Shown in pieces: positions 1-64,000 of a stretch of DNA of 64,000 nucleotides. The notes under the pieces are model-generated. The model saw nothing but the letters and a program-made list of their open reading frames with translations, did not search any database and was not told the origin of the DNA. Within the stretch, counting starts at the first letter, position 1; each line of letters opens with the position of its first letter. This DNA comes from Tricharina praecox (lineage: Eukaryota). The position numbers were made by a program, and so were the translations under genes. The DNA lies in contig NW_026250406.1 in assembly GCF_024521635.1 (NCBI RefSeq), positions 1 through 64,000 of the forward strand, read 5' to 3'.

Positions 1-1479
1 ACCCCCGAGATCCCTATCTTGACCCGAACTGTGTTTGGGCACCTAATCAGCCGAGCGTCCTGCGGCTATATTCTGATGTTATGATCGATGCAAATTCCTC
101 AAGACTCATCAACAGTTTGCCACATGTACCCATCCGGCACCAGAACAAGCGTCCGCGACGCGACCGAGAGGAATCCGCTCGACGCCACTGGAATAAGTGA
201 TGTCTGTTGCGAGTCGCCGCGCCGGAAAAGGGGCAGGCCAGATTGTCAGGGTGTCTCGGTTCTCAAATTTCTGACGCGAAATCGGCATCAGGCGCACCGA
301 AGGCGTCATAAGAAGACTTGACAGCCGATGAGGCCGAGCGCCTGAGACTGCGGCTGTCACGGCGATGGAGACTTGGACCCAGTAAACCATGGCGCCTTCG
401 CGAAGGGACAAACAGGGCGCTCAGTGGCGAGAGTGATGGCGTCTGGCAACGGGAGCGGTGAGAAGAAGAATGATAGAGAAGCTGACGTTCTATTCAGCTT
501 CGAGGGCGATCTGATATGGCTCCCTTCCTCTACCTACAACGTTCGACCCCACCCGATTGCCAGCGAGAGAACAGGAATAGGACACAAACGTCCTAGGAAA
601 CACACTAGAGCGACCTCCTGTCGAGTCCAGGAGGTCAGCGAGCCAGAGACACACTAAAGACCCTCCCCGTGGAATCCAGGAGGAGGCAAGCAGACTCACT
701 AGAGATCACACACCAGTAGAAGGAACAGAAAGTAAATTGACCAAGCACTGACTGTAACAAGTGCAGTAAGCGGCAAGGAAAAGAAAGAAAGAAAAGAGAA
801 CCAAAGTGCGGACCACCCCCCCGCTTTGAACAGTGCGCGGTGTCACTAGCGCGGCGACCCCTTCTACACCAGAGACGACGAGGCTAACACCTTCCACCGA
901 AGCAACACCGCCCAAACCGACAACAGCGATCAAAACAAAGACGAAATGTGCGAGCAAAACTAACGAGTCTACGCCGGCCGGACACAACACATACCCCTGC
1001 TCTTGCGTCTTGGCGACAAGCCTCTCAAAGGTCCGCGGCCAAGGCGAACAAGACGACAAGACGAGATATGGGTGTAAGTGTTGCCGAACAGATGTTTGAG
1101 ATGTCTAGGCGCCAAGCCATTACGCACTAGTGGACCGTGTTTCTGAGCTTACGTCGGTTCATAGATACGGTCCGCACCGATCACGCTCCCAGTCGAATGC
1201 CCCCGTCTTATGTCGTAGCCACCGCCACCGCGATAGCCATACACCGCCACACTTCCGTAGCGCCCGACCGGAACACCTTCGGCACCAATAACGCAACAAC
1301 GAATAAAAAGAAAAAGAAAAACTCGCTAACAAAGAAATCCAGAGCTTTGTTGGCCAATATTCTTGCTGCATGGCACTGAAGGACGAGCTGATGGAATACA
1401 CAGGTACGAAGCGGATTCCAGTGTGCCGGTCCCGCGGTTACACCATGTGCTCCACAGCTTACGGCTTCGACCATCTGTA

Positions 1480-2652
1480 ACGGCATCCATGTTACTTGGT
1501 GTGTTAAGGATTCGAAGAACATCCTTCAGGGGGCTTTCCCCGTAGTCGCTGGGTTTCTCGATGGCTAGCGAAAGCCAAAGACATGTCCCATCGGCGTCCT
1601 GGACGAGGTGGTCACGAAGACGTGCTCGTTCAAGCTCAGTGAGCCCGCACATGTGCCTAAGTTCTTCGGCTACGGAGTTAACGACAAGTTCGATGTCTGC
1701 ACCGATCGCAAGCGTTTCCGCCTCTGCTCTCAGTCTGATGATTGGAAGCCCTCTGAACCTTCTTTCGATCGAGCCACAGGAGCGGCTGGTGAGGAGGAAC
1801 TTGAGAGACGTGTCTCTTGTGGTGGGGATCGTGCGGTTTGCCGACACGGCATAACTCAGTGCCAAAGAGTCGATGAGCTTTTCTCGAGTCGATACTTCGC
1901 ATTCGTCCAAGCCGTCGAAGATAATGATCACATCGCCGCAGTCCGGGTCTGCTGTTGCGCTTGTGAAGATACGCCACAACGTGCCGATATCCTCCGTAAA
2001 GTTATCGCCCTTGCTTTCGAAGTCTTTGGTGGCATGTCGGATAAGGGACGGCTTCGCTGTGAAAAGCTGGTGCAGTAGAGCGGAGAGAGCGAACTCTGCT
2101 CTTCTCTGCTCTTCGTTGTCACCTTTGAAGAAGAAGTAGCAAACAGTAGCGGATGGTTCCGATTGACGATCTTCGAGCTCATCGACCAAGAACAAGGCCA
2201 ATACCGACTTCCCACATCCTGGATCCGCCGACACCCACGAAAGACTCGACCTTTGTTCCTGCAGCCACTGCCGATACTTCTCATGGCCGAGGAACCAGCC
2301 AAGGGTTCCTTCGACTCGTGAGGGATTCCGGCTCTTATAGGACTCGTAATCCGGAGTGTAGAGAGAGCGCAAGCATAGCGCTTCGGGGGCTGGAGCGTGA
2401 AGTCAGATCGACGTTATCGTATTTGCGATTCAATGGAGGCGCTTACTTTCGGACCTGCCAACGAACACCAGTTAGCGAATCGTGGTAAATGCCATCCAGC
2501 AGGACCATGCTTCAACAGAACATCCCCGGTACGTATATCGGAGAGGAACTTACTCGGGAGAACCCTGAAAAGCGTTGTCCACCGTTCAAAGTCGACCCTT
2601 TGAAACTGTTGTGTTGGGAGCGCTCGTAGTTCGCTTGGGGTCTGTCTGTCAT
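1480..2652 (-). pseudogene. Truncated/frameshifted NACHT (STAND, NLR-like) gene
   Basis: ORF 1326-2372 has RNPSRVEGTLGWFL..WL, P-loop SADPGCGKS, VCYFFF, Walker B IIIFDGLDEC, KFLLTSR and ADGTCLWLSL; similarity is lost after about 1480 (MDAV), with no sensor repeats. Upstream ATG at 2652 (MTDRPQANYERSQHNSF..) and two introns flanking an 8-nt exon (2447-2454). Joining needs a frameshift near 2580. Confidence 0.8.
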
Positions 2653-3510
2653 GTTGTGGCTGACGGTGGTGACGAGCAGGTCGCTAGGGATGTTGGTTGG
2701 TCTGAATGAAGACTTGGGGTATAGAGAGAAGTATCCTGCCGTGGGCTGGAGGATCTAGCGTTGACGTTGTGTTTTCTGGATGGATGGTTGTTGATATCGA
2801 TTGTTCTGGCACTACGTGGTAGATATATCCATCTGTCCAGTCGGTTCAAGCACCCCTGGTCTGCCCCGCTTCCACTCGGCACAGGAGGTAACGTGACCTA
2901 GTTCTGCTGATGTGTCAGATTTCGCTCAGATATGCTTTTTCATCCTCTCGGAGCCGTTCTTGCCAATGCACATGCATGCCCCCCCATGAGCAAGGATAGT
3001 GAGGCTCGCAATTCAGTTCTTGCCATTGGTTGGTCGTATCGGCCGATATTTTGTGGAGCACCAGAGATCCAGACTTAGGGGCCGTAGCAGCTCTCCCTCT
3101 CCCGAAGATACAACCCATCAGACTCAGAAATGAATGAAGTCAAAATGTGGCTGTAAGTGTGGTGGGCGGTGGGGCGAGTGATTTCCGAGCGAATAGAGTG
3201 GTATTGCCTGTATCCGAACAGAGAAGCCATGTATGTCGACTGCGTCTCGCTAGGACCTACCTGTATATGTAGTCATCGAGAGGCTATTCAAGAGGCTATT
3301 TGGTTAGCCGTGGGATGTTTTATCTTTTTCACGGTCTTGGTGGTTTTACGAGGACACTTTGCCGTTGCCTCTCCAGGCCGACGGACGTGATGAATAATAG
3401 AGCACCCATAGGGTCACAGTAGAAAGAGAGGAAATGGGGGGGTTGACTGTCTATTTTGTACATTACGAGCAAGAAGAACAACAACAAGAAGAAGAAGAAG
3501 AATAAGACCC

Positions 3511-3790
3511 CAGTATTCTACATGGACCAGTCCCGACCAAATTTGGGTATGTTCTGGTCGGGTGTTGTCGGGATATATCCAGACCGACCAGACATAGGTC
3601 GGGATACGTCTGGCTAACAAACGAAATTCGACGTCGGAAGAGCTCTAACAACCGCCGGAAACTTGGGAAACTTTTGCGTCTGATAGAATTGACAGTTAAG
3701 GCGACGTCGGCCGACCTAGGCCGACCGAGCCTGGCAAGGTCTGGTCGGTCGGGATATATTCCGAGCTACCAAAGCCTACGTCGGGTCTAT
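3511..3790. mobile_element. Degenerate copy of hAT-like MITE family
   Basis: Starts CAGTATTCTACA and aligns by eye along its length with 23859-24160 (gaccagtcccgaccaaatttggg; gatagaatt..cagtt..cgacgtcggccgacct; cctggcaaggtctggtcggtcggga). Right TIR not seen. Confidence 0.75.
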
Positions 3791-4876
3791 ATAGTTATAT
3801 CCTAACCGACCACGGACAGACGATTCCCAGGTCTGTTTCATAACTACATCCTCATGTCCATCGAAAGCCAACGCACATGCCATTCACGGTCGAGTTTATT
3901 TTCTTTTTTCAATCATCCATGGCATGCGACCTAGCGAAGGGCCGACGTTCTTGGCCATACGCACACCACCACTGTCCGACCTGACTTTCATCGAGCCGCC
4001 CCGTGTGGTTTTCTCTGCCCTCCGCCCCGGCCTGTCCCAACAATGAAGATAGAGCGCGCCATGGAAATGGCACTAAGAAGAGACAAATTCCGCTCCTCTC
4101 TCCCTACTCCGCCAGTACTCGCTGATCAGTCGATGCTATGGCCAACACAAAACCGCTGTCGCCTCCGTTGCTGTGAGGCACATCTTGCCGGTAGTGCTAT
4201 TTCAGGTAGGTGACTACTATGCACACGCCAAAACAGGCTCCGGCGCTGGGGAAAAGTCTCTCGTTGAGTCGTTCTCCAGCAATACCTATTCTTTCAAACA
4301 GCTTGATACAAGACTCGTCGGGGAGCTTAGAAGGAGAATAAAGCAGTATCAAGCGAAATATAAGGAATCAAAAATGGTTGTGAGAGAGAATTAGAATTAG
4401 GGGCAGATTCTGCAAATACGGTACTAGTAATTACGCGCAGTGACTCCAGCCACTCTAGCATCCAGTCTACAGCCACCAGCCACCAACCACCAGCCATCAC
4501 CCACCAGCCACCAGCCGCATCTCAGTTAACTCGAGAGTCGACGTCCCCTCATCCCGCTTTCCCCCATATCGGCCCTATCCTCACATTCCCTTGCCAACCA
4601 TCACGGCGGCCACGCCATTGATCGCACCCTACGGTGAATCCACATCGCTACGCACTACACGCGGGGGCTAAAAAAATACTCGGAAACATTGCGTGAAGGT
4701 ACAGTCAAAGGGACGAACGGACACAAATGCTCAGGGGGCGAGTAAAATTAGGGCCTACCCTGCATACATACACACGAATCGGGTACACATAAAAACATAC
4801 AGTCGAACTGGATAATAGAAACGATGGACGCGGGGTGAGCCGGAACATGGATGGGAAGCGAAGCGCAAGTAGCGGC

Positions 4877-6221
4877 TCACTCCTCCTTCCGATTCTGGCG
4901 ATTGTTCTCGCGGATGCGGTCGTAGCCCTCGCACGCGGAGTAGATAGTCGTGACCAGGAGGATCAGCGGGACCATCTGGCCAAAGCCCCACTCGGCATGC
5001 GAATTGTCGGAGAGCCACTCGCGGGAATCCTGTGCGGCGACGGTGTAGGCGTTGCTGGTGGTGTTGACGAGCACGGTGATGCCGTCAGCGGCGGTGGCGT
5101 TGAAGAGGCTGACTGTGGCGTTGAGGAGGATGCCGGTGGTTTCCGCGTCGGGGAGCGGGGCGTATTTGCCACGGACTTGGAGCAGTTTGCCCGTGCCGTA
5201 GATCGCGACGGCAAGCGGCGCGAATATCTGGAAAACAAAGAAGGGCAGCCACAAATACCACGGCGTTGCGGAGTGCTTCGGCAAGATGTGCCAATCCCTC
5301 CACCGGCTGATGGCGGAGGTGACGATCGCTATCACTATGAGCGCGATGAAGCCGTAGGCTCCCTTGTTTTCCGGACCGCTGTCGGTGGAGGTGGCGCCGG
5401 AGGTGGCGGTCATAGCCAGTGCGCTAGCCGTGCTACTAGCAGCCGCTGTCGCCGCTGCGACGGCGGAGCCGATGGTGGCGCTGGCGCTGGCGACAGTGGA
5501 CGAGTCGAGGATCGCGGCGGCGGCGGCGCGGCGGCCGAGTGAGGCGGCGAGCGCGTCTAGCGTGGTGTTTCGGACGGCACTGGTGGTCGCGGAGGCCGCG
5601 GCGATGGCGGTGGAGGAGGCTGCGGCTGTGGTTGCATTGGAGATGTCTTCAAGGAAGTAGCACGCCGTGTGTCTAGCCATGCTCGTGGTGTTGACCTCCG
5701 CGAATAGACACAGGAACCACACGAACAGGATCACGGCCGTGACCTGGCCGACAGTTCTGAAGACGAAGCTGAAGCGGTTCTGCCGTAGCCGGCCGTGCAG
5801 CGCCGTCCACGTGAGGCAGTGTGTGCCAAGTGACACCATGGCCATCATCGCGATCAGGTAGTAGTGGTACACGTTCAGCTCGCACTGATGCAGCAGTCCC
5901 GCGGTGAGCAGCGCGATTGACGTGACAACCTGGATGTCGCCGACGCTCATCACCATCGGGATGAGCACCTTGTGCTGAGTGCCCATCTCGCTCACGTGCT
6001 TTCGACCGCCACTCGCGTGGGACTCGTGGGTCAACATTAGCCATATCGAGAGAATCGCGGTGAGCCCGGCGGTCACGAGGAAGGAGCACACGACCTGCAA
6101 AGATTAGCGACGGACAGCTGGTGTAGGATTGATAGACGGGGCTTACACCGATACCGGCGATGTCGGCGTTTGTCTCGATGATGTTGGATGGATCACCGCA
6201 TTCTGCGATGGTACACGTCAT
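4877..6221 (-). CDS. Multi-pass fungal membrane protein of unknown function (2 exons: 6147-6221, 4877-6094)
   Basis: ATG at 6221; 52-nt intron 6095-6146 (GTAAGC..GCTAAT..TTGCAG) joins NADIAGIG to VVCSFL. Several hydrophobic helices, DIQVVT and C-terminal WGFGQMVPLILL motifs, and an Ala/Ser/Thr-rich loop. Confidence 0.85.
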
Positions 6222-9200
6222 CGTAGCAGACGGGACGTCTGTTAGGTTCGTGGGGTGGTGGAGGAAGCGAATGTACTCCGAAAGGACGGATTAGTGTCGG
6301 CGAGACAGTAATGAGTGGTCCGGAGAGCGAACGAGGGACTGGATGCGGAACAGTGGAGTTGCAGTGCCAGATCGAGACGGCTATCGGGGAGACCTTATAT
6401 AATGCCACTCCGCCGTGTATAGGCGATACGATATTGATTGCCAGACTTGTAACCGCGCTGATCCGACCGCTGCCTTGAAACTAGTAAGCACCTACCAGTT
6501 TTTGATGCGCAGCCCCTATCTCCGCTTCATCGGCAACGGTTCCTACCTATGCTTAATTCTGCGCGCAGCGCGCAAGGGCCTACCCATGTATCGAGTCGAG
6601 GGAGACGCTGCAGGGACTGAGCCTCGTCCTTTTCGTGTTTGCGGTTTTGACTGACCGTCCACACATCTCGGGTGCGGTCCAGCGTGCGGAGAAAGTAGAC
6701 GGTATGACAGTAGTTGTCCATTAGCAGCACCCATAAGGGCCTCACTCTCATAGAGAATGCTACTCCATGCGAGTGCATTATGCGCGTACACCCTTCGAGG
6801 CGACAGGCCGATCCCCTGTATTCACGCACGAACGAGCACTCGTATCTTGTATCTGCCTGAACACGCTAGATGCGTAAATCACGGCCCCCACACGCGCAGT
6901 GAGGGTGTGAGCAACTAAAAAGCTACTAGTATCAACCTAGTTCAAGGGTTGGCGCTGTTCCACTCGTCCACATACAGGATGGCATACCCGTTTGTAACTC
7001 GTGTTCAACTGGGCGTGGAGGTTCTGAGAACAAAAATGTAGCTAGAGGAATGCCTCGGCTCGCCCAGGGGCTAGATCTAGGTAGTATGTGGTTTTTTTTC
7101 TCCATCCAGATCTGCAGTTTGAGCAGGAAGTCGTGGAGATCCTGAGCGCGAGAGGGTGTGAAGAGTTCATGCCCACCACGGGTAGGAATTCGCTGGCGGA
7201 GGTCCTTCAACGAATCACTGCGGTCTCCTTTTCCAATTCCGAAGGTCAAGTGTTTCTTCTACCCAGTAACTACTCTGCGATATTGTGAATTGGTTGGCTG
7301 GCGGGGAAAATTGGTGCTAGGCTAGTTATCTCCGAGGAATCTCGAACGACACTGCATTTGACTGCGCGCATCTTCGCGGGTCTATATTCGCACGTTGGCA
7401 CCTGATGGTCCCGCTGCGCACTGTACTATATTACTATCGAGTAGTGCTCCCCCTTCCGACGACAACGCGAATAGCCACAGTCACTGCCATACCAACGCTT
7501 CTTTGGCGGCGTTGACAGGTCTGCGGAACTGTTGACTAAGGACTAGGTGTGGCTTTCATCTAGCGCTGTTCGCAGCACTACTGGATGCGGAAGCGAGGAG
7601 TTCGAGGCCGGCTCAGAGAAGAAGGAGGCGGGCGATGGATATACGCTACAAAACTGCCTCGTCACGCGGTGCTCGAGTTGAGCGGCACCTGTTCGGAGTA
7701 CCTAGTTTACCTACCTATATCGGCAGTAGTCGTACCACATTGTATGAATGAGGGTATATAGGTGGTAATAACTATTGTCCGCGGCGGCACGACCGCGGGC
7801 GAGTTGCTTCGATTGAGCGCCAGCCGAGTGCACTCATTGAGGGACTCAGAAACGTAACCAATTGATTGTGATGAGTCCGATGACGATGGTCAGAAGACGA
7901 ATAGAGAAAGCCGGAGGGGAAGAACTGGAATAGTGATAACAAAAAAACGTTTGCCGACTGGATCGGGTCGGATTCGGGTCCACCATGTTTCCTCTCGTCC
8001 AAATAAGATCTCACCTACCAAATATAAGTCTCAATACGGTCTCTCTCTCCAGGGCCCATCGCCGAAGCTGGGCCACCTCGCCATCCGCGCCCCTCGTTAT
8101 GCAACTTTGACTTATGCACGGCAGCGGAGAAGCGGAGAGGCGGAGAAGTGTCCATATCGGTCTCGCTCGGACGCCGCCGATGCTCACCAATTCAACGCCG
8201 AACCACGAAATAGGGTCGGCTGTGAACCCTGAGGTGTGGCTGCGTGCAAACAGTCACCAGGCCGAAAGACTACCTGTCCATCTATTGCGTCACCCTTTAA
8301 GCAGCTCTCATTTGAAATTCCCTTCTCCAACAAATCTAATCTCGCGCGCAGTGCGCACTGCCAGAGGACGGAAACGTTTAAAACGCGCATCAGGAAATAA
8401 TTCACATCCTGACTGCGCTGGGGTGCTCACCGGAGGTCTATGTATATAGGTGCATACTCTTCATATGTACATGCTTCGATCCCTCGGTCTGATTACCGGT
8501 ACCGTGGGGGCTTATGGGCACTTAAGGCGGCTTACTGGAGCTACATAACCGACGCAGAACTGGTGGAAGCGAACTCTAGGGCTTTGGAACGTCTACCAGG
8601 TAGAGTACATACTCTGGAGTCTACTCCACTCGGAAGGCTGGTTAGATCCGCCGTATGTACAAGCACACCGGAAACATCTCACATACCGGTACTAGTAGTT
8701 ATCCAGTGCAAATTCTTGACCGATATCGCACTTGCCTCTACGTACATAGGCCCCCGGTCGTTGCGAACCGCGTCGCGCGGTGCATCGACAAGTTACGTAA
8801 CAGCTTTGGTGCAGATCTCAAGCCCGATCCCACTAGTAGCCGTTACGCGACGGTGGCTTACGGAAGGCTTATGTAGATAAATATGCAGGGCTGCGGATAG
8901 TTCGGATGTGGGCGACTTCTGGCGACTTTGGCAGGTGCCACCGGTGACCGTTCCGAAACGCAGGCTGCGCTGGGATACGTATGATGGATTCTGCGTGGGG
9001 TAGTTAGCGCGGAAACTCGCTTCCCTTCCTGAGGGGGCGCTGGTCAGGCGCAGTCGCTGCCGCCGACGCCGCCGGGCCGATGGGCGAGATGGGCATGGCA
9101 GATGGTAGCGGAAAGCTCTGTTCCAACTTCGATCCAGAGTAGACCTTGTCGACCCTGCCATCGTGGACCTGTGGCGCATGCGCCCGTCACCTTTTGGCAT

Positions 9201-10388
9201 GAAACAGACGGTCGCTACGTCGCCAATGGGGCCTGTATGCAATTCCTACTTGCGTCGGCCTTGGTCGAGGCTCGATAGGCAGATCCCTCGCCGGCCACGG
9301 CGATTCCACAGTCCACTACATCCGCAACCTCCACAACCTCCAATGCTGCCAGTGCTGCTAGTACCAGAGCTAGTGCCGGTACTACAGTCTGGCAGTTGGC
9401 AGCAAACGGCAGAAGATGACTAACGGTGTGGTCACGGCAACTTTGCGTGTTTTCCGCCACGCACTCGTGACTCGCTCCGCACCTACCAACCGAGCGCTGT
9501 CTCCAATTCGCACTGCAACGCGCAGTTGAACTGGCCGGCAGTGTGCCTTGTGCCTTGAGGCTTCACTGGGCGGCTTGACTGACTGACTGGCATGATAGGC
9601 TGGCTGCAACGGTTGCGACATGCCTGCGCAGTGGGGTTTTATCCCTGCCGTTCGCTGTGGATATTAGTACTCCGCTGGTTGTGTGCGCACTTTACTAGTA
9701 GGAACCGCCCTTACGAGTGGATTCGCATCGTATTATGGTGTGATACATAGCTGCCACATCTATGAAAATCCGCACGAAGGGGGGCACACACAGGGAGGAA
9801 GCCGGGCAATGGAGGCAATATTGCAGCTAGTATCTGGAGGGGATTGCTTCAGATCTTACCCGAGAATCGTGGCTGTGGCTCCGGCTTCGGGAGTCTCGCG
9901 GATTCCTCCATCGCCGCGCATGGTCGCGTTATCAGCCATGCATACTACCGGGGAGCCTACTATGATCTTATCGACGTGACTGAGGATTCGAGGATTCGAG
10001 TCCGGAACGCATGCCAACCGGGAAAGAAACAGGCACGATACGTGGCGTAGCCGGTCAGAGATCTATTGACTCGTGTCGTCTATTCCATAACTACCAGTAT
10101 CGCCATCCAGTACGGTAGATACATTTGAACCAGCCAGAGTTCGAGATTATCGATCGCCATGTTCCTCTCACTGCTCAGTCGCTGTTCCAGTCGCTGTTAC
10201 AATGTCTGTATCTCTGTTGCCGCCGGTACTTTTGCACCTGTAATGTAGTCCGGACTACTAACTACTAGTAGGAGCGTTGATGTCCCAATATTTGTACCCC
10301 CGGTTGGTAATAGTAGTCGAAGCGAGCACGGCGCCGGCCAATCACAACGACGATACCGCAGTAGATAACTAATCAGCCTAATATATAT

Positions 10389-10558
10389 TAGTAGTAGTGG
10401 TAGTAGTAGAAGTAGTAGCAGTAGCAGTAGCAGTAGCAGTAGCAGTAGCAGTAGCAGTAGCAGTGGCAGTAGCAGTAGCAGTAGCAGTAGCAGTAGCAGT
10501 AGCAGTAGCAGTAGCAGTAGCAGTAGCAGTAGCAGTAGAGTAGTAGTAGTAGTAGTAG
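10389..10558. repeat. Compound microsatellite (AGT)n/(AGCAGT)n
   Basis: Directly visible; it explains the poly-L, (AT)n and (YC)n ORFs in the track. Confidence 0.95.
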
Positions 10559-10949
10559 CCGAATTTGGCATGAACATCCATGCCGCCCGGGGGGTGAACT
10601 CGCCCGAGAACTCGTTGCCAATTTTGCAACCCTCCAGTGGCTTCTGGTATAGCGATATGCGGCCGCATGCGACAAATAATTAATGTTCTATCTCTCTATG
10701 GCGATATGCAGCACGGCCATTCACGACTTCGATGGTTCGGAACGAATGCTGGATCTGTCTGTTCATCATATATCATCCGATATTTTCACGCCGGTGAGCG
10801 CTCGGAGTGGAAGTGCTCGGAGGGGATGTAGCTTGCCGGTTTCCTCTGCGGCTTTTCCATCCCCCTTTCCTCCCTGAGCGGCGTCTCTCCTTAATCCATT
10901 TCTGCTGATCCAGGCATAACGAGAACACATCTCAGGTACTGATTACCTA

Positions 10950-13900
10950 CCTAGTTAAGCCCCACCAGTGGCTGGCGAATGTGGCTTTCTGCGGCGGTGG
11001 CGATGGCCTCGGTCGGCACCGAAGCAGGGGTTAGACTGTATGCCAGAATTTTCTCATCTTGGACGATCGCCTGAATGTCTTTCGCTTCGCGAACCTCTCC
11101 GTCGATGAGTACCTCGCCACGAAGCTGTGTGAGGCCGAATCCCACAGAGAAATCGCGAAGGTCTGCATTGGGCTTCTGTGCGCCCCGTCATGGGAGTATT
11201 ACGACACGACGAAGAGAACCAAACAAGGAGAACACCGCGGCCGGCACCTGCTGCTGTACGCGATGGTGTTCTGGCCGTGGCACCTTGCCCGTGATGCTGG
11301 GAATGACTGTCGCATCTTGGCTGGCCTCTGGGATAGATTCCTACTGGGCGAACACTGCCGGCGCTGGCTCGACCTTCTCCGCAGGAACGTCATGACCTGG
11401 AAAAACAGTAGGGACGCTTTCTGGCGTCGAGCGTATGCTGTGCAACAAGGAGGACACGATGTCCTCACTTCGGTCTGCGTGTTTGGGTTGGTATCGAAGC
11501 TTACGTCGGTATTCGAGTCCGTGTTCGTGGAGAAGGCCCGCATTGACTGGTTGCTCCTGCAAGCCTGCAGCGTTGGTGACCTGAATGTCGCGGGGTTCTT
11601 ACTCGACAGAAAGGCCGACATTGCGGTCGCCGACGAAGACGGCCAGCCGCTGCTGCATATCGCCCTGCAGCGACGCGAAAAGAAGGTGGCGCGCTTCCTC
11701 ATCGACCGGGGGGCTGACGTGACCACCGCTGACGCATGCGGGCGCACGGCGCTACACCTGGCAGCGATGGAAGGGAGTGAGGTGGTGGTGCGGTGGCTCG
11801 CCGACCGGGGGGCCGATGTCTCGGCATCTGATTATCCCCGATGGAAGACCCTACTGCACCTGCACTAGAACGGCGGCAGGAGAAGACGGCACGGCTGCTC
11901 GTCGACCGGGGAGTCAAAATCTCGGCCGCCGACGAGGACGGGAAGACGCTGGTGTACCTGGCTGCCGAAAAGGGGTTCGGGGCGATCGTTCGACTGCTCG
12001 TCGAGCGAGGAGCCGACGTCTCGGCAGCCAGCAGGTCCGGGCGAACACCTCTGCACCAGGCGGCGCAGAGAGGAAACGTGGCGATCGTGCGGCTGCTCGC
12101 CGACATGGGGGGCGACGTTACGGCCATCGCGAAGTCCGGAGAGACGCCGCTGCACCGGCCGGCGGAGAGGGGTCACGCGGCGGCGGCGAGGTTGCTGATC
12201 GACCGGGGAGCCGACATTGCGGTTGCCGTTCCCAGCGGCGAGACGCCGCTACATGTGGCTGCCGAGAGCGGGTCCGAGGCCGTCGTCCGCTTGCTCGTCG
12301 ACCGCGGAGCCGCGGTTTCGGTCGCCACCGAGAACGGGTTAACACCCGTGCACATGGCGCTGGGGTGCCGGCCCTCGCCATTGGCGGCGCGGCAGCTCCA
12401 CCGCAGGGATTGCCCCGCCGTGCTCAGCGCGCAGCACCAGGCGACTACGCGTCTACTCGTCGAGCGCGGAGCTAGTGTCTCGGCTGCCGATGGGAGCGGA
12501 AAGACGCCGTTGCATGCCGCTGCGGAGAAGAGGTGCGAGGCGATTGTGCGGGTGCTGCTCGACTGTGGCGCCGGAGCCACGGTAGCCGACAAGTTTGGGA
12601 GGACACCACTTCACGTCGCATCGAGGCGCGGGCACAATGCGATAGCTGGTCTGCTCATCGATCGTGGAGCTGACGTCTGGGCCGTCGATAAGAACGGAGC
12701 GAGGCCGCTGTAGGTCGCTTTGGGAAGGAGGGGCGAGGCCGTGGTACGCCCACTCGTCGACCGCGGTGCAGAATTACTTGCCGCCGACGGAAACGCGAGT
12801 GCCGCGCTCTACGTAGCTCTGCAGAAAGGGTACGCGGACGTCGCCCTAATGCTCGTCAACTGGGGTGCCGACGTCGTGGCCGGAGGCTGCCTAAGTGCAC
12901 CGCTGCACCTGTTCCGACAGCTCGGGTATCAAACGGTGGCGCGGCTGCTGATCGACCGGGGAGCCGACGTCCACGCCGGCAATCAGAACGGGGAAACACC
13001 GCTGCGTCTGGCGTCTGGGAGAGGACACATAGCGATGGTCGCGCTCCTCCTCGACCACGGTGCCACCGTCTCGGCTACGGCCCCAAGCGGTACAACGCCG
13101 CTCTATATGGCGTCGGAGGTAGGCTCCGAGCCGGTGGTGCGGCTGCTGGCCGACCGGTGGCGGACGTCTCTTCCGCCGACGTATCCGGCCGCACTCCACT
13201 GTACCTAGCCTCTGCGGGAGGACACCAAGCGGTGGTCGCGCTGCTCTTCGACCGAGCAGCCGACGTATCAGCTACTGCAACGTGCGGGACGACGCCGCTA
13301 CATGTGGCCGCGGAGATGGGGTCTGAGCCGGTGGCTCGGCTACTCGTCGATCGTGGAGCCGACGTCTGTGCCTCGCACACCACTCTGTCGGGTACACCCC
13401 TGCACCTAGCCTTGCGGCGACGACATCCGTTGGTAACCCGGCTGTTGATCGACCGTGGAGCCGACGTCAATTCCGTCAACTAGGAGGGGCAAGCGCCGCT
13501 GCACGTGGCCACAGAGCGGGGATACGAGGCGGTGGTGCGCCAGCTGGTTGGTCGGGGAGCTGACGTCTCGGCGGTGGATAGATCGGGCCGGACGCCGCTT
13601 CTTGTGGCCTCAGGGCGAGGAGATGAGGCGGTTGCCCGGCCACTCCTTGACTGTGGAGGCGATGTCGCGGCTGCCGACCACGACGGCAGGACACCGCTGC
13701 ACTTGGCCTCGAGCGGAGGACACGAGATGCTCGCCAGCCTGGTGATCGACCGAGGAGCAGATATCTGGGCGGCCGATAATTGGGCGCGGCCACCATTGCA
13801 CCTCGCATCGAGTGGAGGCCACCAGGCATTGGTTCGTGTCCTGCGGGATCACGGCGCCACATGGTTTCCACCCTCTTTCCGATTAAACGTTCCGAAGTGA
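10950..13900 (+). pseudogene. Disrupted NACHT-associated winged-helix plus long ankyrin-repeat gene (NLR C-terminal half)
   Basis: CQNFLILDDRLNVFRFANLSVDEYL and YAMVFWPWHL are post-NACHT motifs, followed by roughly 20 GxTPLHxA..LL.RGADV ankyrin repeats. These are split over five ORFs by frameshifts (about 11840 and 13160) and in-frame TAGs (12711, 13481). No P-loop recognised upstream. Confidence 0.88.
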
Positions 13901-15411
13901 TGGGCCCGGGTATGTGTGCACGTACATAAAGCCGGGCTGCGGTCGAGCGGTGGTTTCCTGCGTGGGGGTTCATCGTAAAGTGAATGGTGTATATACTCGG
14001 GGTGAATCGCTTATCCGGGTGGTGCTGTGTCGGTCGTATCGAATTCCGTTAACGCCGTTTTCCGTGTCATGTGCACTATATCTTGAAAACGATGGAGAGC
14101 AAGAGTGATGGTATTATTGACGTTCATAAGACTAGAGAACGTTGCTTTACATGCACATACAGGTGTATGATTCATGGAGCCAGTACTGCAACCAGGCACG
14201 GAAAACGTGCCCATAGCGGTAGTTACCGCCGCGTGCCGATGGTGATCGCCTTCTAGGGCCATTCGGACGTCTATTATTGATATGTGGACCAACACTCCAC
14301 AGACTCTTGTAATACTACATACACGCACACCAGAGTAGCCATCCGGTTATGCTCATTAAGCCTGAAGGCCGAAGCGCGGATTGTCTGCGGGAGTCATATC
14401 ATGGGTGGATAGCAATTGGCTATAGGGAAACATCATTCATCAGCGAACTGCGTTCCTGCGACGGTAATTGGCTCCAGGATGTAGTGGGACCCACGCTGTA
14501 GAGGTAACAGACGCTGTTCCGAAGTCTGCCGAAGGAAAACATGTACCTGCCGGTAACTTTGGGATCACTGGCTCTCACTCGTCAACTCGGATGCGACTGC
14601 ACGATCGGATTCCCGGGCCGCTGGTGGTACGAAGCTCAACTATATTTCCCGATACCGATAAGTGTCGCATGGAGATGTCCTCTTGAGAGCTATGTTCATT
14701 CCGTCCGGTCTCCTCCGGTGGCTGGATGATCATCAGCTTTGCGGCTTCTACACCTCGTCATTTGTGGAGTCGTTGGTGCGGCCGTGGCATCCTCTCGTAT
14801 CTGCAGAACTGACACGCCGAGAAACCGGTAGATGGAGAAATTATTGTTCGATTTCAGTTCGGAGTGCGATCTCATGAGTTTCTTGGCTGGCTTGGCCAGG
14901 AAGAAGAATGTGTAGTTGCAGCTGCTTCTCGGGTGGGCAGATTTCGAATCAATACACGTCGTTCCGTAGCGTTTCATCGTCAAGAACGTTGCTTTTCGGT
15001 CACATTGCAATTTACGTGACGATACGCGGCAAGACATGGCTGACACATCACGTTTGACATCCCCGCATTGTGCTGCGACATGGGCTAGGGTTCCTTACTC
15101 TAGACGAGCCCCGCCCGAGCTCGACACGCCTCGCCACCTCATCCCCCATTCCCTACCATCATTGCGATCCATCCCCCCATCCGCTTTTCTTGCCATCTCG
15201 CTCGTCTGCGCAGTTTCGCAGATCCTCGTACATGCCGGAGGACACACTTGCGGCCTTTCCTCCTGGCGCAACCGGTTGATAATCACCCCCGCACGCGGAA
15301 TCGAACGTCATTCCCACCATCCTCCCACGAACCTTGCCCCTCGTTCGGAATTAGGAATCGTGCTACGGCCTGGAAATCTCCAAAGTTAACCAATCGTGAG
15401 CATCTCTCAAG

Positions 15412-18400
15412 ATGTCTCCTTGGCCCCAATTAGAAAGGTTGAAGGCGCGTTGGTCACAGAAAGTGCGGTCGGGTCCGCGATCGGATGAGCACACCAGTGG
15501 CACCGGGAACAAGCAACAGATTCGAACCGGGAACGAGGATCACAAGCGGTCCGGAAACCAGCACCAGAATGTAGCCGGCGACGAGCACCAGCGTCCAACC
15601 GGGAATGAGCACGAGAACCATCTAGATGTTAGTAATCCACGGGCGGAGATCCGAATTGACTTACTTTTGCTAGAGGGACCCGGACAGTTGCTAACGGTGG
15701 TTCACACAGCCGATACTGGAGCGATTTGACTCCGACAGCATCTCTCAGAATGCTTCTGGCAGTCCGAACATCGGTCGAATCGCCAACATCGCCAACACCT
15801 CTACCGCAGACACCACCAGAGATAGCGTGAACGTGACGACAGACGCCTCACGCAGCTACAAGGACTCAAAGCACAACGAACTCGTGCACCCACAATTCGA
15901 TGGGCCCGTAGGAATAGGTACGTCAGCCTGTTATGTTCTACGACTAGGCATCATTTTGACTGATACGGACTGTCTCTATTTAGGAAATACAACGATCTAC
16001 TACATCCCGCCACCTGGCCTTGCCGCAAACGCTCAAACCCGGGAAGACTTGGAAACTTTTGGTACGTAGAGGAAGCTGTAATGCGATTTCAATAGCTTAC
16101 GTGGACCGTGTCACACAGCCGCTGTGTACTGCGCTCATGGCGCCGCATTCAACTCGCGGGGTTCGGATCACGAGCCTACATGCTTGGCAGAAACTCGAGT
16201 CGATCTCCTCGCCGACATAGTGAGCTGGTCAGACACGCCCGACAATGCGTGCATATTCTGGTTGAATGGAATGGCGGGTACTGGAAAGTCCACTATAGCG
16301 CGTACGGTCGCTCGCAACTGGGCAAAGAAGCAACGACTTGGTGCGAGTTTCTTTTTCTCCAAAGGTCAAGGTGACCGGGCCCATGCTTCCAAATTCTTCA
16401 CTACTCTCGCATACCAGCTTGCGTATTCGCAGCCCAGTCTTGCGTTTAGTATCCACAAGGCTATATGCGACCGACCCGATATCCCGCGGCAAACCCTACG
16501 AGAGCAGTGGAAACATCTCATCCTTGAACCGCTTTCTCGGCTGGGTGAAGGTGTATCCTCTCAACCACAGTCGTTGATGCTGGTCATTGATGCGTTGGAC
16601 GAATGCGATGACGAAGAAGACACCGGACTGATACTTCAAATCCTTTCCGAGGCAACTCTCCTCAAAAGCTCGGTGCGTTTGTTGGTATTCGTCACAAGCA
16701 GACCGGAAACCCCGATCCGCCACGGTTTCGTCAAAATACGGAAGGCTGTATATCAACACTTCATTCTCCATGAAATCCCCAACAACATAGTCGATGCCGA
16801 TATATCCAGTTTCCTCCACCACGAATTAAACGAAATCAGGCAATGTCGCCGGTACTTACCCGAACCTTGGCCCGACGAGCAAAGTGTGGGGCGTCTCGTG
16901 CGGAAAGCTGGGGGACTATTCATCTACGCTTCCACAGTATGCAGATTCATCAGGGATAAGGAGCGCTCTCCACAGAAATGTCTCGCCCTAGTATTGGACG
17001 ACAGCAATGAACACGGAACGTCGTCAACCTTGCGGCAACTCGATTTGATGTACCTGAAGATTATACGATACGCAGTCCAAGTTCGAGGTCAGGCGTCGTC
17101 GACCTCAGAAGAGCGACTTTCGCAACGGTTCAGGCAGATCGTCGGATCTATTGTGGTATCAAACGAAGCATTGACTGTTGGTGCCCTATCTGCTCTTTTA
17201 AACATGCAACCGTACGATGTGGACCGAACAGTAGAATCTCTGGGTTCTATATTGCGTTATCCCGAATTCGATGAAACCCCCATTAAGCTCCTACATCCGT
17301 CTTTCCGCGACTTCCTACTTGACAACCGGAGGTGCAACGATCCCCGGTTCAGCATCATTGCGGATAACGCACACAGGGAACTTGCGATGAGGTGCCTGCA
17401 GCTCATGTCACGCCATCTCAAGCAGGATGTGTGCTCCTTAAAGCTCCCTGGTAGCCTCATCGAGGAGATCGATCCTCGGATAGTGCAGCCTTGTCTTCCG
17501 GAAGAGGTTCAGTATGCCTGCAGGTACTGGGTCGATCATCTCCAGCGAAGTGAAACCATACTCCACGACAGCGAGCCACTTCACGACCAAGTGCATACTT
17601 TCCTCAAAGAACATTTCCTTCACTGGATGGAGGCACTGAGCCTGATGCGGAATATGCATGACGGCATTCTCATGGTCAAGGCCATTGCCTCCATGCTCAG
17701 GGTGAGTACTCCAGCCTGTTGATGTTCTGTTTTTCGGATTTGCCGTCGAGTACATTCAGCAGATTCCAGTGCATGGAATTTGCAGAAACTCGGAAGGCAA
17801 AAGTCGCCAAATCGAGGTTATCGGTGTATGATGAAAGCGGACTGTTCGTCAATGACCTTATCGCTCCAGCAGCGGAAGGTGTGACTGCTGCCACGGAATT
17901 TTGCTGACTTTACTTTAGCTGAAGCCTTCCAGTGCCAACTATTCGTTGCAAGCAATGGCTCATGACGCAGTCCGATTTATGCTACATTTCGGATCAATCA
18001 TCGAGATTGCACCTCTCCAACTGTATTCCTCAGCTCTGTCCTTTAGCCCGGGGCGGAGCTTACTGAAGGACCAATTTCGTCATGAAATCCCGGACTGGAT
18101 TGTGGAAGTGGCACTACCGGTTCCCCAGGATTGGGGCGCGTCGCTGCAGGTACTGGGAGGACATTCAGCCATGATCGGAGCGCTGGCTTTCTCGTTTGAC
18201 GGCAAGCTGCTGGCATCGGCATCGGGCGATAGAACCGTCCGGCTCTGGAATCCCGCGACGGGAACCTGCCGCGCCACTCTTGAGGGCCATTCAAAGGGTG
18301 TCAGTGCAGTGGCATTCTCGCCCGACGGCAAGCTGCTGGCATCGGCATCGGACGACAAAACCGTCCGGCTCTGGGATCCCGCGACGAGAACCTGCCGCGC

Positions 18401-20147
18401 CACTCTTGAGGGCCATTCGGATTGCGTCAATGCAGTGGCATTCTCGCCCGACGGCAAGCTGCTGGCATCGGCATCGGCTGACACAACCGTCCGGCTCTGG
18501 GATCCCGCGACGGGAACCTGCCGCGCCACTCTGGAGGGCCATTCAGGATGGGTCAGTGCAGTGGCATTCTCGCCCGACGGCAAGCTGCTGGCATCGGCAT
18601 CAGCTGACACAACCGTCCGGCTCTGGGATCCCGCGACGGGAACCTGCCGCGCCACTCTTGAGGGCCATTCGCGTTTGGTCAGTGCAGTGGCATTCTCGCC
18701 CGACGGCAAGCTGCTGGCATCGGCATCGGACGACGAAACCGTCCGGCTCTGGGATCCCGCGACGAGAACCTGCCGCGCCACTCTTGAGGGCCATTCGGAT
18801 TGGGTCAGGGCAGTGGCATTCTCGCCCGACGGCAAGCTGCTGGCATCGGCATCGGCTGACACAACCGTCCGGCTCTGGGATCCCGCGACGGGAACCTGCC
18901 GCGCCACTCTTGAGGGCCATTCGAAATGGGTCAGTGCAGTGGCATTCTCGCCCGACGGCAAGCTGCTGGCATCGGCATCTATTGACACAACCGTCCGGCT
19001 CTGGGATCCCGCGACGGGAACCTGCCGCGCCACTCTTGAGGGCCATTCGCAATGGGTCAGTGCAGTGGCATTCTCGCACGACGGCAAGCTGCTGGCATCG
19101 GCATCGTACGACACAACCGTCCGGCTCTGGGATCCCGCGACGGGAACCTGCCGCGCCACTCTTGAGGGCCATTCGCAATGTGTCAGTGCAGTGGCATTCT
19201 CGCACGACGGCAAGCTGCTGGCATCGGCATCGTACGACAAAACCGTCCGGCTCTGGGATCCCGCGACGGGAACCTGCCGCGCCACTCTTGAGGGCCATTC
19301 AAAGGGTGTCAGGGCAGTGGCATTCTCGCCCGACGGCAAGCTGCTGGCATCGGCATCGGCTGACACAACCGTCCGGCTCTGGGATCCCGCGACGGGAACC
19401 TGCCGCGCCACTCTTGAGGGTCATTCGGATTGGGTCAATGCAGTGGCATTCTCGCCCGACGGCAAGCTGCTGGCATCGGCATCTATTGACACAACCGTCC
19501 GGCTCTGGGATCCCGCGACGGGAACCTGCCGCGCCACTCTTGAGGGCCATTCAAAGGGTGTCAGGGCAGTGGCATTCTCGCCCGACGGCAAGCTGCTGGC
19601 ATCGGCATCGGCTGACACAACCGTCCGGCTCTGGGATCCCGCGACGGGAACCTGCCGCGCCACTCTTGAGGGTCATTCGGATTGGGTCAATGCAGTGGCA
19701 TTCTCGCCCGACGGCAAGCTGCTGGCATCGGCATCTATTGACACAACCGTCCGGCTCTGGGATCCCGCGACGGGAACCTGCCGCGCCACTCTTGAGGGCC
19801 ATTCGGATTTTGTCAGGGCTGTGGCATTCTCTTTTGATGGCAAGGGGCTCGTATTAACATTGGCCGATAAAGCTGCCAAGTTCTACGAAATTTCTGCACA
19901 GAATAGCAATTTGGAAGTGAAGCCGGGAGCGGTCTCGTATCCAGAGCTCATGTTGAGCGCAAGTAAAGACTGGATATACTCGGGCGGCCGCAGACTGCTT
20001 TACCTTCCCCATGACTATTTCACTTGCTGGTTCGCCGTCAAAAACAATACAATTGCTCTCGGGCAAAGCTCTGGGACAGTTTGTTTCCTTACCTTTGATT
20101 TGGAATTGGTTCCTTTCGGTGAGCTCTCCAAGGCGAATTTATTCTGA
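15412..20147 (+). CDS. NACHT-WD40 NLR-like protein (HET-E/NWD-like), gene A
   Basis: Spliced model with introns at about 15628-15709, 15918-15983, about 16063-16118 and 17702-17918. NACHT with CLAETRVDLL, WLNGMAGTGKSTIARTVA, LVIDALDEC, FVTSRPE, LHPSFRDFL, QYACRYW; then APLQLYSSAL and 14 WD40 repeats (last one degenerate); stop at 20147. Confidence 0.92.
15481..15624 (+). repeat. Six degenerate 24-bp coding repeats in exon 1 of gene A
   Basis: Translation: SDEHTSGT GNKQQIRT GNEDHKRS GNQHQNVA GDEHQRPT GNEHENHL. Confidence 0.75.
18153..19845 (+). repeat. 126-bp WD40 tandem array (13 near-identical units plus 1 degenerate)
   Basis: Unit LEGHSxxVxAVAFS[PH]DGKLLASASxDxTVRLWDPATGTCRAT, nearly invariant at the DNA level outside the x codons. 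Confidence 0.97.
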
Positions 20148-20629
20148 CTCGGCTCTGACATGGTCAGGGTGATTTTTCTCAAGTTGGAATCACGGGGGTT
20201 TCAATGGGAGTTGTGGCCGGTTTTTTCTGCGTTGGGCTGTTGTTCTGTCACTTTTGGTGCTTAGCTTTGGGTTAGGTTCTAGTATGTACGTTGCTGCGCA
20301 GCTTGAGCTACGCGTCATAGCGTGTGGGGTGAAGCGGTGGATGTGAGGAGGAATGGAGATCATTTGGATTTTGTCCCGGGTTTTGGCCGTACCTTGGCGT
20401 ACTCCAGCCATAACGAATTGTGGTTGCATGCTTATTATAGCTGTGACTTTCTCCGTCGGTGACGTGACCAGTTTACAAACACGATGTTGGCGCGAATGGA
20501 ATTCTGCGACGGACGGTCAACCGAGTGCCGCTGGGGCGAGCAACCTTCTGAGCCACCTGGGTTGAATAACCTTTGGACCAAGAATTCGGAAGTCTATATA
20601 TATGTTGTGTATCAAATAGCTCATCTCAG

Positions 20630-21045
20630 GCATCTGCCTGCCTCCCTAACTAATCCAACAGCGCGCAAGCTAAGGGGATGGCGAGTGATGGCGCATGCAG
20701 GCACTCCATGAAGGACTTGGGGAGGTTTATATTTCAGTTGTGTACCCGCCACATCGCCAGTCTGTCGAGGGTCTCAGGCACGGATCTTTATTAGCGACCA
20801 CGACCTGGACTCACTGTTTAGTCACGAAACATTGATCCCGTAAACATTGATCCCGTTGGTCGCGAAATATTGGTCCCGTTGGAGAAGACAGTCCACGTCG
20901 TGTTTCTTTCGGCGACAGCTACTTACTTAGTTACGGCGATTTTTTGGTGTCCCATGGGCTTGCTGAATGAGTGCCTGCATGCGCTATCACTCGCCATCCC
21001 CTTAGCTTGCGCGCTGTTGGATTAGTTGGGGAGGCGGGCAGATGC
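20630..21045. mobile_element. About 415-bp element with about 77-bp terminal inverted repeats (MITE/foldback-like)
   Basis: gcatctgcctgcctccctaactaatccaacagcgcgcaagctaagg..gcatgcaggcactc (20630-20705) is the near-perfect reverse complement of 20969-21045. No ORF inside. Confidence 0.75.
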
Positions 21046-21057
21046 GACCAAAGCCAC

Positions 21058-21119
21058 GGTCTGGTTGGGATATATCCGGACCGACTTCGACTGGTTTGGT
21101 TTAGGTATGTAGAATACTG
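21058..21119. mobile_element. Right-end fragment of the hAT-like MITE family
   Basis: ggtctggttgggatatatccggaccgac..tatgtagaatactg ends in the family TIR (TGTAGAAYACTG). Confidence 0.6.
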
Positions 21120-21453
21120 GCACCGTGATGTTGCATCCGTTGTTGACCGTATACTAGGGATTCGGCTAGCTGGTGCTTCACATCGGATTCTTCATTCGCG
21201 GGCAAGTACGTACTCGGGGTTCCGCGTATACGTGTAGTTACCCAGGGTTCCGCATGCAGCTGCGCAGATTCGGTCCTGATTTCTCACCGGGAAGCTTTCG
21301 ACCGGAGTTCGGGAAGAACCCTGTATCGGTTACATGGGTACCTCATGACGAACACGCAGCCTGGAGAGAGTGTCCTCCGTCGGGCACAGCCAGCCCGGGA
21401 TCGTCGGCTGCGTGCATACTTAAGCCACTCCTCTATCCACATCATCAACACCA

Positions 21454-21484
<31 letters not shown>

Positions 21485-21599
21485 TATAAAGCTTTTCCAC
21501 TATCCTGCAGTCTCAAAACACCATTCATCAAACGCTACTCTCGAACTTAAGTATCCACCGTACATCCTTTCCGTTCAATCGAACCTCACACCGCAGAGC

Positions 21600-22553
21600 A
21601 TGGCTCTCTACAGCAACTTCAAGTGGGAAAGCCACGTTTACCAATCCTCGCCTCGAACGGAACTTGACATTTTCGCGCCGCCGAGCGTAGAGTCCTCCTC
21701 CTCGGCGCCCCGACGCACGCTGATCGCATTCCACGGCGGCGGTCTGGGTTCTGGACGGCGCGATATGTGGATCCCCGACGGCGTGGCGGCGACGCTGCTG
21801 GGCCGGGGCTGGAACGTCATTTCCGCCGACTACTCGCTGCTTCCGCAGTCGAGCGGCATCTTGCTCCTGCGCGATTTGGCACACCTCGAGCAGTGGATCG
21901 TCGCGAATGCGGAGAAGCTGCGGATCAACACGGCTTATATCGCTGTCGGCGGCACGAGCGCCGGGCTCCTCGTCGCTGTGCTCGCCGCCGCCCACTAGAA
22001 GCAACTCGGGACGAAGGCTCTGCTGAGCTTGTACGGCATGCTGGATCTGCGCTCGGACTTGTACTCGACGGCGAAGCCGACGTCAGCACTGTCGGTCGTG
22101 GAGGGGATGACTTCCCATGAAGTCGCCGTGGAGGAGTTTGCGGAGCTCCTGGGGAGCTCTCATGTCCTGACGAACGATGCGGACCCCTTCTCTGTCGGCG
22201 GCAGGATGCGCCTCCTGCTGTGGGCGAACAAGTGCGGATTTACGTTCGATTTCTTGATGGGAAGGCACGAGAGTCAGCGCGGAATAGGAGTGGAGCGGGT
22301 GCCCGAGGAGAGAGAAGCTGAAATCCTGCCGATGGAGTTGGTGTCCAAGATGCCACCCTCTTGGGGGATACACGGGGATGCGGATACGTTTGTTCCGGTG
22401 GAGGATTCGAGGCGGTTCGTGAAGGAGTTGAGAGGTGCCGGCGTCGTGGTGCAGTACATAGAGATTCCTGGTGCGGAGCACGAATTGATCGGGTTGCTGG
22501 CTGATTAGGGGGACTATCATGCAGTCGCTTTCCTCGAGAAGTGGGCTAACTAA
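21600..22553 (+). pseudogene. Alpha/beta-hydrolase (HSL-like esterase) with two in-frame stops
   Basis: MALYSNF..ELDIF..FHGGGL..SADYSLLPQ..GGTSAG..IHGDADTFVP..GAEH..FLEKWAN*; TAG at 21996 and 22506 where the paralog has TGG and CAA. Confidence 0.85.
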
Positions 22554-22868
22554 AGTTTTTGCAACGGTAATACGCTCAGGTGCTTTCTTTTTGTCTACAT
22601 GATCTTCTTCTCTTTATGTTTCATACTGTCCGTCGCTTAGTAATCAACACTCTTTTGGCATGTGAACAATCGCTGGCATCCGGATATTCATCGGGGATCA
22701 CTCATTCGCTTGCATGTATGTGTGTTGATCGTCAGGTGTGTTTCGTTGGTTCTTCTTTGGTTGTCACTCGCGTGTTCACTCCTTGTCACGTAATTGGTTT
22801 CTACATGGCCGACTTGTGGCTTGCTGCTTCTATCATGTCATGGTCATTCATGTTTCCTCTCCTGTTAG

Positions 22869-23707
22869 ATGCGCGCCGACTTCTCGTGGACAAGCCACGT
22901 GTACCAGTCATCGCCTCCAACCGAACTCGACATATTCGCGCGTTCCTCCGTCGACTCTCGCACCTCCGTCCCGCGCAAGACGGTGATCACCTTCCAAGGG
23001 GTGGTGTCGCCACCGGAACGCGCGACATGTGGAACCCGCACGCCGTCTTGGCCTCGATGCTGCATCGCGAGTGGAACGTCATCTCGCCGGACTACTCGCT
23101 GCTGCCGCAAGTGAGCGGGCTGTCGCTGCTGCGGGATCAGGCGCAGCTCGAGGCGTCGATCCTCGCGAACGCCGAGGAAATGCGGATAGATACGAATAAA
23201 TCGCTGTTACAGGCGCGAGCGGCGGCGTCATCGTCGCTGTACTCGCTGCTGCTCACTGGAGGACGATCAAGCCTAAGGCGCTGCTGAACTTTTACGGAAT
23301 GCTGGATCTGGCGGGAGACTGGTACACGAAAAAGAGGGATGCCATGCCTGTCATGGGCGTCTTCGACACGGCGGTGCTAAGTGAGGAGGATTTCACAGCT
23401 GCTAGGGAGCTCCAAAGTCAAGCAGGCTGACGCCGACCCCTACGCCGTCGGTGGCAGATCGCAATTCTTCCTCTGGTAGTTCGCGAACGGGCTGTTCTTG
23501 GATTTCCTGATGGAATGGCACACGAGTCAGCGCAGGATGGGCGTGGAGCCTGTTGAGGACTCGAGGCAGTTCGTGAAGTGGTTGCGCGCTGCCGGTGTCG
23601 AGGTGGAGTTTATAGAGGTCCCCGGCGGTGCGCACGAGTTGATCGGGTTGCCCGCAGATCAAGGGGACGATCAGACTGTTGCGTTCCTCGAGAAGTGGGT
23701 CAAGTAG
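22869..23707 (+). pseudogene. Second, more degraded tandem copy of the esterase
   Basis: FSWTSHVYQSSPPTELDIFA, WNVISPDYSLLPQ, VEDSRQFVK and GGAHELIGL..FLEKW lie in different frames; an internal deletion removes the IHGDAD segment. Confidence 0.82.
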
Positions 23708-23858
23708 TCGTTGGCATAAGGTATGGATTGTACTACAAGCTTTGCTTTCCGTTGTTCTTTTCCAATTTTGTTCAAGCTGTGCGCTCCATACAGTTATTGC
23801 GTACTTGACAAATAAACATTCGTTCCACGAGGATGCGCAACAATCACTCACTATTACA

Positions 23859-24160
23859 CAGTGTTCTACAGAGACCAGTCCCGGCCAAATTTGGGTTTGG
23901 TCGGGCCGGTCGGGATATATCCCGACCGACTAGGCATAGGTCTTGAGAGGTGGGGCTAAGAAACAATATTTGAAGCCGGAAATGCTCTAAAACCCGCTAG
24001 AAAGTAAGGAACGTTTTGCGGCAGATAGAATTAGCAGTTAACCCGACGTCGGCCGACCTGGGCCGACCCAGCCTGGCAAGGTCTGGTCGGTCGGGAAATA
24101 TCCCGACCAGAAAAAAATCAGGTCTGGTCGGCCGACCGGTCTGGTCTATGTAGAACACTG
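23859..24160. mobile_element. 302-bp non-autonomous hAT-like MITE
   Basis: TIRs CAGTGTTCTACA..gaccag / ctggtc..TGTAGAACACTG and many subterminal GACC/GGTC motifs. TSD not clear. Confidence 0.85.
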
Positions 24161-24429
24161 CACTCACATTATGCGAGTCACTCGAGACCCTACCCCTTTT
24201 GCTCCCAACTCCGCCGAGCTAGACATCGAACTCAGGACGATCGGCCAGTCGTGCCGGAGAACATAGTTAAAAACTCGGGTGTTAGGAACGAAGAACTGGG
24301 ATTTTTGGTTGAGCTCACAGGAGGTTAGACGGGACGGGACTAGGGCTGGACTAGCGAATAACTCCATTCATTCTTTCCATCATTCTCTCCTCCTTTCTCT
24401 CTCTTGCGTGCCGGTGTTGGAAGGGGGCG

Positions 24430-24640
24430 TGTGATAACACCGTGCCGAACCGAGCTCGAACCGCGGTCCCAAGCAAAACAAAAACCTTCACCACCCCGGG
24501 GGTGGGTGGGTTGGCTTGGAAACCCCGATAGATGGACCGCTGTTAATGCTAACTCCGCCGGGTGCGTGGCCGTTACGACACGCGGAGTTTTTTTCCGTGC
24601 CATCAATCTACTATGCGAGGTTGTGAACCGATCTGAGCCT
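24430..24640 (+). repeat. Dispersed repeat family R1, copy A
   Basis: Aligns with 30063-30342: gtgataac.ccgtgccgaa..ggttggcttggaaacc.cgatag.tggaccg..cgccgggtgcgtg.ccgtta..ttttttccgtgc. Confidence 0.8.
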
Positions 24641-27507
24641 GTGTTATCCATCGTTCGATCCGGAGGGCCGTCCAGACGGGACGGACGGCCAAAACGCCTG
24701 ACGGTTGCAGAATTTCTCTGTCAAGTCCGATTCTGGGACGGAAGGGTCGGTCCCGGTCCGATGGTGGAAGACGACTGTCCATATCACGTGATACTATTCT
24801 GAACACAGTCCCAATAGGGGCATACACTATCTGTTTGCAGATGTGCGAGTGAGACATTATGATGTCATTTGTATGTTGATCAACGACCTTTGGCAATTGC
24901 TGGTCATGACTTACTATAGCGACATATTTTACCTTGCTCACTCTACACCTACTACTCTATTGATTTAGAAATCCTTAACGCGACTTATGAGGAGGTCGTA
25001 GAGTATATTACAGTGCACAAATTGTCTCGTCATGCCGACGGTGTTGCGGCGAAACGTAGCAGGATTCTGACTCGGACGCCTAAGGTCCACGCCCGAAGTC
25101 TGGGTTTTCTCAAGGCTTGGCGTTGGACCGCGGTAGGACGGCCGTCATGTCCGAGGTCCAGGACGGACGGACCAGACGATAGAGAACATTGATACCCACG
25201 GCGATAGGCCTCCATATATACACACCCGTTAGTTACCTCAGGCGATCGCTCTTCCGGCGGCGGCTCTACCCTGAGGCCACATCTCCGAACGCTCATTTGA
25301 CAATAGGTTCATGTATCCCCGAGGATGCGCAACCTGAGAGCCGAGCTTAAAAATTGATATTGCCTTCTTTGCCTTGGCCTAATCCGCCGGACCCGTCAAG
25401 TTTCCCTCCTCCAGCTTAGCAACTAAGGATACATAGTCGAGAAACTCTTTGATACTGTCGTTCGGACGCCCTCTGAAACGGCAGATACTGATGGAAGTCT
25501 AGTGGGTAGGTATCGCTGCCGCACGAGGGTTTAGGTACTGATCGGTGAAGATCGGCTTCCTCATCCTCTACCGCATGTAGCTGTTCGCTCTGGGTGTAGT
25601 AGCTTATTTCCGGTCCGTCTGGGGTGGTAATTGCGTCTTCGGGGGTGATGACACTAATAGCGGCTTGGGGCGTGATCTGTCGCACCAGCTTTGATATACA
25701 GGGGCGGATTTGCTCAAAAAACATGATCAATCGAAAAGGAGTTATATGATGATGAAGACGATGATGACTAATCTCAAATGTGTTGAACGGGTGACGGACC
25801 GACAAGACGAATAGACGAGAAAGAACAGGAAACAGTGCAAAGCTTAACGACCGCATCGGGTCTACGCGCCAAAAAAGTAGGTCTCACCAGGTTCCACCGG
25901 GTCTCAACAAGGTCTCAATAAGGTCTCTCCTCCCTCCGGTGCTTTCCCATGCGGCGAAGCAATCTCTTCCTTGGTGCCTCCCAACGCGTACGCTCGGCTG
26001 CCTCGGCCGGGATGTTGCTCTGAGATCCCCCGATCACGTGTGGATTATTCGGGCTGTGGCTGCACCACTTTGGGTGATCCATTGTGCAACACACGTGGCG
26101 CAACTTTCAAGCCACGGCCAATGCCGCTGCCCTGCATGACGGAGGCTAGTTAACCGACGCATGGATTAAGACCCGTATGCAGGTACCGGGCGAGCGCGGG
26201 GTCGAGGTATGTGAGTACCGGAGAGAGAAAGACTTTCTTGAGACATCGTTGAGACCTTGTTTTTGAAAGGATAGACTAGGGAAGACCTGGGAAGAACCTA
26301 CTCTCAGGTTCTCTCGCCTTGGTACTGGGCATTCGCCGCCCCGTCGTCGGTAATCACCAGACCATGAAGACTGATCGGGGGAGCCCGTTGATGATCTCAG
26401 GCACTCCTGGGGTACCCAGCATTTCGCCGTGCGGGCTGAAAGCGGAAGACCCACATACGGCGGTCACACCATCTGGGTCCTCATGAGGTGGTTGTGCTAC
26501 GGTCCTGTGGATGACGGTAGCGATAAGAAGACTCTGGTCACGTGACGTCGAGTGAGTGCGACCGGCGGATACAGTGATATGTTAACATATGCATACCGAA
26601 GCGAACCAGAATTTTGGGTTGGTGGTCTGCCGCCTATGGGATGGCACGGAACTCCACGTTTCGTGGGGGCAGCCGTTGAGTCCAAGGGTAAGCCAGCACA
26701 GAAAGCCGCCCAGAAAGTCTTGGATGCGAACGAGACTCGAACATGTGCCCCCGCCGAAACCGTACGCGCACGGCTCCCCCGAGAGTTTAACCTGCGTCCG
26801 ATCTGGCTAGAGGAGAGGGTGAGGTGGCAGAATCTGGCCATCTGCACCAAGATGTTCCGCACAGGAGAAGGGACTTCCGGTGTGAGCGGCGGCTCCCGGG
26901 CGACCGCCGGTAGCCGCCGGCTCATAAGGGGTACGAAGGGAGCCCGCGCTCGCAACGCAGACGTTACGAATCTATGATTGCTAGCTTCCTTACGGTATGG
27001 CGCCGGAAGACGAGCGACATCGAAGGCTCGATCTCACACTCTCTCATCACCGTCATCTACAGCATAGACGATCAAAAATAGCGTGACACGGCGAGGCCAG
27101 CGGTTGTTCGCGGCTAAGACATTGTACTATTGATTGGACTCTGTCACAATGACCGACAATAGCTCCTTTACTAACATCCAAAACTTTATTACCTTGAGCA
27201 GTTATTGTCAACTGTAAGTTCCTTCGTTGATCGCATGGCGTGCCATTACCGCAATTACTAGTGAATTACACTGACATCCGCAAACACTGCCATTCGCCGT
27301 GAAAACGGACGACAGGTAGGGGCGTACGTACTCATTATGCCGCATTACACGTATCCTAGGGTATATGGCGACCGCGATAGCACACTTTCCGGCGTGGCCG
27401 ATAAGTCTGTTGCTCAACCTGCCAAAAATGGTTATAATCAGAATCAAAACTCTTCGGGCGGCACCTCGCGGGTGTGATTTACACAGATACGAAGGCACTA
27501 CGTTCTT

Positions 27508-27780
27508 GGTGGCTCGGAGGGTTGACCTATCGACTGTGAAGGTATACAGTGGGTAGTAATGCTACTGGCGAGTCGCTGTGTTAGAACTTACCAGGGCTCG
27601 GACGGGTTCATAACCGCGCGTAATGAATACACAGCACGGAAAAAAACCTCGCCTGGGCTAACGGTCACACACCTGGCGTAGTTAGTATGGACATCGGTCC
27701 ATCTATCAGGGTTTCCAAGGTACCCCACCGGGGGTGATGAAGGTTTTTATGTTTTTTGGGGACCGCGGTACAACCCACGG
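27508..27780 (-). repeat. Dispersed repeat family R1, copy B (inverted)
   Basis: Reverse complement matches 30063-30342, e.g. ctactggcgagtcgctgtgttagaacttaccag versus ctggtaagttctaacacagcgactcgccagtag. Confidence 0.85.
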
Positions 27781-30062
27781 TTCTAGCTTTTTTTTGGTTT
27801 AATCAGTAAATGCTTGCGACCCGCCGGTCATCACTTGATTACCTGATTATCCACCGCGTCAGATCCTGTGGCTGACACCAGCTCGTGTCCAGACTATTTA
27901 CGATAGGATCACCTGTTCCAAGCCACGTACACAGGAATCCGCCGGGGCAGTGATGGTTCCAGCTCTTTTCCGTGATTCAGCCACTCTTGAACTTTGTATG
28001 CGGTTAGGTTTGTGTGGCATTCGAGGTCGATATTGCTAATGTGGGTATGTGCACCATCACCTTGCCCTCCATCATGGAAAAAAATATGGAATTCATGAGG
28101 CCGGAGGCGATGACGGTGATTGAAATACTATGACAATGGAGCACGGCGATATTCCCTGGGCTTCTGTGCACTCTGAAAGCCCCCGAATCACGTAGGAGCG
28201 TCCCGTCCTGAACCGAGAGAGCAACCATATGGACAGTTACCCACCTGGCAATAATCATGCAGATCAACAGTATAATTCTCTATCTACTTATCCGACTCCA
28301 TCAACCCCTCTATATCTGTGACCTCGATGGCTCCAGGCGAGAACCAGCGCCTATTCCTCGGTACATACAGCGATACAACTTTTCGAAAGACAGCCGCAAC
28401 TGGCGACGCGTTGCGCCCGGCCAGGATAACGTTTTCGCTCAGCCCCCCGCCGCGTGCTTCGTGCGGATGAGGAGCTTCTTGAACGACATGAAGCCGCCCA
28501 TATGAAAAGTGAACCGGATATATTCGCAATAGGATTCGACGAGATATGAGCTGTCAGCTTCGGAACCACACGGCATTCGCTGGCTGTTGTCCAAAGCGTA
28601 GAGGTACTCCTCGGCGAACCATATGGTGCAGCGGTAATACATCCATTGGCCGCATTCGCGATTCATGCAGCCCAGCTCCGTCGGTGCGGATCGGTCCTGC
28701 CCTAGCTCGCACGCGTGGTCCGTGCCGCAGGCGCAGGTGGAGGTACAAATGGTTGGTGGCGCGGTTCGAGGGCCGGATGAGATTTGCGGACTCAGGTGAA
28801 AGCGCTCGCCGGGGTAGGGGGTGCCACACTTTTATACGTACGCCGGAGTGAGGCGCGCACGCCTGCGTTCATCTCGAATCGTCACACTTGTGCCATGCGC
28901 TCGAACGTCTTGAATTGTCCGGAGCTCGGAGGCGCTCTTGCTTGAATGCTTTATTGCCACATGTAGCGATAGGATTTCGGTGCCCGGCATCTTGGCCCCA
29001 ATGCGAAATGATGAAAGAAAACCCCACATTTCCATCCATTTGCTTCTCATAAATGACTAAAGAAGAATAAATTTACATACCGGTATCCAGGTGACGAGAC
29101 AGACGAGCTTGAAGAAAGAATACCGAAGTGAAGTATGATTCCTTTTGAGGGGGTTGATACATCAAACGGCAGCTTTTCCGTGTCGGGCCCGAACCGACGT
29201 GACTGTTGTAAGGATCATTGGTAGAGATTACAGGAACCATCGAGATAGGGACAGGTGTTGTGTTTTTGTCTAGGGGTATAGCTAAGAGAGAGAAAGAAAA
29301 CAGACCTTCGACCCGCTACGAACCAAATTTCGCTAGCAGCCACCACCAGTCCGCCGACGGCTAGTGGGCTACTCACAGGAACACACCAGTTCCCACAGCG
29401 ACATGAAGCTGAATAACCGCGTGATCGGGGTTCACGTACAATCCAGGATGACGTCACGTGATGGCAACGAGAAGCAGCCCGTGGTACAGAATCCATCCGG
29501 GTGCAGTGCGTTTTTACACTCGATGACCCCAGATCCCTCCAGTTCCTAGCTATGTTGAAGATAAAAGTGAGGTTTCTCTGCGAGGGACGGGGTGCTTCAG
29601 AACCTTGCATGGCGTTGTGAGATCCGTGTGGTGGCTGCTAATGAGCACGTGACTGGCCTGCGTGGCTTTCGATGATCGATCTATGCCAGTAACTCGTATA
29701 GCTCTAAAAGAGGCACACATCGCTACGGGTAGTTTTAGTGGCAACTAAAGATGCTTGTCTCCGTCGAGGAACGCTGACCTGAAATCGCATCGGCGCTGAA
29801 CTCGGCGGTAATTTTTACGGAGACACAAAGGTCACTCGTAATCTGTCGTACATGATGAAAAGCACTTGCGTGGAAATTCGAGGGACAAAGAACTGGAATT
29901 CTTAGCTTGGTGGGGATGATTAGGCGGGCAGCAATCGCGGGCGAAGATGAAGCTCGCGGCCGGCGGTTGATGACGGCCTGATGGAAAAGCACATGCAATC
30001 TGCCATGATCTACCAACGCCGAATGCAATGATCTTTGAACAAAAAAAAAGGAACCACGGCAT

Positions 30063-30447
30063 GTGATAACCCCGTGCCGAAGCGGCCTCGCACCGTGGCC
30101 ACCGAACAAAGAACAAAACCATCACCACCAGCGGTGGGTTGGCTTGGAAACCTCGATAGCTGGACCGATGTCCATACTAACTACGCCGGGTGCGTGACCG
30201 TTAGGCCACGCGGGTTTTTTCCGTGCTGTGTAGTTGCTACGCGCGGCTATGAACCCGTCCGAGCTCTGGTAAGTTCTAACACAGCGACTCGCCAGTAGCG
30301 TTACTACCCACCTTCACAGTCGATGTGTCAACCCTCGCCACCCGGGTCTTTTTTCGTACACTGTGTTTACCACGCCTGGTTATGAGCCCGTCCGAGCTGT
30401 GCTAAGCTCTACATCATAGGTATAGCGAATGGTAGTGTTACTACCCA
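30063..30447 (+). repeat. Dispersed repeat family R1, copy C plus partial tandem copy (30349-30447)
   Basis: See copies A and B; cccgtccgagct..gttactaccca occurs twice. Confidence 0.8.
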
Positions 30448-30494
30448 TACTTTCCTTCACCTTCGATAGCTCGATGCTCAGAGCTACGATGAAC

Positions 30495-30511
30495 ATGATG
30501 ATGATGATGAC

Positions 30512-30572
<61 letters not shown>
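30495..30572. repeat. (GAT)n microsatellite
   Basis: Directly visible. Confidence 0.95.
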
Positions 30573-31549
30573 TGAAGAAACGCAAGACGAAAAAGAAGAA
30601 CAGAAATAGTGACGGCAGAAACAGCCAACAGTTCAAGCACAGTATTGCGCCGGGACCCACCTCGCAAACGCATAGGTCTGACCAGATCACCCGATGTCCC
30701 AACAAAGTATATTCTCCCAAGTACAAGATCTGATTGAGGTCTGTACATGGCCTCCTCCCTTCGATGCTCTCAACAAAACTAGTAGCCCACCTACGGGACG
30801 AGAAAGTGAATGCAGAGAGGCGATACGCCGGACGGGAGTGGGCACCACCAGCCGCACCACCACCGCCACCACCACCACCACCACTAGCCACTGCTACCTA
30901 GCCCACTTGGCAATAATCGTTATCTAACGTCTCGAATTTTACCTTTCTGTCACATTATCCGACAATACGCGACATGACGGGACATGGCTCGCGTATTCGG
31001 CGCCGGCACCCTATATCGGCTTCCCCAGTACCCAACGGTAATCCATGACACACGAGAAGCACGTAAACCTTCGGCTACTGAAGTACAGTACTCAAACCAC
31101 GCCCCCCGGGGCCGACGAGGCTTATACCGACGACACCCGACGTAAATGTGTAATCCGCTGCCATTAGTCTCCCCACGACGCGGCCGGCGACGGCGGTGAC
31201 ATCGCTATCCATGGCCCGGCCGCGCCACGGCAGGCTCGGGGGTGTTTTTTTTTGCCGGAAGGAAAATAACTACACGATAACATGCGAAAACGCGAAAATC
31301 CCTTGCCGTCGCGGCGACGATGGTGGCGCTGGAACACATGATCGCGCGTTCACACGATGGTTGACCCGCGCTATTGAGAACGGCCGATCTTGTGGGATGC
31401 GCACGCCAACGGCGCCTGCGCGGCAACCGGTGAGATATCGGCAGCCATTGGAATGATGGTGGTGGCCATAGGAGTCTTTCCTTTCGCATGTAGAACGGTT
31501 ACAGAAAGGATATATCGTTGTGGTATTTGCGATAGGTATGCATGTAGTT

Positions 31550-32021
31550 CAGTGTTCTACATAGACCAGACCGGTCGGCCGACCGGATCCGATTTTTTTC
31601 TGGACGGGATAACAGAGAAGTGTATCAGCCGCCAATGTTTCTGTCATAGTTGTGCGTCCGGAATGTGTCAATGACGACCGAAGCAATGCTGGAAGTGTTG
31701 AGCACCCGGAATGTTACTATAATTGTGGCAGAAATGCCGGGAGACCACAGGAATGCTGGAAAAGGGATGGGATGATTGCGGCGAACGAGGCGGATGATTG
31801 CGGCGAACGAGGCGGATCTGAAGGAAATTGGTGAGATGTTGGCCGCCGTATGTGAGGACGATCTAGTTGAGGTAGGTGATCATAAAGAGTACAAATTGCA
31901 ACGTTTATACTTTCTTAGCGCGACTTATCCCAACCAGACCAGACTTTGTTTTGGTCGGAATATAGCCCGACCCACCAAACCATGCCCAAATTTGGTCGGG
32001 ACTGGTCTGTGTAGAACACTG
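31550..32021. mobile_element. 472-bp hAT-like MITE with 8-bp target-site duplication
   Basis: TIRs CAGTGTTCTACA / TGTAGAACACTG; flanks ATGTAGTT (31542-31549) and ATGTACTT (32022-32029), one mismatch. Orientation is opposite to 23859-24160 and the internal sequence differs. Confidence 0.88.
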
Positions 32022-32463
32022 ATGTACTTAGCCGGCAGTCCTATTCCGAAGGTCAAACCAGTGAGATACCGGAGTATGAAGATAGAAAGACTTGAATAGT
32101 ATTCCTCTCATGATAGCAGTAGGTCCTCAATATATGTGCATGTATCCAGATGATAGCTGACGGTTCACCCTTCGGCTCCCGGCCGCTGCCACCGCGCCCC
32201 AGGCACCACGTCTGACTCGGCCACCTCGGCGGAAGACCGGTATGATTGTCAACACAGAACGACAACCACGATGATGGTAAAGCAGTTCCGCCCACGCCGA
32301 CATCATCTATGTTGACCTCAATGCGTCTAATAAACAAGATCAATTTCCTAAAGCGGAAAGAAAACCGAGCACTCTCAAGGCCTTTCCCACTTCGGTTTTC
32401 AGCACCGAGACCTATGCGCAGTCAGCGACCTGTCACGTGCGAATCCCGTCGCAAGTACTCACC

Positions 32464-35400
32464 TTATGCAATCCCGTCCAGATCAAGTTTCACGAACCAA
32501 ACCCTACCTGATTGACACCCGAGAGCAACAACGTTATTGTATACTGCGAAAACGTGCGGCCGGAGATCAGAAGGAGGGAGAAGCAATTTTTGCTTTCCCA
32601 AGGTTACCCAGCCCCCACTCAAACTCAGTATACTCTGTGAACTCGTCCCCAGATTAAACCCAATATCAGTACCAGGAGCGACCTCCATGAGTGCTTCACA
32701 CCTGTTAAAATGCAGAACAATAGGAATGAATGGATTAGAGACCGCCACGGTGTTCACTGTTGAAAGGATTTCCTCGACATCGAAGCAGTGGACGGTATTG
32801 TCCCAAGATGTTACTAGAAGGAGCTTGCCATCGGGCGAGAATGCCACTGCCCTGACACCCTTTGAATGGCCCTCAAGAGTGGCGCGGCAGGTTCCCGTCG
32901 CGGGATCCCAGAGCCGGACGGTTGTGTCGTCCGATGCCGATGCCAGCAGCTTGCCGTCGGGCGAGAATGCCACTGCCCTGACCCAATCCGAATGACCCTC
33001 AAGAGTGGCGCGGCAGGTTCCCGTCGCGGGATCCCAGAGCCGGACGGTTTTGTCGTACGATGCCGATGCCAGCAGCTTGCCGTCAAACGAGAATGCCACT
33101 GCATTGACGCAATCCGAATGGCCCTCAAGAGTGGCGCGGCAGGTTCCCGTCGCGGGATCCCAGAGCCGGACGGTTTTGTCGTACGATGCCGATGCCAGCA
33201 GCTTGCCGTCGGGCGAGAATGCCACTGCATTGACGAAACGCGAATGGCCCTCAAGAGTGGCGCGGCAGGTTCCCGTCGCGGGATCCCAGAGCCGGACGGT
33301 TTCGTCGTACGATGCCGATGCCAGCAGCTTGCCGTCGTGTGAGAATGCCACTGCCCAGACCAAATCCGAATGACCCTCAAGAGTGGCGCGGCAGGTTCCC
33401 GTCGCGGGATCCCAGAGCCGGACGGTTTTGTCGTACGATGCCGATGCCAGCAGCTTGCCGTCGTGCGAGAATGCCACTGCACTGACACATTGCGAATGGC
33501 CCTCAAGAGTGGCGCGGCAGGTTCCCGTCGCGGGATCCCAGAGCCGGACGGTTGTGTCAGCCGATGCCGATGCCAGCAGCTTGCCGTCGTGCGAGAATGC
33601 CACTGCACTGACCCATTGCGAATGGCCCTCAAGAGTGGCGCGGCAGGTTCCCGTCGCGGGATCCCAGAGCCGGACGGTTCTGTCGTCCGATGCTGATGCC
33701 AGCAGCTTGCCGTCGTGCGAGAATGCCACTGCATTGACGCAATCCGAATGGCCCTCAAGAGTGGCGCGGCAGGTTCCCGTCGCGGGATCCCAGAGCCGGA
33801 CGGTTCTGTCGTCCGATGCTGATGCCAGCAGCTTGCCGTCGTGCGAGAATGCCACTGCATTGACGCAATCCGAATGGCCCTCAAGAGTGGCGCGGCAGGT
33901 TCCCGTCGCGGGATCCCAGAGCCGGACGGTTCTGTCGTTCGATGCTGATGCCAGCAGCTTGCCGTCGTGCGAGAATGCCACTGCACTGACCCATTGCGAA
34001 TGGCCCTCAAGAGTGGCGCGGCAGGTTCCCGTCGCGGGATCCCAGAGCCGGACGGTTGTGTCAGCCGATGCCGATGCCAGCAGCTTGCCGTCGTGCGAGA
34101 ATGCCACTGCACTGACCCATTTCGAATGGCCCTCAAGAGTGGCGCGGCAGGTTCCCGTCGCGGGATCCCAGAGCCGGACGGTTGTGTCAGCCGATGCCGA
34201 TGCCAGCAGCTTGCCGTCGGGCGAGAATGCCACTGCCCCGACCCTATCCCAATGACCCTCAAGAGTGGCGCGGCAGGTTCCCGTCGTGGGATCCCAGAGC
34301 CGGACGGTTTTGTCGGCCGATGCCGATGCCAGCAGCTTGCCGTCGTGCGAGAATGCCACTGCACTGACACCCCCTGAATGGCCCTCCAGTACCTGCATCA
34401 AGGAATCCCAGTCCTCAGGGACACCCGTAAGGTCTATTATCCAACTCGGGACACTGTCTGCAAAATGATTCCTGAGGATGGCTCCTGATGGGCTGAAAGG
34501 TAGAGCTGCACAGTATAGTTGGAGAGGCGCAATCTCGATGATCGCTCTGGTATTGAGAATGAATCGCACTGCGTCACGCGACATCGCGCGTAAGCTATGA
34601 TTGGCTTTGGGCTGGACGTCAAAGTCAGCATGTTTCGGAACAAGATTCACACCAATTTGCCTGTTGGAGGTAAGCCATCGTCGCTAAAGAGCGAAGCGTG
34701 TATCCACTCCAAATGCCCATCCGCTGAAACCAACGGTACTTTCGTGGATGCTATATACTGGAAGCCCACTTGCGACTGACGACTGACAGACGATGAAGGT
34801 CCAGAAACAGGGAACGCTCGAAAATATTCGGATGGCTCACCGTAAGCATTGAATCTAAAAGCTTAACCATGAGAACAGCGTCATGCATAATACCCATCAG
34901 ACTCCAAACCTCGAACAGGTGGAGAAGGTGTTGCTTGAGGAAAGCGTGGACCAGGTCGTGCAGTGTTCCGCCGTCGCATAGCGTGACGTTACTATGCCGA
35001 ATATGATCCACCCAGTAGCGGCACGCGTACTGCACCTCTTGGGGAAGACAACGCCGTATTGTCGAAGGATCCACTTCACTGGTAAGAGAACCCGGATGTC
35101 GTAAAGAGCATACGTCCTCCTTTAGAGATCTTGACATGAGCGTGAGACAGCTCAATGCAAGGTCCTTGTGAGCATCGTTTCCAACTATGCTGAAATGTGG
35201 ATCCTGACATCTCTGGTCGTCCAAGAGAAAGTCCCGGAACGACAGGTGCAGAAGCCGTATCGGAGATTCTTGACTTCCTGAAACCGAAAACGTCAATACA
35301 GAACTCAGTGAGTCCAATGTTTGCTCCACCTCCGTTAGTTGAGTGCCCAAGAGTTGTGCAAGAGCCCTAGCAGTCAAGGAGTCGGATAGTATCACAATCG

Positions 35401-38400
35401 AACCGACGATCCGCCTGAATCGTTGTAACAGTATCTGTTGCGTCTGGGGCTCACGGCCTTTGATAACCGCATGATCCAAGACCGTCGTATATATCAGGTC
35501 GAGTTGCTTTGTCGACGATCCGTCTTCCACACTTTCTTCCAATACCGAAGCGAGACGATCCTGAGGAACATTGTCCTTGCACCCAATGAATCGGCAGACC
35601 GTTGTAGCGTATATGAACAGTCCATCCGCTTTCTGGACGAGACGGTGGAGCTTTTCGCGATCTGGCCATTCATTCGACAACCGGCGCCGCTTCTGGATCC
35701 TGGATAACTCGTGGAGGAGGAAAACATATATATCTTGATCGATTATTGCGTTGGCAACATTGTGAAGGACAAACTCCTGCCGTGTAGCTTCCTGTATATC
35801 TTGGAACCCGTAGCGAACCGGGGTTTCTGGCCTACTGGTGACAAATATCCGCAATCGCACAGGGGTGAGAGATTTCGCCTGGGAGAGAAGTCCAAGGATC
35901 TGCTCAACATCTGCTTCATCATCGCATTCATCCAATGCATCGATAACAAGTATCAACGATTGCATTTGAGACGGCTGCGACAATGGTTCCAAGATCAGAT
36001 GTTTCCACTGCTCGCTCATGTTCTTCCGGGGGATGTCGGGGTAGGCGCATATAGCCTCGCGAACAGCAGGGGCAAGGCCGGACCGCGCCAGCTGGTAGGC
36101 GATTGTAGTGAAGAATCTCGAAGCACGCGCCAGATATCCTTCACCTCTCGAAAAGAAGAAACTCGCCCCGAGCCGTCTTTCACTAGCCCACTTGCCGGCG
36201 ACCGTACGAGCGATAGTAGACTTTCCAGTACCAGCCATTCCATTCAACCAGAAGATGCATGCACCATCCGAGGCCTCTGACCATTCCATAATTTTCTCCA
36301 GGAGGTCGACTCGCGTATATTCTAAGCATTTTGATTTGCCGTTCGAACCACACGAATCGAACGGGGCGTCGTTGGCGCAGTACTCGGCGGCTATTCACGC
36401 AAATCAGTCGATGAAAACCACAAGACTGTTTCCTAACATACCAAAACTTCTTAACATCTCTTCCTTTTGAGCATCTCTCCCGGAGTCAGGTTCTGGGGGG
36501 TGGTAATGGTTCGTATATGTATCTCCTGCAAACACTTTGTCAGCCAACGGCCCATTGAGTTGCCCGGTCCCGTCTAGAATAGAACGACGAACCAAATGTT
36601 ACACTCCCTTGGATTTTCGGGTAGTTCAACTCGTTGTGCTTCGCGTTTTTGTAAGCACGAGAGCTTCCCGTGAGAATATTGCTGATTTGTGTTGTCGTGT
36701 GCGAGCTGCTGTTCGAGCTGCAGCGGCTGGCTTGGTGACCGATGCTCGGAAGGTTGGACGGATTTTGTGAGGCTACTGCCTCGATATGAAACCCATCTTG
36801 CTCTACTACCATCTACACAAATCACCGTTAGCCGCCGTCAGGATCTTTGATATCGGGAATGCATGCTGACCACCACACCTCCTTGAAGGTTCTTCTGCTC
36901 GTTCCTGGAGGGATTCATTGAGGCTACTGCCTCGATATCGAACGCATCTTGCTCTACCATCATCTGCACAAATCACCGTTAGTCGCCGTCATGATCTTTG
37001 ATATCGGGAATGCATGCTGACCACCACCCCCCCCTGAAAGTTTTCCTGCTGTTTCCCGGATGGATTCGATAGTTCGTCACATGGCGAAACCGACTGCTCG
37101 TCTTCGGATCGGTGCGCCTGCATGTCGTTCCTTCTTTTCAGAACATTCCGGACAGATTCTGAAAGCCTTTCCCTGACTATCACGTAGTCATGGCCGCAGC
37201 TGTCGGGGAGCTCTACCGAGTGATCGACGTCGATCGTGACGTGCTGATGCTTGGCCTCGTTCGGTAGGCCACGGGTCGCTCCTTTCCGCGCGATAGCTCC
37301 AATCAATTCGCCACTTGCCATCCAGCCGACATCTGGTAGTGTGTTCACGGCTTCGGCGCCACCGATTTCGAAAAACGAGACGATTTGAAAACCATCGAGG
37401 TTCGATTTGGTCGCTCTTAAGAAACAATCGTAAGAGGACCTCCAGAATTCGCAGCCTTCCGAAAGGTTATGGATGACGTGTACATCATTCTGGTCCCGTA
37501 TCAATGTCCTCAAGCGTTGGGGGTCAACACCTCGGTCTGGCACTCCGAAGAAAAAGAGGCCGACACACAAGCTCAAGTTCGCTTGATCGCTATCGCCACC
37601 GACCGAGAGTCGAGATGCATCCGCGAGTGCCTGCAAACAATGAGCATCGATCGCGTCCACGGGAAGCGCCACCGTATTGGGTACCTGTTTGATCACCAAA
37701 CGCCCGAGGCTGTGGCCGATGAAGATTACAGGGCGGCCGCGTTCCTGCAGACATCCGTCAACTCTGGAGCCCGCGGTTGGGTTTCTGAGACACACACGTA
37801 CATTCGCTTCCGTCCGCGCTAGGCATATACTCTGCAAGAGGGATCTCGCATAGGTTTGGAGGGTAGGGATGGTGACAATGTTGTCCCGCAGACCCATGTC
37901 GTAGCCGAACGTGAGAACCCTCATGTGCTCTCCGATTTCGATCGGGAATGCCTCCCGTAGCCACATCCTCGGTTGGCCCCGTACGCTCCGTGATCCGTAT
38001 GCACGACCAGCGAGGCCCGCGACAGCGAAAACACTAGCAGTTCTTTTCAGCACAAACTTTACGAACGAACAGAGGGGGAGAGGGAGGGAGGTCCATACTT
38101 TACTGCGGGCTTTTGCGCGCCGAACAAGCTCGGAGTTCCGAGAAAGTAACTTGCTCCCGGGAAATAATCGGAAAGATTCGCAGGATTTCCTTTCGGAAAA
38201 CCAACGGTTGCCATGGCGCCGCTCAACGAGAGCACGAAACCATCGCTTCCGAGCATCATCTTCAAAAGGGTCTTCAACTCATCCTCCGTGACGCCCAGCG
38301 GAATGGAGCGAATTCGGAGTGTCCGGAAGCGAGTCGGCGGCTGGCGTGGCCGGTTCGAGTGCGATGCGGCACCCGCAGGCTCACGGACCGGTGCGCAGCG

Positions 38401-38430
38401 CCATAGATCAAGTCTCCAGAAGTCCGGCAT
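32464..38430 (-). CDS. SesB-like alpha/beta-hydrolase - linker - NACHT - WD40 NLR-like protein, gene B
   Basis: Multi-exon model that stays in frame: N-terminal TLRIRSIP..FLGTPSL, VFAVAGLAG, MWLRE, RVLTFGYD, RPVIFIGHSLGRLVIKQ|AL, FFFGVP (SesB/PGAP1-like). Introns 36964-37021 and 36813-36870 link it to the linker, and two more introns link to NACHT (WLNGMAGTGKSTIARTVA, LVIDALDEC). Intron 34612-34840 precedes 13 WD40 repeats; stop at 32464. The fusion is inferred from splice signals only. Confidence 0.85.
32815..34390 (-). repeat. 126-bp WD40 tandem array (13 units, last one degenerate)
   Basis: Same nucleotide unit as 18153-19845, on the opposite strand. Confidence 0.97.
36769..37070 (-). repeat. 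151-bp tandem duplication comprising one 93-nt exon and one 58-nt intron
   Basis: gaggctactgcctcgatat..aaatcaccgttag.cgccgtca.gatctttgatatcgggaatgcatgctgaccacca is present at 36769 and 36920. Confidence 0.9.
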
Positions 38431-40341
38431 CGGTACGAAGTGTAGTCGCGCAGGTTTCGAAGCAGAAACTGCAACAGTCGTAGGGAACGTCGCGGAGGGC
38501 GGCAGAAATGGATGCGAAGAAAGCGAGGGCGAACACGGTTAACCGACGCAGTCCCTAAGACAACGCACTCCTCTTCCATGGAGCCTAGTGGCCAGCCAAC
38601 CACTTTAACAGACAGTTGCTATCAATGATTGGCCCATTCGCCAGGATCCGCATGCAGCATCGCATGGTTTGTAGCGAACCGTAGCTGACCGGCCATGTGA
38701 TAAACACAGCGAACGGTCACGCGGAAAGTAACGAGGGGGATCAAACGGTGACGATTCTAACTGCCCCTTGGTGATGTACGCCGGGGGCGGAGTTGAATAA
38801 AGATGAGGAAGATTTAGAGGTTGAGGTTCCAACTACGGCTGAGGATCCATCTCATGGTTGAGACCTTGTGTTTGGGAGGACAGACCTTGTTGGGAGCAGG
38901 GGGACCAGGCCGAACGCATGCGTTATGAACCCGGGACCCGCTGCAGACCCGATGCGGTCGTTGAACGTTGAACTGTGTCTTCCGTCACTATTTCTGTTCT
39001 TCCTGTTCATCTCGCTTTTCATCCCATCATCATCACCATCACAAACCTCGTTTATGATTGATCACAGTTTCGTTTTATGTCTCTCCGTATCTAATCCACC
39101 ATCTGCGCAATATCCTATCAATCTTATCGCATCTTATCGGATCGGATCTCTGTGGGTGGTAGACAAAACACAGGTTTCCTTCTGACGGACGCATCTAGCT
39201 ATCCTAAGTTCTAACACAATTGCAAACACGGAGGGCGGAAAGATGCTCCTGCTGGGCTAGAATGTTTGTATCAGTGCCCCTTCAGATGGAGGGACGGCGG
39301 AGGCGAAAAATGTCGGTCCGGCCATCACGTACAACAGGGGCAAGGCGATATGTAAAACTTGCTACGGAGGAAAAAGCGCAGCTGAGTACCTATCGCTTTC
39401 GCGTTTCCGGAATCTACATATCTACAGGAAGACACGTCATCCGTCTACCACGAGGCGAAACGGGTTGCTGCGGAGCTTTCTTGGCCCCCGTTAGTAGGGA
39501 AGTCGATGGTGATATGACAGTCATCCCATGTCGGGCTACGCGTTGTCACGTGTTGCGGCTGAACAGCAATGTCGTCACGGGAATTCTGTCCTTCCAACCC
39601 TGGAAGGTGGTGGCGTTGCGGCTGGTGGTGAAGCCACACCTTAGCCACGGATCTAATCGGATCATCTGCTCGGACTGGGACATACTTTCCGGTAGCCTGA
39701 GTAGTAGTGAGAGTCCGTGCGATGTGATTGTCCACCACATAGGGAGGGTTCTCTAGATGAAGTCTCTAGTTGATGTGAACCAACGATACGTAGCAGCCGA
39801 TCGGATTATTGCGCAGCAGACATGCCGCTAATCGAGACGTCGGCCGGAGGTGACGTCTTGCGCAGCTTCCCGTCCCAAGATTTGGCTTTGATGCGGTCCC
39901 GGAGAAGCTGTAACCAGCGTGGCATTCCGGTCTGCGTTGACGTGTTGAGGCCATGGAGCGAATGGAAGGAATGCTCACTATCCGACATATTCTCAGAATT
40001 CTCCTCTCGGTAAGAATTGTCGGTGAAGGAATCCTGTCGATTGTCCTCGAACACTAGAACTGGACATCACTGTGAATCGGTCTCGCTAGATCACTGTCGA
40101 TCTTGACGTCTAAGGTCTATCCGAATACGCTGGACGGAGGGTCGAGTGTGGCGCGTGTTTCACGGATATCACCGCAATATGGGAAACGTATGCTTCAACG
40201 ATACCATGACATACATCGCATACATTATCCTGCCGACTGTTTACATTCAATGACTATCGACAAGCAACACTTCCCCCCCCCGTTTTCTCCGTTTCTCCCC
40301 CTTCCCCGCCCCGCCGCCCCCCTCGATCCCTCGATCCCAAC

Positions 40342-40716
40342 CTAATTGTAAGAGCAACTAACCCCATTAATAGCGCCGGTCGGATTACTCGCGAGCCAAA
40401 TCGCGTCCTCGACGCAACCCGCCTTGAGCAGGCTAGACGCGGAGAACGTTGCGCGACCCGTGCCGTCGGGGAAGTCGAAGCCCCAGTTCGTGATGGTGCC
40501 GCACTGGCCGCGTAGGTTGTCGAGGAACCCTTGGCCCCAGTCGTCGACCCAGCTTCCCGACGCGCGGACGACAAAGTCGAGAAGAAACATCGATGCGGAC
40601 GAGTCCGTGTATACGCAGCTGGCGCTGTTGCTGGCGCGCGCGGCCAGCGAGCCGGGTGGTGGCGCGGCAGAGGCCAGCGTGATGAGGGCGGCAGAAGCGA
40701 GGGTGAGGAGACGCAT
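40342..40716 (-). CDS. Small secreted protein (124 aa, 4 Cys), effector-like
   Basis: Signal peptide MRLLTLASAALITLASA, propeptide-like LAAR, GC3-rich codons, TATAAAA about 135 bp upstream (plus-strand ttttata near 40846-40852). Confidence 0.85.
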   Translation of the reverse strand: MRLLTLASAALITLASAAPPPGSLAARASNSASCVYTDSSASMFLLDFVVRASGSWVDDWGQGFLDNLRGQCGTITNWGFDFPDGTGRATFSASSLLKAGCVEDAIWLASNPTGAINGVSCSYN

Positions 40717-43253
40717 GGTTCAGAGGGTTCGCGGTGGTGGAGGTGGTGCTGATGAAGGTCCTGGTGGAGGTGGGATGCGGGTGTCCTTGGTTCGAGGAGG
40801 TCTGCGGTGATGATCCGTGAGGAGAGGGAGCCAGCACCACGAGGTTTTTATAGACCTTTCTTTCGGTTCGGCGTTGTCGGCGCCGTCCGTCGGCGCCAAC
40901 AGAGCGGTGCAGATCCATCCAAATATCCGCTCACTCCCGGGTTTTCCGTTCCTAGTGGGTCAATGGCATAGCTCGACGATCACCGTTCCTCCGCAGATAC
41001 CTACAGCGAGGGCAGATGGCCAGCGAGTTCGCTGTAATCCCCCCGATCCACATGAAGCTGCACGACGGATCATCGATATGTCTGGAACACTACACCGAGA
41101 TCCGACAGTGCTCCAGCGCGGTCTCGGCGGGCTCCGGTCCACTTCTGATGCTGCGAATTCAACATTTTGATTTCGTGTTGGAACCGAGCGAATCGATCAA
41201 TCGGCCATTCCGACACTGGAGGGCGTAACCCGCTGTCAAGCCCGAATGCATGAAGCTCGGCGAAGCCCAGCGAAGGTCTGCGACGTCGAAACGAGGCGAA
41301 CCTGGCAGCACCGGCTGGCATCCGTCTGTTACATATTACCGCCAGCTATTACCGTTACTTATTACCTGCTGTCCTGCAGGAACCCCTGCGTACACACGTC
41401 AGTCGTGAAAAGTACATCCTCCCGAGTCCCGGCAAACTTATCGCAGGTCTGGAAGCTTACCGCCGTGTGCCGAATCTCACAGCCGACCACCGAAGCTTCG
41501 CCTTGCCTAAACGGGTACATAGACTAGATTGGCGACGCAGGAACCGGAATAACGTTTGCGCCTACCCTTGCCAAGTGCCACTGACGTGGTGTCGACCGGG
41601 GAATTGCTAGTCAGGAATAAGAGCGATGAGTTGGGAGTGGGAGTGCTGACTGTTCGGTGACCGGTCGGCAGAGGTTGCCGGGCGGTGCCGGGCGGTGAGG
41701 AATTGTTGGTCCGAGCGGTTCGCTTAGGCGTTGGACGAAGCGACGCGCACCGCTTCTCGATCATCACCTCATCCGTAGCGTACCGGTACCACTCCGCCGT
41801 TGTGCGATTCATCTCCGCCGTTGGCAGATCTCACCCGCGGAACTCATCACGCGTGTGGAGTAGGCACCCGTATGATTGCATGCGGCAGCTACGGAGAGAC
41901 AATTGAGGGTTTGCGGTCGGTGGCTCTTGCTTTTTTGTTTATGGGGGAGCCGGGGGTTGGGCGGTACCACGTGACGTAAAGATCTAATCGTTCCGATTAG
42001 CTCAGTCACCGCTCGCACTTCCTGTCTGCGCGAAGAGATCCGTTTTCTCTCTCCGAGTAAGGTGAGAGATGAAATAATTATCGCGCTGAGCGGTAACGCT
42101 CCAACTTACTCTTGTAATGAACTCCGCGGGGCCGAGACCTCCTCCGCGGCTAGCAACCGCGTGATACACTAAGTGCTAGTTGGTTGCTTCAAGACGAAAG
42201 TGGACGAGGAACGAAACTATGATGATGATGATGAGGATGATGATAACAACACTAGGCGAGTAAGCTGCAACAGAAATCGTCGCAGCAAATGCAAATAAAC
42301 ACTGAACGACCGCATCGGGTCTCTGACATCAGTGTTACCCCCAACAAAGCTGGTCCCACCCAGATCCCGACAAAGTCCCGCTGCTTCCGCGCTCATTGCG
42401 TAAACCTAGTAGGCGCCCTGGTGTGTCACGTGTGTGCGCAACAACGGCTCCAAGAGTCCAATGCTGCTAGCGTCCGTCGGTCGAGACCAGGAGCGGAGCA
42501 TCACTGGTGCCGCAGCAAGCAGCGGCTTCCTCGGCAACGGGGACACGGACGAGTGTGTACGGCGAAGACTGCCATTCACGAAGCCGGGCATTGCACAGCT
42601 CGAAACGATCAGTGCACCACGCGTTTTCTCGCGTGTCACGACCCGATGCGGGAGCGACAGTGGCAGTAGACCCCCAGCGCGCGTGCGGACTGTCATCTTA
42701 CGGCATCTGGAGCACCTGGAGGATCTGTCCTCATGTCCGTTGTAAGGCGCTGGTGAAGTTACAAGGAGCACTGTTTTGATGGGGTCACGGACTCGGTCAT
42801 GCGAACTTTATTATGAGTAGGAGATATGTTCTTCTGTCTAGTCTCGCCGGCGGGGCGATCTCCCAATGGCCGCCGTATTCTATGAACACAGAAGCGCACC
42901 GGCCCAGAGTACAAGAAGACGTAAGCAGCAGAACAGTTATGTCTTCGTACCTGTCGTCCTGTCGATCTCCGTATTCTTGACAGGAACCTCCCGGGGCGCA
43001 GGTGGCACTCGTCGCGGACAAGGAGATACGGCGTGTTTCGGAACCAGATGTGAGGGTGCGACGGCATTACGGGTGATTCGCAGGCCGCGAACCAAAATAC
43101 GGTACTCGGCTCGTCCGCCGTGCCGAAGACGGAAACAGACATCCTAATGCGAGGTATGCCAACATCCGATGCTACGCAGACCCTTTTCCTTCGATAGCTC
43201 GACCCTCCGAACCATCGACAACTTCGTAACAGGACATAGCGACTCATCCCGCA

Positions 43254-43545
43254 CAGTGTTCTACATAGTCCGATCGGGACTGCAGTCTGGACCGGACGGT
43301 CTGCCAAGATCTGTTCCGGTCCGCCCTAGGGTACAAGTAATGCGGCAATGTTACATTTACACTCAATGGCCACGAGTTAAACGTAGTGCTCTAATCCGGC
43401 CTTAATAGGCTCCAATCTGACAATATTCCGGCTCTACTCCAGCCATATTCCGGCCATACTCCGGCTATAATCCGCCTATACTCCGACCATATTCCGGCCA
43501 TATTCCGGCCATAATAGGGCTCTACTCCGGCAATAATATGGCACA
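43254..43545. mobile_element. Left end of an hAT-like element with subterminal short repeats
   Basis: CAGTGTTCTACATAG TIR at 43254; about ten degenerate (T/A)TTCCGGCCAT-like units at 43425-43540. Partner TIR not found. Confidence 0.55.
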
Positions 43546-44400
43546 GTTGATCAACTGGCATTGATAATATTTGGCTTTTAGGAGCTCATATGGCTGATAT
43601 ACGAGCGGGAACTGCTGCTTGAGAATTCTGTGGTTCTAGCTACTGCTGCTCGCCCGATATATCTTCCCCTCCCAGCATACGCAAACTGAACCCCGCTCTC
43701 CCCACTCCCCTCCCCGCTCCCACCGCTCTTCCTACTTTTCCCGCTCTCCGGCCTTCACCCAGTTACCTTAGCACATATTTACCGGTGATGACAGTGAGGT
43801 ATCCGCAGCGAGCTAGGTCTAGAAGCGCAATACATACCGACTGTAGGAAGACCAGAGACAAAGCGCGAAGGATAGCGAAGGGGAATACCGTGTGGTGGAG
43901 TGACGGAGAAGGAGGGCTCGGCGAGAGAAGGAATTGATGGAGTAGCTGCCGGCGGGAGGTGGGGCTGTTAGCAAGATGATGAGTGAGAAGAGGAGCTGTC
44001 AGTAAGAAGAGAAATTGCGAGCAAGAGGATAAGCGAGGGGAAGAAGTGATAGAGGAGCGGTCATGGAGAGGAGGAGAGGTGTGAGGAGTTGTCAGCGAGG
44101 GAGGCCAGTGATGGAGAAGCTGTTGGCGAGATGAGAAGAGTGGGGGAGGAGAGGAAGGGCTGTGGCGAGATGAGGAAGTGATGGAAGGGCTGTGGCCAGA
44201 TGAGGACAGGAGTAGCTGTTAAAGAGAAGGAGGAAAGGAGGATCTGTTGGTGAGGGAAGGATGTGATGGAGGAGTTGTCAGCGAGGCACCTGGGGGAGGT
44301 TGTCGGATGTCATGGAAGAGTTGTCAGCGAGATGAGGAAGTGATGGAATAGCTGTCAGTGAAGCACCGGGGGGAGGAAGAGCTGTTGGCGAGATGAGAAA

Positions 44401-44479
44401 GTGATGGATGAGGAAGTGATGGATGAGGAAGTGATGGATGAGAAAGTGATGGATGAGGAAGTGATCGAGGAGGAAGTGA
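44401..44479. repeat. 15-bp tandem repeat (GTGATGGATGAGGAA x5) inside a purine-rich low-complexity tract (about 43880-44560)
   Basis: Directly visible. Confidence 0.85.
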
Positions 44480-44969
44480 AGGATGGGGAAGAAATGTAAA
44501 AGCTGTGGGTACCGGTGGGAGGATGACATAGTGATAGAGGAGACGTTGGCGGAAGGAAGCGAATGTGGTTAGTAGTAGGAATCAACGTTGATGGGCATGG
44601 TGGTTCGGCCGAATAAGGAGGAAATGCTCCATTTATAAGTCGAAGGCTATTCACTCGAGCTGGAAGCCTAATGAGCGGTAAGGTATCGTTCTACCAACGG
44701 ATGGCCGAAGAGAGTGGTGGAGCGACGTTGCATTTACTGACAATCGCCAGTTTACACCACAACGCCAAATCAGGGTTCTGTCCATTAAACACATTGAGTA
44801 TCGACAGCCAAATTGAGTGTAAAAGACCAATTTGACTATTGTAAACTGGCCGCAGTTACTTACAACCGCCGATTGACTCGGCTTCGCCCAAATAAAAGTT
44901 ACAACTTATCAAAACATGGTGATTTATGGGCAGAGGCCTGAATTGCCATTGCGATTGAGCTGCACTTTG

Positions 44970-46620
44970 TGTGACACCCCGACAGACTCTGGGGTAGTCA
45001 CAGCAAGAGCGGTTCGTTCCAAAGGGATCCGAACACAGGAATAGAGACTTATAGCATAGAGACAAGTTAGGTAGGAGTGAGCAAACAAGATTGTAACGGC
45101 ACGGTTGGGCTCGGCTCCAGTTAGCGAAGACGGGTGGACGGTTAGACAGGAACTGGGTTGGGCGAGGACGAGACGAGCCGGAAGGACGAGCCAAGACGGG
45201 ACTCAGTGCAGACGGCAACTGAGAATCAAGGGTGAAGATAGGAACTACGGTGCAGATGGCAGCCGAGGCAAGGACAGAGGTAACAGTGGTTGAATTGCCA
45301 AGTGGTTGCGTGAAGAACTAAGTACAGAGGGGCAACGGCCATTTATTTGGAAATCCTCCACTTCTTGCCGCAACCTGACAATGACCGTGGGCGTGTGCCA
45401 GACCCTGAGAAATCCACCTTGCCAGTACCCCGCTTCTGTGACTGGTACCCTGCGCAGCCACCCCACCCCTGCTTCCTGCGCACAGCCCCAATCATCTGTG
45501 ACGCATTCCTGCGCTACCCCTGCTGCCTGCACACAGCCCCACTCCTATGCAAGACAACCTTGCGCTGTCGGTGCACTGCCTCCCAAATCTTCTGATCCTT
45601 GCTACGACCCCTCCTTCGTCATTTCATTGCGAGTCGTGACAGCGATCGAGAGGCTAGACAGCGATTGGGGATGAAGGCGATGCACAGTCAAACCCTGAGA
45701 CGGCCGAGAGCGCCCGAGGCAGGGCATCATAAAACCCCGTAGCGAGACACGCCGATCATCGAACCTGTCATAACCCGCAATTTCCAATGTATTGACAAAT
45801 GGAACCCTGTATTACCGGGCCGGTTATCAGTGCCGACATGAAGATATGTACTGCTTGTAACGGCACGGTCGAGCAAGAATCCAGGTACCTAAGCCGGGCG
45901 GGGGATTGGATACTGGGTTCGGCAGAAACAACAAGGGTTCGGAGGACAAGGCAAGGCAGGGCTCAGTGCAGACAGCAACTGAGAACAGAGGCAGGGTGTG
46001 ACACCCTGGTCGCAGTCGGCCCGACTTCAGGGTCCGGCTTCTTACCAACGGAAGTTCGGGAAAAATAGTTAGATAGACCGGGGAGCAGGAGGAAACCTTT
46101 AGATTAGTCGTAGCTAGTCAGAGACGAGATGGGAAGGAAGGAAGCAAACGGGACCAGAGTCTAGGTGGGATCAGAGGCGCAGCGATACGCACGAAAAGTC
46201 CGATACAGTCATGCTTGACTTGAGACAGGCGAATCTCGAAACAAGCGCAGAGAAAACTCTGATCGGCGACAAACCACTATGACGAGTGTTGCCCCTCTTC
46301 TCGCGTCTTAAGCAAATAAGAGCCGTGCCGAAAGGCGCAGCCGTTGCCCAGCGAAGAGATAGCTGAAACCGGACTATGCTCGGGTAAGGATTGGTGCGCC
46401 ATACCTGCCTAGTTTGTATAAACTATCCTTAATGCTTGCAACGACTCTGATGATGTGACACCCCGATAGGTATCGGAGGTCACGACGGTCGCATGAAATG
46501 TGATTGAATAGTCCGGGTGATTAGAATAGAGTTGCGAGCCGAAAGGACAGTTAGAAGCGATCAAGGACAAGATAGGAAGGAGGGAGCAAACGGATTCTAG
46601 AGTCTAGACAGTGATCGGAG
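44970..46620. mobile_element. Nest of degenerate LTR-like fragments
   Basis: Repeated LTR-type starts TGTAACGGCACGG (45092, 45856; both followed by ctcagtgcagac.gcaactgagaa) and TGTGACACCC (44970, 45997, 46454); an RT fragment is adjacent. Ends and TSDs not resolved. Confidence 0.55.
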
Positions 46621-47142
46621 ATGCGGGAGATCGGGATAACAGTCCAGAGGACTTTGAGATCTCCGTTCATAGGGCCCCGCAGTAGGAACTCCGATCCAGG
46701 GAAAAACTGTTATGACGAGAGAATCGAACATCGACCGATGGGGGCAGACAACTTCGAGTGAAGAACTCTGCCGGCGCATGAGGGAGATAATTGCTCGGAA
46801 ACTCCGATCTATCTTGGGCGCGTGGTGCTTACCACCTGCCTAGTCGAGAAGACTATCCGAAGAGAGCTGACGACGACTCGAGGCTAGGCCGTGGAACCCC
46901 GATGCAAAGGAAGCGACGCAGCTACGTTAGGCCGCATTCTAGAGGAATCACGTGCTGAGGATCGGAACGACTATAAGTCGAACCGAGCGGGCAACCGAAC
47001 CAAACCACAATCACCGCACCGAACAAACCATCGAAGAAACACCCTTAAGATTATTCCGTTGTGAATTATCGAAATCCCTGACTTTTATTCTACACTCGAT
47101 ATTACCATAGACTCCGACGACACAAACTCGTTCCAGTCTCAC

Positions 47143-47436
47143 AGGTACCCACTCCCACTCTTCCAAGAAACCCTGATGCGGCTATCAGGGGCGAAATACT
47201 TCACCCTGGATATCCGCTGTGCCTACAACCTTGTACGGATGACGGAAGGAGAAGAGTGGAAAACAGCCTTCCGGACACGCTATGGGCTTTTTGAATCTCT
47301 TGTCCTGCCCTTCGGCCTCACCAACACCCCTGCGTACTTCCAAGCTCTGATCAACGATGTGCTACGCCCGTTCCTTGACAGCTTCTGCACCGAATTCATC
47401 GATGACGTCTTTACGAACTCCTTGTTGTCCAAGTAG
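47143..47436 (+). mobile_element. Ty3/gypsy reverse transcriptase fragment
   Basis: [69 protein letters not shown]; truncated on both sides. Confidence 0.92.
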
Positions 47437-47829
47437 CTACTCAAGGCAATGATTTCTGAACTTCGACAGATACCTACTGTACAGAGTGGAACTCAGGGCA
47501 GAACTCAAGGGCAGTGAATACTCCCACAAGTATTATTTCTTTGGTATAGTGCTGTGATGTTTACAAATTATTCCACCACAAGTCCGGTTGTTCACTTATA
47601 TGTTGATAATGATATCCTCCTCCATCACATATCACGCAATATATTCTACATCACTGATTATCACGCAGCACACAGCGCGTCATGAACTGTCACCATGATG
47701 TGTAGTCACTCTGTATTACTCGCCTGCTTTGACCTATCCACCAATTGTGGCCATGGGAATTGAGCGGATTGACACAGGAGGACAACGTCCTCTATTTTCA
47801 TACATAGGAGAATATCTTTGGTCATACAA

Positions 47830-48830
47830 TGTTCTCTGTCGGACCGCTATTTGATAGAGCTCTCGGGCTAGGGGATGATCAAATCGCAGTTTTGGTGGTA
47901 CTACAGGCGCTGCTCAGCGAATTTAGATCGTTTGGCAACCGGATTACGACTACATCTGCGTCCGCACGTACGGGAACCTTTTCTGTCATAGAAAGTTCTC
48001 TGTGGGACCGCTATTTGATGGCGCTGTCGGGCTGGGGGATTCCCAAATCGCCGTTTTGGTGGTACTGGAGGCCACCGCTCCCCGAGTTTGCAACCGGTTG
48101 GCACGGGACCGCAACGCCATGCATTCGCACGCGTATTAAAATCTTTTCTGTCATAAATTTCTTTGTCAAAACAGTATTGGAGGTGCTCCTGGGCTGGGGA
48201 TGCCCAAATCGCTGTTTTGGTGGTACTGGAGGGCGCCGCTACGGGCGTTCAGTCCTGCGACCTAGTCTCGCTGGGTGACGGGAGTACTCACCACAGTCGT
48301 GTGGCCTCGTACATCACCCTCAACTTCTCGCTCACAGGTGTGAGCGGTCTGCCACAGTCGTGTGGTCTCGTCTCGCTCGGTGGTGGGAGTGCTCTACCCC
48401 GGCCTGCGTCCTTGTAGTCCACCCCCAACGTCTCCCTCAGTGGCCGAGCAGTAAACCTTGCCAGACCCAGCGAATGATACGCCCAGTGCAATGAGCATAT
48501 CTTGAGGGTCCCAACGAGTGTCTGTTTGAGACAAACAGGTGAATACTGACTGCGATATAGCAGTATTTGAGGGTGCTCCTGGGCTGTAGAGAACTGCCGC
48601 GGAGCAACCAGATCGCCTACGGCTGAACAGTAAACGTCGTCAGACCCAGAGGACGATCAGCCGAGTTCAATATGCATACCTTGGGGGTCCCAACGGGTGT
48701 CTAATCGAGAGAAACAGGTGGATACTGACTGCGATATAGCAGTTTTTGGTACTGCTGGGCTGCGGAGCACCTAGATCGCCTACGGCCGACCAGTAAACTG
48801 CGTCAGACCCAGAGAACCATAAGCCGAGTG
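47830..48830. repeat. Degenerate tandem repeats (two unit types, about 150-180 bp)
   Basis: gggct.gggg..caaatcgc.gttttggtggtact x3 (47865-48230); cagaccca..gggtcccaacg.gtgtct..aaacaggtg.atactgactgcgatatagcagt x2 (48460-48810). Confidence 0.7.
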
Positions 48831-50324
48831 GGATTTGTTTCATCCGCAGCGAAAGCGGCCGGCAGGACAACGATGACCGGAAATGTAGTTATCAACTGTG
48901 TGGTGGCTGATTGCCGGATGAGCTGCCCGCTGCAGGCCTGGGAGTCGTCCGTCTAGTCCGTCCTGGGATATGCCCCGGACCGAACCAAATTTGTCGAGCC
49001 CGGATTCTCAAGGACCGTGGGGCTCCCGGCAAGCCAGAGGAGGACTGGTGTCCTATTGGGGTCCGGAAAGTTTGCAGTTAGTAATACTACTCGTTGGCGG
49101 TGGCGCAGCAGGCTGCCACTGTTTCTGTGCCGGCGGCTCACTTCACTTTACCGTTCGTCACCAATCCTCATGGTACCTGGGGATACATACTACAGTGGCT
49201 CGTGCGGATACGATGTGGAATTGATACGGTGCCTTACGGTGTGTTGGGAGAATTCATCACTGTACAACTGGTAGTCAGCCAACTTCCGCAGTGAAGATTC
49301 CCGGGCACCGGGCTTTTAGTCCCGGGGACTGGACTGCTCTAACCCGGCAAATCCTCACTCTGGACGTTGTACGAAGCGGACATACCGCTCATCATTTCCG
49401 CAACCGATGTTTTTTTACTAGTTGTCTGAGGACCTCGTGGGTCAGTACGGCTTCGGCGAGCACCCGGATCCACTCCGGGATTGACCGACAATTTTCCTGC
49501 TTCGACATGTCTGGATTGGTTGTTTTCTTGGTGTCATTGCCCGTACAGCTATGGCAACGGTGTGATGCATAGGTTTTACATCACTATTCGCCCAGCGACG
49601 GACGAGCAAGAGAAATGTCACTACGTAGGTGGCGTTTTGTCTTTACTTGATGATTCGGGTCTGTTCTTTACCCCCGAGAGGTATGCACGACGGTGGCTCT
49701 GGTTTACAGGTTAATTGGAAAGTTGTTGTCGGGCGGATGGCCACTGTCTCATGTTTTACATGTTTTGCGGAGAGTAGTAATACATCATATATGCGCTCAA
49801 TCAGTGTATTTTTGTTTAATTATTGATATTCTAAGTATGCATGGCCCTCCTCTCAATTCCCGGTGCCTGAGCTTCGACGGATGCTCGCATCCTCACGCCG
49901 ATTATCTGATTATCACTGCTCCATCCTTTCATCTAGCCCTAGTCGCGACTCCCGGCGCGGGATCACCGACAGATTCTCTCTCTCGTTCTCTTTTTTCCCT
50001 TCCGTCCGCATCATGAGCTGCAGCCTAATTATTTACCTTCCACAGTCCTAAGCTGCAGATTCCCGACCGCAAATTAGGGCTAGGCGATTGTGTTATCGAA
50101 GCTCGGGAGGAATTGAAGTCTATGAGGCATAATATGTCGTTACATTTTACACTCATATTTTTCCATGGAAAACCTATATGCTTCAGAGATGTCGCATGCT
50201 GGACTAGGGCAAACACACGAAAATCACTGAAATTCATTTCGTCTATAAGGAACAAACAAATCCAAGCAGAACCATATTCAACAGAACTCAAACTCAAACA
50301 CACCACAAGCCGAAACTTCGACAA

Positions 50325-51179
50325 CTACCCCACAATCAGGCACCGGACCTCGATGCTCTCCCTTCCTCTTGCCCCCTCGCGAGTACTGGGGTGCTCAAAC
50401 GCAGAATGCGGAACCCTCCTCCGCGAACCGTCTTTCCCAACATGCGAATCAAAGCACTTGATCAAGGTGACCTCGTCGTCCTTCTGCCCGCTGACATACC
50501 ACCACTTCTGCGCCTCTTTGTGCGTCACTCCTGCCGTCTCTCCCTCGTAATGCGGGTACTTATGCGCCACTGCCACCAAGTCGTCATCCGCCACCGTCGA
50601 AGAATCCGCGAAGGCCAGTGGGTGGCTGACGACAACGCCGTTGATCGGCCGCCAGACATTTATGATCTGATACCGAGTACCATTCCTGATCAGTTCATCT
50701 GCGCGATCGGGGAAATGGTGCCGGAGCCGAGCATCGCCGGACTTGGTTGTCTGGTCGATATGGGTCACCTGCACTGGTCCCCTAAGAGCGTTGAGGGTGT
50801 TCCGCCGGACGGTATGATCGAATATGAAGATCTCCTTAACGTCGGAAACGTGCTTGCGAACGATGTCCTTGATTTCGGAGTAGTAAACGGTCTCGATCTT
50901 CTGGTCGTCTGCAAAATCGTTGTACTTGAGGGATGTAGGGATGGTGTGGAAACTGAAGGCTTCCTTGTCGAGCGAGAGCGAGGATTCATTGCCACGAAGA
51001 TCGTGAATCGTGACTGGAAGGGGCTCGCTGCCGTAGTTCTTCGTGATTGACTCGCTACCGATGATGTTGTAGGGGCGACTGCCGTCGGCCGGCGGGGTAT
51101 AGAAGTTGAGGTTGGCGACGACGTCGCCCGACGGAACCCACTCGGTCTCGGTTGCGGTGATGGTAGCGGTGGTGGACAT
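50325..51179 (-). CDS. AsaB/CmcJ/NvfI-family oxygenase-like protein
   Basis: Intact 284-aa ORF with IHDLRG, FDHTVR, HIDQT, RYQIINVWRPI..PLAFAD, WWYVS..EVTLIKCFDS, PHSAF, RESIEVR. Confidence 0.9.
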   Translation of the reverse strand: MSTTATITATETEWVPSGDVVANLNFYTPPADGSRPYNIIGSESITKNYGSEPLPVTIHDLRGNESSLSLDKEAFSFHTIPTSLKYNDFADDQKIETVYYSEIKDIVRKHVSDVKEIFIFDHTVRRNTLNALRGPVQVTHIDQTTKSGDARLRHHFPDRADELIRNGTRYQIINVWRPINGVVVSHPLAFADSSTVADDDLVAVAHKYPHYEGETAGVTHKEAQKWWYVSGQKDDEVTLIKCFDSHVGKDGSRRRVPHSAFEHPSTREGARGRESIEVRCLIVG

Positions 51180-54100
51180 GTTTGCTTTACTAGACGGACT
51201 CGGTGTAGATTCTTGATGCTGGTACAGATTGAAGTGGAAGTAGTTGGATGATTGGGAATATTCAGTTCAATGGATGCCAGCCGTCGCGGTCGGTTTTGTA
51301 GCAGACACGACACGACGTACTCACTCTCATGATTTCCAAGCAAATGGTTTACAAGCCCTTTCCAAGAGGTAGATTATCAACCAATATCTCGCGATATCTG
51401 CAGGCGGCTTGACGTTTCAGAGGATGATTATTCATCGATCGCGCAACAGCTGCTCTACATGGATGCGCACGCAATCGCTTAGAAATACACCTTTGTAATT
51501 CCAGTTTATCCAGCACCTTGCCGATCGGCCCGGCAATTCGGATGAGCCGTTTGGGAAAGCACGTCCCCTCGGGATATGAATTGCCCCGAGAGAGAAGTTA
51601 TTGAAGTTCGCGTTTTGAATGGTGCTGTGTACCGAGATGCAAAAGCTAGGTAATACTAGTGGGCGTTACTATAACCATTGTCACTCGCCGGTTATGGATA
51701 TCTTAGTGTTTCAAATTTTTGTCTGTCACTCTTGAGGAGAGCACCTTTGCATGACGTATTGCTTAATCTTGCAGAGGTTCATCAAGTTCGAGGATGTCAG
51801 AGTTCCACAGAAAAAAGTGGGATCTTGCGAGTGATCTACAGTGATTGTATGTGATACGCCGGTGCACTGACGGGCTTATGAAACTATAGTTCATTGACCC
51901 CGACATCGCTACGAGAATGGGAGTAATGCCAGTAGTTGTGACGGAAAAGGGGAATAGCCAAGGCGATGTGAGAACGCCGAGTGTTTTCAACTACTGCGAG
52001 GATGTTCCAATGTTGACGAACGAGAGAAATGCCGCTAAATGCGCAACGCAAAAGTGCCGACTAGCTAAACTTTCAACTCCTCGACATCAAGGCCAATCAT
52101 ACGACGGCAAATCAAAGGAATCAGAAGTGTAGATGACCTGGCATTACCTATGTAGGTAGATACGTTATAACAAGGATCAAACAACAAATTTATATTTGTA
52201 AAGCTCAATCTCGTTCTGACGGTCTTTTCTGGTACTTGTGAGATGTGGAAGCCTTATGTGACCCCTCCTCCCGTTCTAAAAATGCCGTCCTAACATGCGT
52301 GATGATGTCGGAGCCTTAAATTAATACCACGGTATCGTAATCACATTCCCGTGCGCCATGAACTAGAGAATGCATCAGTGCATGAGCGGATGAAAAAGAG
52401 CAGATGAAAAAGAGCGGAACCATCGAAGGTTATACCCAGGGTAGGGATATCTGAAGGAGACTTCCGACTGCAATTGGACTCACTCTCATTCAGAAAACTG
52501 GAGTGGCGGTGAGGCCGCATATAACAGTAATGGTAGGCCCGGGACTCGGTCCAACAATCAGATGATCATGACGGCGGGGAAAAGAGACTACCCAGCAAGA
52601 ATCCAGTCGGTACGTCAACGTCTCTAAGTAGGAACAATTGATTCCCGTCAGCTGATTAACGCAACCATCACATGCAGTCACGGTATCTGTCGTAACATAT
52701 TACTCTATGCTTGGCCACGTGCACAGCAGGAGCCTCCCGCTTTTCTCGCAAGGCTCTGACGCAGCTGCAGCCTGCCATCTTTCCTGACACTTCATATCCC
52801 ATCGTATTAATACAATATGTACAATAGATCACTTGAACACAAGGGAAAAAAATATCCGCCGAAGGCAACTTCTAGTGATATTCCGTGATCTAATTGTCAA
52901 TCAATCGGAACGTTTTGAGCAAATAAACGAGTGATATATAATGAGGTGCACGGCATCAGAGACATCGGTGGTCTAGATAAACATTCATGTCAATTCGTCT
53001 ACATATTACTATTGATCCGCTCGACCACATCAGGGAAGATTGAGCGGCTTGAAGCTGTTTTCCTTCGTACAGCGATAATCGTAACGGGCGGTATTCCATT
53101 TTGTTTCCCTCTCCACTATGTCATTGCCATAGGATCGTTGCGATTACTGCGTTGAAGTAGAGTAATTGGGTTTAATGGTCGCGTAGGCAGTTCCGTGACG
53201 CCTCAGAATGGAATCGCTATACACAGAATGATATGTCAAAGAAATCAAGATTTGGACGGGGTTCCAGGAAGTGAATCTCGTAGGTACATATGTACTCGTG
53301 CCGAATTCGCGCCAGTAGAGACGCTCTCAGGTTGTGTAGAATATCCAGTATCGTATGGAGAGACCCGATTGGGGAGATACCCGGATAGTTGTCTACTCCT
53401 CGTAGGATATCTGTATATCAGGATAGCTACACAATCATGCGGCATGTAGGCTTCGAGCCTGCGGGGTCGCCACTGACTCTCCGCGTCCATCACTGCCTGT
53501 GGTCGCTTATTCGCATTCCCAATGAATCCATATAACTCCAAGAACTTAGCCGACTCTCGAATGAAATTGACGAAGTTGATCGGGTGCAGGCCGTACAGAA
53601 AACTGAAGTGCCTGCGATGGTGGAGACGGTGAACCGGGCAGATCTTTACGATGTACTTGGTTACATGCGTTCGATTGAAAGCGATTGACACGTCGGTGAC
53701 TGCGGAAAGTTCATGTTAATCTTCAAGACCAATGACTGATGGAATCTCAGCGTGAATACGTGAGTATGTATCCAGTCCTAATGTCCGCAACCGGGTCAGG
53801 TGCCTTCGGTCCTTCCCATATAGCAGAGCAACCAGAACCATTACGGCGGATCTCTGAACGCCTCTACCGAGGTGCGGGCTGGAGAATACGGTATTCCACC
53901 AACTGGCTTCACACCAACTGCGGGGTTGTCAGATGTTTAGGCCGAACTCAAAGACCGTTCCGCGCCAAGGCGCTAAGCGGAGTAAAGCGCAGACTAGAGT
54001 AGTGGCGACATGGGACTGGGCCATCCACACGGGCCGTGCTGTGACACACACTACATATGCCCTGCCACCTTCTGACGCTACGTCACAGTTAGTTTAACGG

Positions 54101-55235
54101 GGCGGACCAACGTTTGGCCGCCTCCACCACCAGGTACATACTCTACGAGTACCTACTGAGGGACGCGAAGGAAGAGGCGGCTTGGCGTCATCGGTGAGCA
54201 CCGGAGAGAGGAGACATTGGTGAGACCTAGTGGGACCGATGTGCTATGCTGGTGGGACCCGATGCAGACCTGATCCTGCCGTTAAACGTTAAATTGTTTG
54301 TTGTCACTCTATCTGTTCTTCTTGTTCATGGGTCGGTCTCTGGTCTTCATCATCGACCGAGAATTCTAGTTCATTTGATCATGTTTTTGTTCCTCACCCG
54401 TGTTTGGGCCTCTCCGCACCCAAGTAGGAGGTAGTTGCACAAGCATGATGCAACTTCGTCTCTTTCCCGGTGTTCTGTGGTATGAAAGACCCGACTGCAA
54501 CCGCGGACCGATCAACCAACCCCGACACTGCCGAAGGAAGAGATCGTCCGCACCCTTGGCCACCGGCATGCGAAGCTGGCCTCGTGGAGTTAGACAAGTA
54601 AGTATGATACCTACCGTCGACGTTCTCCTTCGAGCGGCGAACGGTTCAAAGTACAAAGTGATGGCTGATGTGAGACACGCAGGACCTTGGCGCTATCGAC
54701 AGAGCCACTCCAAGCGAATCGTCAGTTCTGGCCGTCGCGAAAACATAAACAGATGGAGTATAGGTAGGTGTAGAAGCACAATGCACGGTTGTACGCGGCT
54801 TCGGTTTTTACCCAATTGTCGAAGGTCAACTTCGTTGTTGGTGGCGACGCTGGTCCGTATCGATAGAGTGGTCGACATTGATGTGCGTTTCTATTGGCAA
54901 CACCGCTCTGTATCGAGGTGTGACTGACTTATGGTTTCATAGAACACGATTGGCCGCAAACCTTCGGCCGCATACTTCGCTGAGGCATTCCCGGCTCAGT
55001 AAAAAAACCACAGGCCCCGCAACCGTCACCCACCAGTACGTTCACTATCTTCACCGTCTCACTCCCACTTTCAGCACGCATCGCCTTCGATATCCTCTGA
55101 CTTAGGAACGCCTTCTGAAACCTAGCCGTGATCAGACGAAAACACAAGATTCTTGAGGTGGATACCTATATCTCCAGCTTCGTTTTTTTTGGCCCGGTGT
55201 TCGGCTAACACATAACCCCAACGCCCTGCAATACC

Positions 55236-58200
55236 ATGTCTAGTGGCGCTGATATCAACGCTGGAGACACCGCCCACAACGCCAACACGATGAACACCGC
55301 TACGCCAAATACTCGTGCCTACAATGCCTCCAAGCACAACGAATTCAATGAACCGGTTTTCCATGGGCAGACAACATTCGGTACGCCACTGCGCTGTGTT
55401 CCGATGTGATATCGCGTGGGGCTGACCTTGGGTAGGAGATACGACCAACTACCACTTCGGCAGAAAAAAAGACGCACAGACACGCGAGTTCTTGGAGAAT
55501 CTGGGTGAGCGATCCCGTCAGAAATGCAGGTTAGCATGAGTACCGATGGCTGACTTCCGATTTCTCTGGCAACAGTAGCTACGAAGGTCGATTGGTCCAT
55601 CCTTTCGCGTCAGTTGTCGGTTGTCGACCAAGGCACCACCTACCGATCCACGTACGTACCTGTCGACCAAAACTCGCCGGATTTCCCTTGGGTCACTAAG
55701 AACATCGACTTCACGAAATGGGAGTCGGACGAGAAGCAGCAAGCTCTGTGGTTATCTGGAGCCTGTGACGCCGGTACGAAGGAGGTGTCTTCCCAAGTCA
55801 TATACAACGCCAAGAAGAAAGCCACTCAGTCGAACGGTTGTGTCTTGTACTTTTTCTGCGCAACCGCAACAGAATCTCGGGATTCGATTGCCACCGTCTT
55901 CGTCCATACGCTGCTCCATCAGATTGTCGGTTTTTCGGGCGATGAGACGGCTCAAGCTATCACCACAACTTTCCTTACGTCACTCTTGGACGGTCATATC
56001 CGGCGAAGTTTGTCGGGCTTCAAGAAGGACGATCCACTGGTTAAAACTGTGGAAAGGATCCTAGACGCTCCCTCATATGACCTTCACATCGCGTTGATCA
56101 ATGCGCTTGCGAAAGCGGGACCCCAGCATCTATCGCTCATCATCGATGGGATCAGCATTGCGGCAATGAAGGGTGATGTGTTCGTTCGGAACGTTTCCCT
56201 CCTGGTGAACCATATGATAGCTGCGGGGGCTGTGGGGGCTGTGGGGGCTACAAGGTTCAAGGCTTTACTCACAAGCTCTCAGTACTCTGAGCTCAAGGGA
56301 TTTCTAGGCGATCTACCGTCCATCCAGTTTCGCCAAGAGCGAGAAGGTTGTTTGTCCATGATTCCAGAGACTGAACAGCAGCTGATTAGCCTGGCAACCC
56401 AGAGATTCTTCGTCTTCTGCAAGACCACGACGGTACACGATATGGAAATATCACCCGACAGCATGGCGGTTCGCTTGAGTGGTTATGGCAGAATGCAGAA
56501 TACCGGAATTGGGAGAAATCGACGACGTCAAAGCTCCTATACATCGAGGGGAAGCCTGGTAGTGGAAAAAGCACTCTTGTGAAATATTTCGAGAGCAACC
56601 TAGCAGAGAAGGTACCAGATTCGACGTCAGCTACTGTGGCCTACTACTTCTACACCCTTCGAGGCACCACCGAGGAGGCCAAGCATGCGAACATGCTGCG
56701 GGCCATTCTGCACAGTATTCTTACGCAGGACGAGTCCGTTTTCCATCATTTCCAGACCGCATTCCGGCACTTTCGATATGCCAAAGAATGGCCATACGAA
56801 TCTCTCAAATCGATCCTATCCTCTCTCGTGGATCATATTTCACCGAAACCGCTCTACCTTATTCTTGACGCAATGGACGAATCCATGGAAGAAGACAGAA
56901 CCGAGATTGTGGAGCTACTCTGCAAGCTGTGTTCAGCAAAAGGCTTTCGTGTAAAGGCGTTTGTTGCCAGTCGCCCGGTTGCCGACCTCAATCTCCTGTT
57001 CACAGAATGGCGTCATTCGATGCATGTCATCAGGCTTCAGCACGAGAACTACGGCGATATCTGCACGTTTACCGATACTTTTCTGACGAAACTCGGGTTA
57101 TCCGAACAGATCCTTCTGGATACTGGTAAATATATCAAAGCCAATGCCGAGGGTGTTTTTGTGTGGGTTCACCTGGTTAAAGCCGAATTAACCCGTTTGC
57201 GATCAACTGGCCTAAGCGATATGCAATTGAGTCATCAACTCAAGTGTCTTCCTCGCAAACTGGAAGAGTTCTACAAGCATATGCTCGACAGGCTGGAGCG
57301 GGAGGGCAGAGATGATGAGGTTCAGGACGGAATAACGCTCGTTCAGTTCGTTCTATTCTCCTCTCGTCCCCTGAATGTTGTCGAACTGCAACATGTTCTT
57401 GCTTTCCAGGCTATGGACTGCGATTCCTCGGTCACTCCTCCACATATTAAGTTCCAGCGACACCTGAGCGACGCCATCGAGGCGAGGATTGCACACTGCG
57501 GCGGCAACTTCTTAGACATTACGGGTAATCCATTGTCGAAATGCAACACGACCGGCGTTTAATGATCTGTGCAGCAGATGGAACCGTTCAACTGATGCAT
57601 CAAACCGCCCGCGAGTTTTTTCTCCAAATTAAACAACATAAACCCGATTCAAAATTCTATCTGAGCAGCCAGAAAACCCATGGCGCAATCGCTACCACTT
57701 CGGTTCAGTATCTGATGCTCTGTTTGGGAAACCCAGAAACCTCCATGAAAGATACCCTGTCAGATACCAAGGGTTGGGGTTCGAACGAGTTTCAACGTTA
57801 TGCCAAATACCTCAACGAGTGGCCGTTGATCACTTACGCAATATTCAATGTCTACTATCATCTAGGGTTGTGCGATACGGGGAAAAGGATTTTACATCTC
57901 GTTAAGAAACTTATCAAAAAGCTGACTAGCATTCCAGGGACCGCATCTCTTGGGAGATTGGTGGCTAGACAACATAAAAAGAAGAAATCTATCCTCACTT
58001 CCATACTAGACATGGCAAGCAGGACGCCTCTACGAAAAATTCCCCCTGAGAGTGCCTCCGACGACTTCGTCCACAGGGCTCTAGATGCTGCCGCCGAGTT
58101 AGATATGCTCCGAGTCTTCGAGTTGCTGCGGTCTACCCACATGCATACACTGGACGAGGTTCTACTGATTTCATGTGTCAGGAAGCGGCTGACAGCTGCC

Positions 58201-61200
58201 TCCAGAGAACTGATCAAAGGAGTCGAAAATATCGACGGTGTAGACGTGGCGGGGAAGTCGGCACTACATCACGCAGTCGAGAACGGGGACCTGACAATAG
58301 CTAGACTGCTGAAAGATGCACAGGCCTCTTCGGGGCTCCGCGATAATCATGGGAACACGCCCGTAGACATAGCCGTTAAGTTGTAGTGAGCTCTCCCTGA
58401 TTACCAGACAAAAGATCGAGTGGCCGGCGTTTAATGTGATTAAACAGGGCTAATTTGACGTTCCAACAGTGGGTGGGTGTCTCCACGGGACCACGAAGCT
58501 CTAACTAATAGTGTCATCACCGATGCCTAATTTCCCGAATCCCAGCTTGTGAGTCTGCAAGCCAATGAAATTTGGTGCCACAATAGGTTTACGTCCCTAA
58601 CGGTTTGCTACAGCTAGTGAGGCTCCCCGCAATCCTTATGTGGCTCCCACGACAGACGAACGATCCTGACGGTTTGGTGCAGCATGTGAGGCTCCCCGCA
58701 ATCCTTATGTGGCTCCCACGACAGACGAACGATCCTGACGGTTTGGTGCAGCCGGTGAGGCTCCCCGCAATCCTTATGTGGCTCCCACGACAGACGAACG
58801 ATCCTGACGGTGTGATACAGGTTGTGAGGCTCCCCGCAATCCTTATGTGGCTCCCACGACAGACGAACGATCCTGACGGTTTGGTGCAGGGAGTGAGGCT
58901 CCCCGCAATCCTTATGTGGCTCCCACGACAGACGAACGATCCTGACGGTGTGATACAGCTTGTGAGGCTCCCCGCAATCCTTATGTGGCTCCCACGACAG
59001 ACGAACGATCCTGACGGTGTGATACAGCGAGTGAGGCTCCCCGCAATCCTTATGTGGCTCCCACGACAGACGAACGATCCTGACGGTTTGGTGCAGCATG
59101 TGAGGCTCCCCGCAATCCTTATGAGGCTCCCACGACAGACGAACGATCCTGACGGTGTGATACAGGTTGTGAGGCTCCCCGCAATCCTTATGTGGCTCCC
59201 ACGACAGACGAACGATCCTGACGGTTTGGTGCAGGGAGTGAGGCTCCCCGCAATCCTTATGTGGCTCCCACGACAGACGAACGATCCTGACGGTGTGATA
59301 CAGCGAGTGAGGCTCCCCGCAATCCTTATGTGGCTCCCACGACAGACGAACGATCCTGACGGTGTGATACAGGTTGTGAGGCTCCCCGCAATCCTTATGT
59401 GGCTCCCACGACAGACGAACGATCCTGACGGTTTGGTGCAGGGAGTGAGGCTCCCCGCAATCCTTATGTGGCTCCCACGACAGACGAACGATCCTGACGG
59501 TGTGATACAGCTTGTGAGGCTCCCCGCAATCCTTATGTGGCTCCCACGACAGACGAACGATCCTGACGGTTTGGTGCAGCGAGTGAGGCTCCCCGCAATC
59601 CTTATGTGGCTCCCACGACAGACGAACGATCCTGACGGTTTGGTGCAGCCGGTGAGGCTCCCCGCAATCCTTATGTGGCTCCCACGACAGACGAACGATC
59701 CTGACGGTGTGATACAGCGAGTGAGGCTCCCCGCAATCCTTATGTGGCTCCCACGACAGACGAACGATCCTGACGGTTTGGTGCAGCATGTGAGGCTCCC
59801 CGCAATCCTTATGTGGCTCCCACGACAGACGAACGATCCTGACGGTGTGATACAGCGAGTGAGGCTCCCCGCAATCCTTATGTGGCTCCCACGACAGACG
59901 AACGATCCTGACGGTTTGGTGCAGCATGTGAGGCTCCCCGCAATCCTTATGAGGCTCCCACGACAGACGAACGATCCTGACGGTGTGATACAGGTTGTGA
60001 GGCTCCCCGCAATCCTTATGTGGCTCCCACGACAGACGAACGATCCTGACGGTTTGGTGCAGCCGGTGAGGCTCCCCGCAATCCTTATGTGGCTCCCACG
60101 ACAGACGAACGATCCTGACGGTTTGGTGCAGCCGGTGAGGCTCCCCGCAATCCTTATGTGGCTCCCACGACAGACGAACGATCCTGACGGTTTGGTGCAG
60201 CGGGTGAGGCTCCCCGCAATCCTTATGTGGCTCCCACGACAGACGAACGATCCTGACGGTTTGGTGCAGCGAGTGAGGCTCCCCGCAATCCTTATGTGGC
60301 TCCCACGACAGACGAACGATCCTGACGGTTTGGTGCAGCCGGTGAGGCTCCCCGCAATCCTTATGTGGCTCCCACGACAGACGAACGATCCTGACGGTGT
60401 GATACAGCGAGTGAGGCTCCCCGCAATCCTTATGTGGCTCCCACGACAGACGAACGATCCTGACGGTTTGGTGCAGCCGGTGAGGCTCCCCGCAATCCTT
60501 ATGTGGCTCCCACGACAGACGAACGATCCTGACGGTTTGGTGCAGCGGGTGAGGCTCCCCGCAATCCTTATGTGGCTCCCACGACAGACGAACGATCCTG
60601 ACGGTTTGGTGCAGCCGGTGAGGCTCCCCGCAATCCTTATGTGGCTCCCACGACAGACGAACGATCCTGACGGTGTGATACAGCCTGTGAGGCTCCCCGC
60701 AATCCTTATGTGGCTCCCACGACAGACGAACGATCCTGACGGTTTGGTGCAGCATGTGAGGCTCCCCGCAATCCTTATGTGGCTCCCACGACAGACGAAC
60801 GATCCTGACGGTTTGGTGCAGCATGTGATGCTCCCCGCAATCCTTATGTGGCTTCTACGACAGACGCGTGATCCTAACTGTTTGGTATAGCTTGTTAGCC
60901 TTCCCGCAAATGATAGGTGCTTCCATGACAGACGGGCAATCCTAACAGTTTGGTGCAGGGAGTGAGGCTCCCCGCAATCCTTATGTGGCTCCCACGACAG
61001 ACGAACGATCCTGACGGTTTGGTGCAGCCAGTCAGTCCTCCGCAAACGACGTGTGCCCCACCAGATTTACGTGCCTGACGGTTCGGTATAGCAAAAGGTA
61101 ACTCCCAGCAAATGAAGTATGGCTCCCACGATTGATGTACATGCCTGACGGTTTGGTACAGCAAGATGTAAACTCCCAGCAAATCATGTCTGCTGCCAAT

Positions 61201-62195
61201 ATACACGAGGGAGCCTGACTATTTGATACGACAGCATGTTAGTCTTCACAACCTACCAGCGTCATCACATTCAATTAGTCGCTAATTACAGACAAACCGC
61301 TAAATTGGACAGAAAGTGACTCTTCTCCCGACTGTGCAGTGATTCTCCTAGTAATATCAAGCCTTAATTTGGTCCGATAGACGGTAATGCTCCGTTCAAA
61401 ATCGCCAATGGATAGGTGAATAACTAACCTATTGGTCCGATCTGATAGCGCGTGAGGCTTCCAAAACTTCGGATGAGCCGTTAGTGCGTCACTAATTTCA
61501 TCCCGATGCCTTAATCCGACAGCGAGTGAGTCTCTTGGGCAATTCGTTCCCATGATCCGTTCATTAAATTGGCCATATGCTAAATGAAAAGACTGTGCGT
61601 TCCACCTCCTACTTTCTTCAACATCGCTAACCCTAACTCGATTGTCCCTTTACCAACAGCCCGTGCGTATTACACACTGTTCTATTCCACGTTTTCTAGG
61701 ATCGATCCTAACTAATTTCACTCCATTGCCGGACTAAATAGGCCGTATGTGTCATCTCACAATGACGTAGTTTTCCATCGCTAACGTCAGCTGAACGGCG
61801 CATTCGACAGCATGTAGGTTGCCCTTACTTACCAACGTTGGAGGGCAAATCAACTCAGTACTATTCTGTGATGCTAATACGGCCTATACATCTTCAGATT
61901 ACAGCTACTCATATGGGATGTCGTGACTCCGAATGAACCGCCACAGGATATTGAACAGTAAGGTTAGGTTTAGGAGACCAGAGAACTGGGCATAAATCCA
62001 CATTGCTAACTGCCCTATGGCTGACCTCATCTTGTGATTTTCAGATTTCTCAAGTCGAAAGTGCTACAGGTGTGGGTGGATTTAGAAAGTGCGTGCTGTG
62101 AGTCGTTTGGTTTTCAGGATGGCAGGTTGGCTAGTTGGCGCTCTTTTCCTATGGCGGGTTTCTCCCACAGGGTTTACCGCATAGGTTTTTACTGA
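55236..62195 (+). CDS. Tandem-NACHT - ankyrin NLR-like protein with microexon cassette, gene C
   Basis: ATG at 55236; introns 55381-55435, 55505-55575, about 56348-56403 and about 57526-57574. Degenerate NACHT1 (LWLSGACDAGTK, LIIDGI), intact NACHT2 (YIEGKPGSGKST, LILDAMDES, FVASRP, AEGVFVWV, VQLMHQTAREF), ankyrin repeats (GKSALHHAV, GNTPVDIAV). Then microexon ladder 58386-61897, exon 61898-61957 (ILQLLIWD..), intron 61958-62044 and a terminal exon ending at TGA 62195. The 3' end is the least certain part. Confidence 0.8.
58386..61897 (+). other. Ladder of 50 introns separated by 49 microexons (47 of 3 nt, 2 of 6 nt)
   Basis: Every unit reads GT donor..branch-like motif (mostly CTRAC/CTAAT)..AG followed by exactly 3 or 6 nt before the next GT donor. 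The pattern persists in non-repetitive units on both sides of the tandem array, and the spliced product is stop-free. Confidence 0.88.
58617..61030 (+). repeat. 69-bp tandem array (35 units; units 1-32 and 35 near-identical) = 66-nt intron + 3-nt exon
   Basis: GTGAGGCTCCCCGCAATCCTTATGTGGCTCCCACGACAGACGAACGATCCTGACGG[TTTGGTGCAG|TGTGATACAG]NNN; starts at 58617, 58686 ... 60756 with exact 69-bp spacing. More diverged homologous units continue to about 61240. Confidence 0.97.
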
Positions 62196-64000
62196 GGCCA
62201 ACGGGAAGTTTCATGTTGGTCGGTACTGTTACGGATGTTCGGAGTAGGGAGGAGATTTTGATTTATCTGTCCTGTAACTTGTGTAATCGTCGTCATTTTT
62301 AGGCTTTTTTTTGGCTGGTAAATCACCGTGACTGGTCCACAGCATTTCGAACTCTCTCCTCACAACACATGATATTCGGCGGCAATACCTAGCTCCACCG
62401 CCTATTCTCATTTGCACTCGGTCGCGGGATCTGTATTTCTTAGTTTTGGAGGGAGGGCCTGCAAGGAACGCACCTTGCACTCGCTACTGCGTGATACCAG
62501 TCGCCACTCGAAGTGGGCGGGCATGGTATGATACTGAGGAGCTTCGAAGACTCGGTATTCATGGCTGGGAGTATGGTTGTGGGAAAAGGACTTGGGAGGG
62601 CAAAATTGCGGCTGTTCGGGAGCACCTACATTGTCGCGGCGAGTCCGAGCAGAGCTTCCTCCCAGGCCCATTCATCAATCATAACTCGGACTAGATAGCA
62701 TTTGATCCGCTACACACTGCAGTACAGGTACGGTTGGGGCCGCATAGGACTGGTCGGTACCGGGACTTTCACCTCAACTGGCCAGGGCGGGCAGGAAAAG
62801 GAGTTCATTGGTTCGCCATAGTCTAGATAGGCTGCATGCGAAATAAAACAGGATGATCTCTCTCTCTCTCTCTCTCGCAGTACAGGTACGGATCAAATCA
62901 ATAGACGACTCGATGATAGGCTGTTGACCGGAGCATTAACGGCAAAGCCGCGACAAACCTCTTACCACCGGGGCGTATGTAACTGAATGGCCCCTCAATT
63001 CTTAGTCCTTCCACTGTTCTGCAACCGACTGAGTCGAACCACAACTGCGTGCAGAAAAATGCTCAGTAAAGTGAACCATGACACAGCATTGCAGACACCC
63101 ATTGGCTTACTCGGACCTAAAGCACGACGAACTAGGCCTACTTTATGCCTTCCACTCATGCGCTAGCGCTCCTACCACCGTATCCTACTGGGCCTAAGTC
63201 GACTCTAATAACTATCCTACATATAAACATCCGTCTATGCCAGCTGCACCGACAACGGTCAGAACTAATAGAGGGATCAGCTGCCGAGCCAGTCTTCGCG
63301 CATTTGCAACTGCCGCGCACCGTGTCCAAGCGGATCGCGGGGCGAGATCGAACCGCGATCCTCCGCCGCCGCGCAGGCGAGACCTGTTTTCCCTGCTGTG
63401 TGCGAATAACACCCCGTGGGCGGCGGAGCCGACAGTCGTTCGCCATGGCAAAATGCACCCTTCGCCCTCGACAGAGACCAGGAGATCGCCGCGGTGAATG
63501 CCAGGATACGGCGAAGCCCCGTGGCATATGCAGGTCTCTCTGCGCACGCCGAACGCATCGCGATGCAGAAACGAGCGGCGGACGTGAATTCTGGCACTGT
63601 GATGGCGGATACGCCTCAGCTTGGATTGCAGTGCACCAGCCTGGATGGCACTTCCTAGCATGTGACGACGTATTCGCATCAGTTTCGGGCGATGGACGAG
63701 ACCCGGAGCGGCAGTCCGGCAGGCCCCGCTGGCCTCGCCAGCGCTTCATCAAACGTGTAATTCGGGCGATTGGAGTCATATCGAGTCCCTACAACAATCG
63801 GCATAAGAGCGGCTGGACGTGGCTACCTCCCCGGGAGATGATCGGATCATCGGAGGAGAAAATGCTGGACGCATGGCGCCGTCTGGGCTTGATCAGGCGG
63901 GTAGAGATGATTGCGGCCGTGGCTGAAAGCCAAAGGAAGCACAACCCGAAAGCAAGACCCGGAAGCATCGAGGAGTTGTTCATTCCGGATTAGAAGATAC

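What the first reader, a model, noticed from the sequence alone, without database searches (positions are those of the whole stretch)
55314..55460. Shared short motif upstream of NACHT in four NLR-like genes: candidate amyloid-signalling motif
SEEN after splicing: gene C TRAYNASKHNEFNEPVFHGQTTFG|DTTNYH (55314-55460); gene A SRSYKDSKHNELVHPQFDGPVGIG|NTTIYY (15848-16003); gene B SRAYKNAKHNELNYPKIQGSVTFG|DTYTNHY (about 36505-36665, minus); pseudogene QANYERSQHNSFKGSTLNGG (about 2580-2637, minus). In genes A, B and C a phase-1 intron splits the same Gly codon and a second intron follows the next short exon, although the downstream NACHT/sensor parts differ (WD40 versus ANK). KNOWN: fungal NLRs lacking folded effector domains often carry 20-30 aa N/G/aromatic-rich amyloid motifs (HET-s R0, sigma, PP) that template effectors such as HeLo, HeLo-like or SesB. 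INFERENCE: this may be such a motif. I cannot assign it to a named class.
Basis: partly seen in the sequence, partly recalled or inferred. Interest (0 to 1): 0.75.

Follow-up and report, generated by a model that had tools for sequence, protein, structure and literature searches.

The report
Shared leader motif on truffle-relative NLRs
Several immune-receptor-like (NLR) genes of the cup fungus Tricharina praecox and its relatives start with the same short conserved peptide, which sits where fungal receptors carry prion-like signalling tags, but no partner protein carrying the tag could be found.

Summary
Genes A, B and C carry a homologous motif, consensus SR[AT]Y[NK]x[SA][KN]HNE[LF]xHxx[FIV]xGPVx[FI]G|[DN]TTxYY. 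It is split at one Gly codon by a phase-1 intron, and a short second exon follows. Names on the two matching database proteins place the window in Tricharina praecox (Pezizales). The fourth copy is a weak but supported divergent member.

The motif is the conserved island of a longer, apparently disordered N/S/T-rich leader. It also occurs in Trichophaea hybrida and in 27 metagenome contigs. The leader precedes three receptor types: NACHT-WD40, degenerate-NACHT + NACHT-ANK, and NB-ARC-TPR. It is therefore a portable N-terminal module and not part of the NACHT fold.

In gene B the motif is internal. Spliced contigs join it to a roughly 470-aa upstream region.

It matches no named amyloid class. 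HET-s and sigma were tested with profiles, PP and PUASM by inspection. No effector-side copy was found in the 64-kb window, in 152 kb of related contigs, or among 22 database relatives.

Amyloid-type signalling therefore remains plausible by position and composition (about 0.4), but its defining partner criterion was tested and not met. I read it as a new family of receptor-side NLR leader motif of moderate interest.

The parts
55236..55380 (+). Gene C exon holding the motif core. The core NTRAYNASKHNEFNEPVFHGQTTF(G) spans 55308-55380, and the exon ends on the first base of the split Gly codon.
   Evidence: joint 55379/55435 (cut +1) in contigs of runs X1 and X2
55381..55435 (+). Gene C phase-1 intron inside the Gly codon (GT..AG, 55 nt).
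55436..55504 (+). Gene C short second exon, (G)DTTNYHFGRKKDAQTREFLENL. It is followed by intron 55505-55575.
55158..55243 (+). Intron in the 5' region of gene C, seen in one X1 contig. Splicing it removes the ATG at 55236. The first in-frame Met is then the one of MNTATPNTRAY, which puts the motif at about residue 7.
55576..58383 (+). Rest of gene C as far as studied. It comprises a degenerate NACHT-like stretch (to 56579, P-loop position reads GACDAGTKEV), a canonical NACHT ORF (56390-57559) and ANK repeats (57529-58383).
15412..15627 (+). Gene A first exon (MSPWPQ... to ...NEHENHLD), the start of the leader.
15710..15917 (+). Gene A leader and motif exon. The core ASRSYKDSKHNELVHPQFDGPVGI(G) spans 15845-15917.
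15918..15983 (+). Gene A phase-1 intron in the Gly codon. It is 66 nt, in frame and free of stops.
   Evidence: one stop-free piece spans 15695-16066
15984..16061 (+). Gene A short exon, (G)NTTIYYIPPPGLAANAQTREDLETF. It is followed by intron 16062-16118.
16119..20147 (+). Gene A NACHT (Pfam match in ORF 16082-17719) and WD40 repeats (17919-20144).
36593..36812 (-). Gene B leader and motif exon. The core SSRAYKNAKHNELNYPKIQGSVTF(G) spans 36665-36593.
   Evidence: joints
36526..36592 (-). Gene B phase-1 intron in the Gly codon (67 nt).
36442..36525 (-). Gene B short exon, (G)DTYTNHYHPPEPDSGRDAQKEEMLRSF. It is followed by intron 36391-36441.
36871..36963 (-). Gene B extra leader exon (MMVEQDAFDIEAVASMNPSRNEQKNLQGGVV). 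It is a tandem duplicate, exon plus intron, of the start of the next exon.
37022..38430 (-). Gene B N-terminal region of about 470 aa, in four exons, containing GHSLG. One X1 contig joins it to the leader.
   Evidence: No family match.
32464..36390 (-). Gene B NACHT (34754-36390) and WD40 repeats (32467-34683).
2554..2652 (-). Fourth, divergent copy at the start of an ORF: MTDRPQANYERSQHNSFKGSTLNGGQRFSGFSR. It has no Gly intron.
1329..2402 (-). NACHT ORF downstream of the fourth copy. No repeat domain follows, and a simple splice from the motif exon does not keep the frame, so it is possibly a pseudogene.

Best explanation
The motif is the conserved core of a portable N-terminal leader used by NLR-type receptors of at least two genera of Pyronemataceae.

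Layout of the leader:
- A variable, N/S/T-rich and apparently disordered stretch. It is absent in P0008, about 25 aa in gene C, about 100-120 aa in gene A and in the Trichophaea proteins, and follows a further N-terminal region in gene B.
- A core of about 26 aa, then [DN]TTxYY and a Pro-rich turn.
- The nucleotide-binding domain.

The module has been attached to different receptor bodies. In 23 of 33 instances it keeps the same phase-1 intron in the Gly codon, which fits exon shuffling.

Most likely mechanism (inferred, not shown): it is the receptor-side output element. When the receptor oligomerises, several leaders come together and the motif self-associates, possibly as an amyloid-like beta-arch stack. 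That assembly is the signal. In gene B it would act on the region fused upstream in cis. In the other genes it would act on other carriers of the motif, or on a partner not yet found.

Shown: sequence, splicing, conservation, modularity and position. Inferred: self-association and signalling.
For: Position
- Extreme N-terminus in P0008 (residues 5-52).
- Gene C: residues about 25-55, or about 7-37 in the isoform lacking ATG 55236.
- The fourth copy starts at residue 7.

Modularity
- The same leader precedes NACHT-WD40 (P0001, P0002, P0008; L015, L020).
- It precedes degenerate NACHT + NACHT-ANK (gene C, P0013-15; L019, L025).
- It precedes NB-ARC-TPR (P0018, P0017 partial; L013).

Conservation
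- Between the two genera the 25-aa core averages 47% identity (21 pairs).
- The 25 aa upstream average 24% (14 pairs) and the 25 aa downstream 13% (21 pairs, ungapped).
- Y, H, N and E are invariant in 18 rows.

Intron
- The Gly codon reads G|GT in 23 of 33 pattern-matched instances, including NB-ARC-type and ANK-type genes. One of the 33 is a chance match to the pattern.

Expression
- Spliced contigs of two runs cover genes B and C.

Fold
- The Pfam NOD match starts only in the third coding block, so the motif lies outside the NOD.
- The leader has pLDDT below 50 in an AlphaFold2 model of P0005, built on a shallow 9-row alignment.

Literature
- Short conserved N-terminal motifs of this length are the known alternative to folded effector domains in fungal NLRs.
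- Several such classes have many receptor copies and no effector copy.
- A few combine an effector domain with the motif in one N-terminus.
- Source: PMC9815663, sections 19, 24 and 46 and Table 1, read.
Against: - No effector-side copy was found anywhere.
- There is no match to the Pfam HET-s, NACHT_sigma or Ses_B models at E <= 10, and none to HET-s or RHIM chains in the PDB at E <= 10.
- The most conserved part, [SA][KN]HNE[LF], is a contiguous polar and charged run. That looks as much like a docking motif for a folded partner as like a beta-strand.
- Pro is common inside the motif.
- No structure prediction gave a confident model.
- Amyloid-propensity programs (ArchCandy, the BASS grammars, ASMscan) were not available.
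- In gene B the motif is internal, and in gene A it lies about 118 residues from the start.
Confidence: 0.4

Rival explanations
1. It is a non-amyloid short linear motif. The disordered leader presents a docking, regulatory or processing site (Y..[SA][KN]HNE[LF]) that is bound by a folded partner, or by the receptor's own body for auto-inhibition.
For: The invariant residues are contiguous and polar. The flanks are low-complexity and poorly conserved. The leader was predicted without confident structure. No second protein class carries the same motif, which is what one expects if the partner recognises the motif instead of sharing it.
Against: No candidate partner was identified. I know of no precedent among fungal NLRs (recalled, not searched). 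The hydrophobic-x-hydrophobic-G-[DN] pattern and the aromatic tail are also conserved, which a minimal docking site would not need.
Confidence: 0.3
2. It is a classical two-component amyloid signalling motif of the NWD2/HET-S type. A cell-death or lipase effector elsewhere in the genome carries a diverged copy at its C-terminus.
For: N-terminal position, length and G/N/aromatic content. For the HRAM-related class NLR12 only 4 of 110 receptor-side motifs had a neighbouring partner, and partners encoded by non-adjacent genes are suspected (PMC9815663 Table 1 and section 24).
Against: There was no further copy in the window around four receptor genes and none in 27 loci, 152 kb. Eight of the 9 hits and all 14 are receptor N-termini or fragments of them; the ninth hit, P0010, is unrelated low-complexity sequence. 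The whole genomes could not be searched, and one protein search failed its own positive control. Absence is therefore not proven.
Confidence: 0.15
3. It has no function of its own. The shared leader is a passenger inherited through recent duplication or gene conversion among clustered NLR paralogues.
For: The four copies lie in one 64-kb cluster. Many metagenome copies are near-identical paralogues whose intron 5' ends are also similar.
Against: The core is conserved across two genera while its flanks have diverged. It is kept on three unrelated receptor bodies.
Confidence: 0.1
4. It is an N-terminal structural element of the NACHT domain.
For: The second exon (AQTRE.LE.F) is shared by the two NACHT-type groups. 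AlphaFold2 predicts it as the start of a helix, at pLDDT of about 56.
Against: The core also precedes NB-ARC-TPR receptors, where the AQTRE.LE.F part is absent (P0018; L013). The Pfam NPHP3_N and NACHT matches begin downstream of both motif exons.
Confidence: 0.03

Closest known systems
Amyloid-like motifs in short NLR N-termini that have no effector counterpart. These are classes NLR05/08/22/29/44 of Agaricomycetes and the unassigned NLR17, NLR19 (Tuber), NLR20 and NLR34 of Wojciechowski et al. 2022 (PMC9815663; sections 19, 24, 46 and Table 1 read).
   Same: [quoted passage not shown] Many receptor genes per genome carry it and no C-terminal effector copy is known. NLR19 is likewise restricted to a genus of Pezizales.
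   Different: Tricharina and Trichophaea are absent from the part of their table that could be searched (the file is cut). Their profile HMMs and logos could not be read, so identity with NLR19 or NLR34 is untested. Here the motif is split by a conserved intron and occurs on three receptor architectures.
HET-s / NWD2 and the HRAM motifs.
   Same: N-terminal receptor position and a length of about 21-30 aa. A hydrophobic-x-hydrophobic-G-[ND] element resembles the LGN/IGN turn of HET-s (a recalled resemblance, not a test).
   Different: No match to Pfam HET-s_218-289 or to HET-s chains in the PDB. No HeLo or HeLo-like partner was found. The spacing of the conserved Asn and Gly differs (my recall of the HET-s repeat).
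Sigma motif of the SesA/SesB/HET-eN cluster of Nectria haematococca (PMC5485727, section 5 read).
   Same: It lies 50-99 residues into NLR N-termini and can occur together with an effector domain in one N-terminus (PMC9815663, section 19). Gene B combines the motif with a GHSLG-containing N-terminal region that I recall as SesB-like.
   Different: No match to Pfam NACHT_sigma or Ses_B. There is no three-fold submotif repetition, and an internal repeat was tested and rejected. No SesA or SesB partner carrying the motif was found.
Internal amyloid-like motifs in NLRs, proposed as scaffolds of the oligomer (PMC9815663, section 46 read).
   Same: Gene B carries the motif between an N-terminal region and the NACHT domain.
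   Different: That proposal concerns a basidiomycete (Fibularhizoctonia) and another motif family. It is a hypothesis there too.

Membership tests
Fungal amyloid signalling motifs (receptor/effector pairs) | Short motif (about 20-40 aa) at the N-terminal end of an NLR that has no other N-terminal domain. | tested here: met
   Met for gene C, P0008 (residues 5-52) and the fourth copy. Not met for gene B, where it is internal. In gene A it lies about 118 residues in.
Fungal amyloid signalling motifs (receptor/effector pairs) | A homologous motif at the C-terminus of an effector protein, typically encoded by a neighbouring gene (PMC12261475 introduction passage; PMC5485727 abstract). | tested here: not met
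   No further hit in the window. None in 27 loci, 152 kb. The 8 family members among the 9 hits, and all 14 hits, are receptor N-termini or fragments. Whole genomes were not searchable.
Fungal amyloid signalling motifs (receptor/effector pairs) | Forms amyloid or propagates as a prion; predicted beta-arch (ArchCandy, BASS grammar). | not testable with these tools
   None of these programs is available here, and there is no bench work.
HET-s / HRAM | Match to the family profile (Pfam HET-s_218-289) or to solved HET-s chains. | tested here: not met
   No Pfam hit at E <= 10 on the spliced N-termini of A and B, the first exon of C and the fourth copy. No HET-s chain at E <= 10 with profile A4.
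Sigma motif | Match to Pfam NACHT_sigma or Ses_B. That these two families are in the library is recalled. | tested here: not met
   No hit at E <= 10.
PP motif / RHIM | G-hydrophobic-Q-hydrophobic-G signature (PMC5485727 section 5; PMC9815663 section 21). | tested here: not met
   No conserved Q in the 18-row alignment. No RHIM chain found in the PDB search.
PUASM | Pattern FxGxGxQxxGxGxF, associated with PNP_UDP (PMC9815663 section 24). | tested here: not met
   The pattern is absent from the alignment. No PNP_UDP protein was seen among the Pfam hits of the ORFs scanned from the window and ten loci.
NLR19 / NLR34 amyloid-like motifs of Wojciechowski et al. 2022 | Match to their profile HMMs (S7 Data). 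| not testable with these tools
   The HMM and FASTA supplements cannot be read here. The cluster alignment was not found in the held part of S2 Data.
NACHT N-terminal subdomain (Pfam NPHP3_N) | The motif lies within the domain match and occurs only with NACHT. | tested here: not met
   The matches start downstream of both motif exons. The motif also precedes NB-ARC-TPR.
SesB-like hydrolase (N-terminal region of gene B) | Alpha/beta-hydrolase fold with a GxSxG nucleophile. | tested here: inconclusive
   GHSLG is present. There is no Pfam, NCBIfam or PDB sequence match. The single-sequence AlphaFold2 model is unusable, with mean pLDDT 32.8. The label is recalled.

The most novel reading that the evidence does not exclude
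The leader is a receptor-only, cross-seeding assembly tag. Because the same motif heads NACHT-WD40, NACHT-ANK and NB-ARC-TPR receptors, activation of one sensor would nucleate co-assembly of the N-termini of other sensor types. That would form a shared signalling hub, an NLR network held together by an amyloid-like tag. Catalytic output would come from members such as gene B that carry an enzyme-like region in cis, with no separate effector gene.
Probability: 0.12. Interest if true: 0.75.

Novelty: new variant of a known kind. Interest (0 to 1): 0.45.

Why it matters
Most fungal NLRs with short N-termini have no known output mechanism. A motif family confined to one lineage of Pezizales offers a defined peptide of about 26-37 aa on which to test two questions:
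- Can receptor-side motifs without effector partners assemble?
- How are output modules shuffled among immune-type receptors?

The family has useful properties for this. It is present on three receptor architectures, is split by a conserved phase-1 intron, and is once fused behind an enzyme-like region.

If the motif turns out to be a docking site and not an amyloid, that would be a new output mode for fungal NLRs. If it is only a conserved linker, the finding is of local interest.

Tried and rejected
Searches that were unavailable or failed
- The whole genome is not held.
- Cluster look-up and the protein atlas were unavailable.
- The search for related loci with A4 found no conserved stretch. 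A5 worked.
A5 was too short for the search for homologous proteins, so a core-only profile search of the named protein collection was never run.
- The last protein search (P0018 residues 88-131, shorter proteins) returned no candidate. P0017 (337 aa) and P0004 (308 aa) should have qualified, so I treat the result as uninformative.

Ideas tested and dropped
- Two weak in-window look-alikes (63075-63194 and 44798-44938, E about 0.6-1.8) have no coding context and were dropped.
- An internal pseudo-repeat ('SIGRIAN' block against 'FGDTT' block) was rejected. The summed score was 67 against a shuffle mean of 78.7, p = 0.81.
- NACHT-subdomain reading: rejected.

Structure predictions
- Complex prediction with four copies of the 37-aa core gave no verdict.
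- The AlphaFold2 model of P0005 with a 9-row alignment had mean pLDDT 36.8.
- The AlphaFold2 model of the gene B N-terminal ORF, without an alignment, had mean pLDDT 32.8.
- Neither model was good enough for a fold search, and none was run.

Sequencing runs
- No RNA holder was listed. Runs X1 and X2 are 'RNA?' by guess only.

Literature
- Tricharina and Trichophaea were not found in the held parts of the PMC9815663 supplements.
- The NLR19/NLR34 HMMs and logos were not readable.
- A full-text search for 'amyloid' + 'NLR' + 'Pezizomycetes' returned 2 papers, and neither listed title or abstract start concerns such a motif; I did not open them. The 16 papers naming Tricharina praecox were seen as a listing of 10 only.
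- The search of earlier findings gave nothing on this genome.
Full report
**What is there**

Joining the exons by coordinates gives these peptides:
- Gene C: MSSGADINAGDTAHNANTMNTATPNTRAYNASKHNEFNEPVFHGQTTFG|DTTNYHFGRKKDAQTREFLENL|VATK...
- Gene A: ...ASRSYKDSKHNELVHPQFDGPVGIG|NTTIYYIPPPGLAANAQTREDLETF|AAVYC...
- Gene B: ...SSRAYKNAKHNELNYPKIQGSVTFG|DTYTNHYHPPEPDSGRDAQKEEMLRSF|AAEYC...

In all three genes the first bar is a phase-1 intron inside the Gly codon, and a second intron follows a 23-28-codon exon.

A protein search returned two named proteins of Tricharina praecox that are encoded here:
- P0001 (1437 aa) is gene A.
- P0002 (1775 aa) is gene B.
- Both contain exactly these spliced sequences.

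T. praecox belongs to the Pezizales, family Pyronemataceae.

Contigs of two public runs join across these places. The kind of the runs is not on record and the tool guesses RNA.
- The Gly intron and the following intron of gene B are joined in both runs.
- Five further gene B introns are joined.
- The Gly intron of gene C is joined in both runs. The following intron is joined in X2 only.

Pfam places A and B as NACHT + WD40. Gene C is a degenerate NACHT-like stretch, a canonical NACHT and ANK repeats.

**The fourth copy**

- With a profile of A, B and C alone, the stretch at 2554-2652 (minus) scored 2.6 bits, E = 17. That is no better than noise.
- An 18-row family profile built mostly from other species, and not containing this stretch, scored it at 16.2 bits, E = 8.6e-4. 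It was the next hit after A, B and C among 2384 six-frame pieces.
- It starts an ORF and lies upstream of a NACHT ORF.
- I accept it as a diverged member.
- It lacks the Gly intron.

**The motif is part of a longer leader and has relatives**

An exhaustive HMMER search of 1.84 billion representatives gave 9 hits at E <= 1e-3:
- Eight are family members. One (P0010) is unrelated low-complexity sequence.
- P0008 is a 1430-aa NACHT-WD40 protein with the motif at residues 5-52.

A profile search of the named collection gave 14 hits, all family members:
- 2 are from T. praecox.
- 7 are from Trichophaea hybrida, of the same family.
- 5 are unnamed.

A metagenome scan gave 27 loci.

The alignment shows this order:
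- an optional basic start;
- ...EQxxLQGG / ALERDGF / ASQNxS...SIG[RH];
- an N/T/S-rich stretch;
- the core SR[AT]Y[NK]x[SA][KN]HNE[LF]xHxx[FIV]xGPVx[FI]G;
- [DN]TTxYY and a Pro-rich turn.

Y, H, N and E are invariant in 18 rows.

Mean identity between the two genera:

| Segment | Identity | Pairs |
|---|---|---|
| 25-aa core | 47% | 21 |
| 25 aa upstream | 24% | 14 |
| 25 aa downstream (ungapped) | 13% | 21 |

**It is a portable module and not part of the NACHT domain**

The same leader precedes three receptor types:
- NACHT-WD40: P0001, P0002, P0008, L015, L020.
- Degenerate NACHT + NACHT-ANK: gene C, P0013-15, L019, L025.
- NB-ARC-TPR: P0018, partial P0017, L013.

That part therefore belongs with the NACHT lead-in, while the core is independent of receptor type.

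The Gly codon reads G|GT in 23 of 33 pattern-matched instances, across all three receptor types. One of the 33 is a chance match to the pattern. The exceptions are a GPVTIN subgroup, truncated contigs, degenerate copies and the fourth copy. A conserved intron phase at the module boundary fits spread by exon shuffling. That is an inference.

**Gene B is not effector-less**

- The deposited model and one 3285-nt contig of run X1 join a roughly 470-aa upstream region, a duplicated leader exon, the motif exons and the NACHT exon through seven spliced introns.
- The upstream region contains GHSLG, and I recall such a pattern from SesB-like hydrolase domains.
- Pfam, NCBIfam and PDB sequence searches gave no match, and a single-sequence fold was unusable. 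The label is therefore untested.

**Tests of the amyloid reading**

By sequence the motif belongs to no named class:
- There is no Pfam hit at E <= 10 for HET-s, NACHT_sigma or Ses_B.
- There is no HET-s or RHIM chain in the PDB at E <= 10.
- The PP signature GxQxG and the PUASM pattern are absent (against PMC5485727 section 5 and PMC9815663 sections 21 and 24).

The defining partner criterion was not met:
- The window holds four receptor copies and no further copy.
- The 27 loci (152 kb) hold copies only upstream of nucleotide-binding domains.
- No database relative is an effector.

These searches are incomplete:
- No whole genome was available.
- One search failed its positive control.
- A core-only profile search could not be run.

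Structure prediction gave no confident model of the leader.

What remains in favour is the position, the length, the G/N/aromatic content, and the precedents in PMC9815663 (sections 19 and 46). Those precedents are receptor-only amyloid-like motifs and motifs combined with effector domains.

**Verdict**

This is a real, lineage-restricted, modular NLR leader motif in the slot where amyloid signalling motifs sit, but the partner test failed and amyloid formation is untested.
- My odds are about 0.4 for an oligomerisation-driven self-assembly motif, 0.15 for a classical pair with a hidden effector, 0.3 for a non-amyloid docking or regulatory motif, 0.1 for a passenger and 0.03 for a NACHT element. 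These are rough and overlap: the classical pair would be one special form of the self-assembly reading.
- Its relation to the unassigned Tuber motif NLR19 of Wojciechowski et al. could not be tested, because their HMMs and logos were unreadable here.

Noticed in passing
55576-57559 (+); also P0013-P0015, L019, L025: Gene C and its Trichophaea and metagenome relatives carry two NACHT-like modules in tandem. The first has a degenerate P-loop position (GACDAGTKEV here, APPGH.TTEV in Trichophaea) and the second is canonical and followed by ANK repeats. The arrangement is conserved across genera.
   Followed up: partly
36813-37050 (-): Tandem duplication of an exon-plus-intron unit in the gene B leader (MMVEQDAFDIEAVASMNPS...LQGGVV, then MVVEQDGFHIEAVASQNPS...). 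Both copies are spliced into the contigs of runs X1 and X2.
   Followed up: partly
15918-15983 (+); L001-L012, L020: The Gly-codon intron of gene A is 66 nt, in frame and free of stops. In many metagenome paralogues the intron is also open, and its 5' part is similar (read through as SP.CSVLRRGN..ADTQRFCL). A retained-intron isoform that inserts about 22 residues into the motif is conceivable.
   Followed up: no
21147-22505 (+); L013:7445-8530 (-): An Abhydrolase_3/BD-FAE-type hydrolase gene lies about 1 kb from a motif-bearing NLR in both places. In the window it is next to gene A (NACHT-WD40). In metagenome contig L013 it is next to an NB-ARC-TPR gene. The two hydrolases are 52% identical (E = 1e-47) and neither carries the motif. 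This could be synteny or a functional pairing.
   Followed up: partly
55158-55243 (+): One contig splices an intron that removes the ATG at 55236 of gene C. A non-canonical joint 55156/55223 is also reported at high depth. Gene C therefore has at least two 5' forms.
   Followed up: partly
17919-20144 (+) and 32467-34683 (-): The WD40 arrays of genes A and B consist of 42-residue repeats that are nearly identical to one another, within and between the two genes. From recall, this is as in the hypervariable HET-E/NWD family.
   Followed up: no
11035-13480 (+): ANK-repeat ORFs in several frames lie upstream of gene A. They are probably the 3' part of a further NLR-like gene.
   Followed up: no
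44001-46300: Strong GC skew (0.25) and AT skew (0.19) with no long ORF. Contig depth in run X1 is very high at 44932-46259, with adapter-like loose ends. This is unexplained.
   Followed up: no
P0005, P0013, P0014 (Trichophaea hybrida): Several leaders begin with a strongly basic run (for example MPPKKRGKKGKR...). It may be a nuclear-localisation-like signal. It is absent from the T. praecox copies.
   Followed up: no

Follow-up and report, generated by a model that had tools for sequence, protein, structure and literature searches.

A ladder of codon-sized exons in the ankyrin sensor of a NACHT-ankyrin NLR gene and in a large family of related loci

The window, i. e. the whole stretch of 64,000 nucleotides that was analysed, very probably carries on its plus strand, from about 55236 to 61960, a single gene for an NLR in which a ladder of minute exons interrupts the last ankyrin repeat with a segment that is encoded codon by codon. 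The NLR is of the NACHT-ankyrin type: In the product of about 1040 residues, an N-terminus of unknown type precedes a degenerate NACHT-like module, which is followed by the NACHT NTPase and the ankyrin repeats. The NOD and the C-terminal repeats of the STAND layout are thus present, with a partial second NACHT-like module N-terminal to the NOD. Its exon structure could be followed in contigs of the sequencing runs X1 and X2, the reads of which were examined over 54800-58682, a region that includes the 5' part of the ladder and one array intron. Both runs had been labelled as RNA by a guess, and the absence of the ordinary introns from their contigs argues for cDNA. Relative to the window, 12 differences are listed for X2 and none for X1; a 2904-nt contig of X2 lacks 55381-55435, 55505-55575, 56347-56402 and 57525-57574. 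The metatranscriptome runs X3 and X5 covered 56442-57154 only.

The 5' untranslated exons (54823..55235) are interrupted by the introns 54883-54942 and 55158-55243, which occur in alternative forms (X1 joints 54882>54943 and 55155>55242, GT..AG). In this part, the X1 contigs also show a non-canonical joint (55156>55223) and, before 54823, a loose end. Translation probably starts at the ATG at 55236, or at that at 55290 once the intron 55158-55243 has been removed. Coding exon 1 (55236..55380) is taken from the spliced open reading frame built from the RNA joints, and the X2 contig starts at 55223; a Pfam search assigned the N-terminal 48 residues to no family. It is followed by coding exon 2 (55436..55504; joints 55379>55435 and 55503>55575, GT..AG after shift) and by coding exon 3 (55576..56346), which encodes the partial NACHT-like module, in which the P-loop is not intact (P0002 residues 26-110 match positions 5-85 of 164 of NPHP3_N, E 8e-10). 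Coding exon 4 (56403..57524; joints 56344>56401 and 57523>57574) encodes the NACHT NTPase, which matches the Pfam families NPHP3_N (E 3e-32) and NACHT (E 4e-8) over 56399-57520 and has its Walker A motif at 56549-56575. Coding exon 5 (57575..58385) encodes a linker and ankyrin repeats at about 58201-58380 (Ank_2, E 6e-7, P0004 residues 221-280), and it terminates in phase 2, just past helix 1 of the last repeat.

At this point, the first-pass annotation had proposed that the TAG of the open reading frame 57541..58386 is no genuine end of the gene. Indeed, the TAG overlaps a GT donor (TTG TA/GTGAGC, the slash marking the exon end), and this donor is active: The joint 58385>58470, which leads to the first microexon, is present in both X1 and X2. 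From 58386 to 61897, the window holds 50 GT..AG introns of 61-84 nt that are separated by 49 microexons, 47 of 3 nt and two of 6 nt. A chain-walking script arrived at exactly the fifty introns and the microexon order that had been listed, and the chain length of 49 compares with 4-10 in 20 shuffles. The ladder starts 950 nt past the NACHT match with three diverged units (58386..58616; introns of 84, 73 and 65 nt, microexons TGG, CTT and CTA), found by the script and, at the joints 58385>58470 and 58548>58617, in RNA. Then follows a homogeneous array of 35 units (58617..61030), each made of a 65-66-nt intron (GTGAGG..CTGAC..YAG) and a 3-nt exon, which was recovered by Tandem Repeats Finder, by the chain walk and in RNA contigs; Tandem Repeats Finder reported one array here (58596-61028, period 69, 35.3 copies, 92% matches). 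The last part, known from the chain walk on the sequence, consists of 12 diverged introns (61-84 nt) and 11 microexons including the two of 6 nt (61031..61897), and its last microexons encode a conserved ..ELPP motif. In 39 of the 50 introns, a branch motif of the CTRAC type is present, the A of which lies 13 nt from the 3' end. The terminal coding exon (61898..61960), assigned from the sequence and from relatives, provides ankyrin helix 2 and a short tail up to the stop codon TAA at 61958-61960. As had been claimed, inclusion of all microexons keeps the frame open up to this stop codon, and the ladder separates the two helices of the last ankyrin repeat: The ladder-less paralogue L071 runs on at this position with a canonical helix 2. 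The spacing by multiples of three that had been attributed to the diverged units applies to their exons, which are 3 or 6 nt long, whereas their intron lengths do not follow it. A search for conserved RNA structure in the array intron yielded three predicted pairs and no compensatory changes among 26 array introns, and the fold of two units was less stable than that of shuffles (z +2.4), i. e. no structured RNA element was found. Two WD40 arrays of the highly internally conserved (HIC) type are also located in the window. The other chains detected in the window are invariant and antisense to WD40 arrays, and a 10-long chain on the minus strand (46810-47478) is inside the shuffle range; these were treated as artefact or chance.

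The RNA contigs join the 3-nt units precisely and thus confirm that they are genuine exons. In X1, nine strings of two, three, four or six joined microexons are found between the end and the start of an array intron, CTA and CAT are joined across 58548>58617, and a run of five microexons follows 58616 as a loose end. All array-derived contigs stack on the single array-intron copy that was included in the examined region. Being assembled from 31-mers, the contigs break off at branches, and they cover single stretches, none of them the whole spliced ladder. Many contigs of X1 and X2 keep ladder introns next to spliced microexons, and this may reflect inefficient splicing or partly nuclear RNA. 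Since internal introns are gone in contigs in which upstream ones remain, the order of removal is not strictly processive: The ladder introns are removed one by one, not strictly from 5' to 3', and the joined microexons keep the order that they have in the genome. In X2, a loose end joins 58382 to a microexon string; we have found no explanation for this joint.

Is the ladder a peculiarity of this gene? We analysed 78 related metagenome loci and defined a ladder as a diverse plus-strand chain of 8 or more microexons. Such a ladder is present in 48 of the 78 loci, or in 48 of the 59 with room of at least 1500 nt, as compared to one such chain on the opposite strand. In 46 of the 48 ladder loci, it begins 842-1449 nt past the NACHT match, and homologous terminal exons were found 3' of the ladders in L002, L005, L007, L009, L010 and L012. 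Ladder-less paralogues in the family have ordinary ankyrin arrays instead. The phase 2 reading suggested by the first-pass annotation is borne out across the family, as stop codons are nearly absent in this phase alone: Reading the microexons of the 48 loci at offsets 0, 1 (phase 2) and 2 yields 55 stops in 1820 codons, 1 in 1759 and 21 in 1759, respectively. There are two exceptions, L027 with an in-frame stop and L008, in which a stop may arise across a long gap. The encoded peptides are conserved at both ends. In the conserved head, the pairwise change at microexon positions 1, 2 and 3 is 0.548, 0.341 and 0.318, and in the conserved tail it is 0.395, 0.116 and 0.184, so that change is concentrated at the wobble position. 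Interior introns and microexons of the head have the same identity (0.60 vs 0.60), a baseline that is inflated by short global alignments. The nearest named relatives are proteins of Trichophaea, Wilcoxina and Sphaerosporella (Pyronemataceae) with 50-57% identity among the 240 best matches listed, and there are no Tuber proteins among these 240. The annotated proteins of these nearest relatives end exactly at the start of the ladder.

These findings bear on the simplest alternative, a non-coding minisatellite in the 3' UTR or in intergenic DNA, in which case the gene would end with the TAG at 58384-58386 and the AG-NNN-GT pattern would be incidental. The table-11 open reading frame does end at 58386, and the public gene models of the relatives agree with this end point. 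We nevertheless consider this reading highly improbable, since splicing from the donor at 58386 is seen in two runs, RNA contigs contain joined microexons, stops are avoided by frame and by order in 1759 codons at 48 loci, and a conserved terminal exon is found 3' of the ladder. Even variation and the lack of any frame constraint, as expected for a neutral non-coding minisatellite, were not found either: All three exon columns but only 4 of 66 intron columns are variable among the 32 regular units (Fisher p 0.0007), and the avoidance of stops is confined to phase 2 and to the genomic order. The ladder is real, translated, and conserved.

A more demanding question is which mRNA is made from the ladder. 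The first-pass annotation favoured combinatorial splicing: Donors and acceptors would pair freely and each transcript would skip different microexons, resulting in a huge sensor repertoire from a single locus. The architecture would permit this, as phase 2 introns together with exons of 3 or 6 nt make every skip frame-preserving, and more than 98% of the skip junctions at distances of 2-6 are open. At distance 2, the 16 stops in 1664 pairs are below the shuffle rate. None of the microexons after CTA in the window ends in TA or TG, as had been claimed, and the stops that skipping would create among the 38 three-nt microexons arise solely from CTA followed by GTT or GGA. Moreover, the X2 loose end might be due to an alternative donor at 58383 combined with skipping. 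However, all 10 X1 strings and the one microexon loose end consist of genomically neighbouring microexons and need no skip, contigs of this type losing rare variants. The order of the microexons argues against free pairing as well. Of 173 microexons ending in TA, just one is followed by a microexon that begins with A or G, as compared to 378 of 1505 otherwise (p 4e-19). Adjacent pairs contain a single stop in 1724, whereas 1000 within-chain shuffles give a mean of 30.6 (minimum 17). Pairs at distances of 2-6 contain 16-26 stops per approximately 1500, so stop avoidance is about 16-26 times stronger in adjacent pairs. TA-ending microexons are often located upstream of A- or G-starting ones, and thus some skips would truncate the protein. 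Since stop avoidance is specific to adjacent microexons, we conclude that selection acts on the fully included reading. Combinatorial splicing as the main function of the ladder was therefore not supported by the contigs or by the order of the microexons, and we regard it as possible, though doubtful.

Variation in the ladder is distributed unevenly. The 32 regular units of the window have 8 exon types but only 3 intron haplotypes, and the per-site diversity is 0.594 for the exons versus 0.024 for the introns. In the family, the exons are more diverse than the introns in all 34 arrays (medians 0.50 vs 0.156; ratio per site 1.2 to 25). At the same time, the number of units changes quickly between near-identical genes: L072 and L076 are 96.7% identical upstream and have 78 and 54 microexons, L002 and L005 are 93.3% identical and have 59 and 25, and the arrays of L055 and L056 differ in spite of 99.9% identity. 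Such gain and loss could be due to a tolerated selfish minisatellite, i. e. a splice-competent intron unit that expands by slippage, the added codons being a neutral linker without a role in recognition. This idea would fit the encoded segments, which are of low complexity and rich in D, R, L, Y and P, and L008, where about 11 diverged microexons are present but no array. Yet neutral co-duplication of exon and intron does not predict that the microexons are more diverse in every array, nor is the order-specific avoidance of stops expected. The peptides of head and tail are conserved with a wobble bias of the changes, and the sequence of the array intron is conserved between genes that are just 44-58% identical in NACHT. 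A selfish element that is merely tolerated is thus unlikely in our view.

The introns themselves might also be the functional part. As had been pointed out, a retained array intron is read as NNG TGA, and a stop (TGA, TAA or TAG) at intron bases 2-4 is found in 1561 of the 1820 ladder introns of the family. Because almost every ladder intron begins with G-TGA or G-TAA in frame, retention of any of them would truncate the protein at that codon. The ladder could therefore chiefly serve as a switch that makes truncated receptors or throttles expression via unspliced introns, and the introns kept beside spliced microexons in many X1 and X2 contigs are in line with this. However, a stop in phase 2 comes free of charge with GTGAGT or GTAAGT, the usual fungal donor, retention cannot be measured from contig depth, and neither the diversity of the microexons nor the open frame upon full inclusion is explained. 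We hold such a switch to be quite improbable as the chief role.

How can selection for full inclusion be reconciled with rapid change? We propose that the mRNA containing all microexons is the product on which selection chiefly acts, and that the near-identical introns may provide homology tracts for unequal recombination or slippage, a mechanism of array turnover that the comparison of the sequences suggests. Whole codons would be gained, lost and reordered in frame, and this would allow rapid diversification of a receptor segment in the germline. In addition, the identical splice sites could permit stochastic skipping and thereby more variety at the level of the transcripts, as described for Tuber in the accessible parts of the literature. 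It is tempting to speculate that the ladder, rather than being peculiar to truffles, represents an ancient codon cassette system common to a whole family of Pezizales NLRs, in which a conserved and portable intron of about 65 nt, competent for splicing, makes the codon the unit of germline shuffling (by unequal recombination among identical introns) and of transcript-level choice (by free pairing of donors with acceptors further downstream), that the resulting segment is specific for the strain and possibly for the nucleus or the transcript, and that the present annotations of culturable Pyronemataceae conceal the system by truncating the receptors at the first donor; this broad view is tentative.

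The ladder bears on the question whether fungi have ways other than ordinary allelic variation to diversify their immune-type receptors. The sole case of microexons that we found in the literature, as far as the accessible texts go, is one unculturable truffle, and here the same architecture extends across a large NLR family. The nearest named relatives are culturable Pyronemataceae, and therefore RT-PCR, long-read cDNA and gene replacement are feasible. The public gene models of these relatives end at the ladder, and therefore NLR sensor domains are systematically mis-annotated. The combination of selection for full inclusion with fast germline turnover of the array moves the emphasis from diversity made by splicing to recombination at the level of codons. 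Moreover, the ladder is an extreme test of how a spliceosome working by intron definition handles exons of 3 nt.

Several known systems share features with the ladder. In the recursive (ratchet-point) splicing of long introns, e. g. in Drosophila Ubx, an acceptor almost directly precedes a donor, and no bases are left in the mRNA. The ladder is similar in that a donor follows the acceptor nearly immediately and the removal of one intron makes the exon context for the next, but it keeps 3 nt each time, and its order of removal is not strictly processive. The sensors of fungal NLRs contain HIC WD40, ANK and TPR repeats (Dyrka 2014, PMC4986451; PMC13449251). As far as the available portions of these papers describe them, these repeats resemble the ladder as near-identical tandem DNA in the C-terminal sensor with variation at few positions, and they are shuffled by recombination, as the ladder may be; the conserved repeat is coding in HIC (126 bp, one WD40 blade), whereas in the ladder it is an intron, with 3 of 69 bases coding. 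For the NB-ARC-TPR candidate receptors of brown algae, exon shuffling has been described (Zambounis 2012, as cited in PMC10197012 and PMC13449251). According to these citing texts, each repeat has its own exon there and is shuffled for diversity, as may happen in the ladder, but the exons are whole repeats rather than single codons. The closest counterpart, mentioned already in the first-pass annotation and indeed in print, are the nank genes of T. melanosporum (Iotti 2012, Fungal Biol 116:261), described in citing papers as NACHT-ankyrin NLRs with tens of 3-nt exons (PMC4986451, PMC3689799, PMC10197012, PMC13449251). In the accessible parts of these papers, alternative splicing is the hallmark of the nank genes, and a diversification device is proposed. 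Our literature search, limited to such partial texts, found the microexon system attributed to T. melanosporum only, and a 2026 paper, in the portion available, still calls it lineage-specific. Judged from these descriptions, by which alone the likeness to nank is known, the two systems have in common an NLR with NACHT and ankyrin repeats, a sensor part encoded with tens of 3-nt exons, a Pezizales host and microexons that are spliced in RNA; they differ in that the host of the ladder is probably no Tuber species and that alternative splicing was not seen in the X1 and X2 contigs. Thus, the ladder belongs to the nank kind as described for T. melanosporum, and what is new is its breadth across a gene family.

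The open reading frame at 57541..58386 (+) ends in ..TTG TA followed by GTGAGC, so that its apparent TAG stop overlaps a GT splice donor. This idea of the first-pass annotation is borne out by contigs of the sequencing runs X1 and X2, in which 58385 is joined to 58470 with the removal of 84 nt (GT..AG). Between 58386 and 61897, our script recovered 50 successive GT..AG introns of 61-84 nt each, with 49 microexons in between (47 have 3 nt and two have 6 nt), whose order is identical to that listed in the first-pass annotation. The ladder has three parts, all on the + strand: (i) three diverged units (58386-58616), (ii) 35 units of a 69-bp tandem array (58596-61028; 35.3 copies with 92% matches according to Tandem Repeats Finder), and (iii) twelve diverged introns with 11 microexons (61031-61897). 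A CTRAC-type branch motif with the A located 13 nt from the 3' end is present in 39 of the 50 introns. The chain of 49 microexons is far beyond chance: In 20 shuffles, chain lengths were 4-10. If every microexon is kept in genomic order (full inclusion), the frame is open until the TAA at 61958-61960, as had been predicted; if 58385 were joined directly to 61898, TAA would result. It had also been expected that retention of an array intron causes an immediate stop, and indeed TGA, TAA or TAG is found at intron bases 2-4 in 1561 of the 1820 ladder introns of the family chains, where a retained intron thus ends translation right after its microexon. We do not regard this as designed, since such a stop comes for free wherever an intron in phase 2 (microexon position 1 being the third base of a codon) has the usual fungal donor.

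Joined to the ordinary exons, the ladder forms a single open frame that runs for about 1040 residues, from the ATG at 55236 to 61960. Pfam places a NACHT NTPase at 56399-57520 (NPHP3_N, E 3e-32; NACHT, E 4e-8), ankyrin repeats within the last large exon (residues 221-280) and, upstream of the NTPase, a partial NACHT-like module; residues 1-48 match no Pfam family. The module lies in the exon preceding NACHT (55576-56346, +), which matches positions 5-85, i. e. the first half, of NPHP3_N but lacks an intact P-loop. The module may be a degenerate duplicated NOD. The same module is seen in proteins of Trichophaea, Wilcoxina and Sphaerosporella. The ordinary introns (55381-55435, 55505-55575, 56347-56402 and 57525-57574, all +) correspond to joints in contigs of presumed RNA, and contig joints place introns in the 5' untranslated part as well. 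In a second 5' form the frame begins with the ATG at 55290, and the start codon may differ between transcript forms. Two alternative 5' introns were observed: 55158-55243 (GT..AG), which removes the ATG at 55236, and 55157-55222, a 66-nt skip with non-canonical ends.

Four runs (X1, X2, X3 and X5) were compared with the window on 54800-58682, a stretch that includes a single array intron. Coverage by X3 and X5 is confined to a part of the NACHT exon. X1 has zero listed differences from the window, and X2, which stems from organism B, has 12. The contigs of these two runs, which are presumed to represent RNA, lack ordinary introns (four of them in one 2904-nt X2 contig) and are therefore cDNA-like. 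Beyond the joint at 58385, X1 joins 58548 to the start of the next intron with CTA+CAT in between; X2 has the same joint with CCA+CAT, an allelic microexon. This third microexon, CCA in organism B versus CTA in the window, removes the sole stop generated by skipping. Moreover, X1 contigs lead from an array-intron end through 2, 3, 4 or 6 microexons to an array-intron start, with ten such strings, nine of them listed, and a loose end following 58616 reads the next five microexons. These strings of adjacent microexons indicate that 3-nt exons are joined precisely, and the loss of internal ladder introns while their neighbours stay indicates that removal does not proceed strictly 5' to 3'.

The first-pass annotation had interpreted the ladder as a candidate device for receptor diversification by combinatorial skipping. 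Part of this interpretation stands: The microexons are genuine and conserved, and they are spliced and translated in phase 2. The combinatorial part found no support, as all listed X1 strings consist of genomically adjacent microexons and none requires a skip, in contigs that, as 31-mer assemblies, break at branches and drop rare variants; the stop-avoidance signal points elsewhere, too. X2 contigs continue from 58382, and separately from 58612, into a 27-letter microexon-like string outside the order of the window, which could be due either to use of an alternative donor at 58383 together with skipping or simply to organism B's own array.

Three observations argue that selection acted on the fully included reading. 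First, when 60 distinct chains with 1784 microexons were concatenated, the proposed phase 2 reading (offset 1) contained one stop in 1759 codons, as compared to 55 in 1820 for offset 0 and 21 in 1759 for offset 2. Microexons that follow one ending in TA start with A or G 1 time in 173, versus 378 in 1505 otherwise (p 4e-19), and those that follow one ending in TG start with A 0 times in 46, versus 216 in 1505 (p 0.002). This avoidance is specific to the genomic order: Adjacent pairs give 1 stop in 1724, whereas distances of 2, 3, 4, 5 and 6 give 16, 18, 24, 26 and 25 stops, and 1000 within-chain shuffles give a mean of 30.6 (sd 4.5, minimum 17). Second, a head with a consensus like P-Y-D-S-K-G-R-K and a tail (..E-L-P-P) are conserved among the ladders, and change in both is concentrated at microexon position 1, the third base of the codon (positions 1/2/3: 0.548/0.341/0.318 in the head, 0.395/0.116/0.184 in the tail). 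Finally, the ladders of the closest loci are followed by a homologous terminal exon. Skipped forms would mostly, not always, be open.

Metagenome contigs were scanned for alignment to the NACHT module, resulting in 78 loci. A ladder, i. e. a diverse + strand chain of at least eight 3-nt microexons downstream of NACHT, is present in 48 of them, and in 48 of the 59 loci with at least 1500 nt of room; the opposite strands contain one such chain. In 46 of the 48 loci the ladder starts 842-1449 nt past the NACHT match (950 in the window). The number of 48 is a lower bound: The close relative L008 was scored negative yet retains about 11 diverged microexons in a short ladder that lacks an amplified array (L008:5470-6400). 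Array units with GC donors (GCGAGT, GCAAGT; L007:6837-6967, L010:9326-9460 and 10683-10817) interrupted chain detection; such units represent GC-AG introns or else are dead. Nine loci (L032, L033, L035, L038, L062, L068, L070, L071, L074) have no ladder and carry ordinary, partly high-identity ankyrin arrays. Ladder and ordinary ankyrin array are two alternative builds of a variable sensor in one family. In L071, a canonical ankyrin helix 2 follows the homologous helix 1, which puts the ladder, as the first-pass annotation had it, between helix 1 and helix 2 of the last repeat.

Among the matches listed, the highest NACHT-module identity is 78%, and of the named relatives, Trichophaea hybrida, Wilcoxina mikolae and Sphaerosporella brunnea come nearest (50-57% identity); Tuber has zero matches to the module among the 240 best listed proteins. 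The nine public NACHT-ANK protein models examined from these three species (P0125-P0134) all end at or shortly past helix 1 of the last ankyrin repeat, eight of them at most four residues from it. In some, a further two to four residues agree with the initial microexons of similar loci. A T. hybrida model, for example, shares 87% identity with L050, where a ladder of 41 microexons begins exactly at that point. This looks like a systematic truncation of public models at the ladder, which, to judge by the proteins, is very probably present but unannotated in the three genomes. Numerous further family members are flagged 'partial'.

The array introns are homologous family-wide with conserved 5' and 3' blocks. 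We found no sign of conserved RNA structure in them: Compensatory pairs numbered 0 across 26 introns, and the folds predicted for two window units are worse than those of shuffled sequences. In the 32 regular array units of the window, the 66-nt intron has 3 haplotypes and 4 variable columns, whereas the 3-nt exon has 8 types with all three columns variable (Fisher p 0.0007); per-site diversity in the array is 0.594 for exons versus 0.024 for introns. Microexon exceeded intron diversity in 34 of 34 arrays (medians 0.50 vs 0.156), a pattern indicative of diversifying selection acting on the codons, of purifying selection acting on the intron, or of the two together. Ladders are very different even between loci whose flanks are almost the same: Over 1.5 kb upstream, L072 and L076 are 96.7% identical (78 and 54 microexons), L002 and L005 93.3% (59 and 25), and L055 and L056 99.9% with different arrays. 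In the window, two intron-tail variants accompany particular microexon types, as expected if blocks of units duplicate. The near-identical introns probably serve as substrate for unequal recombination or slippage, which would add, remove and reorder whole codons in frame.

The window is an NLR cluster. It contains a NACHT ORF (1326-2372, -) in a left-edge gene that runs off the window and ankyrin ORFs (11059-12713, +), with no ladder detected beside either within the window, as well as two NACHT-WD40 genes (16124-20147, +; 32464-36289, -). Their arrays (18184-19831, +; 32822-34386, -) encode WD40 blades in 126-bp units (13.1 and 12.4 copies, 92-94% matches). Both are classic highly internally conserved NLR repeats, adjoining the microexon gene. 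Simple trinucleotide arrays are located at 10389-10558 (AGC/AGT-type, 166 bp) and 30495-30572 ((ATG)26).

The precedent in Tuber melanosporum named in the first-pass annotation is real: PMC4986451, PMC3689799, PMC10197012 and PMC13449251 credit the microexon system to Iotti et al., and the 2026 paper among these describes it there as a lineage-specific strategy. In the literature searched, no report of the system in species besides T. melanosporum was found. Relative to that literature, four aspects appear to be new: the family-wide spread outside Tuber, the truncation of public models, the order-specific selection, and the rapid turnover at the codon level. The window gene shares architectural features and the splicing of microexons into RNA with the Tuber system; as to alternative splicing, every listed X1 string is in genomic order. 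The gene resembles NLR sensors with highly internally conserved repeats in the shuffling of a homogeneous tandem repeat, except that here it is an intron that is homogeneous.

Follow-up and report, generated by a model that had tools for sequence, protein, structure and literature searches.

The 64,000-nt stretch of Tricharina praecox DNA analysed here (hereafter the window) carries on its plus strand what is very probably the 3' portion of a single NACHT-ankyrin NLR gene, transcribed and of the truffle 'nank' type, and the same high confidence applies to the structure of this region, its splicing and its origin by tandem duplication. The large 5' exons (55614..58385) comprise three ORF pieces (55614-56582, 56579-57562 and 57541-58386); a three-frame reading places one or more ordinary introns among them, one being at about 57526-57575, and the true gene start lies further upstream of 55614. 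The first piece is NACHT-like with a degenerate P-loop (Pfam NPHP3_N, 8.2e-10), and the second encodes an intact NACHT with the P-loop GKPGSGKST preserved and a stronger match to NPHP3_N, a NACHT-type N-terminal part (2.7e-17). The third piece lies C-terminal to NACHT and encodes ankyrin repeats (Ank_2, 5.8e-7; Ank_5, 1.5e-6; residues 221-280), ending in ...V-K-L followed by the two bases TA.

The nearest named relatives of this gene are proteins of Pyronemataceae (Trichophaea, Wilcoxina), which are 46-56% identical over the NACHT part, share the layout of two NACHT domains plus ANK and carry precomputed PF05729 NACHT annotations. The homologues include proteins of Trichophaea hybrida, Wilcoxina mikolae and Morchella. 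Two protein searches, which scored only candidates sharing most words with the query, gave 23 and 11 hits, none of them from Tuber. A metagenome scan with the ankyrin ORF yielded 173 pattern stretches and, by tblastn, two loci (L001 and L002), both of which are ankyrin-level matches only (41-46% over about 40 residues), and no related cassette was recovered in that scan.

Organization of the microexon cassette

Downstream of the ankyrin exon, the interval 58386-61897 is occupied by a cassette of 50 short introns and 49 microexons (47 of 3 nt and two of 6 nt), the microexons lying between 58470 and 61813. The cassette opens with three diverged introns (58386-58469, 58473-58545 and 58549-58613), whose 3-nt exons (58470-58472, 58546-58548 and 58614-58616) were delimited by the chain parse, continues through a homogeneous core and an array edge, and closes with twelve diverged introns of 61-84 nt (61031..61897) with ten 3-nt and two 6-nt exons between them, as defined by the parse together with RNA joints. 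It is followed by the last coding exon (65 nt, 61898..61962), which is bounded by RNA joints and contains a phase-2 stop codon, TAA, at 61959-61961. Directly after the stop codon lies a 51st intron, an 82-nt 3'UTR intron (61963..62044), and then the terminal exon with the 3'UTR (62045..62571). The figure of 50 introns given in the first-pass annotation thus stands for the coding part of the gene and leaves out this one further intron.

All 51 introns have GT and AG ends. As hallmarks of fungal U2-type introns, the analysis took GT...AG ends, about 50-150 nt in length, and a CTRAY-like branch site located 9-40 nt before the 3' end. The core units have GT, a CTRAY branch site and YAG, and a CTRAY-like motif ([CT]T[AG]A[CT]) lies in range in 17 of the 18 non-core introns of the coding part; the exception, 61526-61591, is nonetheless spliced in two runs (X2 and X5, below). 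Lengths that are not multiples of 3 occur in 11 of the 50 coding-part introns, all outside the core and including some of those in 61031..61897. The sequence-only parse chained 11 introns in the non-repetitive 3' flank against a maximum of 3 in 300 shuffles, and RNA split one of these to give 12, adding the microexon 61592-61594. Two classical 126-bp WD40 arrays also lie within the window. The intron-chain parser is loose and gives chains of 9 and 14 in these WD40 arrays, and it was relied on only in the non-repetitive flanks.

Layout of the tandem array and variation among its units

Tandem Repeats Finder reports a single tandem array at 58596-61028 (period 69, 35.3 copies, 92% matches, 0% indels). 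Its homogeneous core (58617..60824, plus strand) consists of 32 consecutive head-to-tail units of 69 bp, a unit being defined as a 66-nt intron (GTGAGG ... CCTGAC ... CAG) and the 3 nt that follow it, with core introns starting at 58617+69k (k=0..31). The near-invariance of the introns over 32 units, as described in the first-pass annotation, is borne out in this register, since 62 of the 69 columns are invariant and variation is limited to seven, namely intron position 25, three linked acceptor positions and three spacer positions. Position 25 is T in 30 units and A in two, the 8th and 20th core introns (starts 59100 and 59928), both of which have CAT before and GTT after them, again in agreement with the earlier description; this rare variant is confined to two copies of one 3-unit block. 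Positions 58, 61 and 63 are fully linked (20 versus 12 units), defining two acceptor haplotypes, TTTGGTGCAG and TGTGATACAG.

The spacers following the 32 core introns have eight states (CCG 7, CGA 7, CAT 6, GTT 4, GGA 3, CTT 2, CGG 2 and CCT 1), the number that had been proposed, and they are associated with the acceptor haplotypes in the manner that had been proposed. GTT (4), CTT (2), CCT (1) and CGA (5) follow TGTGATACAG, and CAT (6), CCG (7), GGA (3), CGG (2) and CGA (2) follow TTTGGTGCAG, such that CGA alone occurs with both. The core comprises 10 full unit types, and their order follows no simple period longer than a single unit. As claimed, units 3-6 and units 11-14 carry the same exon block, GTT-GGA-CTT-CGA. 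At the level of full unit types there are three recurring blocks, each only 3 units long, and 98 of 5000 random unit orders contained at least as many repeated triples. The differences among the units require a minimum of 11 substitution steps, seven of them in the three spacer sites, and by a hand calculation with p=3/69 per step, a share of at least 7 of 11 would arise by chance with a probability of about 1e-7.

The array edge (60825..61030) comprises two diverged units (introns 60825-60890 and 60894-60958) and one core-identical unit (60962-61027), with a 3-nt exon after each, and the identity of these three introns to the core is 0.85, 0.76 and 1.00, respectively. The introns adjoining the core share 0.67-0.85 identity with the core unit, whereas shuffles reach 0.64 at most, confirming that diverged introns flank the homogeneous core, and the more distal introns are at shuffle level. 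The first-pass annotation had named a dispersed satellite as an outcome that would count against its reading, and this was tested within the 64-kb window: the 21-nt 3' end of the unit occurs 34 times at up to 3 mismatches, always inside 58662-61027, and is absent at that tolerance from the rest of the 64 kb (100 shuffles gave 0). Rfam gave no match at E<=1 on 58300-62300, and folding of six unit stretches gave no indication that the intron contains a structured RNA or snoRNA, the z-scores against shuffles being -0.01 for one stretch and between +1.3 and +2.9 for the other five. The minus-strand ORF was also compared with Pfam; its matches (MtrB, EGF_BRNP and DGOK), with no stretch passing alone, were treated as repeat-inflated noise.

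RNA evidence for splicing

Logan contigs, which are 31-mer assemblies in which isoforms can mix, from runs X1, X2, X5 and X7 were compared with the 3' flank (60700-64000). X2 and X5 were taken as RNA from their behaviour, their label 'RNA?' being a guess, and X7, the only run on record as RNA, had no contig on 60700-64000. Fourteen gap joints ('skips') were listed, all in X2 and/or X5 only and 12 of them with GT..AG ends. Among the joints listed, at least 12 of the 16 predicted introns of the flank stretch are matched, and none corresponds to the four introns starting at 60825, 61031, 61168 and 61316. Within 61031..61897 the joints are 61098-61161, 61238-61312, 61384-61448, 61452-61522, 61526-61591, 61595-61659, 61663-61741, 61745-61810 and 61814-61897, and the letters between joints are the predicted microexons GA (=GGA), CGC, CCC and CCCGCCCAT. 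In the DNA run X1, an unbroken contig of 1510 nt crosses 61328-62835 without any such joint.

Splicing also reaches into the array itself. An X2 joint, 60894->61028, has 'GA' between its sides, and introns 60894-60958 and 60962-61027 were therefore removed with the GGA exon kept. A loose end in X2 carries five microexons in succession (ACG CGC CGA ACT CCC), and an X2 loose end with its string located at 58525 consists of the tail of the intron ending at 58545, microexons 58546-58548 and 58614-58616 and then the next one, from which it follows that introns 58549-58613 and 58617-58682 were removed in that RNA. Taken together, the loose end and the inserted letters document the removal of two upstream introns and one core intron. 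In addition, X2 contains contigs in which two microexons are joined between unspliced core introns, namely CAT+CAT (depth 831 of 10618) and CCG+CAT (depth 3304 of 32355, 4 contigs). The latter pair is not adjacent in the exon order of the window, which could equally reflect exon skipping or a strain difference in the array; no exon-skipping joint is among those listed in the diverged flank. Up to seven consecutive microexons are included in a run.

The 3' end of the gene is delimited in the same way. The X5 joint 61813->61898 bounds the last coding exon on its 5' side, the X2 joint 61960->62043 ('cut +2', GT..AG, depth 13982) corresponds to the 3'UTR intron 61963-62044, and the terminal exon is covered by a 527-nt X2 contig with no other letters at a depth of 4390, the X2 depth reaching 0 in the bin 62587-62697. 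Coverage is interrupted at 60811-60921, 61033-61143 and 61255-61365 in X5 and at 60922-61254 in X1. Partly spliced contigs are many and the summed X2 depth on the core intron is 42331 versus 4390 on the terminal exon, and many transcripts may therefore be unproductive. Collectively, the units are genuine introns and microexons, spliced from RNA at most of the 3'-flank introns and at some core introns.

Reading frame of the cassette

The large ankyrin exon ends in ...TTG TA before a GTGAGC donor at 58386, which corresponds to phase 2, and on sequence grounds the cassette is most likely read in this phase from that first donor; a phase-0 donor, GTTAAG at 58375, is a possible alternative. The conserved A-V-K-L of the last ankyrin repeat is kept in the phase-2 reading only, and in this phase the computed spliced sequence reads without a stop from the ankyrin exon up to a TAA lying one base ahead of the final intron. 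Moreover, 7 of 32 homologue models end exactly on the Leu of this motif, and one homologue, P0020, continues K-K-L-Y..., which by eye matches the Tyr formed here by TA and the following T. Position 1 of the microexons is C in 34 of 47, a bias that does not settle the frame.

Under a phase-2 reading, a residue takes its first two letters from the end of one microexon and its third from the start of the following one, and the 3-nt exon is thus probably not a codon. The proposal in the first-pass annotation that codons are reshuffled at the DNA level is in keeping with the sequence as far as the reordering of units is concerned and probably fails for the microexons as codons, given phase 2 from the donor at 58386. 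Reordering or skipping of units would instead change the residues at each new junction, toggling Ile/Met, Phe/Leu and Asp/Glu. Retention of an intron in phase 2 leads to a stop within one codon in 43 of the 50 introns.

Origin of the array and proposed mechanism

The sequence gives good support to an origin of the core by tandem duplication, or by unequal exchange involving whole units, because the units keep an exact 69-bp register, are nearly identical, share a rare variant in multi-unit blocks and diverge outward in a gradient. The same observations favour the earlier suggestion that unequal crossover or duplication of intron-plus-exon units creates introns, since each duplication of a whole unit adds one new intron. 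The array may be expanding, as proposed there, or merely turning over. At the DNA level, the 32 identical 66-nt introns with their 3-nt exons would act as a 69-bp minisatellite, in which unequal exchange or replication slippage between identical intron cores may duplicate, delete and reorder whole units. As each unit adds exactly 3 nt to the mRNA, the frame would never be lost; the homology that drives recombination would itself be spliced away, and the tail could be rebuilt residue by residue without being a protein repeat. At the RNA level, introns would presumably be removed singly by intron definition, a donor paired with a later acceptor would skip microexons in frame, and retention would end translation almost immediately, so that tails differing in length and sequence could arise from one allele.

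By analogy with the published Tuber genes and with highly conserved (HIC) repeat arrays in other fungal NLRs, the cassette likely encodes a rapidly variable C-terminal sensor tail. That this variability is selected and functional is a serious possibility, held here with some doubt; the pattern fits diversifying selection and also fits homogenised intron cores that carry a variable 13-nt island along with them. More tentatively still, the sensor tail might be diversified in two coupled layers, one in the germline through unequal exchange and one in the transcript through microexon skipping. In the germline, the identical introns would serve as the recombination substrate by which single residues are added, removed and reordered ('HIC by proxy'). 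In the transcript, skipping or reordering in phase 2 would create codons that are nowhere three adjacent bases in the DNA, and retention of any intron would set the length of the tail through an immediate stop.

The strongest alternative, possible although unlikely, is that a neutral, perhaps harmful, minisatellite expanded in a gene that already had microexons, producing the same structure with no adaptive meaning. The exon diversity would then be the remnant of a few older units, the identical cores would reflect recent turnover, and most transcripts would be incompletely spliced and end at premature stops. The abundance of partly spliced contigs, the high summed depth on core introns and the number of retained introns that would stop translation at once (43 of 50) are all consistent with this explanation, as are the existence of only 10 unit types and the tight linkage of acceptor haplotypes to exons, as if few founders had been shuffled. 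However, neutral turnover of whole units does not predict that 3 of 69 sites take at least 7 of the 11 substitution steps (by the hand calculation above), and both the terminal exon and completely joined runs of microexons are well represented in two organisms. The same architecture is also reported, in descriptions by citing papers, as an expanded family in Tuber, and the conserved ends of gene models suggest it for the Pyronemataceae homologues.

That the long perfect array is an assembly artefact, with an invented copy number or order, is much less probable. Short reads cannot resolve 2.2 kb of near-identical 69-mers, but contigs of X2, X5 and X1 contain junctions between units, the two edges of the array and several of the exon variants, and the variation is ordered (10 unit types and no simple period longer than a unit), unlike that of a collapsed or padded repeat. 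X1 represents a different strain and differs from the window by a TA insertion at 61424 inside an intron and by A>G at 60823 inside a microexon. In X1, the point at which the core's last unit meets the first diverged one is spanned by a 99-nt contig at a depth of 109 versus 6.7 for single-copy sequence, and contig depth in this strain fits tens of copies by rough arithmetic, depth not being a copy number.

Less probable still is an origin in which the identical introns are mobile 'introner-like' copies inserted repeatedly into a once continuous exon. Identical introns between differing exon letters are what insertions into coding sequence would leave, but it is implausible that thirty-odd independent insertions would hit exactly every third base, particular neighbour exons are accompanied in multi-unit blocks by the acceptor haplotype and the rare T>A, identity decays gradually at the array edges, and no copy occurs elsewhere in the 64-kb window.

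The chance that the 69-bp unit is instead a 23-residue coding repeat with hypervariable residues, read in the plus-strand ORF 58605-60890 and joined by one intron to the ankyrin exon, is close to negligible. In its favour, the unit length is divisible by 3, the frame runs open over 761 codons and variation falls on three 'codons' as in the WD40 arrays of fungal NLRs, two of which lie in the window. Against it, the units are removed at RNA joints, the frame closes at a stop at 60890 once units diverge, flank units differ by non-multiples of 3 yet keep GT, branch site, YAG and the 3-nt spacing, no Pfam family matches the ORF, no protein matches it at E<=0.001 among 7999 scored candidates (418-1332 aa), and open frames number three of six, nothing unusual for a unit of 23 codons. 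The flank intron lengths and the stop at 60890 count at the sequence level against a coding repeat.

Implications for splicing, intron gain and annotation

A chain of 49 consecutive RNA-supported microexons tests the limits of intron-definition splicing, with each donor 3 nt from the preceding acceptor. The appearance of dozens of new introns in one gene by tandem duplication bears on the question of intron gain, and the locus links two routes of fungal NLR diversification that have been described separately, namely unequal crossing-over in near-identical repeats and the alternative splicing of exons of 3 bp. Annotation is affected as well: in gene predictions these proteins stop with the last large exon, and the seven homologue models that stop on the same Leu suggest that the sensor ends of a whole Pezizales NLR family may be missing from protein databases. 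Many models from Trichophaea and Wilcoxina end at the residue of the first cassette donor, which raises the possibility that the microexon system is ancient and common to this NLR family in Pezizales, and that gene prediction truncates it systematically.

Comparison with known systems

Introns can be gained by tandem genomic duplication or as introners, in which DNA bearing splice signals is copied to give many near-identical introns. The present array differs in that the unit is a pre-existing intron with a 3-nt exon, and in that the copies are tandem within one gene rather than dispersed. A further comparison is offered by the highly conserved (HIC) repeat arrays of fungal NLRs, for which the original papers are Paoletti 2007 and Chevanne 2010. 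In these WD40, ANK and TPR arrays, as summarized in passages of two later papers, unequal crossing-over shuffles repeats that vary at few hypervariable positions (PMC9815663, PMC10197012). The cassette resembles them in having a near-identical tandem unit at the sensor end of an NLR, few variable positions and evidence of unit reshuffling. It differs in that the repeated DNA is intronic, with 66 of 69 bases spliced out and only 3 of 69 coding, and the product is no protein repeat.

Outside fungi, passages on the SNHG14 host gene describe 29 and 48 tandem introns with SNORD116 and SNORD115, respectively (PMC11608373, 10.1101/2023.10.24.563766). As far as these passages go, the two loci share tens of tandemly duplicated units of an intron and a short exon in one transcript, whereas the SNHG14 introns carry snoRNAs between non-coding exons, and the units here lack an Rfam match and fold worse than shuffles. 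The micro-exon genes (MEGs) of Schistosoma, in the account given in excerpts of PMC10526429, contain strings of exons down to 3 bp in which the frame is kept and skipping gives variants. MEG introns are long (up to 5 kb according to the same excerpts) and form no tandem array, and the products are secreted parasite proteins rather than NLR tails.

A literature search for tandem intron or microexon arrays in fungi found only citations of Iotti et al. 2012. As described in these citing papers, the 'nank' NACHT-ANK genes of Tuber melanosporum contain mini-exons of 3 bp, by the dozen, that undergo alternative splicing (Iotti et al. 2012, Fungal Biol 116:261; cited in PMC4986451, PMC3689799, PMC10197012, PMC9815663 and PMC13449251). 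The likeness to the gene analysed here, within what the citing descriptions convey, extends to the combination of NACHT and ankyrin, to tens of codon-sized exons on the C-terminal sensor side, to the splicing of microexons into the mRNA and to the host, a Pezizales fungus. The difference is that the nearest named relatives of the present gene are Pyronemataceae and not Tuber, both lineages belonging to Pezizales. On these descriptions, the kind of gene is already published for Tuber nank, and the T. praecox locus is a striking new example rather than a new principle, to which the homogenised intron array may add a new detail.

A tandem array of introns and 3-nt exons

Tandem Repeats Finder reports a single array at 58596-61028 with a period of 69, 35.3 copies and zero indels. 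With each unit defined as 66 nt plus the next 3 nt and anchored by its start, 32 units succeed one another at exact 69-bp spacing from 58617 to 60824, followed on the 3' side by two diverged units and one further perfect unit, as far as 61030. Over the 32 units, 62 of the 69 columns are invariant. Variation is found at intron position 25 (T in 30 units, A in two), at positions 58, 61 and 63, which split 20 versus 12 in full linkage and define two acceptor haplotypes, and at three spacer positions, where the triplet takes eight states. Whole units fall into 10 types, with three recurring blocks, each three units long; when unit order was shuffled 5000 times, 98 shuffles matched the observed number of repeated triples. 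The variants require at least 11 substitution steps, seven of them in 3 of the 69 sites (about 1e-7 under uniform mutation, by hand calculation); the clustering of variants in the 3-nt exon and adjoining acceptor is real. The motif at the unit 3' end occurs 34 times in the 64-kb window, always within the array and never in the rest. The first-pass annotation had described invariant intron bases against an eight-state exon, a T>A variant common to units 8 and 20, which have the same exons on either side, acceptor haplotypes linked to the following triplet, a four-exon block repeated at units 3-6 and 11-14, and diverged units on both sides of the core; the alignment and order of the 32 units, together with the flanks, confirm this observation in every part.

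The core unit starts with GTGAGG, has CCTGAC 14 nt from its end and finishes in CAG, which gives it the form of a short fungal intron. In the diverged flanks (58386-58616 and 60825-61897), identity to the core falls from 0.85 to shuffle level. All flank units start with GT and end with AG, all but one of 18 have a branch-like motif in range, successive units are separated by exactly 3 or 6 nt, and unit lengths of 61-84 nt are often not multiples of three. We regard these flanks as the decisive sequence evidence, pointing to introns plus microexons rather than a coding repeat. Because the loose intron-chain parser also yields chains within the window's pair of WD40 arrays, it is uninformative within periodic DNA and was applied to the flanks only; in the non-repetitive 3' flank it chained 11 introns, versus at most three in 300 shuffles. 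A coding reading of the units was ruled out: the plus-frame ORF across the array (761 codons) closes at 60890, where the units start to diverge, and has neither a Pfam match nor a relative among 7999 scored candidates of 418-1332 residues.

Transcript evidence for splicing

Four of 10 candidate public runs were compared with the 3' flank at 60700-64000, an interval whose left edge falls within the final core units. X7 is recorded as RNA, X2 and X5 carry the label 'RNA?' and the names of two different organisms, and X1 is DNA from soil. No X7 contig matched this interval. All 14 skipping joints listed are confined to X2 and X5, with GT..AG ends in 12 of them, and both runs behave as RNA. X1, the DNA control, has a single 1510-nt contig unbroken across 61328-62835 and no listed skipping joint in 60700-64000. 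The listed joints match at least 12 of the 16 introns predicted in this interval; the remaining four have no joint among those listed. Where a joint spans two or more introns, the intervening letters are exactly the predicted microexons, namely GA (completing GGA), CGC, CCC and, in X5, CCCGCCCAT, which represents three successive microexons; a loose end in X2 carries five in succession. The stretch 61526-61659, parsed as one 134-nt intron, is resolved by RNA joints into two plus-strand introns, 61526-61591 (ending AAG) and 61595-61659, around an extra 3-nt exon. The last intron (61963-62044, plus strand, 82 nt) is spliced at a depth of 13982 in X2, and a 527-nt contig covers the terminal exon after it. 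Minor alternative joints were also seen there, 61919 to 62045 (depth 7.4) and 61962 to 62044 (GT..CA ends, depth 408).

RNA support is thinner for the core than for the 3' flank. Joined microexon pairs lying between unspliced core introns include CAT+CAT (depth 831 of 10618) and CCG+CAT (3304 of 32355). In one loose end, the 3' terminus of the intron that closes at 58545 is followed by two microexons and part of a third, indicating that introns 58549-58613 and 58617-58682 had been removed in that RNA. Partly spliced contigs are many and the summed depth on the core intron is high, and contigs of this kind cannot demonstrate splicing throughout one single molecule. The cassette genuinely belongs to the NLR gene and is transcribed and spliced.

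Gene context, reading frame and stop

The upstream ORF pieces encode a NACHT-type domain (NPHP3_N, 2.7e-17) with an intact P-loop, and the modules are ordered as a degenerate NACHT-like copy, NACHT and ankyrin repeats. The NACHT-like stretch at 55614-56330 has a degenerate P-loop; homologues P0003, P0005 and P0006 from Trichophaea and Wilcoxina have the same two-module layout, which marks it as a family-conserved feature and not a local pseudogene fragment.

The ankyrin ORF ends in V-K-L followed by TAG, the G of which opens a GTGAGC donor at 58386, so splicing here leaves two bases over (phase 2). With 50 introns removed, the computed phase-2 frame is open from the ankyrin exon through the cassette to a TAA at 61959-61961, which a single base separates from the last intron. 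Each residue would then, with high probability, combine the last two letters of one microexon with the first letter of the next. The phase-2 core triplets encode only Ile/Met, Phe/Leu, Asp/Glu, Arg, Gly and Leu, and a C or G at the start of the following microexon decides each toggle. The earlier equation of exon with codon is to be corrected to phase 2. In phase 2, retention would bring a stop within one codon for 43 of the 50 introns.

A phase-0 donor, GTTAAG at 58375, six bases before the ORF end, may be used instead, but this would delete A-V-K-L, which is conserved in all ankyrin-bearing homologues. Among 32 homologous protein models read by eye, seven end exactly on the ankyrin-repeat Leu, five run 1-7 residues past it, two run 16-26 residues past it and 18 end elsewhere; P0020, one of the five, continues K-K-L-Y, in agreement with TA|T (Tyr) in the window. 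These ends point to the phase-2 donor at 58386. Many database models of the family (P0001-P0021) stop on or just after the same last-repeat Leu, and gene predictors unable to model 3-nt exons may have truncated their true C-termini.

Probable origin and turnover of the array

Tandem duplication of intron+exon units is the best account of the core. The exact register, the near-identity of units, the multi-unit blocks that carry the rare intron variant and the fall of identity away from the core argue for duplication and reordering of units, and support the unequal crossover or slippage proposed in the first-pass annotation. Whole units would be duplicated, deleted and reordered as identical intron cores undergo unequal exchange or slippage, each event making or removing introns and altering the tail by one residue per unit with the frame kept. 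Diversifying selection is one explanation for the exon and acceptor variation; the other is that the 56-nt core is homogenised by exchange and a 13-nt variable island is carried along intact. We infer that selection and regulated alternative splicing may act on the cassette. A mobile intron inserted independently at every third base is far less likely, since the acceptor haplotype and the rare variant are each tied to particular exons next to them, and the rest of the window contains no copy.

Some strain differences can be seen: X1 and X5 have a common 2-nt insertion within intron 61384-61448, and X1 carries A>G at 60823, within a microexon. A 99-nt X1 contig over the last core unit has a depth of 109, versus 6.7 for single-copy sequence, which by rough arithmetic, depth not being copy number, fits tens of core copies in this non-window strain.

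Other repeats in the window

Two 126-bp tandem arrays lie at 18184-19831 (plus strand) and 32822-34386 (minus strand), with 13.1 and 12.4 copies and 92-94% matches; their consensus units look like mutual reverse complements. The unit reads as a WD40 repeat, suggesting the highly conserved type of repeat array that is classical for fungal NLR genes. Together with the cassette, these arrays indicate an NLR-rich region in which two distinct diversification systems, both based on repeats, lie next to each other. An element resembling a dispersed repeat or a small mobile element lies just downstream of the gene 3' end (about 62700-62900), with a (CT)n run at about 62860-62880 and a repeated 15-mer at its borders. 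Here the summed X1 depth rises from about 7 to 396-1423, and dozens of X1 contigs have loose ends at 62810-62821, the same places as loose ends of X2 and X5. An AGTAGC-type array of 6/12/18 bp (about 170 bp, 10389-10558) and a 151-bp unit in two copies (36768-37067) were also observed.

Relatives and comparison with known systems

Among named relatives, Trichophaea hybrida and Wilcoxina mikolae come nearest, with 46-56% identity across the NACHT part, followed by Morchella (35%). According to citing papers, Tuber melanosporum has an expanded NACHT-ANK ('nank') gene family whose 3-bp mini-exons number in the dozens and are alternatively spliced (Iotti et al. 2012, Fungal Biol 116:261). Trichophaea and Tuber both belong to the Pezizales, in separate families, and no Tuber protein was among the matches of the NLR homologue searches. 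Literature searches for tandem intron/microexon arrays in fungi reached only citations of Iotti et al. 2012.

SNHG14, with its tandem snoRNA-bearing introns, is an analogue, but the cassette region has no Rfam match and its array units fold worse than their own shuffles; the micro-exon genes of Schistosoma are another analogue. Other fungal NLRs have highly conserved (HIC) repeat arrays, including two in the window, and these show the same concentration of variation as the cassette. The cassette belongs to a known, little-studied kind of gene, and what may be a new detail is that HIC-like concerted evolution is paired here with intronic repeats.
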